A stretch of DNA of 64,000 nt from Schmidtea polychroa (taxonomy: Eukaryota). Made by a program: the position numbers and the translations under genes. Positions 1 to 64,000 of this stretch are shown here, piece after piece (position 1 is the stretch's first letter; every line of letters starts with the position of its first letter). The notes under the pieces were generated by a model. That model saw only the letters and a list, made by a program, of their open reading frames with translations. It searched no databases and was not told where the DNA came from. The DNA lies in assembly GCA_044892525.1 (NCBI GenBank), contig CM097885.1, forward strand, positions 188,418,001-188,482,000, read 5' to 3'.

Positions 1-3000
1 TATTTGGGTAAATTTATTTCTCTTATATCACATGCAATTCAATACATGTCAAAATACTTTCCCCTGAGCCTAGTTGTCTTTTTGAATTAGAGCAATAATT
101 GTCTTATTAAGAAGACATATATCTTTTCATTTTTCTAATTTTATGTAGATTAAAACTATATGATCACCTCTGAAACACAAATTTTTACATAATTCTGGAA
201 GATTTGCAGTGATTCGGAATTCAGATTCCTCCAAAATTTCTTATTCTACATTTTCGGTTCTTATTTAAATCGCTTTTAAAAAAATTGAGTTTAATTAACC
301 GGTTCGTAAGGTAGTCCATGTTTGCTCTTCTATTTTTTGAAGGGTTGATTATTATTACACTAATGAAAAATAATATTTAACCCTTTGGATACCGGCGTGA
401 GCTACGGGTCCAGAGCGATTTTCTCCGAAGTATAAGACACAGATCAAATGTTTTTGCATTATAATTTAGAACTTATAATAACGAACATTTTGAGATATAA
501 ACCAAATTTTTATTATATTCTGATCGTCAGATAATTGAGTTAGAATTTTAAAAATAGGCCTTTTTCAAAGTGAAATAAAACATTGAGGTTGAAGGAAAAA
601 ATTCATAAAACATAAATAATTTGATAGAACCAATATAAATCATACATGGGTAGAAAAACTGCATAGACAATCTAAGTAGAACCTGAGTATTTTTTTAAAA
701 TAGTAAAACCTACTTTTGAAAAATTTTAAATTTTTCTCTTATAAATTTGAATAATTTAGAAATCTCTGAACCAAATTTGCAAACGTCCACGGTATTTTAT
801 CTTTACAAGATGAAAAAATACAAAATTTAGCTTTTAGAACGTTTCAATAAAATTTTAGAATGTTCTAAAAGAAAAAATTTGATATAAATAGCCATCAATA
901 AATCAGTTGTTATCAAAAATGTTATTAGTTATCATCAATAAATAAAATTAAAAAAAATCTTATCTTATCACATAAATCTTACTGACTAATATTATGTCAC
1001 TCAAATTCAGCCAAAATATTCAACTATTTTAGAATTTTTATAACATTTTTTGAAAATAATTTTCTTCTAACCCAAAAGATATTTCAAATTTTTTAAATGT
1101 GTAAAATGATTATCATGAAGTAATCTTCCAAATAAATTTACTTTGGTTGAAAAGAAATTCGGGATATGGAAGGGTTAAATGCAGTTTGATTATCTTATTG
1201 CCTTATTAATAATCCTGACTCAAAAGATTGATGTTGGATAATTAATCAAAAATTTTAAAATAAATTAATTAATTAAATTTTTGTTTATCTTATCAATCCT
1301 TGTGTTGGAGAAAGCAGAAGTCAGTTTTGAAATTAAATTAACCGAAGTTTATAACGAAGTTGTAACCGTTACCGAAACAGGGAACATAATTTTTATATAA
1401 TTTTTCAAATACAAATTCAAATTTCCAATGAATTTTATGTCAATATGAAAATTTTACAAATTGTTTTACAACCAAATTTAATTTAACCAAAATTAATTTA
1501 ATAATTGAAAAATGTCCCCCAAAACAGCGAGAAATAAAATATAATTTTATCTTCATTTGCGCAAACCAATTTCCGGTGATTTACTCTAATCCAATCAAAT
1601 CATTTTAATATGTAATCAAATGTGCATTTTTGTTTATTTGAATAGATTTTAAATCAAGTATACATTTCCGCAAGTTTCATGGACATGATTGTATCAAAAA
1701 TATTCAATAATTATTTATAAATTCAACATTAAATGAAAATATTAAATTAACCACTTAACAAATTATCCCTTCATCTCCAGCAAACTTTATTTACACTGTT
1801 ACATTTGTTAAACATATTTTGTTTAAGTCGGTATCACTGTCTGACTCCTTGGTGTAATCTTATTAAGCAAATCGAACAACCCAACACAATAATAATTTTT
1901 TGGAATTATCACAATTACACTTTTCTTTTATTGCACACTTTAATGAAACAATCTCAATTTACACAACTTTAAATAACTCTCTTTTTACTCTGCACACTTT
2001 TTAATTCGAACCTGAATCTTGAGTAGGGATAAAACTTCCAACGGGAGATGTTCTTTTCTGGTACGCTAGATTCAAAACGATTTGTTTAGCACTAAGTTAA
2101 ATTCACTTTACTCCTTTTCACTATACTATCCCTTTTCTTTCTTCGATCAACTGGCAATTCTGTTTACTTGCCGGTCGTTTTATACCCGTCTCGTAATCTT
2201 ATTATCTCCTTATCAAATTACTTTGGATACTTTTCCTCTGCTTTTCTCTTACTAACCTAATTGGTTTGGGCAATTTATTCATTTTTTTGATAGTTTGCCC
2301 CCAATTTAATTACTTGTCAGCTAATTTGATTGACTACTTGGGTCCTCTCACACTGCTCGAGTTTTCTATTAGCTAATTAATTTTTTAATTAATTTTAGAT
2401 TTCTGTAATTATTTCCTTCTAAGGACCCCCATTGACTTTATTTTTATTATATTTGAACTCGATCATTGTTTAGCATCCGCCCATGCCAGTTTCCCCCGGG
2501 AAATATTAATTTTTAATTTTTTGATTAATAGTTTTGTACTTTAAATTATTATTGTAAATTTCACTTTTTATTGATTTTCACCTCGTTTTTGTGACTCTCT
2601 CTTTAAATCTTAACAATATATTAGTTTATAAAAGTGCATTAATTTGGCTGTTAATTTTCATAAATGGGGTAAATCCATTTGAATATAGCAAACTTTTTAT
2701 CTCCGTAAGACGTATTTAGTAAATCTTATTGTATAATAATATTTACATTATCTTTAACCACGAAATACAAAAAAGTTGGCTGCTAGAACTTATAAATAAT
2801 TTTAAATTTATTGAAACTCAAATCTTTAAATATATTATTATAACACAAAAAATGGTCTGGTCTCCTTTTAAAATAAACCGTTCTATTCTTATTAATTAAT
2901 TTTATAAACAATTTTTCATATACAAAATTCACATGTAAAGTTAATAAAAATTTATTGATTAAATTTAATTTTACAAAAAAATAAATTGAAATTAAAACAA

Positions 3001-3331
3001 TTCCAGTATTTTATTTATTTGTTTCTATTTGCAAAAAACACCAATAAATTAAAACAATTTTTGTAACAAAATCAACGTACAGTGGGGTGGTAATTATACG
3101 CGGATTGTTACATTTCAAACGACATTTGCAAATATCAAGTTCTAAAATTTGGATTTTTGCAGTTAAAAATTTTTAATTAACAACTCTTTTATATAGAGTG
3201 CCTGAAATTCGATGTAAAGTAGGGAATCTAAACGTCATTCGTAAATTTTTTTCTGTCCTTCAATAGTGTTTTCCCAAATACTTTCCTAAATACTTCGATG
3301 TTTATAGTTAAATAAATTAACTACAAAATAG

Positions 3332-6038
3332 TCCAGATAGAACTCGGCCGGTTAGCACTGGTTCGAGTGAGCTCGATGTTAACATAATTTGTTACTTGAA
3401 ATATTTATTTATTTGTGTCCAAATAGTATCTATAATGGGAAGATTTGTATTAATAGTACCATATAAAATTATATAATTTTTTTCCATTAAAAAATGACCA
3501 ATGCTTTCGAATTCTGAGTCTGTATCATAATTCACTAGGTAGCAATTTTATGTCGAAATGCTTCTATGGACCGAAAATACACAGTGATGGTGTCGGTTCA
3601 GGTGACCTGGTATAGTTTATTATATATCATATATTCAGTGAATCATATTCAATGATGTTCTGCTAATTATTTACCAATCAGTTCGCCACGTAAAATATCT
3701 GATTTTTACATTAGGCAGAATAAAAAGTATGAATTGACCGTTCAAATATTTTTTGTTACATCATTTCCAGATTTAATCTGCTACACCCGTTCACAGTGAA
3801 CAAACGCATCTATAATATGGGTTGGTGTGTACAGCCGATTATAAATGCGTCACTTTTTCTGATGAATGATTAAATTTCGGAATTAGGTGTAGTTAATTTA
3901 AGATTAACTATTTTAGCCATTTTGTAAGTGGCTTTCAAACAATTTTTTTTATTTAAAGTAAATTTTAAGACTTGAATTTTAATCCATATAGATATGAGAT
4001 CATTATTCAATCTCTTAAATATTACTTTTTATCAACATTTTTATTATAAATTATTTATAATTAAATTTCAGGATTTTTATGAAATTTTATGAGTTTAACT
4101 ATAAATAAATAAAGTAATCGCCAAACACAATTCTCATTTCTTCCAAAGATGTATAAAAGTTGGATTCTTCGAAATCCAACAAATTATTTCCATGTTCTTC
4201 TAAAATCATTTGTCTTCTGCTACCTCTTTTCTGTTTGCAAATTTCTCCATATTTTTTATATCTGTAAATTATTGTTTCAATCGATTGTTTGGTGATTCCA
4301 AATAATCCTCCAAATTCTTCTTAATTTTCAACATTTTCAAAGGTAATTTAGTCGAATTTTGTCATGTTCTATTAAAAGAACTAATTTTAAATTTATTAAA
4401 AATTGAAGATAAATCTTACGAAATAATGTCTTTATTATCTATACAACTCAAAGTTGAGTTTTCAGTATTTTGGTCAAATTTTTTGGGTCATTTTTTTCTA
4501 AAAATTTCTAAAATGTCTGTAAATGATTTATTATAGTGCGTTTATAAATTACAACGATTCTACATATCGAAATATTGCATGCATTTTTTACTATGTGTTG
4601 TGTTTGTGTGTGTCAGTTTATTTTTTCTATCACTTTCTCACTTTGTATATTAAATGCGTTTGTTCATTGTAACGCTAAAAATCAACACACAGGTAAGTTT
4701 GTATGTTTATATAATATGCACGTATTGATTTTATTTTTACATTATAGATGCGTTTATTCACTGCAAACGGGTGTATAAACAGCCAATTTGGACATATTAT
4801 ATTCACGTGACATTTTTGGTCATCTGTTATTTTCATTAAATTTATGAATGTTTTTTTTCTTGGAATTTTTCAATTTGGCTAAATAAAATTTATTTATTTA
4901 TTAAATAAAATTTTTATGTTTTTTTACCTTTTTAAAGTTTTTCTCTCCAAATTTATAAATTTTAAAACTAAATGAACATTTTGTTATTTATAATAACCAT
5001 TTAAAATAAAATTCGTCTTCATCATTTCTGTTTTTTATTTTTTAAACAGCTCATATTTTTTTTAATTGAGTCCTGCGGCGTCTTTGGCATTGAATTTTTA
5101 ATTTTAATCTGCTACTTTTTGCCCAAATAAAACAATTTTTAAGTTTTTATTACTATTTCTAGTATCGAAAGTTTATATGCATTTTTTACTATGTGTTGTG
5201 TTATTATTAAATATGAAAATGAACAACACCAAAACTCAATTGATAATGGCATGATTGTCTTTGATTTTAAGATTAAATAATATAAGCATAACTTTCCTAT
5301 AATAAATGTACGTTTTTATTTACACCATCAATAAAAACAAAGTTTTAATTAAAAAATTTTCTTTTACTTTTTTAAAAATAGTAAATTAAAAATTCGATTT
5401 TTATTTTACGGTTTTCGAGTTCTTAAGGAAATATTTAAAAAGCGGTTTATAGCGCTAGTGTGGAATGGATTTAATTAAGTTAAATATCCATTTTCGTTCT
5501 GACTGGTTCTGACTGAATGTCATAATGGGTATTTTTGCATTACTCAATGAGCACATTTTCCCGCTTATAGCAGATTGAATTAACAAATCATGTAGTACAT
5601 ATTTAATAATCTTAAGGAGTCTGATAAGCCAATTACCTCATTGCAATTTTTACATCTGTTATTCATCAAATCTCTTGAGAAATTAATTGTTTTTTGTAAT
5701 TTTTTTTAATTATTCATATATTACCAATTATTTTCTTTTAGTCAAGCAATTATCTGACACAGACTCCAGCATCCTGTAGTTCGTCAAAGAGAACGAGTTT
5801 ACGTTTTCCAGAAGATATTGAAAGCGGCACTAATCAAGATCATTTAAATCCAAAATTTGATCACCGGTTCACGAAACATGACAAATCTAGAACGGTCGCA
5901 GATTCTCTCTTGATAACCCCAATTGATAACTCAGATAATTCTAACTCCACGTCCACTTTTGTAACTGATTCCGGCGGTTGCCGAATTAATTTGCTTCCTA
6001 GTTCAACCCCAAGGCAGTTGAGGGAGGATCAAGTGTAA
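3332..6038 (+). CDS. 3' exons of an unidentified host gene (Ser/Thr-rich C-terminal tail ending -EDQV*), partial
   Basis: Candidate exons are 3332-3366, 3539-3609 and 5742-6038. All have AG/GT boundaries (donors GTGAGC, GTATAG; last acceptor TTTTCTTTTAG) and compatible phases 2>1>0. The joined frame is open: PDRTRPVSTGSSSNFMSKCFYGPKIHSDGVGSGDLSSNYLTQTPASCSSSKRTSLRFPED...PRQLREDQV*. The last exon is 98 codons, GC-richer than its flanks, and absent from the ORF track because it has no start codon. No homology recognised. Confidence 0.5.
3784..4773. mobile_element. Non-autonomous Tc1/mariner-type element (990 bp)
   Basis: 33-bp TIRs CACCCGTTCACAGTGAACAAACGCATCTATAAT / CACCCGTTTGCAGTGAATAAACGCATCTATAAT (3 mismatches), flanked by TA at 3782-83 and 4774-75. 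No transposase ORF. Confidence 0.8.
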
Positions 6039-6147
6039 AAATGATGATGTGTAAAAGGAAAATCCAATCTGAGATTATATAATTGATTTAGAAATATGTT
6101 TTATTAGTATTAATATTGTGATGTTGAATTATTTTTACATGCATCTT

Positions 6148-6462
6148 NNNNNNNNNNNNNNNNNNNNNNNNNNNNNNNNNNNNNNNNNNNNNNNNNNNNN
6201 NNNNNNNNNNNNNNNNNNNNNNNNNNNNNNNNNNNNNNNNNNNNNNNNNNNNNNNNNNNNNNNNNNNNNNNNNNNNNNNNNNNNNNNNNNNNNNNNNNNN
6301 NNNNNNNNNNNNNNNNNNNNNNNNNNNNNNNNNNNNNNNNNNNNNNNNNNNNNNNNNNNNNNNNNNNNNNNNNNNNNNNNNNNNNNNNNNNNNNNNNNNN
6401 NNNNNNNNNNNNNNNNNNNNNNNNNNNNNNNNNNNNNNNNNNNNNNNNNNNNNNNNNNNNNN
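6148..6462. other. Assembly gap (315 N)
   Basis: Run of N in the sequence. Confidence 1.
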
Positions 6463-7699
6463 AATTAGTATTTTGATTTAGTACAATTTTTAATGTCTTT
6501 ATGTTGTTATTTATTGTCGGTTTCAAATGTGAAAGTCGTTATGTAACATGAGAATAATTTATTTATTAGTTTTGTTTTAATCTATGTAATTTGAATTTAA
6601 TTTTGTAACTAAACGGCCGAAAGATATTATTTGCAAATATATTAAGTGAGAATCTTTTCAAATTGTCACTAAAATAATTTTCAGTCTTCTCAAGAGCGCA
6701 TCGAGAATGTTGAGATTCTTTTCATATGAAAGTAATATTTAGAGAATAATTAAGATAATTTGTTTTGTCATAATTAGTTAAATTGAACACATTAGATTAA
6801 AATAGAAATTCTTTTACTTTAAAAGCCCTTAATAATGGAAATGGATTTCATAAGTAATAAAATAATATATAAAATATTAATTGTTTCAAACCATTGATTC
6901 AATTCCATTTATATTTTTAATTGTATCGTTTGAAGGTCGACTTGATCGGATATCTGGGCTCGTGGCACATTTCAACTTTATAACTGTTTTACCTCTATCG
7001 TCTGTGCACTCATGGCAATCACAATGTTGGTACTATAAACAAAGGCGGAATGTAAATGAGTAGGTAGACTCCATTGCGAAAACTACCTCCCATTAACATT
7101 TATATAAAGGTTCTCGACTGCTGTTAGAAGGTCTTACTTTGCTTACATATCTTATATCTCGTCACTATTCACGTTTATAGTTAGTCGTGGTTAAGACAAG
7201 ATATGATTCCCTCAGTCTATCCTGCATGAAGCTGCTCAGATGCACACCATCTTCTAAATTTTCATCACATATTAATGGCAAGAAAGCGTTCGTGATTACT
7301 ATTTTATTGGTGTGAACTTCAAATCGGCATCGATGTCTCCTGGAAGTTGGTAGCCCGATAGGACCGGATCCAGTTCAACTTAGGATAAACTTGGCCTCCT
7401 GCGTATTACCTCAGATGCGTTTACTCCTTAATCGGTAAGCTTAGCTCAGAGCAAAACCACGTTCTTTTTAGGTAATACAAACCTTTCATATTAAACAAAT
7501 TTCTATTTTGATTTTCTGAAATATATGTTATTGAAAGAATATCACATCATCATTGGCAAGCATTTTACAACGTGGGTATTTACGAACATTTTTAGTTAAT
7601 TTGATTTTCTTTCAGCTCATACAATAATTAACAATCCTTATCCTTGTCTGTATATAGGAAGGTATTGCGTTGGGCAAAAACTAACTCTGATCTTAATTT

Positions 7700-8422
7700 C
7701 AGAGCCGTAGCTAGGGGGTGGCGAATGGGGCGACCGCTCCGGGCGCCGAGTCGAAGGGCGCCAAAACTGTGAAATGATCATTTAAATTTTTTTGCTTTTC
7801 TTTCTTTTTTTCATATTAAATTTTTATATTCTGCTTTCCATGTTTACTGTTTTTAAAAGTTAAACTAAAACAAAACTGTTTTGCTGATCTATCTAAAGGT
7901 TTTTGCAAACGGGCGACTAAATCCGAAGGTGGCTGATCATGAAAACAGTTTTGAGCTTTAAAAATGCTACTTAGCCTGCAAAGATCTTGAAAATCGTTTG
8001 AAAGAAGGAAGGGCAATTGATGATAATGGTTATAGATATCGATATGCCCGATACAGTAGTCTATATATAAAAACGAAAAATCGGAGAATAGCCTATTCAA
8101 TATTGAAAAAAGAATCAGAATTATTTTTTCATAGTAAGGGAAATTTTGTGAAACATGGTAACTCATTTCTTGCAAACCCGCTGATATGGGAGATGAATGT
8201 ATATATGTATATACACATGTATAATAAATATTTATAATTAATTGGTTTTCGTTATAATATAAGTTTGGTTAAGCATTGCATAGCTTTGCATCTTAATTTG
8301 ACTCTTCAAGACTAATTCCATTCCTGTAAGTACATAATTAATGGGAGTGGCGGATTCTTTTGGTACCAGGGGCGCAAATTTCAATCTCACCCCGGGCGCC
8401 ATTTTCCCTAGCTACGGCTCTG
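7700..8422 (+). mobile_element. Non-autonomous hAT deletion derivative (723 bp)
   Basis: Perfect 17-bp TIR CAGAGCCGTAGCTAGGG and 8-bp TSD CTTAATTT (7692-7699 / 8423-8430). Carries an internal remnant (..DHENSFELKKCYLACKDLENRLKEGRAIDD) resembling the TTF-type zinc-finger region of ZMYM1-like hAT transposases. Confidence 0.92.
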
Positions 8423-11400
8423 CTTAATTTGTTCAGTTAGGAAAACGCAAAAAAAATCAAATAAGATAGGAAAAGATCAACTAAAACAGAATTATAAAAC
8501 AGAGAATCATAATAAAATAACGTAAGGACAAAATAAAAGACACAATAACAAACGAAAATAGAGAAATAAAACACAACACGACAATAAGAGCATATAATAC
8601 AAATTAATCGATACAGAAATAGAAATGACTGAAACTTTAGAAAAACAATTAAATTAAAGATTAAAAAATTATTAAGTTTATAAACAAAATTTATGTTTTA
8701 ATAAAAAGAAAATGATTAAAAATATATAATAAATTAAAAAATATGACAATAATAATTATTAGGAAGTAAAATTTGTTTTAATTAATCAAGGTATGTCGCA
8801 CGAAAAATTAAGTAGATAATATCGTCTAGATCAAATAAAAACATTATATTTATATAGACACTTTACTATAAGGATCTCGGTCAATTTTTATATACCCAAC
8901 TCGTATCAAGAATTAATCAATAAATTTTAATTTAATTTTAATATGCACCATTATTGTTATAAATCTTTTATACTAGTAAAATATTTTCACGGTCCCTTTT
9001 GAAGTTTTAGCAATATTATTCTGAAAATTTAGGTATCCCCTATTTTTCATGCGAATCAGAATATCGTGGCTAGGAGGTCTGGAATTAGTGTGGTCAGTAG
9101 ATAATCCAATCAGTTACCTTCCAGTTAATTTTACCAACCACCCGCCTTCCCTTGAGATCGGCTATGGGAAAGGACTAAACCATACACATGATAAAAGAAA
9201 AATAAAATAGACAAAATATTTGAATAAAGACTAGATGCATGAAATAAGAAATTAATTTATAACATTTTATCAACACCCAGAAGCAGACTAAAAAGTATGC
9301 GGTAAAATTTAAAACTCGGAATCGTAAAGTTGAAAAATAAAAATGGATTGTACAAATCATTGTGAAAATAACAAGTCAAAGTTACAATTAGTCTCTCAAT
9401 TTAAAAAATAAGAAAAGTCGTGCAAATCATGCAAATTTACAGTAGAGAATTGAGTTTGAGAGAGAACTGATGTCGAACAAACGATCAAACAAAAAGGATT
9501 TTGAACTTATTTGAACAAAATCCCACTACTATAATATTTTGATTTTATTGTCAAATACAGATTATTCCCATTTTACCATATTTAGTAAATTTTTGATCAT
9601 CAAATTATCCTCATGATAAAACTGTTATTACCACATTACCACATTTTACCCTGTCTTGCTGTTTCCAGGGTAACGCATAATGCAAGGTTGCTGTGCCACT
9701 CGATACCCGTTTAGAAATCAACTTTGGAACTGTATCGAATGGGTGAGTACTTGCTAAAAGTGAGCGTACCTTTGTACACTATAATTGATAGGTACTAGAA
9801 CGGTTTTGCGGACTGACGTTAGATGGCCTATATCCGACTTAGTTCTAGGTTCTTTGTTTATTGGTTGTTCTCTCTACAATGGCTCGGAAATCATATCATC
9901 AGCTCTACTATATAGTCATACTAACAAATTACACTAGAGTTTTATTTCGAATTACAATATTGTATAAGTGAGCTCTATTGATATTCCGTGTCCTAGACGA
10001 CTCCTCTCGCGTATCCTTGCTAAGATATCTGGGTTTTCCATCACCGTCACACGGGCCTCTAGTAACTGTTGCCTTGTTTCCCTCAGCTGTTGCAATTTGA
10101 TTCGTTGCTCTTGTAGGTATTTTTCCACTGAAATTGCATATTATTTACAATATTATTTAACTCTATAACTCGATAACCCGATATTATTTACAATAATGGT
10201 TGTTATGTATGCCAACAATTACAGGCACCAACATGGGAAATCCCAAATTGTACATTATGTCTTAGTTGCGGATGAAAGTTAGGCTAGTAATGAGTTGCTC
10301 TACTTTCCGCATTAATTATCAATTGAAAAACACAAAAAAAATCATTTATTTATTAGTACACGCATCACTATAGGAGTCAAGGCTCAATTATTTCTTTCCC
10401 AAACTCCTTGCTATCCGGGCTTCCTTACAAGCCCACCTTGTAGCTCGCGCCCGCTTTCTCGGCTTGTTAGGCTTAGTCACTCGTCCCGATGGGATGCTGG
10501 TTCGCTTCTAAGTTCAGTAGAAAGCGGTTTTATTGAAATCAGCAGTTGGACCTGCTACGTCACATACTCGTTGATTCAGGTATTGTCAGTAAAATGTTGA
10601 CTAATAATTGAAAACAAAACGTTATTTCACAGGATTGGAAAACTTTAATATGAATAACTACGTCATAAATTCTAAATTTTAGGTGTGCCTATTGATTTCG
10701 ATATAAAAATGACACGTTTACATTAGCAAGCCTATCGGGTTGTTATAATCACTTACCCAGTAAGCAACTATTTCCCAATCGATTATTGTTGGCCTATCAG
10801 TTGATGATACATATGTGATTGATGAAGTGAATTTTTATGACTATGTGCAAATTCTTTGATAATTTATTCCATAATCTTTTCCGGTATTGGATTTACTTAT
10901 TACCTAATTAGTACTCACTCCGTAGACTATCCTATTTATTAATTGTTCATCACTAATTTTGCTATTTGAACTGGAAACGAACCTCCTGACACCAGTGTAC
11001 CACAGACACTTCGGTTGGTTGATAACAAGGGTTCACTGTAGGACAGATACATTTCTGTTCAGCCATTATAGATAAACTGACCATTCACGAGCATAAAATA
11101 GTTCATACATTTTATACAGTTCCGGAATGTCTAGCGTCTGAAAAATGAAAACATGGATTGTTTTAGAGCATACGAACTAAATAATGAATTTTCGCAGGAC
11201 ATATATAGTAATTTTTAATGCTCGCCTATACATTCGTTGCTACTCTGTAAAATCAGGGTGTTTAAAATTCTTAAAACTTTAACTTGGAATTTCGAGGTCA
11301 ATGATAAGAATTTTAAATAGTAAGGTACCGTAACTGGTATTCCATTGATACACGAAAGTCAATTTTATAATAATTTTTATAATAATATAAAATGACATTA

Positions 11401-11543
11401 AAACATAAAAATTTATGTTTGAATTAATTTTGATTTTAATTTAATTAAAAAATAAGTTTTTAATTAAAGTTTCAAATTTCGGAATTTCCATTAAGTCAAA
11501 GCTTATTGTTTCGCTATTATTAAATAGTATTTTTTCATTTCAT

Positions 11544-11561
11544 TATATATATATATATATA
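11544..11561. repeat. (TA)9 microsatellite upstream of the SGTA start
   Basis: Direct reading; about 155 bp upstream of the ATG at 11716. Confidence 0.9.
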
Positions 11562-11715
11562 TTGATTTAAAAAGCTGTTTGTACATGAGTATAGTAATGT
11601 TTTAAGTACCAGATTTGTTCCATAATTTAAAGAAAATTCTATTTCAACGTTTGTTTAAATTTACAACTGTTCCACATATTATTTGACTGATTAGATATTC
11701 TAATATTTTCTATTG

Positions 11716-14700
11716 ATGGATTCTAATAAAAATCTTCACAAAACTGTTATTGATTATATTAATTATGAGATAAATACAATGAATTATTCTGCCGATTGTT
11801 TAGAAAGTCTTGAAGGTGTTATGAACATTACTTTATTTTAATATTTATATTTTTTCATTAGTTGCAAAGCAGTGCCTAGAAAATGTGTGGAATGTTGAAA
11901 ATAGTACTCCTTCTGATAACATATCTCAATTTTTTGAGTCTTATCCAATGAATAATGTAGAAAATGTGGAAGTAGACGAAGATGACAAGAAAGCGGCTGA
12001 AAGGCTGAAAACTCAAGGTTTTTGTTAAAAAAATATTTAATATTTATGGACTTACTTAGGAAATATTTGCATGGGTGAAAATTTGTTTTCAGATGCAGTT
12101 AGTTGTTATTCTAAAGCGATTGAGCTAGATCCCCGAAATGCCGTATATTATTGCAATAGGTTAAGTTTTATAATTCAAACTTAATACTATGAATAAATTT
12201 AATATATAATCGTAATAGAATAAAATATATGTTAATAGTTAATTAAAAATATTGGCTTTGTTAATAGATAAATATTTTTCTTACAGAGCTGCTGCTTATA
12301 GTAAATTAAATAAAAATGAAAATGCAATTGAAGATTGCCAGAGTGCTTTAAAAATTGATTCTAAATATGGAAAAGCATACAGTCGAATGGGGTATATTTT
12401 CAGTGATAAATAAATACAATATGTTTGGTATCGCTTAGTTTGGCTTACACTGGAATGGGAAAATTCGATGAAGCAATTGTTTGTTACAAACGTGCTATTG
12501 AAATTGAGCCGGATAATCAAAATTATAAACAAAATCTAGAAGCTGCCGAAGAAAGGAAATCATCAGGAATTCCTCCGCCGACTAGTTCGACAAATGCCGG
12601 AGCCCAGCCTATTCCCAATTTCCAGTCAGCGCTGCAAAATTTCGATCTTTCCTCGATCCTGAACAATCCAATGATGATGAATATGGCCCAGCAAATGATG
12701 TCCCAGCCGGAAATGCGTAACATGTGAGTAATTGTGACATGGTGCTTGGAATTAATTCCCAATATTGAAGGATTAATAAGATAATTATGAATATTCCCAG
12801 GAGGATTTTTGTTCCCAACTTATGAATAATGCGCATTTACCCCTCCCCTACCATTCCCCTTCAAATTGCACTATTTGTTGAATACGAAACTGTTTTCTAT
12901 TGGTTTGGATTATTATATTCTATTTATTAACTACTAGTTTAAAATAATTTAATCGGGAAGTTGAAATCAATATTTTAAAATTCCGAATAATTTGATTGGA
13001 CCAAATCAAATGGAATATAATTATATAATTTTCGTCAGTTTCAGGTAATATCGATCAATCCCAATCAGGAAGGAACGATCATTACTATTTGAGGACATTG
13101 CATGTGGTTTTAAATCTAAATTTCACTGAAAATCTGGAATTAGAAAATGATCCCAGGTTACCATGACAACAATAAGTAACCCATGTTTTTTATAACGACT
13201 AAAGTTTACATTTTCGATGTAATTATCTGATTTGAGATACTAAGGTTGGATATACTAAAAATATTGTTACTAATTACCATAGCAACCGTAAGAAATTTAA
13301 GTCCCGTGGTAACATGACATGATGGCATGAGACATCTACTATAATAATATATAAATAATACATATATCCCCACCCCACCCCCACCCACACTCATTTCCAC
13401 TATTGATCTATTTCTATTAACGGCCTAGATGAATATATTGATCCCGCATTGGCATCAGCACTTGACAACATTCAAAAATCCCCTGTCCGATAATTCGTGG
13501 CAAATATAGAGACAAAATATTGATTTATAGCATGAAAATTTAATTTATTGGCCTAACCCAGTGCTTCTTAAACTTTTTTCATTCGCGACCCCATTAGTGA
13601 TTGTAAACCTTTGTTGCGACCCCTTATAATTTAAAATAAAGATATAAATTTTTTGTGAAGATTTATTAATTAAGTAATAATATAAATACATATGACAAAA
13701 TTGACGTTTCAGAGTTGGTCACTACGGACAAATTTCCATTTGCCTAATGAGTAGGGAAACATACGACAATTATGCAATTTTATGTATTTGAATATTTTAT
13801 ATAAAAATTTCGCGACCCCAATATTTTGCTAGGCGACCCCAAATGGGGTCGCGAGCCATAGTTTAAGAAGCCCTGGCTTAAGCCAATGAATTGTGCCGAA
13901 ATATTGATCTATGCGGTACATGGAAACGGAAAATTTACCTTATTGTGAAAACTGCCAAAATCAACTGAATTGAAGTTCGAAGAGAAAATTTTACCAAATT
14001 CTATTGAAAAAAAAGTTTGATAGAAATGCAAAATTTATTGAACACTCGTGGCAGAATTTACCTTAGTTACCCACAACAAAAAGATGTGACATCTATTGAT
14101 CTACAAATATAGACCATAAAATAACCGAAAAATTGTTTTGTTCATCGTGAATCCAAGGAAAATGAATATAATCGATAATTTTAGGAAAAATTAATGATTA
14201 AAGGATTTCAAAATTGTTCGATAAAAATGGCAAATTATCAACTGGTATGGAAATTTTTAAAATTTTTTCAAAAATCTGTTTAGACAGAATTATTTCCGAA
14301 GATTATCGATTATATTCATTTTCCTTGGATTCATAGAAAACAAAGAAACTTTTCGGGATTTTTATGGTCTATATTTGTAGAGCAATAGAGGTCACGTCTT
14401 TTTGTTGTGGGTAACTAAAGTAAATTTTGTCTCGTTCACATAGTTACAACAATTTTTCTTCAAAAATGTGAAATATATATGTCAAAACTTCATTTAACCA
14501 ACACAATTTTTTTCGTTATTAATTACGTTTAGTTATAATCAGTTTACAATAAATTTTGCATTTCTATAAAATCTTATATAAAATTTCAATTTGGTGATTT
14601 TGGCAAGCAGATTTTCCCTTTCCAAAGCTATTAGCGTGATATGTAGTCTGCGTCGATTTGTAATAGAATCTGGTTCCAACATTAAACCAGTATTCAATTT

Positions 14701-17700
14701 ACTAGGATGACTCAAATGATGCAATCAATGATTCCACCAGGTTCAGCTGCACCAGCCAATGACGAGAATCGCACTGGAAATGGAGATTCTCGAAACCCAG
14801 ATGGAACTAATCTCAATAATTTTTTGGCTTTGTAAGCTGATTGGAATTATATTATTTATTTATGAATCAGATAATTTAATAATTAAAATTCATGTAATAT
14901 CTATATTGCACTCAGTTTTTATTCGATACGCTTTTTCCCTAATCAACAATTACTTGATTTATAACTTATCAAATATCAAACGATTTCCAATCTTTTACAT
15001 TACTAAAAAAGTTACTAAAGAAATGTCATAATGTATAAATTTCCGTATTATTAAAACCGCCAATTTCTCCAAAAAATATTCCAACAAAAATGACGCTATC
15101 ATTTGTATTTTAAATTATATCAAAAATAAATAATAATTATTGAATTTATTTAAAAATTAATTATTGATAAATTAAAATTGTTAATAAGAATTGCATTAGT
15201 ATTGATTGATAATATTTCATTAATAATTAATTTAAATTTTGATTATTACTTTAACAGATAATTTTTCATAAAATATATTGCTAAGTAAATTAGTCTTACA
15301 GCATCCATTTATTAGGTTTAATACAGTATTCTGTAGTTTTCGTATTCGTGAATAAAGTTTAGACTGGAAATAATTTGTTCATTTACTGAACAATTTTTGT
15401 TGGCTTTCGATGCTTTCTGCGATAATTAAAATACGCGAGGAATTTCTTTTCTTACCCTTCAAGATATCCTCGTAACTTCCATATCATTAGTCATTTATTC
15501 ATTGTCATCATTTACTTCTCTAACTCCGAAATTTACTTGGCTGCTTCACTAATGTCCCAGGCACTGAAATTCTTCATTTCTGTAAGAAATGAATTACTAT
15601 GGTGTTACTCATTCAAAATTCACCACTTCAAAACATTCGACTTAAAATGTCAGGTTGATTAAAATTTCCATATAGTATTTGAAAAAATGATACTACCGTC
15701 TGTATGTTAAATTATCTCAATATTGAATCTATTTCAAAATTAATTATTGAAAATTAAAATTAATAAGAATTGCATTAGTATTGATTGATAATATTTCATT
15801 AATAATTAATTTACATTTTGATTATTATTTTTACAACCAGTTTTTCATAAAATATATTGCCAAGTAAATTAGTCTTACAGCTTCCATTTTTTTGGTTTAA
15901 TAAAATAGTATTCGTATTCATGAAAAAGATTTAGAATGGAAATAATTTGTTCATTCAGTCTCTAAACAATTTTTATTCGATTTCAGTGCTTTCGACCAAA
16001 AATTAAAAGTTTGAGGAATTTATTTTCTTAATCTCCTAAATATCCTCGTAACTTTCATATCACTCGTCATTTACTAGTATTATCATCAGCCATTTTTTAT
16101 CTCTGCTCCAACCCAAAAATGTATCTGACTGTGCTTCACCAATTTCCTAGCCTCTGAAATCCGAGTGACACCTAGTACTCGCATATCTGTAAGAAATGAT
16201 TTACAAATGATTTTACTACCAGGTGTTACTCATTCAAAATCCACCACTTCAAAAAATTCGACTTGAAATATCATGTTGATTAAAATTTCAATATAATATT
16301 TGAAAAATGATACTACCGCCTGTATGTTAAATTATCTCAAAAACGAATAACTATTAAATGATATATTGGATCTATTTCAAAATGGATTATAGACAAATTA
16401 AAATTATTAATAAGAATTGCATTAGTATTGATTGATAATATTTCATTAATAATTAATTTACATTTTGATTATTACGTTTACAACCAGTTTTTTCATAAAA
16501 TAAATATCACACACATCGCAATTAGACAAAAACCATCCAACTCGGGTCTGTGTGCGAATCCAAAGGACAAATCCAAATAATTTTCGTGCACACAATCGCG
16601 ACAACCGAAATTAAACACATAAATTTGTTGGAACTAATAAAGTATTTTGTAGGAAATCATCGTGATTAAGGTTTAGATTTGATATTATTTGTTTTTTCGC
16701 CTCAAAATAACTTTTTTTCGCTTTTAATGCTTTCATATTTCATCTTATTCCGAAAATTTTTTTTTAAATGTTACTGCAGCTAATATTTTTTATTAATTTT
16801 CTAAACCAAAAGTGGTAAAAGATTTCCTTTGGTATTTGCTCAAATTATTGGTCAAGGTATATCTCTCTCGAGGAGGACTGATTATTTCTGACTATGATCC
16901 ACTAAAACCAATTACGCACGACCAAACTTCATTTCTTTATATAAATTTTTAAACAAAGTTTAACTCGGTTTTACTCACATAAAAGTCACACATACATACA
17001 TTCGTGCGTATATATTATATACTCTATAAGATAGAAATTAAAATCAGTATCAAATTGACAATATCAAATTGAAGTACTTCATTTAGACAGAACATTATTT
17101 AAAATTCAATAAAGAATATAAAATGAAATGAGGTTCATAAAGCCTAAAATTCATCGATAAATCATAAAATTGGATGATATTATTAAAATGCCTAAAAGTT
17201 TATTTCATTAAAAAATTTTGAATTGAATACTCACTAAATTATGGAATTGTCATCAGAACATTCTGCCATCTTAAAAAAATACTTTTCTGTGAATTAATTT
17301 CAAATTTTTGCGATGTACCTGAAAAATTCAATAGAAAAGTATATCAGATCTTACGATTACCCAAACGTATTTCAATTTAGAATTAAATCTATGAAAAGAT
17401 TCTTGACAAAAAATCCTGACACCAAATTTTCTCGGTTCATAATTGCTTGTAAAAACATGCTCCATAAAGTGACTGACATTGGTTTATTTATAAAAAATGG
17501 ATTGTCATTTATTTCAGCTCTTCAATTCCATCCAATCAATACATAGTCTGGGATTTCATTTTTTACACACTCACTCGTACATTACCATTACGATATTTCT
17601 TTTTACTATTTACATTGTCCTTCAGTTCGGTTTTTGGCTATTTTTTATATTGAATTTTCGACCACTTTTCCACTCTTTTGTACCTCTTTAATTCAGTTGT

Positions 17701-20700
17701 TTCCAAACTTTTTGTACCCTCCTTTTTATAAAAAATTTTTCCCATCCCTCAAATTTCATGAGAATCTAATTTAATAAATACTTACCTGATATTTTAATTT
17801 ATTTAATGCACTACAAAATAATATAGCATATTATGAATTTATATCAAATATTTAGTATAAGTAAAATTAATTTTAAATGGAAGAGAAACAAACTTTATAA
17901 CAATACATAAACTATAATACACGTAAAAACTAATAAAGCATAATTGTATTTTAATGATGTGATGGGTGTGCTTGTTTTTCAGCACATATTTTCTCAAACC
18001 GCGGCATCATTGTAGACATCACTGTTCTTAGTTCCTTTTCCTTTCAACGCGATCGATACTTTGTCTCCAAAACACCTGCTGCTGGAAAACCTGTTTCACA
18101 TAAGTATGATGTTAAAGATGGTAATAAAATTTCTAGAACTTTGTTAAAGGAGGAAAATCTTTTTTACTCGTAGCCAAAACGTAATATTGCTGAAACATCA
18201 TTTCTTGCTATGCCGTCGAAAAATCAAAATCATCAAATTTTCCAATCAAAAACGAGTTTCGTATCCATTAGTATTTCGATATGTCAAGATCTTGAAAGTA
18301 AAATGAGAATTGCTTCCACAGACTAGTCAAATGATTATTAATAATAACTTTACTTTCTATTTCATCGGAAGGACGGGTGGCTTGAAAATTGGGAAACATG
18401 TCAAAATTATTATTTTTCAAACTTGTTTCTAAGAATTTCAATTTTTTCATAAATACAGTAATTTTGTCTTTCTGCATCAGGTCCTTACATTGATTTATTC
18501 AAACTACTCGCAAATATCTTTTGAAACTAGTGATTGAATCATGAATCGTGTCCAAATTGCACAAGGAGCTACTTTTTGAACTAGTGTCCGTAGACCAGCG
18601 TTTTTCCCTGCAATCGAGGGAGCTCCACCTGTACATAGTCCAATCCAGTTCTCACATAAAATGTCTTTCTCATTAAAATCATTTTAAAAATTTCTGCTGC
18701 TGTGGTATTGCCTTCAATAGGTTTACAGAATAACAAATCTACTCTAACATCGGTTTCTGCAACATATCTTACTTATGCAATCAAGTGGGCATCTTTAACC
18801 ATATCTGTTGCTTCATCCACTTGCAACGTAAATTAAGATGGTTTTTATATTTCTATTAATTGATCGCAAAGGTCTTCATATATATCGGAAATTCTTCTTC
18901 CCACGGTATTATCTGCAAGTGGAATCATTCTAAGCTAATCAGTGAGGATCGGGGCTACCATGTCAATAGCCGCTGGTAACACTAAAGTTTTTCTTATTGA
19001 ATGATCTATTTTGCATTTACCAATTCTATAAGAAACCTTGTACGATGTAAGTTATGCTTTCGATGTTACAGACATGGTTTTTGTAAATGTTCTTTGTTTA
19101 TTTAAAATCTCTAATTTTCTTTGGAATAATTCTCTTGTCTTGCCAACGTGATCTGCATGTCTTTTTCAAGATGTAGTTTTAATTTATTCGGCTTCATGAT
19201 ATCTGCGGTTAAAATATTTATACAGAGCAAGCACAATGGTCTTTCTTGATCATTAATAATCTTACATGTAAATCCAAATGACAAATAACTTAGATCATAT
19301 TTCTATGTTTGGGTTTACTATTTTCCGTAATGTATCCTCGCTTTTTACATTATCTTTACTCATACAGGCTTCCTCTGCTTCATTTAACTTTCTTTTCAGC
19401 CCAGATAGATATTTATCCATCTAAAATGGATTATCATATATGATATTTAGGAGACCGGCAAAAAACTTCGTTTTTATCAAACAGAAAATATGTGAAGATC
19501 AAGGTTAAAATTTCTAAGACTGATCATTAACAAGACTGGAAAGTTTAAGATTTAAATTAAAACAAATTGCTTAGAGTTGGTTATATGATTTATCCTGAAA
19601 GATGAAGGCAAAACAATGCGACATAAATTTCTTCGTTTAAACTTTAACACGAAATAACTTTTCGACTACCGATATCCATTGCTTCCTTGTCGAATGTTTG
19701 GGTGCAGAGAACGTCGGTAGCCTTCGAAGAGTACAGTGGATTACCGAAGAGTTTGCAGGAGAACAGCGGACACTTTTTGAGCGAAAAGAAGGTTCAGGAA
19801 GACCAAGAACTAGCACTGCAGAAAAGAATATCATAATTGTGCTTGAAGGGATTGAAGAAGATTGCCACTTAAACTGTTCAGGCATTTCAAGAGTCACAGA
19901 CATTGAAGAAGCAAGTGTTCGCCGTATATTGAAATAAGAACTTGGAAAGAAGTCCCTTTGCAGCAGATGGGTTCCTCACATTTTTACTGATAATAACAAG
20001 AGAATCAGAATCACTTAATGTCAAGAAATGTTGAATGTTTATTCAGTAAGAAGGGATAAGAAAAAAATCATTGATCGATGAAAAATGGATTTACCTTCGA
20101 GACGTAGCTCCAAAATAATGCAACCATGTTTGGGTGGATAAGTGATCGTCCAACTATTGCTTAACGGACAATATCTGATCGCAAAGTTCTGATTATTGTT
20201 GCCAGCAACTATGCAAAATCACTCACGTATTTCGAAATTTATCACGGCGGTGGATCTATTAGTGCTGAGAGATCCCTACAATTTCTGCAGAATATGATTG
20301 GGAAATGATCATTCAGCATGACAATGCAAGACCTCATGTAGCACAGTTGATTCAACTTGGGCTTGAAGAACACAGTGTAGTGGGCCTACTTGCCCGACAT
20401 AAACCTCAAGAGTCGCTTTAAAACTTCAGTAATTTAGGAGAAGTGAGCAACAATTTTCGCCAATATTTGGATGCAACATCGGAGGCCAAGCTCACAAGTG
20501 AGTTCCAAAATATTTCACGTCACCTCCAGAGTGTCATTGAAGCCGATGGAGACTATTTCTACGCTGTGATATAGTTTACACTTTTAGTATACTTGCATAT
20601 GCGATTTTCACAAATAAATGTTTTGAATTGGATTTTTTAGATTTTGATAAGATTTCATCGACGTAGAAAAACAATTTTTTTTGTCGACCCCTAATTTAAA

Positions 20701-23700
20701 ATGAATAATGGACATAAATGAATTCTGAATCGTCTCCTTCTAATGATTTTTGTGGTAAATGCAAGGCCGTCAAGAGCGAAGTGTAAAAATGGAATTTACC
20801 ACAAAATTGGAAAGAAGAAAAATTAACAATTTTGTCATGTATCAAATTTGAATTTATTTCCACTATTCTTAAAAAAAACTGTGGAATTGAATTTTACCTA
20901 CTAAACTTACTACTGCACAAGAAAAGACGCGGTCGTTTGTATTATTTCTCCTCTCTGGGGTTTGTCACCGAACGCTGAAGGCGTGTAGGAGCGCCACTGT
21001 TTGGAAACCGATGCTTTAACTGTCAATATTATATCTGCGGAATTCTCTTTTGTCGATACATACCTCTATTAATTCGCCACAGTTATTTACCATTGGCACT
21101 CCAGCACTTGCACCAAATTTTCTTCGCCTCTTGCTTGTGAAAGGCATGCATAATGGTATAGTAGGTAACGAGAGAAAATTCTTTATGATAACTACAGCAA
21201 AAATGTTGAAATTAAATTTAGATCTACAATGGAGTGTCATAATGGTTACCCATGAAAAAAACGATTATATTTCGCTCTCTAATATCTGGTAGATTTTCAC
21301 TTAGCATTTAAAAAGACCAGTTACAGTATAGCATTGAATATATACATTTATTGTTCCCCTGCAGCTGATGCTGGCTTGCATTGTCGTTTTCTTAAGGCAT
21401 CACACAAGAGAAACCAAACATTTTCAATGGGATTTATGTCTATCGATTGTGAACAATTTGAGGCAGGAAATCATGTGTTACTCTAACCAGGTCTTCGTTG
21501 CTCGTGCAGTGTGGCATAAAATAGGAATTTTCTTTTGATGTTACCATTTTCATCGAGGATCCCGTAAAGTATTTGACGGTAAACAGTTATAGCTTTGATT
21601 TTCCATTGAACCAAATAGCTCCCCATACCATGACAGAGATGTTGGGTTCCACAGTGGATTGAGAACAAGTGTTATCGTATTCTTGATCCTAAACATGACC
21701 ACTAGTGAGAAACTGTTAAAAGGAACATTAACTAAATTTCATTAATAAATCAGTTATTTACAGTTACAATTAATTAAAGATTTTACTAATATTTATCTAA
21801 ATATTCCATTTTTATAGAAAATGATTAAAGATAATAAACGTTATTGAACAAATTTGTGATTAAACCAGGGGTGGGCAAACTTTTTTTATAAAGGGCCACA
21901 TAGAAAACTTGATTGTTATCGGGGGCCGCATATATATTTTGTGAATTTAATGAACTTAATGAACTCGCCGTCAGAAAAGGGCTTGTTACGTTTTACAATC
22001 TTATGGGACAGCATCAAACTGGTCTCGGTTGCAGTATCTTGTATTACAGAATGTTTGGTGAGAACAGTTTGCTGCTTCTTTAAAATATTAACCAACTCCT
22101 GGCATTTCTTTTTTCTCTCTTCGTTTGTTAAATTGCGCCGAAATCCAAATGTCTTGTTTCGTAGTGTCTTTTCAAGTTGTACTCTTTAAAGACGCTCACA
22201 CACTCACGGCACAGCAAGCAGACTGCTTTGCTCCCAACGCTCGTGAAGCAGTATTTAGCAGTCCATTCGACATTAAAAACACGACATTCGTCTTCAATCT
22301 TTCTTTTTTAGCAACACTCATGGGTAATTCAAAGTCTATTCGCTTTAAAATTACAATTTTTACAAAGCCTTTCAAAATGTAAATTGTAAATAAAAGCCTC
22401 TTCTGGTTGAACGGAAAAGCAGTTTCAATGTTAACTAGTAATGACCAGTAATTAATAATATTCTGGACCCATAAAATCAATTAAATATCCATAAATTCGA
22501 ATCAAAGCAATAAGAAATACATTTCAAAAATATAGGCAAAACTGCAAGTCTAAGCTCCAAACAAAGAAAATTAATTTCGCATAGGATCGCCACATGCGGC
22601 CCGCGGGCCGTAGTTTGCCCACCCCTGGATTAAACTATATTAAAAATTAATTTTTTTAGCTTAAATAATTTTTATTTTATTTAATATTTATACTATAACT
22701 ATCATTTAAAACTTAATTACAATTTAATAAATACATACATTAGTCATAAAAGACATCATATTTGTAGACATAAAAGATGTCATATTGTTAAGCATCATGT
22801 CTAAAAATAAATAAATATATTAAATTTATTTCTATATGATCTTGTCTACGTTGACTATTTTAGCTTGGAAATTAATGTTAACTAAAATTAATAAATTAAA
22901 ACAAAAATAAAAATTCTTACTAATCATTTTTAAAATTAGGTTAGTAATAAAAGTGGCAAAACGATGAATATTCATCGCTTATATAGTCGTTGATTGTATA
23001 ATATTTCCTAAGCATATATGAATTTTAATTGGTTAGAGAATATTGTATAATCAATCCGATATAATACTGAAAATGTTATTAGTTTTAATAGGCACTTAAA
23101 AGTATGCGTTCAAAGCATAACACTGGGTTACTAGATAAAAATTATATTTAAAACATGTAAAACCATTTAATTAAATCTTTGATCCGAACTCTGTTCTATG
23201 AGTTTGGATCTCATGATTATCTGGAGCGAATCTATAGGTCCCAACTTTGGTTCCTGCGGAACCCACACTAACATCACAACTCTCGTTCGAATTTCCGACA
23301 TATATACCCAACTGATCAGTGAAATTCCCTAATTATCACAGTCATCATTGATTTTCACTTTACCACTCATTTCCTCCCGATACTTGTATTACAGGTCTTT
23401 CCTAATAAATCAACTAATTCATTAAAATAAAAATGGCGACCACTTTATTAAAACAAAAAATGGCAACTGTAGTACCCCTGACTTTCAAATTAATAAATAT
23501 ATTAATTTAATAATTAAATTTCAAGTACATTAAATTAATTACATTAAAAAAATATTCAATCATCTTCTTTCCAACATCGGTACCTTTATTCAAAAAATGT
23601 ATACAAAAGAATGGAATTTTATCAATTTATACGTCATTCCAAACCACCAATATTAAAAATTCGAAACTTAAGATCATCAAACAGACCACTGGACCACTTC

Positions 23701-26700
23701 TATATGTAATTCGTAATGGTAACAGCATCAATTTTCTTATTCTCCATATGTTCGTACATCGTCAAGATTGGAAATTATGTTAATGAAAATATCAGACACG
23801 CTTTATACGAAGATGTGGCATTCAAGATCAACACAAAAAATGGCAACCAATTCATTAAAACAAATTAATATTATTACACAATGACCCTATTGATTATACA
23901 ATAGGGTATACTGTGCAAAACCCGACAATTACGTTATTACATATTCTATATGAAACCCGAGCAATACCTAATAATCTGCATGTATATACCACAATTACTC
24001 AACAGACGACTACGCAACAGGCATAAGGGGGCCTTTTGTTTGGACCACTCATAGTATACTATTTGAAATTTCACCGTTTTCACACGGTTACAATTTCTAT
24101 AGCACCTCAATTCAACAATGCTTTAGTATATAATATATGTGTGATATAGAAAAAATAATATAGAAAAAATAAGTAAAACATGCATACAAAACACATATAT
24201 CACAAACTTACAATGAAATTAAATGTTTCAGTTTTTACATTTGAAATATTTATTTAGCTCGCTTTGATTTGGTAAAAATGAAGACCAAAAATCAAAATTG
24301 ATTTTGTAAATTTTAAAAGTTGTAGCATTTTCATTAAAAAATTATATGAAAAATACAAGAAAACTGAATAACCATGGTGCTTAAGTAATATGATGAAAAT
24401 AAATGTTAAATTATTATGACTTTAAAATAGAAATAATTCTCTAATTTATTAAAAAAATATCAAACGAAAAATATTTTATTAAATTTCAATGCATTAAAGA
24501 TAATAAATGAATATTGTTTATGATGATTCACGTTAACATTAAAAAGCATCTATAATCATTTTAAAGAATAAAATTACGTTCTTTGATGTAATATTTATTT
24601 AAATTCAAAATCTGTCGTTGTCTCAATTAAAACAAATCGACGAATCAGTAATAATATTTATAAAATAATTACTTCAGCACGTTTTAATTTAATTTAATAT
24701 ATTATTTAATTATTTATTGCCATTCTCATATCTTTCCTTGCCTTTTAATATTTCAAATTATAGTTTTCCCCATGTGTCTCGATTCATAACTTCGGTTGTG
24801 CCTTTTATTTGTAATTGTGAATGAACATTAGAAAGGACTTTAACCAAAACTTTATCATTTACATTGCTCTTTTTGTTATCATAAATGTTATTGCTTTATA
24901 GTCTGCTCTAAGAATTAACTTATTTTCGTACAAATATTGTTTTTAGTGTTTTAGGAATAAGATATGACTACTCATTGCATGAGATTCCATTTTCATCTTA
25001 TTGTTATAAAACTGCTCCGGTTGTGTCAAAAACTGGGTCCATTTCAAAAATTAATGAATTTTTAAAAATTTGGATATATCAAGACTGATGGAGTAGCCAC
25101 GCTATTTTCAGTTCATTGAATTCTTCGCATTAATGATATCAACATGTCCTTATTATTTCCAATAAATTTTCTATAATAATTTCAAATTTCAAGGAACCTT
25201 TGCAAATTTTATAAATATATTTTTGTCTCTCAAAATTTTTGTTTTTAATTATTCGTTAACTGTCTGTATTCTTTGATATAACCTGGGACATTTGTTTCTT
25301 CATCAATACTCATTCACCTGAATTCATCTTTGAACATGATCATAATTTTCATCGTCTTGTCAAGTATTATGATCTCGTTCAGTAAATTACTGTTTCTTTA
25401 CATTTAAGATTACCTAGAACCACTTTCATTAATTTTTGAAACGTTGCCGAGATAATACGCACTTTCCAAATCTACTGAACTTTTCAAAATATTTAGATCA
25501 ACTTAAATGTCCAACATTTCTTTAATAGTTGGCCTAGGAAATGCCTCCCTTTCTGTAAATTTATTCAACGATAGGAAATCTAAACATAATTATTTCTCAT
25601 TTTTTATTCTTCCACACGTTTATCAGTGGTGTGTTGCATTGAGATTCACATTATCGATAATTCCAATTTCTAAATTTTCTATTGCTTCAGTTTTAATTTC
25701 TAAATGTTTTGTTTGACGTCTTGGTTTTTATCAAAATTCCATCATCAGTAATAACTATCACAGACAATTTTTTCAAAATCCTTTTATTTTTAAATTAGAC
25801 CAATCTCATGCCAAATAATGTTAAATCGATTATTCTCTTTTATATCTTTTTTATTGTACAAAATATTTCTATTAAATTTTTTATCGTTACTACCTTTAAT
25901 GGCAAATTTATTATTACAACTTATAATATTATTTAAATTACTACCGTGTTTTGCCGAATAAAAGTCATGACTTGTATTTATTTTTTTGCGTAAAATTGTT
26001 TAAAAATACAAAAAAGACTTGTATTGGGAGTAGTTTTTTTATTCAAAAATAGCCGTTTCGTCGCCCATATCATCTTCAATAATCTGACTGGATGCACTGA
26101 TATCCTGATTACGTAAATTATCAAATGCAGCTCTGATTTTTTCGCCGTATATTTCATGATTGTAAATTAAAGTTTCACTAAAATTCTGATTGTATAATAG
26201 ATATGATGCGCGTAGCCCATTATTGATAATATTCGTATTAATTTTTCCCCAAGAATGCCGAATCCAACTCTCTACTTCAACCAAAGGTGGTTTTATGGCA
26301 TTTCCCTTTGCATTTTTGACCATCCTATGTTCAATATAATCGTTTATTTTATCTCTCAATCCCAATTTAAACGGACTATTTACTGCCACATCCATAAGTT
26401 GCAAATAACCAGTCATCCCCGACGGAATCATTACTTGATCAATGTTTCTGGTCTGCAAAAATGATTTCATCTGGGTAGCCCGATGCGTAGAGGCCGAATC
26501 CCAAATTAGAAAACCTCTTTTTTGTCCCCTAAGCACCAATGGGAAATTGATGTCAATCCATTTTTTGAGAATGTCCTGGGTGGACCATGCTTTCTCCGAC
26601 TCCATTATATTCAAACCATTCCTAACTATAACAGTATCCTTTTCCCCCTTAATAATGGCTGTGGGAGATATCTTGGTTCCATTTAATCGTACACCCAGTA

Positions 26701-29700
26701 TACAAGTTAGCCGGCAACTTTCATAACCTGTGGATGGAACTCTTATTGATGAAGCTCCTCGCATTTCAATTGTTGTCTGCGAACTTTCACCATAGAAAAT
26801 GGCCGTTTCATCCATTGAAATACAAAATTCGGGATCATATTTTGATATATCCAAGCTATCAATAAAAGCTTTATAAGACAGAGTACGCTCGACTATATCA
26901 TCATCGGACAGTTTGAATAGCGTCGTTGATCGTCTCAATGAGAGGTCATATCGTTTCATAAAGCCAGACAACCACTTCCCAGAGGCGGAGAAACTCGATT
27001 CGGGATTACTAGAATTTTGTTGTGCCAGTCTAAGTGCATATTCTTGGATGTCAGAACGCTTTACGACTAAACTTCTAGATCTGCGCTCGATAATCCAGTC
27101 AAATATGTGTTCCTCAATGTCAGAAATTACCAATTTTCTTCCTCCGCCTTGAGCTCTGATCTGTCTCCCCGCATTCTTTAGCGATTGGAGATTCTCTTCC
27201 TCTGCTTTCCAACGACGAACAACTCGCAGATCAAGATTTACTTTTGCACAAAACTTTGCAAGGGTCATGCCGGATGTACGGGATTCACTGAGGATTCTAA
27301 GCTTATAATCTATTGTATAAGCCTTTCTGGAACTCTTCTGTGCGTTCATGGGTTAAAAAATGTCTACTAAATGAATATTGAATCAACGAAATTTAAAAAT
27401 CATTGTAAAAAACAATAATACAATAAAGTAAACGTATAAATGGTGTATGAATTAAAATAGGACTTGTAATAGGAGTAGGGCTTGTAATTATTTATTTTTT
27501 AAAAAACGAACAATGGGCTTGTATTGGGAGTATGACTTTTATTAGGCAAAACACGGTATTAAAATTATATACTATAATCACAGTTATCCTTATTTATTAT
27601 TATTAATTAATTTTAATTATAATTGTTTTATTAAGACATGCACTACCATAATCATTTAGTGCATTGCTCTAATCACGTGAAAAGACATGACTTTTGGGAA
27701 ATCAGTCATTCTTATTGAATCGTCAATATCGTCTTCGCCAGTCTTTTTTCGCAACTCTGAACCTTGTATAATTCTCTCGAATACTCACGGCTTGTCTGTC
27801 TATGATTGCGTTTAATGGCATTGAAATTTTAATGACACCTACAATTTAAGCATCAACTTTCCTTATAACATTTTTGTTTTCTATCTTCATGACATCTTGC
27901 ATTTTTTTCTCTTTGTTTTTCTTTCAAACGATACACTAAAACTATGCAGTCAATTCATCGGTCCAGAGATCTCATTTATTTCTTCACTGACTATGCAACT
28001 TTTTCGAAATGCAATGCTGTTTCTATATCCTTTTCATAATTGTAAATTTCCTAAGATTTCTTTTATCCTATCAATGTTGCTGGGTTTAAGAATGCTTCTA
28101 ACAATTAATTCTCAAATTCTTGGCTTGCTTCAGGAATTACTTTGTAAATTGACAATATTTCACTTTTATAAAATTTGTGTTCGCCATGTAAAGAATAAGA
28201 TTAAGTTTGTTGATGTAATATTTATTTAAATTCAAAATCTACTGTTATTTCCATTAACCTTCCTCTACATAATACCCCTCGTGATACACGGAGTACTGAA
28301 ATCGGGTCATGAATTTCAATATGAATTTCTCAATAATAAAATTAACATAATCAATAATTGCTTCCATGCATGTTTTAATTTAATATATTATTTACTGTCA
28401 TCACAATGATATCATAATATCTTTATGATATCAAAATAAAAAAAAATTAAAATAAATACAATAAATCACCACAATGTAGTATGTAGTTTTAGTGTATGTT
28501 TAGTATATAGTAAGCCGTTTTTAACCAGAAACTCCAGAATTCTAATATTCGAACAAGAAAAATAATCAATTCGACATTATAAAAGAAATACATACCAAAT
28601 TCCTACGAAATCGCATCTGTGTGCGCACACCAATACGAAAAACAATTTTAATAATAACATGCACACAGACGCGAGGCCGAAATCGACTGAAACAAACTCA
28701 ATTAAAAAATAATAAAGATTTAAAAATAGTTGGGCTTTTTCGGACGAGTCTCGACCACTGTATGGTCAATACTGGCTATTACTGTAACTTTTAGCCTTTA
28801 TCCTACTCCAGACAATAATAGAGGATCATTGACTGCCATATCGGGGAAATCCGGTACTTCAGTAACGTCATGTCTCTTGTTTATCACACGTTTTTGATAT
28901 TTCAATTATGTATAGATTTTTTATTTTTGTGGTAAGACAAAGCAGAACTAAATTAGTGACTTGTCGAACTTTGATTTGTGCTTTAGTTCGGTTTGAAGTT
29001 TAGACCCAATTCAGAATTCAGCAATGAACCCTGTACGATCAAAATAATAAATAATTCAAGCCCTATTCAGCAGTGCTTGGGAAAATTCGAAAACTTGAAT
29101 GATTTTAATGTTATTTTAAGACACAATAAAACCAAATAACCTGTCTTTATTTTTCTTGAAACTGTTAACTCGTCCATAGTGAAGCAGTCTATAATTGGAG
29201 CTATAAACAATTTATAGGCAGTACAATACGTGTCACACAAGCTGCTTACTGATGTCAATTTATTTGAAAGTACCTAATTAGAAAGAAGCTGTCATAATAT
29301 TTTATTGGTATTTCCAAATAAAGGGGCTGCAAAATCTATTTAAAAAAAGTTGATATCATTTTCGCATTCCGAATATTTGATTCGATTGGTTCCTCGGATT
29401 CGGCAAATAGTAATTTTAAATATTCGGACTTCGGTAGGCTTCTACCCTCCAATCAAATACAAATTACTCAAAAAGAAGCAAAAACATTTACAATTTAGAT
29501 TGACTAGTAAAATAAATTAAATTACAACCGGCATATCATACATACTTAATTGGTCAATAAAATAGTTAAAATTTTTATTAATGTTCATAAAGTCGATAAT
29601 ATATACAAAATGAAGTTAATTTCTTAATACTGTGATAAATTTTAATTAATTCTAAACAATATCTGGAACATCTTCGTTCAATTTCAACATACCACAAATA

Positions 29701-32034
29701 TTCAAATATTGATAAATAAATCACTTTCAATGTTTGGAAGTGTTCGAATTTACCTATAAATATGAATGTATCTATAATTTCACAATTGATTAAAAACTAT
29801 AATTTTAAAAAATTTTCGGAATCATATTGATTATCGTGTTAAAAAGGTTCGCTGCAAAATCTTATCAAATTTCAAATGATTTTCAATGTCTTCCATTACA
29901 TTTGAAAGTCTTCTGGCTATGACTAAATCCGTTTTTACAGTAATATTTATTTAAATTGGACAAATAATGATTCATTCGATAGAAAAGTCGGTTTTCAGAT
30001 AATATTGAACTTAAAATGTCACGATGTATAAATTCCAATATAATTCAAACCATGAACCGCGAATTTCTTCAAAAATATTTGAAAAATGACGTTTGTATGT
30101 TAAATTATCTCAATAATAAATAACAATTACATTAATTTTTCAAATCAATTTATATATTAATATAATAAATCTATATGTATAGCAAATAAATTTTGCAAAA
30201 ACATATATTGCCAAATAAATTATTCTTACAGCATCTAGCTGTTGTATTTATTAAAGTATTCTGTAGTATTCGTATTCTTGAAGAAAGTTTAGAATGGAAA
30301 TAATTTGTTCATTCCGTCTCTAAACAATTTTTGTTCGCTTTCGATGCTTTCAGCAAGAATTAAAATATCCGAGGAATTTATTCTCTTATCATTTTAGATA
30401 TCCACACAATATCCATATTTTTCGACATTTTATCCCCAACCAGGCATTTATTGATCACTTCTGAAACTATTAATTTTCTTTAATTTTGATGTTTCTGAAT
30501 TTTTCTGGCCGTGACTCACCAATTTAGATATTAAATTTGTTTTTTATATCAATTAACTAGGTCTCGTTTGTATAACTTTAATAGCCAAATAATTTTAAAT
30601 TAATTTAAAGTAATTCTAGCTAAGAAATGAGTGAGGTAGAAGGTGGTTTCACACCAAAGAGAAGGAAGTGCAATTACAATGCAGATTGGCAAAAAATATA
30701 TACTTGAGTCAGCGATACGGTTTTGAACCGGACAGTCCGTTAATTCAACTACTTGTCCGGTGGGAAAAAATTAAAAACAGCATAGTCTAAGGTTTATTTT
30801 AAAATTTTGTCCGGTATTCTTTAAGGTTTCACCTGGCAACCCTACTACTACTTTTGTATGTTAAATTATTTCAAAAATGAATTACAATTAATTTGCAAAA
30901 TCAATTTATATATTAATCTATTTCAAAATTAATCATTGACAATATATCGGTGGTCACGCCATGTTACTACGAAATAACTTTTTCTGATGAATGATCAACA
31001 ATGACTTCAAAATTGTTCTTTATAAATCCTACATATATATAGTTTGTATATGTGCAGACTATTTTTAGAAATAAATGAACAAATGAGAAATATTTTATTT
31101 TATTTGATCTAAAATTTTAACAACTTCCATATTTTTTAACGAATTGCCCTTCATCAATTTTCCCTAATTTTAAGAAACTATGACAGAAATGTTAGTAGTA
31201 AATAGTAGATTTTAAAGAAGTAAAATTGCTTGTCCGTAATTCTGAGTTCAGTAGATAACCAGTCGAAAATTTGTGAATATTTTTTTGTAATGAAGTTTTA
31301 AGTTACTGACTTCATAATTTGCAAGAGTTAATTTGAAAATAAGGCAATGGCTTTGCTCTATTGTCAAAAATGTCAAATCATGTTCCCATCTAATTCTAAA
31401 ACTTTTCTTGTCTTTTGACCCCATAATAAAGGGGTTTGAATATTCCTTTAATGTTTTGTAAACCTAACTCCAAAATAAATATGAAATTATGTGATAATTA
31501 TAACACTGTAAAATTACTAGATAATTTTTAAAATCTTTATTTCTTATATATTTAATATTTAATATATATTATATTGCCCAAACAATTTACTCAAGTAAAA
31601 ATATTTACTTTAAGTATTGAGTAGCCACATTAAAGACACTGAAATTTGGTCATGTGTGGTATATATTAATTACAAAATTAATATTGTTAATAAAAATTGC
31701 ATTAGTATTGATTGATAATATTTCAATAATTAATTTACATTTTGATTATTATCTCACACTATGTCATCTTAATTTGTAAATATATAAAATGCTCTTTATT
31801 TTAAAACATTTTCGAAACGACATTGGTTATCATGTAAAAAAAGTTTCTCTAAAAAATATTGATATTTCTGAGTCAGTTAATAAGAGTTGATTTCTTTTCA
31901 GTGGGCAACAAATGGCCCAGCAAATGCAGTCAGCTAATCCAGAACTAATCGACTCATTGAGAAATAGATTGCATGAGACCCCATCAAACATCGACAACAA
32001 CAATAAAGATGATAATCAGGAGCCCTCAATTTGA
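11716..32034 (+). CDS. SGTA: Small glutamine-rich TPR-containing protein (SGTA/SGTB family co-chaperone), 7 exons, 334 aa
   Basis: Exons are 11716-11815, 11862-12017, 12060-12159, 12287-12391, 12439-12723, 14706-14831 and 31902-32034 (1005 nt, all GT-AG, in frame). The protein has the N-terminal dimerisation segment (..CLESLEVAKQCLENVW), three TPRs ([62 protein letters not shown]), LSSILNNPMMMNMAQQMM, and the C-terminal GQQMAQQMQSANPELIDSLR motif typical of SGT proteins. Confidence 0.95.
13157..13286. promoter_or_regulatory. Pair of RFX X-box-like motifs in SGTA intron 5
   Basis: GTTACCATGACAAC (13157-13170) fits the DAF-19/RFX consensus GTHNYY-AT-RRNAAC. ATTACCATAGCAAC (13273-13286) fits RTHNYY-WT-RRNRAC. 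Motif match only. Confidence 0.35.
13559..13875. mobile_element. hAT (Buster/Charlie-type) MITE, 317 bp, copy 1
   Basis: TIRs CAGTGCTTCTTAAACT / CAGGGCTTCTTAAACT, degenerate 8-bp TSD GCCTAACC / GCTTAAGC, internal GCGACCCC repeats. Near-identical to 37546-37837 in the opposite orientation. Confidence 0.9.
14055..14426. repeat. Long inverted repeat / foldback-like element (about 133-bp arms, about 105-bp spacer)
   Basis: 14055-14187 is the reverse complement of 14293-14426 with about 16 mismatches by hand alignment. No TSD identified. Confidence 0.8.
15170..16500 (-). repeat. Tandem duplication of a roughly 600-bp unit (2 full copies plus a start) carrying a decayed antisense exon-like segment
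   Basis: The anchor GCATTAGTATTGATTGATAAT recurs at 15193, 15772 and 16419 (periods 579 and 647 bp). Further copies lie at 29990-30950 and 31680-31760. Confidence 0.85.
17990..19420 (-). pseudogene. Decayed Buster/ZBED5-like hAT transposase
   Basis: Minus-strand fragments with many stops and frameshifts: MDKYLSGLKRKLNE.., SFGFTCKIINDQERPLCLLC (BED-like), FTLQVDEATD (first catalytic D), WIGLCTGGAPSIAGKNAGLRTLVQKVAP (CTDGA motif decayed). Termini not resolved. Confidence 0.8.
19450..20691 (+). mobile_element. Decayed mariner element (about 1.24 kb)
   Basis: Transposase remnants: GSGRPRT HTH linker, RWVPH (19968), DEKWIY (20077), QHDNARPH (20314). Weak TIRs GGAGACCGGCAAAAAA / GGGGTCGACAAAAAAA flanked by TA (19448-49, 20692-93). 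Size is typical of mariner. Confidence 0.75.
21866..22627 (-). mobile_element. hAT (SPIN/GTF2IRD2-like, Buster group) deletion derivative, 762 bp
   Basis: Perfect 16-bp TIR CAGGGGTGGGCAAACT and 8-bp TSD GATTAAAC with central TA (21858-65 / 22628-35). Carries a minus-strand N-terminal transposase remnant (..CRECVSVFKEYNLKRHYETRH.., HKIVKRNKPFSDGEF). Confidence 0.92.
25944..27556 (-). mobile_element. Intact pogo-superfamily (Tc2/Passer-like) DNA transposon, 1613 bp
   Basis: 25-bp TIRs CCGTGTTTTGCC(G/T)AATAAAAGTCAT (1 mismatch), TA TSD (25942-43 / 27557-58), a single uninterrupted transposase ORF, and subterminal GACTTGTATTGGGAGTA-like repeats. Confidence 0.95.
26039..27349 (-). CDS. pogo-family DD35D transposase, 436 aa
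   Basis: N-terminal HTH (RKAYTIDYKLRIL), CENP-B/Tc5-type HTH (WIIERRSRSLVV..FSASGKWLSGFMKRYDLSLRRST), and a DDE_1 domain with SMDET, LIWDSASTH and QLMD. There are 35 residues between the second and third Asp. Confidence 0.95.
   Translation of the reverse strand: MNAQKSSRKAYTIDYKLRILSESRTSGMTLAKFCAKVNLDLRVVRRWKAEEENLQSLKNAGRQIRAQGGGRKLVISDIEEHIFDWIIERRSRSLVVKRSDIQEYALRLAQQNSSNPESSFSASGKWLSGFMKRYDLSLRRSTTLFKLSDDDIVERTLSYKAFIDSLDISKYDPEFCISMDETAIFYGESSQTTIEMRGASSIRVPSTGYESCRLTCILGVRLNGTKISPTAIIKGEKDTVIVRNGLNIMESEKAWSTQDILKKWIDINFPLVLRGQKRGFLIWDSASTHRATQMKSFLQTRNIDQVMIPSGMTGYLQLMDVAVNSPFKLGLRDKINDYIEHRMVKNAKGNAIKPPLVEVESWIRHSWGKINTNIINNGLRASYLLYNQNFSETLIYNHEIYGEKIRAAFDNLRNQDISASSQIIEDDMGDETAIFE
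29990..30950 (-). repeat. Dispersed copy of the roughly 600-bp unit at 15170-16500, interrupted by a hAT fragment
   Basis: Shares long stretches with the 15-16 kb units (GTATGTTAAATTATCTCAA; GTATTCTGTAGT..GGAAATAATTTGTTCATT..GCTTTCGATGCTTTC). Another unit start lies at 31680-31760. Confidence 0.75.
30627..30844 (+). mobile_element. hAT fragment (N-terminal codons plus one TAGGGTTGCCA-type end)
   Basis: Reads MSEVEGGFTPKRRKCNYNADWQKIYT*, followed by CCGGAC subterminal motifs and the terminus ..TGGCAACCCTA. The other end was not found. Confidence 0.5.
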
Positions 32035-32790
32035 TAACCGTTCTTCGTATGTTGCAACATCAAAATATCGTTTGTAATTATCAACAAAATGAGCAATGAA
32101 ATTTTGATTTGTTTGTAATTTATTTGAGCGGTTTAATACATTTTGTTATTGATTATCAGATTACATTTAGTTAGACTTCGTTTTGTCGCCAATTATCATG
32201 TGTAAATTAGTTATTATTAATATTACTATTATTTTTTTAATGAAATAACAAATTAGTTGTCAATTTTGTTTTAATTGTACAATAGAATTGTGATGTGAAG
32301 GTCAAAAAAGGGCTCTTTATTTCAAAAGTTAATATTTTGGTTGCGTGTTTGCATATTCATTTATTTCGTAGAAAATGGTTTTAAAGTTTTATATGAATAT
32401 CAATAAAATATGTAATTAAATATAGTTTTGTATTAAATATGAATTATTTGTGTAAAGGTAACATTTTTGTCATTTTAGGGTAAATAAATAAACTTTCAAT
32501 CGAATAAGATTAATATATTAATCAAGTTCTAGCAATACCTGCACAAATGCGTCTAGTCGTATATGTCACATCCGCAAATGTCGTGTATGAGGAAGTTTTA
32601 TGATGAAGAAATTTTTAAATTGAAAAAATTAAATTTTAGATTAATTTTTAAGATAAGAAGATATTTTAATTAAAAATATCTTCGTAGAAAATTTGTTTAA
32701 AGAAGATATAATTTGATTCTGATATTTACTGAAATAAAATTTATGGAAACAAAAACTGATTTTAATGTTTTACAGGATGAACAGCCTAAT

Positions 32791-33827
32791 ATGGTGGCAG
32801 CGGTAAACACTGACGCAATCACCGAAAGATTGCTACCAAAGGTATTCTGCCAAGGTGACGACTTGGAAAAGTTCATTAAAAGATGCGAAATTTATTTCGA
32901 CGCCAAGGGAATCACGCAGAAGAAAGATTAACATCTTGCATGATTGATGAGGATCTCCTGGAAGTGTATGCCAAAACACTGAAAAACGCCGAAGGATTCC
33001 AGGCTAGGTTGCGATTGGCATTCGATCGCGAAAGAGATGTTTTAAAGGATCTACAAAACTTGTTGAATTACAAGCGGAAGGGTGAAGAAATAGAAACGTA
33101 TTTTAAAAAGGTGGAGGACCTTGTTGATAGGTTGTTTGAAAATAAAGAATTTACCAAAGAGAAATTAACAGCAAGGATGTTAATAGTATGTGCGGAGAAT
33201 AAAGAAGTTGAGAAAGAAGTGATACTACGGAAGATAAAAAGCACAGAAGAAATAAAGGAAACACTAATTCTGATGGACAAAGTAGACAAGCAAAGAAAGC
33301 AGATAAACAGTATGAAAAGTTACGCCAGAGTGGTCTATCAGGAACCACAGGGAAGAGTACAATACAAGAAGAAAGAACAGAGAGAAGAAAGTATCCGAAG
33401 AGAAATGCCAGAATGCTAGTTATGCCACAAAATAGGACACACGAAAATTGATTGTCCAATAAAAGGTAAAATAAAATGCTGGACATGTCATAGAAGCGGA
33501 CATATAAGTAGAAACTGTCCAGATAAAAAAGCTCCAAGATTTTTTGGGTGTGGGAAAGAAGGTCATATAAGAAGATTGTGTCAGGAAATACGTTGTGAAA
33601 AATGTAGCAGAAATGGTCATAGATCCGAGGAGTGTTATACAAAGATGAGGTACGGGAGAGCGATGGAGAGACAAAGATTCACGGGAAACAGATACAGTCG
33701 GATAAATGGCATCGAGGAAGAAGAAGAAAGGGAATCGTGTGTAGAGACAAATGAAGATAATTTTAGGAAGACGTACCCAAACAACAGGGCTCCACCAGTA
33801 GAGGAGTTGGTTGGAGCCATATTCTAA
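32791..33827 (+). pseudogene. gag: gag with four CCHC-type zinc knuckles (frameshift near 32930, TAG at 33417-19)
   Basis: MVAAVNTDAITERLLPKVF..; knuckles C*LCHKIGHTKIDC, CWTCHRSGHISRNC, FFGCGKEGHIRRLC, CEKCSRNGHRSEEC. Confidence 0.85.
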
Positions 33828-33835
33828 CAGAAAAT

Positions 33836-36800
33836 TTGATGGGATATCCTCAAGGGACAGAAAAGTGCGATAATGTTGGAAGGGTAAGCGAGAAAGTATA
33901 CAGGTTCCTAAAGAGAGAAATGTTTGAAGAGGAAGTGGAAAGAATTGGAACCATTGAAACGGAGCAGATTGTTGAAATTTTGTATAACAAAATGCAAGGA
34001 AGGCCTAGTATAACAGTAAGGATGAATGGGGAAAATTTCGACTGTTTATTAGACACTGGTGCAAGAATCAATGTAATGAGTGTGAACTGTTTTAACAAGC
34101 TACGAGGACAACAATTGACGAAAAGTGACGATAAGTTACGATGCGCAAACGAGAGTACGATCGAGACAATAGGAAAAATGAAGGTGCAAGTAACCATTGG
34201 AAATGTTTCGAAGGAAGTTATATTCATTGTGGCGGAGAAAGTGACACCAGATGTGATTGGAGGAATCGAATTATAAGAAACATTTGGATTTAGACTGTTA
34301 AAAATTAAAGATATCGAAGCTAGTGAAAAAAAACAAGAACTATATTTGTAACATTGAAGCAAAATTTGGCAGAAAAATAAAGAATGAAGAACGATTGATA
34401 CGAGCGTTGGAACAGTTAAAGATCAATGAAGATAGCAAATTAAAGGAAATTATAAAAAACAGTGGAAACATGTTTATGGCAGATAAATGGGATGTGGGTC
34501 GCACATATTTGGTAAAACACAAGATAGTTACAAGAGGTGAGCCGATAAACATAAAACCATATCGCCAACCACTAAATTTGGAATCAAAGATTGAAGAAGC
34601 AATACAAAATTTGTACGAAAATGGAATTATACGGAAATGTAACTCTCCATGGAATACACCGCTAATATGTGTATGGAAAAAAGAGAAAAAGGATATTAGA
34701 CTATGCTTGGACTTTAGACAGCTGAACGCGGTAACAGAGAGGCAGGTATTTCCAATGCCAAACATAGACGAGATGTTGGATTTGTTAGGAGGATCCGTCT
34801 TTTTCAGCTCAATCGATCTAGGTAATGCATATTACCAAGTGGAACTAGAAGAAGAATCACAGGAGAAAACAGCTTTCTCAACAAAGAACGGACAATATTG
34901 TTTCAACAGAATGCCGTTTGGAATTGCAGCAGCACCAGGTACGTTCCAAGAAATGATGACAAAAGTATTAGGCAAAATAAAGGGAGCAATGGTGTATTTG
35001 GACGACATCTTGATTTATTCAAGCAGTAAATAGAAACACTATACAATACTTGGAGAAGTGTTAAAGGCGATTGAGGAAGCAGGCCTAAGGATTAATCCAG
35101 AAAAATGCCAAATAATAAAGGAAGAAATCAGATTCTTAGGACACGTAATCAGCAAGGAAGGAGTACAGACAGATTCATCTAAAATTCAGGCCATACAGAA
35201 CTTTGGGAAGCCTAATTGCCTAAAGAAACTCCGAAGCTTTTTAGGTATTTGCAATTATTATAGAAGATTCATCAGTGATTATGCAAAGGAGGCAAGGATG
35301 TTAGAACAATTATGTAGCGGACCAAGTAACAAAAAATTAGAATGGAGTGAAGGAACGAAAAGCGTGTTTGAGGGATTGAAATTAGCACTCACGACGGCGC
35401 CAATTTTATGTTTTCCGGATCTGAAAAAGGAGTTAATTTTAGATACCGACGCTAGTTTTGATACCATTGGAGCAGTACTTTCTCAAAGAGATAAAGATGG
35501 AGAGGAAAGATTATTTGCGTATGGATCACACTCGATGACGAGCCACGAGAAAGGATATTGTATTACAAGAAAGGAACTATTGGCGGTATATTATTTTTGC
35601 ATTCATTTTAAGCACTATCTCTACGGAAGAAGATTCACGCTCAGGACAGACCACAAGGCAATCACGTTTATGATGACATCCAAGAAGCCGATTACTTCAC
35701 AATTCCAAACATGGATCAATTATTTGAGCAGTTTAAATATAAGAGTAGAATACAGAAAGGGTATTAATCACCAAAATGCAGACATGGTGTCGAGAACTAA
35801 ATGTGACACGTGTGTTCAATGTCAAATGACCCACGAAGAAGCTAAGAAAGGAAAGATAAAAACCAGATTACTAGACTCGATCAGAGAAGAAGGAAGAAGC
35901 AACATCCAACATGGAATTGTAGAAGAAGTACGAAAGAAAACGACGATACCTGAAAATGAGTTACAAGAAACAATAAAGGAAATACATAGACTATTGTGTC
36001 ATGCTGGAGTCGAGAAGATTGCCGATTATATGAAAGATAGATATGTTGGAAAACACCTGTGGAGTCAGATTCAGGAGATTGTTCGAAGTTGTGAGATTTG
36101 TCAAAAAACCAAGGCTTTAACAATAACAACGAAAGAACCAGTAAGAAAACAAGATTCGAAGGAAATGTTCGAAATTATATTCGTGGATATATGTGGACCG
36201 TTGACAGAAACAAAAGGACGTAAGAAGTATATATTGGGCATAATAGAGCAGTATAGTAAGTATCAAGTCTTGACAGCGATAACAAAACAAGACGAAGAAA
36301 CAATAAAGAAAACGATTTTAGAAAAGTGGATTTTAAGATTTGGATGCCCAAAGGAGATAAGAGTTGATTGCGGAAAGGCGTTTGAATCAGGAATGATGAG
36401 AGAATTCACAAAGATGCTAGATATTAAATTATGTTTTTCGAGTCCATACCATCACCAAACAAACGGTCAGATAGAAAGACAATTCAGGACAATACGGGAT
36501 TTGATAAATGCTACTTTACAGGATAGAAAGAAGACAGATTGGGCAGAGATATTACCAGAAGTTGAATTCACTTTAAATGCAACCAAACAAAAAACGACAG
36601 GGAAAAGCCCGGCAGAGATAGTTTTTGGAAAAAAGATTAGCAAGGAAAAATGGTACGGGTCCAAAGAAATACCGATAAAGGAAGAACTAGAAGAACAAAC
36701 AAGGAGAAAATTCAATGTAGGAGAAGAAGTATTAGTAAAAGTAGAAACACGCCACAAAGGCCAGGACAGGTATGAAGGTCCGTACAAATTGATAGAGAAA

Positions 36801-36896
36801 GTGCATGACAGACGATACATCTTAAGAAATGAAGATGGAAAAAGGATCGAAAGAAATGTGGAAAAACTTAAAGATTTCTTAAGAAGGGGGATATGA
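33836..36896 (+). pseudogene. pol: pol (protease, RT, RNase H, integrase) with TAA at 34274, a frameshift near 34325 and TAG at 35031
   Basis: Protease CLLDTGA; RT LCLDFRQLN / FNRMPFG / VYLDDILI; RNase H ILDTDAS..KELLAV..TDHKA; integrase HRLLCHAG..CEIC, VDICGP, RVDCGKAF, NGQIER, and a C-terminal GPY motif. Confidence 0.93.
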
Positions 36897-37545
36897 GGAA
36901 GTTTTATGATGAAGAAATTTTTAAATTGAAAATTTTAAAAATTAAATTTTAGATTAATTTTTAAAAAAAATAAAAAGATATTTTAATTAAAAATATCTTC
37001 GTAGAAAATTTGTTTAAATAAGAAAGTTTTAAGAAGATATAATTTGATACTGATATTTACTGAAATAAAATTTATGGAAACAAAAACTGATTTTAATGTT
37101 TTACAGGATGAACATCCTAATATCGTGGATGTTACGTTTGGGCAATATAGCATAATGCCATTGTATTTTCTAGTAAATTTATAATATTAACTGAAAGCAC
37201 TTTCAGGAATTTGTATCAGCTACAGAAAAATTATCTTAAAGAAGAGTGCTCCATACAAAAAGAAAGACGACAATAGGAAAAAATAAGGAAATGGAATAGG
37301 TATTACTACAGACAATGTAATGCGGGATTATGTTCGTAAGTTGTTTTTTGAAATAGTATACCAAATTATTTTTAATTATTAGTATATAAACATGTGCAAT
37401 ATTTTGATAAAAAATTTTTGTGAAAAATTCCCTACTAAAATGGATTTATTTATCTGAGACACTTGGCTGGGGTCAACACTTTAAAGCTCTGTCTGTTAGA
37501 CATCATAAAATACGGTAACGATGATTTTTTCTCAATACTCTAACC

Positions 37546-37837
37546 CAGGGCTTCTTAAACTATGGGTCGCGACCCCGTTTGGGGTCGCCTAGCGAAATAT
37601 TGGGGTCGCGAAATTTTTATATAAAATATTCAAATACATAAAATTGCATAATTGTCGTATGTTTTCCTACTCATTAGGCAAATGAAACGTGAATTTTGTC
37701 ATATGTATTTATATTATTACTTAATTAATAAATCTTCACAAAAAATTTATATATCTTTATTTTAAATTATAAGGGGTCGCAAAAAAGGTTTACAATCATT
37801 AATGGGGTCGCGAATGAAAAAAGTTTAAGAAGCACTG
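37546..37837. mobile_element. hAT (Buster/Charlie-type) MITE, 292 bp, copy 2
   Basis: TIRs CAGGGCTTCTTAAACT / CAGTGCTTCTTAAACT and perfect 8-bp TSD CTCTAACC (37538-45 / 37838-45). Reverse-complement match to 13559-13875 apart from a roughly 25-bp internal deletion. Confidence 0.93.
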
Positions 37838-39572
37838 CTCTAACCGTTAGGCAGAAAACGAATATGATTTTGTTTAATTAAAAATTTATCTCCTCTTGTA
37901 AAACGCTTTAACTCTTGTTCAATTTTTACTCATTACTTATCTTCCACCATTATCGCTTTTTGGCTAAGGTGAAAGGTTAAATTTCTATATTAATCAAGAT
38001 AAATTTCTAAATTAAATCCCTTGAAAAATCTACACAAATTAAATTCTTTTTATTTTATTGAAATATCAGCTTGGTAAACTCGGGAATTTTGGTCCTTGTT
38101 AAATTGATTTATTTTTTTGAATTAATTGATTAATTAGTTTGTATTTTTTAAATAACTTGTCTAATGACATCCATTTATTGGAAATAATATTTATATTTCT
38201 CTCATTATTTGCTATCTGCTCATAATCTGTTTCTTCTGAAAAATATTTTTTTAATTTTTACACTTTTTACTTAATTTTGCATTATATGTTTATTAAATGA
38301 ATTTGTTTAAATAATATTGCAGTTAACCGCCAGCTATTAATGTAGAGGCACAGAATCATGTGCAAATAAATAAATACATAAAATTAAACATAAAAACGAT
38401 AAATCATTTATCTTGTTAATTATCTGGAGAGAATTGCTTGTTGGTCCACTGAATGTGTCCATAGAAATAGATTTCTATTGAATTTGCACTTTCAAAATCT
38501 TTTAACTTTTTTTTCGAACTGTTATTCTACAATTTTACACATTTGACAATTTGTAATCCTGAGAGTTGACTTTATATATTTTCGGTAAGTCTTGGCCACA
38601 ATGCCTTTATCCAACATAAAAATTAATCAAATTTTGTAATAATCTTAGAGTAGCAGTAAAATAGTATCCAATTCATAAAAACAAATGAATAATACCATGT
38701 AATTATGTATGCCGTTAATACCCTGATATTAAGTCATTACTCGATACTCGATGGTAAAATAATACACAGAGGAAGAAGTGGTTGTAGTTTACACATTGAG
38801 CTACTGTTAAGGAGTGACATGTTTAGAATTGAAATGGACAAATTTTTTAAATTGAGTCAGTATCTTGAGCTAATTAATGAGATATCCAAATATAAGAATT
38901 GTTAGTCTCATCTCGAATTATCTCATGTTTCTAAAATAAATGCTGTAAAATCGGTATTAACCAAAAGTTTTCCAAGAAATACACACTTTCTTGTGGATTT
39001 TCAAAAGTAATTGATCATCGAAAATTATAGAAAAGTGTCTTCTTGAAAAGAGTGGGGGCAGATTAGTGAAATATTATAAACCAAACAGAAGTGATAATCG
39101 AGGGGTAAGAAGTAATAATTTTGATGCTTCCTAAGAAGATAAGATAAATTATATGATTCTTTAATATATAAATTATAAAATATATTTTTTTACATGGACT
39201 AGCTCGTTCTAAATTACCTTTCCATGAAAACTTAACCAAATTAAAATTATTAATTAAAATTAGAAATCACTGAATTTTTGGTTTGTGCTCTTTTTAATAT
39301 GTGATGGCAATTGTTGATTTCTAATCTTACATTAAAATAAAATAACTTTTTCTTTCGCAGCTATTGCTTTTGTTAATTCTTTTTTTCAATGTTTACTAAT
39401 TCACAATTAATATAATTCTGTTGATCTCCAGTCGCAGCTGGCACTTCGTAATTTTTCTGAGACTAATAACGACTATTCTTCCATTTATGGAATAATAAAA
39501 TAATAGATTCAAAAGCCCGTAATTGACATCAATACATTTTTGAAAGTTCATACAAAATTGTCATCATGGGAC

Positions 39573-39886
39573 CAATGTTCCCTCTAAGCCATAAGCAGCA
39601 GTGCGCGCAGTCAGCTGCGCTGAGCAGCCTTTAAATACAAATGAGCGTCTAAATGCTTTAACGTGGTTGTAAGAGTTTTAAAACGACACTGTATTCTATA
39701 ACTGTAGCGACTATGTTGAAAACTAAGTAGATAACCGGTCTTCGCTGCTGGTGGTCCATTTACATCGACAATTTCCGTGTGCTTTTTACTAGGAACAACT
39801 GCCATGAAACGGTTGAATTAAATATACTGCGCTGAAAATAATTTTGCTGCGCGCGCGCTCACGCGCGCAGCTTAGAGGGAACGTTG
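39573..39886. mobile_element. hAT MITE, 314 bp
   Basis: 16-bp TIR CAA(T/C)GTTCCCTCTAAG, perfect 8-bp TSD CATGGGAC (39565-72 / 39887-94), and GCGC-rich subterminal repeats. Confidence 0.92.
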
Positions 39887-40124
39887 CATGGGACTCCCTT
39901 AATTCAGTGAATTGACAGTGATTTGTTTGTAAATTTAATTATTGTCATTGCGTTTTGTTCAATAGTATAATCATTCTAAAATAGACTTCATGTCTAGTGG
40001 GAGTATAAAAAAAGAAACGACAATAACAGAAATAGGTTTTAGTCTCAAGTAAAATATTAAAAGTGGTATATTATAATTAAGTGAAATATATTTTACTCGA
40101 ATTCAAGTTAGATGTAAACCTTAA

Positions 40125-40312
40125 CCCTCCAGAGGGCGCGTTGGGTCTTTTTTTGCGTAAAAAAATTTTTTGTGGCGTAGCATCAATTCAGAACATTCTG
40201 TAGCTGATTCATTTCAGCTTTACTTTAATTTCGACCAAAATCATTAATACATTATTAAATCATTATAATTTTAGACAACAGCGCTTTGAATTTTAGCGCG
40301 CACTCTGCAGGG
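40125..40312. mobile_element. piggyBac-type MITE, 188 bp
   Basis: TTAA on both sides (40121-24 / 40313-16). TIR CCCT(C/G)CAGAG(G/T)GCGCG has 2 mismatches in 16. Confidence 0.8.
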
Positions 40313-41235
40313 TTAAAGGAAGATGTATAAGTTTGAGGAATATCAACTGGAGGTTAATATTGTTGGAAAGATTTCGAAGTGATTTGAAAGATATGGAATA
40401 AAGGTGAATACTGTTATCACATTGTGTAAAGCACCGACAATTGGTATTTTAGAGGACAATTTATTTACTGTTACATAATTGGTTTGTTATAGAAATATTT
40501 ATCTTTTTCAATAAGACAAATAGCCAAAAATTATATAAAAGTGAAATGAAAAATAAATATTGAAGATCCTATGTGATATGGACCATAAAGGCCCTTTAAG
40601 ACTATCTATTGAAACTTGAAGAGTTACCACATTGCAAACATTTTCACTAATTAGAGGTAAAAAATATTTTTATACTGGACATTGTCAATAAAAGCATCCT
40701 AAGTCATAAGAAAAATTCCTTTTGATGAATTCAAAACAAACACCTTTTCATGATGTCATGTTCTATCTCAATTATATCTCATCACAAATAAACAAGCCCT
40801 TCTACTAATTTAATATTTAATAAAAACTATAATACAGCTATAGATCACACAAAATACCAAAAAGTAACACTTTGGATTATTTTTCATTTCTTTCATTAGA
40901 AAATATTTGTTTGAATCAGTGAATACGTCCATTGAAAAGTATTTCAATAAAACATATATCTTAGGAATGCTTTCCAGTAATCTCAACAAAATAGCTCGTC
41001 AAAATCATAAACCGAAAAATCCAGCGCCCAAACAACCCCTCCAAGATACACACACAAACAACTGAAAAATTGAAATAAAATTAAAAAGTCAACGGAAAAT
41101 GAGATCATCAATTGATTGCATATACATAATTTTGTAAAAAAGTTAACTCCAATAGTAAAATCAATATTAAATTGATCCAAATATTTCTGAAAAATATTTT
41201 GTCATAGATAATTTGAATGAGTTTTCTGTAGCGAT

Positions 41236-41454
41236 NNNNNNNNNNNNNNNNNNNNNNNNNNNNNNNNNNNNNNNNNNNNNNNNNNNNNNNNNNNNNNNNN
41301 NNNNNNNNNNNNNNNNNNNNNNNNNNNNNNNNNNNNNNNNNNNNNNNNNNNNNNNNNNNNNNNNNNNNNNNNNNNNNNNNNNNNNNNNNNNNNNNNNNNN
41401 NNNNNNNNNNNNNNNNNNNNNNNNNNNNNNNNNNNNNNNNNNNNNNNNNNNNNN
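41236..41454. other. Assembly gap (219 N)
   Basis: Run of N in the sequence. Confidence 1.
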
Positions 41455-41784
41455 AACCAAACACAATCATACGAATGACCTCAAGGCTGCAAAAATAGAT
41501 ATTAAAAATAGTAAATGCCACTAAACTAGTAACATCAATACTATTGGATGCCAATAAGACGGCCGTCATAGATATATGTATGCCGACTATCAGAGCTCAT
41601 CGATGATTTGTCGCCGCTTTACAATGCGATGACCATTGGCAGTGAATATTATGTCTGAGAAAAAATTGATACTAATGGTTTCTGTTGCATTGAAAATATC
41701 TAATTTGATAATTTAATTGGAATAAGAGAGTAAGTTTCCTATAGTTTTATCCAATGAATAATTTAATGATAGGATTGCTAGAAA

Positions 41785-42930
41785 TCAATTGGAATTTGAT
41801 ACCGGTCCAAGAACTGAAGGCTCCGTATTCCTTCGCTTTACTCTCTTGCACTTTTTTAACATTGTAGCCTGGAACCATCGAATAGATCAAATATTCGTAT
41901 AAAATTTTAACATTAAATTTAGAACTGATAAAATGTAAATAAATAAATTATAAAAATATAGATTCCGATAACATACAGAATGAGATAAATAAAAGAGTTA
42001 TGAAAAATTCAAAATTGGATACTTAATTATCAATGTCAGTTCTTAAATTTTGATTAATATATTGTCCGGTTTATTAAAAAATTTTCTGATAAGATTAGGT
42101 TTCTTGATTCCGCGCGTCCTTTTTGATTATACAAAACAGAACATCAAAAATAGTTTGTTTTATTTTCTTTAATAAATAACAAATTCACAGAATGCACTTT
42201 ATATAATCAATTTACTATCCACACTCTGATATCAGTTGAGTAGGTTTACCAAGAGTTAACTACTAAAATGAAACTTCAAAACGGTTGATGCTTTGGGTAA
42301 GACAATCCCTTCTCACCTGAGGCTTCTATAATTTCCTTGACTTCTTTATAATTTCTCCCTAATTCCTGGTTTCTCGTTAGTTTTAGTTTCTGGCTACGTT
42401 TTTGCCGAAATTTTTCTTTCTTTTCGGTTTATTGATCAATATGCTTATATACCAATTGGTAGGTAAGCCAAGTTAGTTGCTCGTTTCTAAATAGTGGTTC
42501 CCGAGCTCTTGAAAAATATAATTATCCACAACTAAACCTCAAACTTATAGACCGCCGCTGCGTCTGCCTCATGATTATCAAAAAAATCTTTGAATAATTA
42601 ATGAATTAGTTTTTTAAAATCAATTTTTAATTATTTTACTCGTTTCCAACTTCTTTTTACTACCTGGTAATAAATTTTTCCTTGCAAAATATTGATTTTA
42701 ATTAATTTTTTCTCCAAAAATCTTGAGTTTTACCAGATTTGCATCTGAATTCATTGCAATTTTAAATTTATTTGTGCAAGCAGGCCCGGTTTTAGGCATA
42801 GGCGACGTCGGCAGCAGCCTAGGGCGCCGATTTACAAGCGGGCGCCAAATAGTTCTGCTTTTTTTATCAAGTAAATTAAATATTTTATAAACTTTCTATC
42901 TTTATATTGATATATACATATGTATGAATT

Positions 42931-42997
<67 letters not shown>

Positions 42998-45900
42998 GTA
43001 AAACATGTAATTCCATCGTTGTTTTAGTCCGATACCGATTACTTATTTCTTTTAAAATTTAAAAAAATACAACGGAAAATCGATTTAAAAAAATATTTTG
43101 CAAGTTCAAAAAAGTTAACTGAAAAGCGGTTTTAAAAAAAATTTAGCATATAGCATGCTCTGAAATTTTTTTAAATTACGCAATAATTTTTAGTTTTATT
43201 TTAAAAGAATAAAGTCACATGCAGTAAAGTTTTAAAAGACTAAAGTAAATGTTAAAAAAGTTAAAAAATAAATAAACAGAAAGTGAAAAAAAAAATAAAA
43301 TTTAATTAGTGCAGGGCTCAAATTTTTTTTATTTAAAGTATATATAATTTCGGTCGTACTTCCAGTATAATTTTTACATATATACAACACAGTAATTTAA
43401 TTTATATTGGATTTTTCTACACCTATTATTAAATCTATTATATTCTATTAATTTTTACTTGAGGTAGCATAATGGCAGATAGAAAAAAATTATCTGGCGC
43501 ACAAAATAGAAAACGTAAAGCTGAAAAGAAAAATGAAGAAAAAAAGCAAGAAGGTGCTTTTCTGAAATATATTTGTCGTCAACAATCACAAGATAAAAAT
43601 CGAAATGAAATGACTCCGAGAAAACAAGTATACTGCAATTTGGAAGAGCAAATGGATAGGAACTCTACAACTAGAAATGCAGAGGTGCCTATTTTGACTG
43701 AGTTTCCACATACGAATGTGGAAGAAACTATAGAAGAAACTGAAGTTGAAACAATTGAAGAAACTGTTGAAGAACCTATAGAAGAAATTGTATTAGAAAC
43801 TATAGAAGACACTGAAGAAATTTTAATTAATGAAACTTTGGAAATATTAGAAAGCGTAAATTCGAGTCTTGATTATAGTGATCCGGCAACTTGGTTAAAT
43901 TCACATGACTTACGTTCTGGCCGTTTGAGGCAAATTTTGGTTGAACACGGACCAGAACAAATTGAAGAATTTGATTTTCCTCAAAATGAGAGCCATAGAA
44001 AATTTTCAATGAATTTTTATAGAAGGAGACTTGCAAATGGAGAAGAAATGCGGCGTCATTGGCTACAGTATTCCAAAACAACTAATTCGGCTTTCTGCTT
44101 TTGTTGCAAAATTTTTAATAATAACCAGCGTGTAATACATCTCTCCGATAAAGGATCAAGCGATTGGAAAAATATGTCTGTAATTTTAGAAAGACATGAG
44201 AAAAATAAGGATCATTTAATTAATTTTCAAACTTGGAAGGAGCTAGAATTGCGTTTAAAAAAGAATAAAACTATTGACCAGGATAATTTGCGTCTCATAA
44301 AACAAGAAGAGAGACACTGGCAACAAGTCTTAGAGCGTCTTATAGGTCTAGTTAAAGTGCTTGCTACGCAAAATATTGCATTTCGCGGAAGCAATGAAAA
44401 ATTGTATTCTCCTGGAAATGGAAACTTCCTTAGCTTTGTAGAATATTTGGCCTCTTTTGATCCAATTATGGGTGAGCATCTTCGCAGAATAAAGAACAAT
44501 GAAACACAAGTTCATTATTTGGGAAAAGATATTCAGAATGAGTTAATACAACTTTTATCTAAGAGTATTAAAACAAAAATTTTAAAATCGATTTCCATGG
44601 CTAAATATTTTTCAATAATCCTGGATTGCACACCAGACGTTAGCCATACTGAACAAATGACGTTGATTATTCGTTTTGTCCATACAAATACAGAAAATTG
44701 TGATTTAGATCCCATATGCATAAGAGAACATTTTTTGGGATTTGTGAAACTAACAGATACAACTGGTGCTGGTATGACCGATGAAATCGTTCAGATGTTA
44801 GCAGATATGTCATTACCTATTGAGAACTTGCGTGGCCAAGGATACGATAATGGTAGCAATATGAAAGGCAAAGAAAATGGCGTGCAACGGCGAATTCTGA
44901 ATCTAAATCCACGAGCATTATTTGTTCCTTGTTCTGCGCATTCTTTGAATCTGGTTGTTAATGACGCTGTAAGCTGTTGTTTAGATGCTACATCATTTTT
45001 TATGTTAGTGCAACGAATATATGTCTATTTTGCCGCTTCAACACGTCGATGGGAAGTTTTAAAACGTCATGCTTCAAACTTGACAGTGAAGCCATTGAGC
45101 GATACAAGATGGGAGAGCCGAATCGATGCCCTTAAACCTCTACGCTATCAGCTAAGTAAAGTTATTGCTGCACTTATTGATATTTTTCAAGATACTTCTC
45201 AAACAGGAGTTTCTGGTAATACTTCACGTATAGAAGCACAGGGCCTTGCTAAAGCTATTTCGAATTTCGAGTTTGTAGTTTCTGTTATTATCTGGTATGA
45301 TATTCTTTTCAACATAAATATTACAAGCAAACAACTTCAATCTGAGAAAATTAATATTCAAGATGCTATGAAGCTACTAGAAGATACCAAAAAATTTCTA
45401 TTCAACTCCCGAAATGATGAAGGTTTTGAAAGAATATTGGTAGATGCGCGAGAACTTGCTGAAGAATCAGAAATTTCCCCAATCTTTAAACAAACTCAGC
45501 GTATCAGAAAACAAAAAAAACAGTTCGAATATGAAGCCAACGATGAGCCCATTCAGAACCCAAAAGAAAAATTTAAGATCAGCTTTTACTTCGCAGTTTT
45601 GGATAGAGCTTTAAAATCTGTTGAGCAAAGATTCACCCAAATGTCAACGATAAATTCAACATTTGGATTTCTATACAACATACATAATTTGCAATATATT
45701 TCGTCAAAGAAAATATTAGAGGATTGTCTTAAACTGGAAAATTTTTTACGGCACGATGATTCTAAAGATATTGATGGTACAGATTTATTGAACGAATTGA
45801 TATTTATAGCTAGACATATTCCAAAAAACTTATTGCCGGAAGATGTACTTAATTATATTTGTAAAAATAATATAGTGGACAGCGTTCCAAATATATTTGT

Positions 45901-48900
45901 TGCTTTGCGAATTTTATTAACCCTACCAGTTTCTGTGGCAAGCGGTGAACGAAGCTTTTCGAAGCTTAAACAGATCAAAACATATATAAGATCTACAATG
46001 TCACAAGAACGGCTTGTGGGATTAGCAATATTGTCGATTGAACACGAAATGGCGCGTGATATAGATACGAAGTTGCTGCTTGAAGATTTCGCTAAACTAA
46101 AAGCACGAAAAATTAAATTTTAAATGGTTTTTGTTTTTATATATATTTTTGTGTAATAAATAAATGAAGTATAGTTATTTTATTTTCATTTACTTCTTTA
46201 ATTATTGGGTTTGTTTCTAGACTAGAGGCGCCATTTTTTTAGTTTGCCTAGGGCGCCAAATACTCTAGCGTCGGGCCTGTGTGCAAGTCTATGCAAATCT
46301 CAACAATGAAATCTTTCCATAAATTTTTATTAAAATTATTTAAATGTAAATTTCCTCTTAATAAAATCACAAACTAAAAGATAATAACAACAGATTAATA
46401 CAAACTGAAATATTTAAGTTAAAAAATTCAAATATTAATTTTACAAATATATTATTTCTATTTTGATTTATTTATTTATACCTTTATTTAGTAAGATGTA
46501 ACATTTTATTTCTCTTTCTAAACTTGGTCCTATTATGGAGGGTTATTTGTCCCAGTAAACTACTGTGTAAATTTGGTTCCGAAGAAATAGAGGTCTTAAC
46601 TAGAGGTGGTCTCTTTAGGGAGGTGCTTTTAAGTAGAGGTTTTACTGTATAATCATTTAAAAGTTTTAGAAAGAACTGTGACATTCTTAAGGACAACCAC
46701 ATTTTCAATGTAATTCATATTCAATTTAATTTGATTTTGATAAATCCATCAATTAATATAATAAAATAAATACTCATGAATTTATTGATTTTAGAATTAA
46801 AAAAACTTTTCATCTATATCTATCTGATTCTTTTGATAATATCATCAAATTATATAATTCTCTAAGCAGTGGCGGAACTTCAAAATTTGGGTCCCCCGCG
46901 CAATGTAAAATAATTCCACAATAATTTTTTTTAACAAAAACAAGTTAGATATTTATTTCATACATCATAAAATAATACAAAAATGAAACTAAAACTTAAT
47001 GGACCTTAAATATTAAAATCTTTCCTCCATGCCTTCATATTGGCAAAAAAAATTTTCGGTTAAAGTTTAATACATAGTTATTCACAGCAGCCGCTATTCA
47101 ATGATAGTTTTATGTTTGTAGGCAAATATAACTGCGGGAAAAAAGTTTCAGAAAATGATTGTAAATATTTTTTTAGTAATAATTTTGGGGCCCCTATAGC
47201 TGGTGGGCCCCCGCAACGCAGGGTCCTGCGTCCACTAGTTACGCCACTGTCTCTAAGCAGTGGCGTAACAACGGCTTGGTATTGGGGCAGTTGCCAAGAG
47301 CGCCACAAAATTTTTATTTAAATAGATATTTCACTTTTATTCTCGATAACAAAAAAGCTAATAATTAATTTTATTTAAATATATTTCATTTAAACCATTA
47401 TAATATACTTGATCGATTTTAGATTTTTAGTAACTGAAATCAATTAATCAATTCTTAATAAGAATAAATAAGTAATTAATTAAATTCATTGTCCAGAAAA
47501 TAAATATATTCGGAATAAATAAACACAACAGGAAAAACAGGAGATGGAATTGCCTAGGAAATTAAAGCAGCATTTATTCAAATGGTTTATCACTTGAAGA
47601 TGTACGCGGCCAAGGCTACGATAATGGGGCCAACATGGTAGGGAAGTACGAGGGAGTTCAAGCCATACTTCAAAAAGAGAATCCACTTGCTCGGTATTTT
47701 CCGTGTTGTGCATATAATCTTAATTTGGTAGATGTGCACGCGGCAAGCATTGATGCAGATGTTGTGACATTTTTCGGAACTATACAGGCATTGTACAATT
47801 ATTTCTTCTCGTCAACTAGTAGATGGGAAAAATATCCTCAGTTACTGCAATCAGTCTAAAGAAGCATACGGACACAATATGGTGTTCCACAACAAATGCT
47901 GTAAGTGCCATATATGAGCAACTGGAGCAAATTATTTTAAAATTAATTGAAATGAAGGATAATAACTTACTTAGTGACGCATTATTTGTTGCTAAATTAT
48001 TGCACCGCCAAATCAATAAATACAAGTTCATTGCGTTTATAACTATTTGGAATTTGATATTGGAAAAAATAAACAAAGTCAATGTAGCACTACAAAAAAG
48101 ACCAGGATATTTATCAATCGTCGTTGTTAATTAAAGGACTTTTAAATGACTTTGAAGATCTAAGAACTAACGAAATCTATAATATTTTTGCCAAAATTGA
48201 AAAAAACGTATTAAAATGAAAATCGAACCAGTTCAAAAAAGGAAACCAACATGAAAACGAATACCAGGAGAGCATGCTGAAGATGAAGAACCTAACTTGG
48301 ATACATTCAAAATTTCTTGTTTTGCAAATATGGATTCAATAATGATCCAGTTAAAAGATAGATTTGTTTCTCTGAAAAATATAGAAGAAGATTTTAACTT
48401 TCTGGCTGGCAAAGCGTTTCAACCTTTTACAATGGAGGATTTAGAATCTAACGCTGGTTTATTATCAGTCATATATCCTGAAATAAATAAAGAGCAATTT
48501 ATAATTGAAATAAAATGCTTTAAACACTAAATGATTGAACTATTGGAAAGTAAAAAACCCGATGACATGTTTCATTTAGATCTTTTAAATGTTTTTGCTA
48601 CATGGGAATTGCAAGAAACGTACCCGAATATCGAACGAGCCCTGAAAACATTTCTTACAATGTCAACTACAGTAGCCAGCGCTGAAAGGAGTTTCAGCAA
48701 ACTAAAAATTATTAAAAACTACTTGAGATCAACGCCAAGTCAATAACGCACATCATCTCTAGCTCTTATTTCCATCGAACGTGAACTTACCAGTCAAATA
48801 AACTTCAATGAAATAATAACTAATTTTCCAAACATTAAATCAAGAAAAGTTAAGCCTTGAGCCTTTGATATAGAACTAGGAGTGTATAAGTGTAGTATTA

Positions 48901-51900
48901 CTTAAATTTACTTTTAATTGAGTTTCTATCTTTATGTATGAGTTAGTGAGTATGACACATTGACACTATTGTTTTTATTTATAATACACGATACTTCAAG
49001 TATTGCTGTAGTCTCGATTAACGCAACAATATCCAGTTTTATCCACAATTTTTTTTAGTATTATTTAGTAAATAATAAACTTTAAAGTAGTATTGTTCCT
49101 GTCTTTTGAATTTTTGATATCCATGTTGTATGACTGTCACTGTCAGACTATGTAATTATTGTCATAAATAAAATAAGAGAAATTCAATTATTATTTTTTA
49201 ATGGAAAAAGTCGCAAAGCTGAAATTTATCAAGGGCGTCGAAACCCAGTTACGCCTCTGTCTCTAGGTATATTTGTCCATAACATATATTTGTTATGGAT
49301 TTCATAGTATGGATATTTTATAATATAATTTACATACCTAGAGAATAACTCAACCAATATAATTCATCATAACGCTATTTTATTAACACTAGGTTAATAA
49401 CTAGGTTATGACTTTGAATCACGTTTTGTTTTAATTACTAGATATTATACACAAATACATTGACGTTTCCAAATGATAACAATGTATTCTATCATTTATA
49501 AATTCTTCGCAAAAAAATCTTGTTTTTCAATGATAATGTTATCAATATAATCCTTAAATTCACGAATTTACATGGCAGAGATGTTCTTGGTGCAAAATGG
49601 CAGGAAACCGACCAAATAGAAATTCTTGCATATATTGGATTGTTGAAAGATGCAGGAGTAAGAAAGGAAGAGTTATCACAAGGACAAGCTAGTCGAGCAG
49701 TAAATTTGGGTAGAACCGTCGTTGAACAATTATGTGAACCATTTGAGCGATGAAATAGAAATATCACATTCGACAATTATTTAACAAGTTACGAACTTGC
49801 AAATTGCTTATTATCCAAGGGCCTTACATGTGTAGGTACTTTACGAAAGAACAAACGATGTATACCACCAAATTTCCTTCCAAATAGTGGAAGAGAAGTT
49901 GAAAGTAACATTTTGGTTTCACAAAGAATATGACGCTAGTCAGTTACGTACGAAAAAAAATCGTGCTGTCGTCTTGCTATCCACAATGCACCACAATTCT
50001 GTAGTAGACAACACAAATAAAAATAAGTCTGAAGTAAACTTATATTATAATAGTATAAAAGGTGGGGTTGATACGTTGGACCAAAAGTGTCATGCTTTTT
50101 CGGTAAAACGTAAAACCAGAAGATGGCCGATTGCACAGTTTTATAATCTTGTGGACGTATGTGGTATAGCTGCAAAAATTATTTGAAACAATTTATATCC
50201 AGATTGGAACAAAACTAAAGTAAATTCGCGACGCAAATTCTTTTTGAAGAATTTAGTGCAAGAATTAGTAATACCAAATATAAAACGTAGAAGTGTAAAA
50301 CATTTACCTAAAAATACCGTTGATGAACGAAATTTAGGAAAATTCTTCCCATATTCTAGTGGTTGATAAAACCGTCCCAGAAAAAATATGCGCCAACGAT
50401 GTAACTATTGTCCATCAGTAAAAGGTCGAGCTTCCAAACAATGTTGTGGTGCATGTGGAAAAAATGTATGTAATGAACATTCGCAAAAAATCGTCGTTTG
50501 CAAAACATTTATAAATAAATGATTACATTTTTATTTTATTTATGTATAATATAATATTTTCGTTAAAAATTTTTTTTTGTCCTTTTACGGATTATTAAAA
50601 TATAATTTTACTATTATAACTACATGCATTTTCAATATGTCTTAAAGTCATATCGCGGCGTTTTACGTAAGTATATTAACCTGGTTAAATTTAAATTGGG
50701 CTATTTCAAATTTTATACTGTGAAATCTTAATTAATAATACAATTGCAATAACGTATTGTGAAAATTCCAATCTTGACATTACTTGACGTAAATACAATT
50801 ATCATTATAATGACAAGTGTTATACTAAGATAATTATGTGTTTGGATTGAAAAAAATACGATATTTAAACAAAAGTCGGTCATTTTTGAAGAGTTATAGC
50901 TAGTAAAAATTCAAAAATGAAAAGTGAAACAAGCACTGGTTCAATTTTTCGCATCAAAAGATTAAACATTTTTCAAAAATTGAATATAGAAATTGCCCTC
51001 ACGCTGACAAGAAGTCATTAATAATTATAGTAATTATTTTATTCAAAAAAGTTTATTGGCGGTAAGGAAAATTTGTATTTTGTTTTATTCCGAAAATGGA
51101 CAGAACTTTCCGGTAGACTTTATATTTTATTTAAGGTTTTGTTTTTCATAATTTAAATATTAATTAAAACTTGATATTTGATTTAATATTTTTGAAAATA
51201 AACTCACATTCTTACTAATTATAATAAATAATAATAATATTAATAAAATTCAGTGGCGTTATTATGGGGTGCGGACCGCACCGGGCGACTCCATCACAAG
51301 GAGTGACACCAAAATGCAAAATATCACTGTCTATGATTCTATGTCACTACATGAAATTAGAATGGCGGTGGAGACGCGCACTTTTTCCAGAGGCCCGCTT
51401 CGGCGTTCTAGTCGCAGTGATACCTCTTCTTTTAATGTGATGTAATTGAAGAAGTTAATCTTACAGAGCTGTACCTTCAGAGTAAGGGCGTGACTCTTGA
51501 CAAGGTGTTGAAAAATCTAGAGACGCTAAGATATTTTATGTACGAGCAGCGTAATCATCTGGTGGAACAGGCAATTGAACAAGCCCTTTAAAAATCAGAC
51601 CAATATGGAATGTCAGTAGAGAGCAGACCCAGGTTCAAGAAGAGGATGACAGGTGAGAAGACAAGAGATGCTGGACTAACTCTGCAAGATCATATCAAGT
51701 ACCTACAAGGATGTAGCAACAATGTTTGAGGCTGTTCAAGCCAAGAGTTTGATATCTGCCACCGAAGAGGTACTGGTGTCTATTCCAAAATTGATAACTT
51801 TCTATGATGAGTTATCAGAGGAAGAGCTTTTATCAGAAATACCAAGGCTGAGAAGGCACCAGTGATCTCGAAGAAGCCAAAGACTGGTCAATACTTGAAG

Positions 51901-54900
51901 TTTGGAAATTCACAGCTGAATGGGACTTCCTAGAATTTCTCCGATATCTCTCAGTGAGCATAAAATTATTTCTTACGATCTGTGTGTCTGTGGCTTCATG
52001 TGAGAAGAGTTTTTCAAAGCTAAAGTTTATAAAGAACTATTTGTGATCTACCATGGGACAGTGATGAGACAGTCTGATCTTGCAATATTATTAATTGAAA
52101 GTGATTTGGCGAAAGGAATTGATTTCGATGTAGTAATTAACAAGTTTGCAGCTCTAAAGGCCAGGAAAGGAAATTCCTGGTTTAGTCAAGATTTAATATG
52201 ACATAAAATTAACTTCTCAGTTTTTTACCAACAACGTTGAAATAATTTTTTCTTATATTGCCTTTTTAAATATAGAACCTATATTTATTAACCTTACTAA
52301 GGATTCTGTATGTTTCCGTTATTTGGCACTGGAGGACTCGGATTAGGTCTATGGGGTGTCTTGAGGGGGGTGACACCGTGAGTTATGTATTATATCAAAG
52401 CATTTATTTAAGATAAACTTAATACTAAAAAATGATAATATGAACCTTATGAGGAAGTTGAAATATTCTTAAAGATTAATTAGAAATTTGTTAAATTTAA
52501 AAAATATTTTTATCGAAAAATATTTAAAAAAAAAACTGAAATTTGTTTAAATAACAAAAATAAGAGAGACAAGTGTTTGAGTGTATAATTTATTAAATAA
52601 AATTTATGGAATTATTTAGTGATTTGAAAACAGATTTTAATGTTCTAACGGATGAGAATCCTAATAAACCTTTTATTTATAAATTCTAAATTCTGATTCT
52701 GAATTTCTTTTATATCCTCCCTTTGAAGCACCTTTTCTCTGCAAAATACATGGTATGGCGAAGCTTATGATTCGTTTAAAGATATTTCATAATTAAATTA
52801 TAATTTAACTAGTAAGTTTAAAATGATAAATAATTTTTAAATTTTCCAATGAAAAAAAAACAATTTCACCTTTAAAGCAGACTTCAAGACAACAATTTGA
52901 CCGGGAGATTGAATAAATGGTTCGCCATCAACTTGAACTGGTAAATCATTCTTTAATGTTATTTTCAACTTAACATAAATAATTATAATAAAATAAATTA
53001 AATATAAAATAAAATAATAATAATAATCATAAAAACTGATTCAAAATATAAATTTTGCTCACATGAGATGCCTGACCTATTCTAATTCCACTTCTCAATC
53101 CGGAATGTATTTGACCCATATGTACAACACCAGAAACTCCAACAACCTCTAGCATACCATCATAATGAGTAGGCTTGTTAAATCTATCATCTCGTTCTGT
53201 GGCCCAAGGATTAGCTCCTCCAGCCCAGGACATGATATTAAGCACAATTAGACCTTCAATTGGAGGTAAATCAAGAATCTTGCTATCTGCTTCAACAATG
53301 ATTTGCTTATGAAGATCTTTGCATGTTGTTCGATACATCATCTTGCGTAGACCCATTTTCAAATAAACGCTCTTATTGTGCATTCTAAAAACATAAAAAG
53401 TACACTTCAAATTTGAATATGTAAAGTTATCTGTAAATTTATATTTTATTTCACTGAGACTGCTAATTTGCAAATAGTAACTTACTGAAAAGAATATTGA
53501 TTTCACTAAATGCCAATGTTTGGAAATCATCGAAATACAAAATTTTTTATGTAACAATGCATATCTGTAACGCTATTTAAAAGTTTAAAATAAATAAAAA
53601 TTAATTATTAGTCATGGATTAATTTTTAAATAAAAGTTTCCACATGTTTTATATAAAAGTTTTGAATATAAACATAGCTTTAAAAAGTGAATTATGTGTT
53701 TTGATTTATGCACTGCTAATACATAAAAATAACTAATTATCTAAAGCTTAAATTTAAATATGAAAAATCAAATTTCCATGACGATTCTGCAAACTGGAAA
53801 AGAAGGTAAAATGTTTCCCGTGTTAAATATTTGAACCTCTCTAGAGATCACCCGGATAAATTTAACACTTCAGTGTGTTTTGGATGCAATATAAATGACC
53901 ACATTATAAAAGAAGAGATAGGCCAGAAAAATATCGAAGAATCACAAAAATAGAACAAAATTCAACGAGAAGACCGGATTCTGAGAGCAATAGTAAAATA
54001 TCAAATAACTTTGGGTGTTTGACTTTTGAAATAATGCTTGGAAGGAAACCATGAAGAAGAGAAGAAGAAATCAGAAAACGGAAGAATTGAAACATGATAG
54101 TGATTAAGAAATGATATTAATCGAATTGAAACGGACGTCAAAATAAGGACAGACAAAACAAGAAAGTTTATGGAAAAGATTTACTATAAAAATAAATGGA
54201 CTCTTGTTAAAGTTGAACAGAGAAATGGTTTGGAAGTACTGTACACTAAGCTATATGAAATTGTAGAGAAAATAAACGAATGGACTACGAAGCTTCTGAG
54301 TAAAACGAATGAAGAATAATTCAGCGAAATTATAATTAAATAAAAATAATTCCGAGTATATCAAATGACATTGTGGCGGAAAAGGATAGTTGAAAGACAA
54401 GTGTAACAACTAAAAAGTCAAAGATAGCTAAAATACATGAGGAAATACCTGAAATATCGGGACACAAAAGAACTTTAATGACCTTAGCATAGAAGTAATG
54501 GAGCACCCTTTATGTAGTGCTTATGTTCTCATATATAAAAATAACCAGTGAATTTGATTTGCTTATCCAAAAGATTACGACACCATGTACAAACTGTTGT
54601 ATTTGTGATTCAAAATAAAAAAACGAGCATCTCCGTCATAAACAAATGGAAAAAAATATTATAAATGCGAACATGGGAATTGAAAAAATAATCTTTTCAT
54701 TATAAAATAATCTCCCTATATTCCCTACAATACAACACATTTTATTAAAAAAAGAAGCAAATAATAAAATATTATAATGTTTATAATATATTTATTTCAT
54801 CGACTATATATAACAATGTATTTTAAAGTTTTTTAATATATTTTCATTATTCATAATTTAGTCTATTCTTATTCTTTCATCATTAAAGGCGTCAACTAAA

Positions 54901-57900
54901 ACATTTTTCTATTTCCATTTCCAAAATTGTTTGACATTAAATTTTCAAATCTTCATGAACGTAAGTAAAATTTATATATCAATAATTCTCATGAAACTTT
55001 TCAGAAAAAACAACGTTTACGGAAAAAGTTGTTTACCTATTTTTACTGAACCCCGTCATATTGACATTAAAATGCGTTTTTTGGGCGAAATTAATGAAAT
55101 AAAAATTTATTATTACAAAAGTGATTTATAATAAAATAGATTTACATATTTCATAATCTGTCAAACTGACGAGTTTCGTAAATTTAGTGTTAAGTAAAAA
55201 ACTAAATTTTGTTTGAAATTTCACAGACCTGCTATTGAATTTCTCGGGATTTTCAGATCGAGCGTTGTGAAAATCCAATGCCAGATCCGCGTCTATGCCA
55301 ATTCCAAAATAATTATTCATGATAATGAGAATTGAGTTATCTTCATTAGTATTGCACACATTTGTTTCCAATTGAAGAGCTAACTTGGCTTCATCCTTTT
55401 CTCCATCATCTGATCTTACAACCAATGTCCAACTAGATATTTGGTAGTTTAAGATAAAGAATATTACATAGAAACTTACCGGTCTAATTTTACATTTTCT
55501 GCAAGAACAACATCTTTTAAAATTGAATAAGGGTCTTCAGTTGTGTATCCTCCACCCCAATTTAATACACGAGCTAAATCATTTCCAGTTCCCACGGGTA
55601 AAACTGCAATGGGAGGAGAATCACAAGCCGCATCTTGGCTTGTACTATCGAGACATGACAATGCCCAACCAACCGTTCCATCACCACCACAAACGAGTAT
55701 TTTATAAGATTTAAGATTTCGAAAGCAGTAAAGACCTGGAAGAGGTCCACCGAAATCGAGATTAAATACCTTAATTAAAAAATAGACTTATTTACTTAGA
55801 TCAATTGACTGTTAAAATATTTCAATTTAGTACAACCCCTACAAGGAGAAATTATAGATTCCAAGTAATTAATGGTAATAAATTGAATCTGAAGTTGTAA
55901 CTTTCAAGATTTGTTTCAGTAACACCCCGAACCTTTTCTAGTACTTGCAGATAATTTGATTAGCCATAATTTTGCGGCAGGGTTGAAACTAAGTATTACA
56001 ATAATTATAATAGGATGATTCATTGCGCAAAGTTTAAATTTTGATCTAATCCGTCTTCGATTGCTAAAAGAAGTTAATGATCAAAGTTGTTCCAGATAAA
56101 TATTCCAATATTTTTACATCATATGATACTGGAGTCGACATGCCCAAACGCGAGTTCATCAACAATCTCAGTACAATCGCCAGATCAAGTACCCATGCTT
56201 TCGTGGCAACATTGACTGCTGGAGCAAATATTTCTATGATCATTTTCAATGTCGTTTTCAATAAAAACTTTATGAGAATTACTTTAGTGTCTCTACATAT
56301 ATACTAAAATACATATACTAAAATGTATGTACTTAAAAGAGAGGATCAATGTAAAGTTACAATGTCGATGGCTAAACTTCAAATTCAGGAGGTAAATATT
56401 TTAATTATTGATAGGGAATATTATTTTTTACTATAAGTAACCTAATTATAAGAAAGATATTTATTATACCAGAAATAAACAGAATTCTGTCACTGATGTC
56501 AAATTAAAAAATATAAACCTCTGCTTTTGATATCTCTGAGAAAAAGTTTCTAAAACAATTTTCATGAAAAATAGGTTATTAGTAAATCACCATACCTCCA
56601 TGAAAAGTGAAGAAATTATATACTTTACCTGTTAAAGAAAAGTATGACTACAAAAACAATTGATGTTTCAGATTTTCAATATATAATATTAACAATTTTA
56701 ATTGTATTTTTGTACACTATAAAAATTTCAGATTTGAAGATAAAAATGTTCATTTATGCAACTCAAATTTTTGCCCAAGTCCTTTGAAGCATAAATAATA
56801 TTCGTATCACACATAAATACAAATATATTGATATATAAACTGAAAAAAAGTGAAGATTAGGGAAATTGAAAATAAAAAACAGATTAATGGTAAAGAAAAT
56901 AAAATATTTAGCCATACAATGCACAGTGATGTATATATGCATCACACATTTTCCTGGCTATAACTTAAAATAAACATATTGTTAAATACGTATTACATAA
57001 ATAATCATAAACAAGCCATTGTTCCATCAGAGGAGACCTTGCCCGAAAGCTAATGTTTTGTTTTAAACATAAAATTTTAGTTTTAACTGTAGATTGAGTG
57101 TTTACACCATTTATAACTAAAAATAAAAAATTGTCCAGTGTATGGTTAACTGATGATATTACCATTGTAATATGAATGTTTTTAAACGTTCGGAAGGAAA
57201 CTTTATGAATTTAGCAATCTTGATTTACAACGATATAGAATCTTAAAATTTTCAATTAAACATTATCTCCATAAAATATATAGTAATTCCATTGAATGGA
57301 TTTGAAAATATACTTTATAATTTCCCCACGACAATATTTATGTAAATCGTGCAAAGAAGAATTAACTAATAACACTTATCGAACATTGAGATTAAAACAA
57401 TCAGAAATACTGCAATAATATTTCGAAAAGCAATTTTTTTGTATCCTATTTCTGTAAATCAGAAGAAAAATGGTAAAGCTAATAGCTTATCTAGCGGATA
57501 TCCCGTTTGTATTACACAATCCTCAGACAATTAATAGTGGTGTAATCAATACAAACCATTACATAATAATTGGATTTAATAATACACATGAGTACACATG
57601 AGTGATTTTCTTATTTTACATAGGAGCCATTAACCATTAATTTTTCATATATAATGACTAGTTTAAAGTAAATTAAAAGCTTACTTGATGAGGATTGAGT
57701 AATTTTCTAAAGGCTGTTATCAAATGGTTACCCTGGCCTCCTCCAGATTTAATATTAACAAATACAAGCAATGGTTGAATGTCATCAGGAATTAATGAAC
57801 TAATTATTCTTGGCAAAAGAATAACCATTATTTGCCTTTCCATCAAGACCGTATCCTATAAATAAAAAATGAAACTCTTACAAGTTTCTTTAGAGCAAAC

Positions 57901-60900
57901 CTTCAGTATCTCATAAGCGAGTTCAGCTTTTTCACCAGAACTATAACATAAAATCAAACAGCCATTTTCGTAATATATGACATCCATTTTATCCCATTTA
58001 TTTTGTGGACCAAGTTTCTCTATAAGCATACGTTCATATGTTTTTTCATCGAGATTCTCCATAAGATTTCCAACAAATATTGCTACACCAGGTCCATGGG
58101 GATCATCACATGCTTTGATGTAAAATCTCGTAAGTCGTAAAGAGCGTACTGAGTCTTGTTTTAGTCTCTGAATTATGTCCCAAGGATGTTCGTCTGATGG
58201 AATTTCTCGTTCAGTAACATTCTTGTCCATACATACTTCCACCAAATGAAACTTCAGATGATCAAGATGCTGAATACATAAAATATTTATCAAACAATAT
58301 TCTCTAGAATTAGAAGTTATTTACTATCAGGGTTCAAATACTAAAATACAACAACTATTTTATAATAGGAAAGCTTTTATTATAGTATATCCTACTCTCA
58401 TAGCAAAAATACCGATATTCTGTAATACAACCTTATTCATATTACAAGCCAATTCTCTATTAAAAAAATAATTAGGACCCCTAATATAGGTCATATATAA
58501 ATTGAAATCAAATTATACATTTAATTGATCACTAATTCTTTTTTTTAGTTTCAATGTCTTCAAAATGCCAAGGAAAGTTACACCATTGTCAATACTCAAA
58601 GATGGCTTAATCAAAACACGTGTTAAAGTATCAAAAAAGAATAGTTTGAATAAAAGAATATTGAATGAATATGTTTGTGCAAGTTTAATTTTTATCACCA
58701 AAATATTTTTGATGGTTAAATAGATTTTAACCCTTTGGAGTCTGATTTATTTTTCGGTTACTTGAAATATATCTGAGGTCAGAATTCACTGTGAAATTAT
58801 GTGACTGTTTGTAAACAAATACTTGTATAGTGTACATTCAGACTGGTATATTTGTGTATAATGGAAAACCGGGATCTATTTGTATCATTAGGCGCACATA
58901 ATACATGGGTGGGACACACATGTTCCGATAGACTCCAAGGGGTTAAATTTTTTCTTTCAAATTATTAATCAATAAATTAAACATGTCAAATTACAAACAT
59001 ACAGGGTTTGAAGTTCAATTTAATATTTTTAAAGAAGGGTAGTAAAAATATATAAAATGCGATTAAATAATTGCAATATCGAGAATAAGAATATAAAAGC
59101 AAATATTACATGTATTAAAAAATCTACTTGAGGTCTATTTAAACATCGAATGCATTTTTAATTGATAGAAAAATCGTTTAATTAATATTTCTCATTTCAT
59201 ATTTCTGAAAAAACCAGAACAATCATTTTCTGTGATTCTTGTCAGCCCAGAATCAATTAAACGAACCAATCCTCTTTTGAACTAGGATCTTCTTGTGTTA
59301 TGTAATTTTCCCATTTCACAAACATGTTCTCAATCGGATTAAATCGTGGTGAATATGGAAGCAAGTATTTAATAGTATAATTTCTAGTTTAAAAAATTCT
59401 TTTTACTTCATTGCTTTTGTGAAATGGAACATTGTCCATGACAAACACACATACCGTCAAACTCAAAATTGAGAGAAAATAACGGAATAGATGGTTGCAG
59501 TTCTAGAGAAAATAATATACCTCTCCAAGATTACGCTCGAAAGGCTACAATAATGATGCAAATATGTGTGGAGAACTAAGTGGTGTCTCGTATTTTAGTA
59601 AAGAACAAATATGCCTTATTTTATCCATGTGCAGCACATTCACTAAATCGTGTAGGAGTCAAAGCTGCAAAAATCAATCCAGATGTTGTAAATTTATTTG
59701 GAAACTTGAAATGTTTCTACTCGTTGTTCACTCACAATCCTGCACATTGGGAAATATTGTAAAATCACGTAACATTATCAATTCACAGTTTTTCAGAAAC
59801 AAGGTGGAGTGAAAGAATTCAATCTGTACGCCCAATTGCTAAGAATTATCCTGATATACTTGATGCAATAAATGTTTTGCTGGGAGAAATGGTTACAAAA
59901 TTGACCCTTTCAGCTCTGAATACAGCCAAAGCCCTGACGAAATATTTCAGCTCTTATAAAGGTCTCTTGATGACTGTTTTGGCATAAAGTGTTAACAGGT
60001 ATTAACAATATAAACTTAGTTATACAAAATGAAGCGATATCGCTTAATTTCTAAATCACACTTATTAAAGATTTGGTTCAAGAGATGCAGCATTTTTGTG
60101 ACTCCAGGGAAATATTTTTCAAGAAGTCAAATTAGTTCTTGAAGCGATAGGACTGCAACCACATTTTTCACAAACTAAAAGTAAAATTACGGAAAATGAA
60201 GAACATTTTAGAGTGTCAGTATTTTTTCCGGTGTTAGACTTTATAATGAACAATATAAATTCAGATTCGAAAAAGCAGATAAGATTTTTGAATTACTTTC
60301 TCCAATTTTGAATTTTCAAAACATAATCACGGCCGAATGTTCGAAAAGAATACACAATTAGTAAATTTTTACGAAAACTACTTGACAAATAATTTAATAT
60401 AGTTTTCCAATTAAAAACTATTTATAAAACAGTATTTCTCTCTGAAATATTTCCGATCAAGCTGTTAAATATGATTAATGACAGAAATATCAAGTCGTAT
60501 TTTTTAATATCTGTCATGCCGTCAAAATATTTTGCACAATGCCCGTTACGGTTTCTTCAAATCGTTTATTAGACTGCGAAATTCGTTGAAAACTTCGCAA
60601 AGATGTTCAATGACCCAAGAACGACTTAAATATCTGTTTCTTTTGTGTATTGAAAATGATTTCGCTGAAAATGATTTCATTGAAAAGTTTGCTATTTTAA
60701 AAGTAAGACGGTGTAATTTGAGTTAATTTTTATATTGTTAGGGATAGCTGTAGTGCCTCTGACTTCAACATTAATAAAAATATCAATTTAATAATTAAAT
60801 TATTATAACTAAATCAAATTAAAATTATTGGTTAAATAATCGTTTCTTTCATGAATCATTCGACATCTCAAAGGTTAACTCTCATTAAAACCAATAAAGA

Positions 60901-62226
60901 AAATATGCCAAACATTCAAGAAGCTGAAGCCTTCGTTTTCCTAACTGTGATCTCTCTGCGGATGAGCTTGATTATCAACACCTTCTATTCAACCAAAGAA
61001 ATTTTCCTTAGAATACTAATTCGCGATTCTAGCGCTTCTCCTGATAAAGATCGTTACGAGAACCGGACTGACCCATTCGTCTTCAGTCAAAAGGAGTTAA
61101 TGAACAAAGTTATTCCAGATAAAGATTCCATTACTTTCACATCGTACGAAACTGGAGTCTACATGCTCAAATGCAAGTTCATCAACAATCTCAATACAAT
61201 CGCCAGATCAATCATTGTAATGTCATCAAAAAGTGACGTTTGAATGACGTCAATAAAAATATTACTATAAATAAATTTTAGAAATTAAACAAATAAATAT
61301 GTAATCAAAAAATTCCTAATTTAGGGTTTATGATGACGTCATTCTAAATTTAGTATTTTAAATCAAATTTTTAATTAAATATTTTAATATAAGTTTCATT
61401 GTTGAGGGCCGACGGAAATATATTTAATAATAGACAGTTACGGTAAACTATTTTATTTTTTTTAAATAGTTAAACTGAAGGAATTTGAAAGCGAATTCAT
61501 CAATCCGCCTATAAATAATTGAATTAATAGTTACAAAATAGAACGTGCTCAGAGCAGAAAACAGCTTTCGCAGCACCCAGGATACCCCAAAACCGCTCAG
61601 TTAATTACCCATGTTTGTCATATAGTAAAAGTCGTTGACTGCACAGGAGTCATCGACTTCTTGCATGCTATTTGAGCAGGGATCCATTGACCAAGGATCT
61701 TTCACACTGTCAAATTTTAATGCACAGACATATTAAAATTAAAATCTTTTAAGTAATTAATTGACTTGACTTGTTTATTTAATAGGACTTCAACCGATCT
61801 TTTTATATTTGTGATAAATCATATCATTTTTATAAATCTTACACTTTATTAATTGGACTCAGAATAGTGTTAGGATCTTCACCCCATCTATTGATCTCAA
61901 CAATATTTATAATAATTATAATATATCGTTGTTTAATTTTTACTAATATAATAATAAAATAAAAACTTGCAAGAGAAAGTTATTTCAAAAAAATGGATGT
62001 CCGAAGAAAATATTGGTACTAGGGCCCGGCTTTGGAAGCGAGAGCCATGTATTCTACATAGAAATCCCCTTTTTAAATCATTTAAAAATTTAACAATGAC
62101 ATATTAAAAGATTCACTCACTTCACAGTTGAATTTACGAAGAGCAGTTATTAAAACTTCTCTTGCTGCAGTTTCCTTTGTCACTGGAATCTCTTTGTAGT
62201 GTGAAGAGGAGATATTTACATGTGAT
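41785..62226 (-). CDS. DGKQ: Diacylglycerol kinase theta (type V DGK), 5'-partial; 8 exons, 547 aa recovered
   Basis: Minus-strand exons are 62226-62121, 58269-57901, 57855-57685, 55769-55480, 55432-55229, 53384-53063, 52968-52870 and 41868-41785 (all GT-AG, phases consistent). They encode an RA-like region ([22 protein letters not shown]), an RRM-like segment (VAIFVGNL), the catalytic domain ([37 protein letters not shown]), the accessory domain ([34 protein letters not shown]) and the tail KSALK|[17 protein letters not shown]. This architecture matches DGK theta/dgk-1. C1-domain exons were not found in the window. Confidence 0.93.
42933..42992. repeat. (TA)30 microsatellite inside the hAT 5' subterminal region
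   Basis: Direct reading. Confidence 0.95.
43472..46123 (+). CDS. hAT transposase (ZMYM1-like; TTF zinc finger, DUF4371-type region, hAT dimerisation domain), 883 aa
   Basis: [14 protein letters not shown] (TTF-like), [13 protein letters not shown] (D1), [12 protein letters not shown] (D2), [10 protein letters not shown] (CxxH), [20 protein letters not shown] (E). No stops. Confidence 0.95.
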   Translation: MADRKKLSGAQNRKRKAEKKNEEKKQEGAFLKYICRQQSQDKNRNEMTPRKQVYCNLEEQMDRNSTTRNAEVPILTEFPHTNVEETIEETEVETIEETVEEPIEEIVLETIEDTEEILINETLEILESVNSSLDYSDPATWLNSHDLRSGRLRQILVEHGPEQIEEFDFPQNESHRKFSMNFYRRRLANGEEMRRHWLQYSKTTNSAFCFCCKIFNNNQRVIHLSDKGSSDWKNMSVILERHEKNKDHLINFQTWKELELRLKKNKTIDQDNLRLIKQEERHWQQVLERLIGLVKVLATQNIAFRGSNEKLYSPGNGNFLSFVEYLASFDPIMGEHLRRIKNNETQVHYLGKDIQNELIQLLSKSIKTKILKSISMAKYFSIILDCTPDVSHTEQMTLIIRFVHTNTENCDLDPICIREHFLGFVKLTDTTGAGMTDEIVQMLADMSLPIENLRGQGYDNGSNMKGKENGVQRRILNLNPRALFVPCSAHSLNLVVNDAVSCCLDATSFFMLVQRIYVYFAASTRRWEVLKRHASNLTVKPLSDTRWESRIDALKPLRYQLSKVIAALIDIFQDTSQTGVSGNTSRIEAQGLAKAISNFEFVVSVIIWYDILFNINITSKQLQSEKINIQDAMKLLEDTKKFLFNSRNDEGFERILVDARELAEESEISPIFKQTQRIRKQKKQFEYEANDEPIQNPKEKFKISFYFAVLDRALKSVEQRFTQMSTINSTFGFLYNIHNLQYISSKKILEDCLKLENFLRHDDSKDIDGTDLLNELIFIARHIPKNLLPEDVLNYICKNNIVDSVPNIFVALRILLTLPVSVASGERSFSKLKQIKTYIRSTMSQERLVGLAILSIEHEMARDIDTKLLLEDFAKLKARKIKF
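46867..47249. mobile_element. hAT MITE, 383 bp (first member of a tandem pair)
   Basis: TIR CAGTGGCG(G/T)AACT and perfect TSD TCTCTAAG (46859-66 / 47250-57). Confidence 0.92.
47258..49259 (+). mobile_element. Degenerate hAT element, 2002 bp (second member of the tandem pair)
   Basis: TIR CAG(T/A)GGCGTAAC; flanks TCTCTAAG (47250-57) and TCTCTAGG (49260-67). Fragmented transposase: [47 protein letters not shown]. Confidence 0.9.
49387..50684 (+). mobile_element. Internally deleted piggyBac element (about 1.3 kb)
   Basis: TTAA at 49383-86 and 50685-88 with weak TIRs. Remnants: [18 protein letters not shown] (D2), [13 protein letters not shown] (D3), KTRRWP, and the C-terminal Cys-rich domain [20 protein letters not shown] (50394-50480). 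The region with the first catalytic D is missing. Confidence 0.85.
51251..52383 (+). mobile_element. Truncated, decayed hAT element
   Basis: Left end CAGTGGCGTT.. with GTGACACC/CACCGGG subterminal motifs. C-terminal remnant [29 protein letters not shown] (about 51960-52170). The right TIR is missing. Confidence 0.75.
52448..52666 (+). mobile_element. Solo LTR (219 bp) of a family related to the 32.6-kb Gypsy
   Basis: Begins TATGAGGAAGTT and ends GATTTTAATGTTCTAACGGATGAGAATCCTAATA, like the 32586/36892 LTRs. Perfect 5-bp TSD AACCT (52443-47 / 52667-71). Confidence 0.85.
53770..54500 (+). pseudogene. Decayed Gypsy gag/integrase remnant in a DGK intron
   Basis: [23 protein letters not shown] resembles the knuckle SRNCPDKKAPRFFGCGKEGHI of the 32.6-kb gag. 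[11 protein letters not shown] resembles the integrase C-terminal SP.EI.FG.K motif. Confidence 0.45.
58731..58942. mobile_element. piggyBac-type MITE, 212 bp
   Basis: TTAA at 58727-30 and 58943-46; TIR CCC(T/C)TTGGAGTC (1 mismatch in 12). Confidence 0.82.
59200..59460 (-). pseudogene. Tc1/IS630-type DD34E transposase C-terminal remnant
   Basis: [41 protein letters not shown], with 34 positions between D and E. Confidence 0.75.
59528..60726 (+). pseudogene. Decayed ZMYM1-like hAT transposase
   Basis: [59 protein letters not shown]. Many stops and frameshifts; termini not found. Confidence 0.8.
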
Positions 62227-64000
62227 CTGTAATGTAGGAATATAGATCAATGATAGTTAAAATGATAAAGATTATTGTATGGAAATATATTGAGAATCAA
62301 AATGTAATCTAATGTAAATTGAAATATGAAGATAAAGAAAAATGTAAATGAAAATAGATCAATAGTGAAAATATAAGACATTACTGATAGTATTTAAAAT
62401 TTTATATTAACCAATCACAACACTAAAAATTATTTGTAAAATAGACAATTTTCAGACAATTTTCACGAGCTGTTAATGATTTATTCAAATGTTTGTTGAT
62501 TGAATTATTTAAGACCTTTTGGATATATAAAATTTAGGTATCCTAACAAACTTAAATGATTTTACTTCACTAAAGCATATACACCTGTCAGGAAAATATA
62601 GTGATATATTATTATAGGGATGATTTTCGTATATTTGAATGTCTTACGGCAGTGAATAAAAGTTGTTCAACTACTGGTGGTTCGTTGTATTTGTTGTATA
62701 ACTTCGGCTTGAAACCTATTGCTGAGACACGATGAAAAGAGTTCCACGAGTGAAGCATTGAAAAAGTGAAGAATTTATTAAACAAAAAGTTAACAATGTA
62801 AAATTCATTCACTGCCAAACACATTCAGGATAATAGATTAACCATTTAAGCATATTTTCGTAATGAAACAAAAAAAAATATTTTAATATATGTAAAAGTT
62901 TGTTCGTTTTGATTGAAGGCTTCGCAAAACTTCATGAATACTTTCAGGTTTTCTAAAGAAATTTCAATGGTCATGGAAGAGCTGAAGAAAATTCAATGAA
63001 CAAGCCAAGTATATAATCAGTATGTGCCAGGGAAATTGATATTTTATGAAAATTTTCTTATTTTAATTGATAGTTTAACAAAATTGGTTTAGAAAAAGAT
63101 TTGAAAAGGAGCATAAAATGTTTTTGCAAATCTAAATCAATAGCGGTGTGAGATATAAGTCGAATTTTCTTACTTAAAAAAATTTTACAAAGGTACTCCA
63201 GGAAATATCTCAAAATTTGATATTACCAAAAATACTATGACCCAGCTGACCACTGAAGAAAAACATTTTGAAGTTTCAACTAAATCCAATTGCATAATAA
63301 TTATAGAAAAACACATTTCCATACACCACTGAAAATAGAATGGAAGATATTCAACAGTGACATAATATCAGTAAAAAAGTACAAGTAGAAGAAGTAGAGT
63401 TCATGAATAAACAGCAGAGCACAAAACTCAAACAAAATCTCAAAGTTTGAGTAAAATTTTCTAAATTGTTTTCAATGTTAGACAATTAAAACAAAACATT
63501 TTATCTTTAATATTTCCCATAATTTTATTTCTCTACCACGGGATACCAGAAAATATTGTTTGTTCAGGTGAAAATTTATTGATTAACTCTGATAACATAA
63601 ATCTTATATTTTCCCTTCAATCCAGATGCAACTTGTTTCTTTTTATTGTTGACAATATTTAATAGAATAATTTAATATATAAACCGATCGATAATATCTA
63701 CCCAGTTGCAAGATGGTTGGTATACTTTTCTTGGCGAGATCTTCACCATCATGACAATAAACGTTTGATGGTGTTATGACAATCACAAAGATTTTAAAAA
63801 GCAAACCAATTTAGAAATTTCGCAAACAAAATACCAAAGTTTCCCTTAACCGTAAGTGTTGACCCTATAATTATTAGATTTTTTTTAAACTTTCGACAGC
63901 CGGATAAAAAATTATAAATTTATTATTTCTTTGGAAAAACTAATTTGGTTAGAAGATTTTCATAATAACCTATTCACAAAAAATGGACACGAATATGAAG

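Follow-up and report, generated by a model that had tools for sequence, protein, structure and literature searches.

LTR retrotransposons whose termini read TA...TA in place of TG...CA are already known from plants. Such ends have been described for AtRE1, a Copia element of Arabidopsis (10.1101/137141), and for 154 Copia copies in lotus, where 184 Gypsy copies also have non-TGCA ends (PMC9804982), and the sequence-only reading of the locus described here therefore overstated how rare departures from TG..CA are. In these Copia elements TA...TA is inherited and compatible with transposition, as appears to be so here, and the lotus elements have short LTRs (mean 229 bp) like those of our family (206-231 bp) (10.1101/137141; PMC9804982). 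Changes confined to one end are on record as well, in AcCOPIA1 (TG..TA), TARE1 (TA..CA) and Gypsy-like TG..CT elements of soybean (PMC5659011; 10.1101/137141). These parallel two of the planarian groups discussed below, family G and L134, but they come from plants and mostly from Copia, and the accessible text of these sources names no integrase loop residue. For retroviral integration the terminal CA has been termed invariant; how much TG..CA matters to LTR retrotransposons is said to be poorly understood (PMC5659011).

Unlike AtRE1 and the lotus elements, the family that we describe is an animal one with at least ~500 primer-site junctions, and its Pfam domains follow the Gypsy order and not that of Copia, in which integrase precedes reverse transcriptase (RT). 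With canonical Ty3/Gypsy elements it shares the PR-RT-RH-IN order, a tRNA primer site, a purine tract and a DDE core, and with Ty3 a 5-bp duplication of the target (Ty3 intasome preprint). It differs from these elements and from PFV in having TA for TG and CA and a histidine at the position of PFV Pro214. Drosophila errantiviruses likewise belong to the Gypsy group and have inherited ends other than TG/CA, in their case AGT...AnT (PMC5408687); termini of that form are absent from the TA family and occur only in a sister branch with AG..CT ends. In contrast to errantiviruses (PMC5408687), the TA family has no env (its integrase stop lies inside the LTR), and its 5-bp duplications lack a fixed 4-bp palindromic target. 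In a planarian genome paper, Gypsy elements were annotated with EDTA; its accessible text does not mention termini (PMC11410931). Our literature search, which left aside repeat databases and most subscription journals, found neither an animal Gypsy family with TA..TA ends nor the His-loop lineage. The TA..TA end type itself is already known.

The window, the whole 64,000-nucleotide stretch of Schmidtea polychroa DNA analysed here, contains a broken copy of this high-copy Ty3/Gypsy family at 32586-37122 and a solo LTR downstream of it (Table 1). The pol order, two LTRs, tRNA primer site, purine tract and 5-bp target-site duplication identify the element as a Ty3/Gypsy member, and the succession of Pfam domains (zinc knuckle, protease, RT, RNase H, integrase) confirms the Gypsy assignment made from the letters alone. 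In addition to frame changes, in-frame stops break the gag region at 33417-33419 and cut the RT at 35031-35033, and the stop codon of the 620-codon frame is formed by bases 3-5 of the 3' LTR. Aligned to each other, the two LTRs agree at 202 columns, mismatch at 4 and are gapped at 25. The primer site is complementary to the 3' end of tRNA-Leu, and matching tRNA-Leu(AAG) genes are present in the same genome. The TATGAGG...CCTAATA ends of the element and of the solo LTR, and their duplications (TCGTG and AACCT), had been called correctly to the base. With an LTR only ~70% like that of the element, the solo copy falls in a different subfamily (B, the element being A), so the two insertions are independent, as the sequence-only reading held. 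A host gene (DGK-theta exon) also lies in the window, and its best matches are flatworm proteins.

Table 1. Features of the element and of the solo LTR in the window
Feature	Position	Strand	Evidence
Left target-site duplication TCGTG	32581..32585	+	sequence
5' LTR, 206 bp, TATGAGG...CCTAATA, subfamily A	32586..32791	+	sequence
Primer-binding site TGGTGGCAGCGG, no spacer after 5' LTR	32792..32803	+	tRNA-Leu(AAG) genes in genome
gag region, CCHC zinc knuckles	32880..33827	+	Pfam zf-CCHC, E 6.6e-9
Aspartyl protease frame, stop at its end	33767..34276	+	gag-asp_proteas, E 9.7e-9
Reverse transcriptase, first part	34302..35033	+	RVT_1, E 2.6e-21
620-codon open frame: RT end, RNase H, integrase (HHCC zinc finger, rve core)	35034..36896	+	ORFs, Pfam
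His codon in integrase loop PYHHQ, aligned with PFV Pro214	36453..36455	+	integrase alignment
Polypurine tract AAGAAGGGGGA, adjoins 3' LTR directly	36881..36891	+	sequence
3' LTR, 231 bp, TATGAGG...CCTAATA	36892..37122	+	sequence
Right target-site duplication TCGTG	37123..37127	+	sequence
Solo LTR, subfamily B, 219 bp, TATGAGG...CCTAATA	52448..52666	+	sequence
Duplication AACCT of solo LTR	52443-52447 and 52667-52671		sequence

Genome-wide counts establish how general these ends are. Searches with A- and B-type LTRs returned 816 and 1588 candidates, of which the best 40 of each were scored. All 30 A-type loci start TATGAGG and finish TAATA, and all 30 B-type loci start with TA and 27 finish with it. 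Loci in both sets were chosen by likeness to the query, so we made additional counts from the primer site and the purine tract that are free of this bias. Copies of the 12-base primer site number 545 in the genome (1 for its control), following TA in 520 cases and CA in three that are members of the family too; all 30 loci inspected fall in A or B. Other primer motifs tried as a control gave 76, 4 and 21 matches and no usable comparison: 20 inspected of the 76 had no LTR pair and were mostly one unrelated repeat. The purine tract joined to TATRAGG is found 492 times (control, 3), with 28 of 30 inspected junctions in A or B. TG..CA termini, typical of Ty3/Gypsy elements though not defining, are not those of the family (TA 520/545, CA 3/545), and the TG..CA majority that the sequence-only reading had named as counting against it did not appear.

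Target-site duplications place the ends at the same bases. Both LTRs were present in 14 of 20 fetched stretches, nine with exact 5-bp duplications, three with one mismatch and two failing, and young paired copies, whose LTRs differ at 1-5 bases, have TA at all four ends. In a register test of 31 insertions (duplicates L017 and L036 omitted, together with L058 and L060, which lack an LTR end, and unpaired LTRs), an exact 5-bp duplication, within the 4-6 bp of Ty3/Gypsy elements, lies at TA..TA in 21 insertions and is missing from the other 10; cross-paired flanks gave 10/930 and the runner-up 5-bp register 8/31. Shifting the right end by one base gives a 4-bp register that scored 24/31, but it is nested inside the 5-bp duplication and would require the final LTR base to differ between copies. 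The search for full-length subfamily B copies yielded one complete and one partial LTR pair among 11 fetched stretches, neither with a matching duplication, so the case for subfamily B rests on its solo LTRs. LTR-LTR junctions, in which unintegrated ends might be preserved, were sought and gave two matches, both chance flanks. Since the unbiased primer-site and junction counts agree with duplications at the TA..TA register, decay does not account for the TA ends, and it is near certain that they are a trait of the family, which bears out the view taken from the window alone.

Four further families of the same genome, C-F, have integrases ~51-53% identical to that of A and end in TG..CA, with exact duplications at this register in 11/20 and 4/9 loci. 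Their LTRs begin TGTGAGG or TGAAAGG and finish CTAACA or TTAACA, and the spacing of these ends to the purine tract and primer site equals that in the TA family, which rules out TA as an unprocessed two-base spacer. From sister ends of the form TGTGAGG...CTAACA it follows that TATGAGG...CCTAATA differs from the canonical form by two transitions, and on both strands it retains the terminal A, the base joined to the target. A purine-tract junction was found in 19 of 30 metagenome loci, 17 with TG and two with TA, and the three right ends that could be read comprise two CA and one TA. Close protein relatives match the integrase at 42-58% and have uninformative names. Searches of viral_contigs gave no relative and those of the ESM Atlas only generic integrase clusters. 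Of 24 rows from sequencing runs, 20 contain a part of the element. Among four runs examined, the three that are or may be RNA lacked coverage of the LTR start, and transcription was not seen in them.

These comparisons lead us to lean, if not strongly, towards an origin of TA..TA from TG..CA by one transition per end, in elements whose integrase tolerates T for C but needs the last A. By analogy with Gypsy replication, tRNA-Leu would prime reverse transcription, a single transcript would rebuild both LTRs so that an altered end is inherited, and integrase would attach the 3'-TA ends at target cuts staggered by 5 bp. The altered ends likely arose by a transition at each end of a TG..CA element and likely spread by way of a lineage integrase that requires the final A and accepts T for the preceding C.

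The loop that handles the viral DNA end in PFV offers a place to look for such tolerance. In PFV, Pro214-Gly218 part the two strands where the viral DNA ends (PMC6784120) and the scissile dinucleotide runs over Pro214 (PMC3395085). Using PDB 3oym and 7q5b, we aligned the PFV loop YHPQSSGKVER with YHHQTNGQIER of the family integrase. Histidine occupies the Pro214 position in 51/51 aligned proteins; TG..CA families are among them, so His as the determinant of TA is ruled out, and the change at this position predates the TA ends and marks one lineage. Eight of 325 integrase columns set A/B apart from 17 TG-starting relatives (right end read in all but 11). The separating residue in the active-site loop, 475, is Gln in 32/32 A/B copies, and 17/17 TG-starting relatives have Asn or Ser there, but this Gln corresponds to Gln215 of PFV, whose ends are CA, the AG..CT branch has Gln as well, and Asn or Ser persists in other relatives that bear TA. 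The integrase with altered recognition of TA ends that the sequence-only reading had proposed thus finds little backing in this comparison with canonical enzymes. The positions aligned with PFV Gly218 and Arg222, which we take to contact the C:G pair, are unchanged in the family. The accessible parts of PMC5329712, PMC3554684, PMC9144474 and the Ty3 intasome preprint describe no base contacts to that pair.

Altered ends extend beyond A and B. Arg-type junctions, TAAYA followed by TGGCGACC, number 1801 in the genome, 1510 of which keep CA while 291 have TA, and 26 of 30 inspected junctions belong to three further families, G, H and I. The ends of family G are TG..TA, and exact duplications flank 4/7 of its copies; TA precedes the primer site in H and I, where 0/12 fetched copies had a clean duplication. 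While seeking Pro-loop controls we met a sister branch with the loop PYQHQ and AG..CT ends, the primer site starting on the final T of its LTR. Exact 5-bp duplications flank 5/9 and 8/15 of its loci, 13/24 together, and the others have no clean LTR pair in the stretch. In trees built from RT-to-integrase segments, with several rows less than half filled, A and B form one clade on a long branch of its own, and all His-loop rows, the AG..CT branch included, form one clade (100/100); the nearest outgroups with a readable loop have Pro (the loop motif was not found in P0019). A single origin of all TA right ends is rejected (p-AU 0.00013), as are clades uniting A/B with G (p-AU 5e-6) or with L134, which like G is changed at a single end (p-AU 0.001); a grouping of A/B with L118 passes the same test (p-AU 0.156). 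Within this genome, two Pro-loop families end in TG..CA, with exact duplications flagged in five of eight pairs and seen by eye in a sixth, and one Pro-loop pair has a change at the left end of a single copy. With one His origin and only two control families, the association between His and loose ends is a correlation of one event and carries no statistical weight.

We judge, by a modest preference, that loose end reading across the lineage fits these data better than an integrase specific for TA; the tolerance would then be old and lineage-wide, with the swap of Pro for His in the loop that prises the ends apart as a candidate cause. That four His-loop families (C-F) remain TG..CA counts against such a cause. 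The dominance of TA in the family, 520 to 3, could reflect a real preference, and an enzyme that co-evolved with its ends and now favours TA would also suit the long branch of A/B and the eight separating columns, residue 475 and seven others. However, the Gln at 475 is that of CA-reading PFV and of the AG..CT branch, other relatives bearing TA retain Asn or Ser, the Gly218 and Arg222 positions are unchanged, and descent from one founder also yields fixation, so that we consider such co-evolution improbable. We are hardly more inclined to another proposal, that any LTR integrase tolerates C-to-T at the penultimate base and that TA drifted to fixation in an AT-rich genome (~30% GC), the His loop being incidental. 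In plant Copia elements, ends of the TATA, TGTA and TACA types turn up repeatedly without being monophyletic (PMC9804982), which suggests that C-to-T tolerance may be general, and the His-loop families C-F stay canonical. Yet non-canonical ends make up ~1% of plant LTR elements (PMC9804982) whereas this one lineage has four end types, among them AG..CT, which loses the terminal A, and the two Pro-loop families in the same genome are still TG..CA.

It is very improbable that the true ends lie elsewhere, with TA a left-over spacer, part of the target duplication or the product of decay after insertion. A TG does lie inside TATG at an offset of two bases, the end reads CA-TA on the bottom strand, and exact duplications are missing in the 10 insertions noted above, but TA is common to both LTRs and to solo LTRs, the sister families have G for A and C for T at equal spacing, CA is absent near the 3' end, and young pairs have TA at all four ends.

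A more far-reaching reading of lineage-wide tolerance, which we offer tentatively and hold to be doubtful, is that His replacing the conserved Pro of the end-prying loop freed a Gypsy lineage from the CA rule and allowed repeated moves to TG..TA, TA..TA and errantivirus-like AG..CT, all young and in one genome. The lineage-wide series of ends is a more interesting result than TA..TA itself. The concern of the sequence-only reading that standard LTR finders miss the family does not hold for LTRharvest, which by default sets no motif, or for LTR_retriever, which has a non-canonical module (10.1101/137141), but a run with '-motif TGCA' would probably miss it, and any LTR search that admits only TG..CA would leave out or wrongly trim several high-copy families of this animal. 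Integrases ~51-53% identical (A against C-F) occur in one genome with TG..CA, TG..TA and TA..TA ends and with the AG..CT sister branch, making natural enzymes and ends directly comparable. If the His loop did free the ends, these families would provide a natural series for asking why LTR elements and retroviruses keep CA.

The TA..TA family of Ty3/Gypsy elements shows a weak target preference over the 5-bp duplication, with the 21 exact duplications reading A, T, any base, A, T in 12, 12, -, 16 and 12 cases, respectively. Many of its insertions, like those of sister families, lie in (AAT)n runs. The solo LTR of subfamily B is about 390 bp from a diacylglycerol kinase theta exon and probably lies within an intron of that gene (see table). 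A tRNA-Leu(AAG) pattern has 1789 matches genome-wide, and genes for this tRNA occur in a tandem array with a period of 287 bp (G000:C4 from 9542334, L214). A repeat of at least ~60 copies (L273-L285) carries AAAATATGGCGACGAGCAAC and does not represent an LTR junction.

A sister Gypsy branch has AG..CT ends, with AGTAA or AGTTA at the left and TAACT at the right, resembling the termini of errantiviruses. These elements are 3.7-4.7 kb long and are flanked by exact 5-bp duplications, and many of their LTR pairs are 100% identical. The 3' LTR follows shortly downstream of pol, and the primer site begins on the terminal T of the LTR.

Features of the window and genomic loci (G000) of related families
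Feature	Location	Strand	Detail
hAT transposase	window 43472-46123	+	883-codon open frame; DUF4371, Dimer_Tnp_hAT
Tc5/pogo-like transposase	window 26039-27349	-	436-codon frame; HTH_Tnp_Tc5, DDE_1
Diacylglycerol kinase theta exon	window 53057-53401	-	
~300-bp repeat	window 13559-13880 and 37541-37837		two inverted copies, 94-96%
Hairpin element	window 14047-14434		arms 156 bp
Repeat	window 15086-16554 with 30076-30922		spacing 580-650 bp
AG..CT Gypsy branch	G000 L302, L306, L308, L309, L311, L313-L317, L319, L324, L325		
TG..TA families	G000 L254, L255, L257, L258; metagenome locus L134		TGTGAGG...CTAATA

In the full-length TA..TA element the final pol codon, ATA, shares the first two bases of the LTR, and the stop codon occupies LTR bases 3-5 (window 36889-36896); L134 has ATG and then TGA at the equivalent place. 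The change at the LTR end thus affects only the last integrase residue. The TG..TA termini are intermediate between canonical and TA..TA ends, and the families that carry them arose separately from the TA..TA family.
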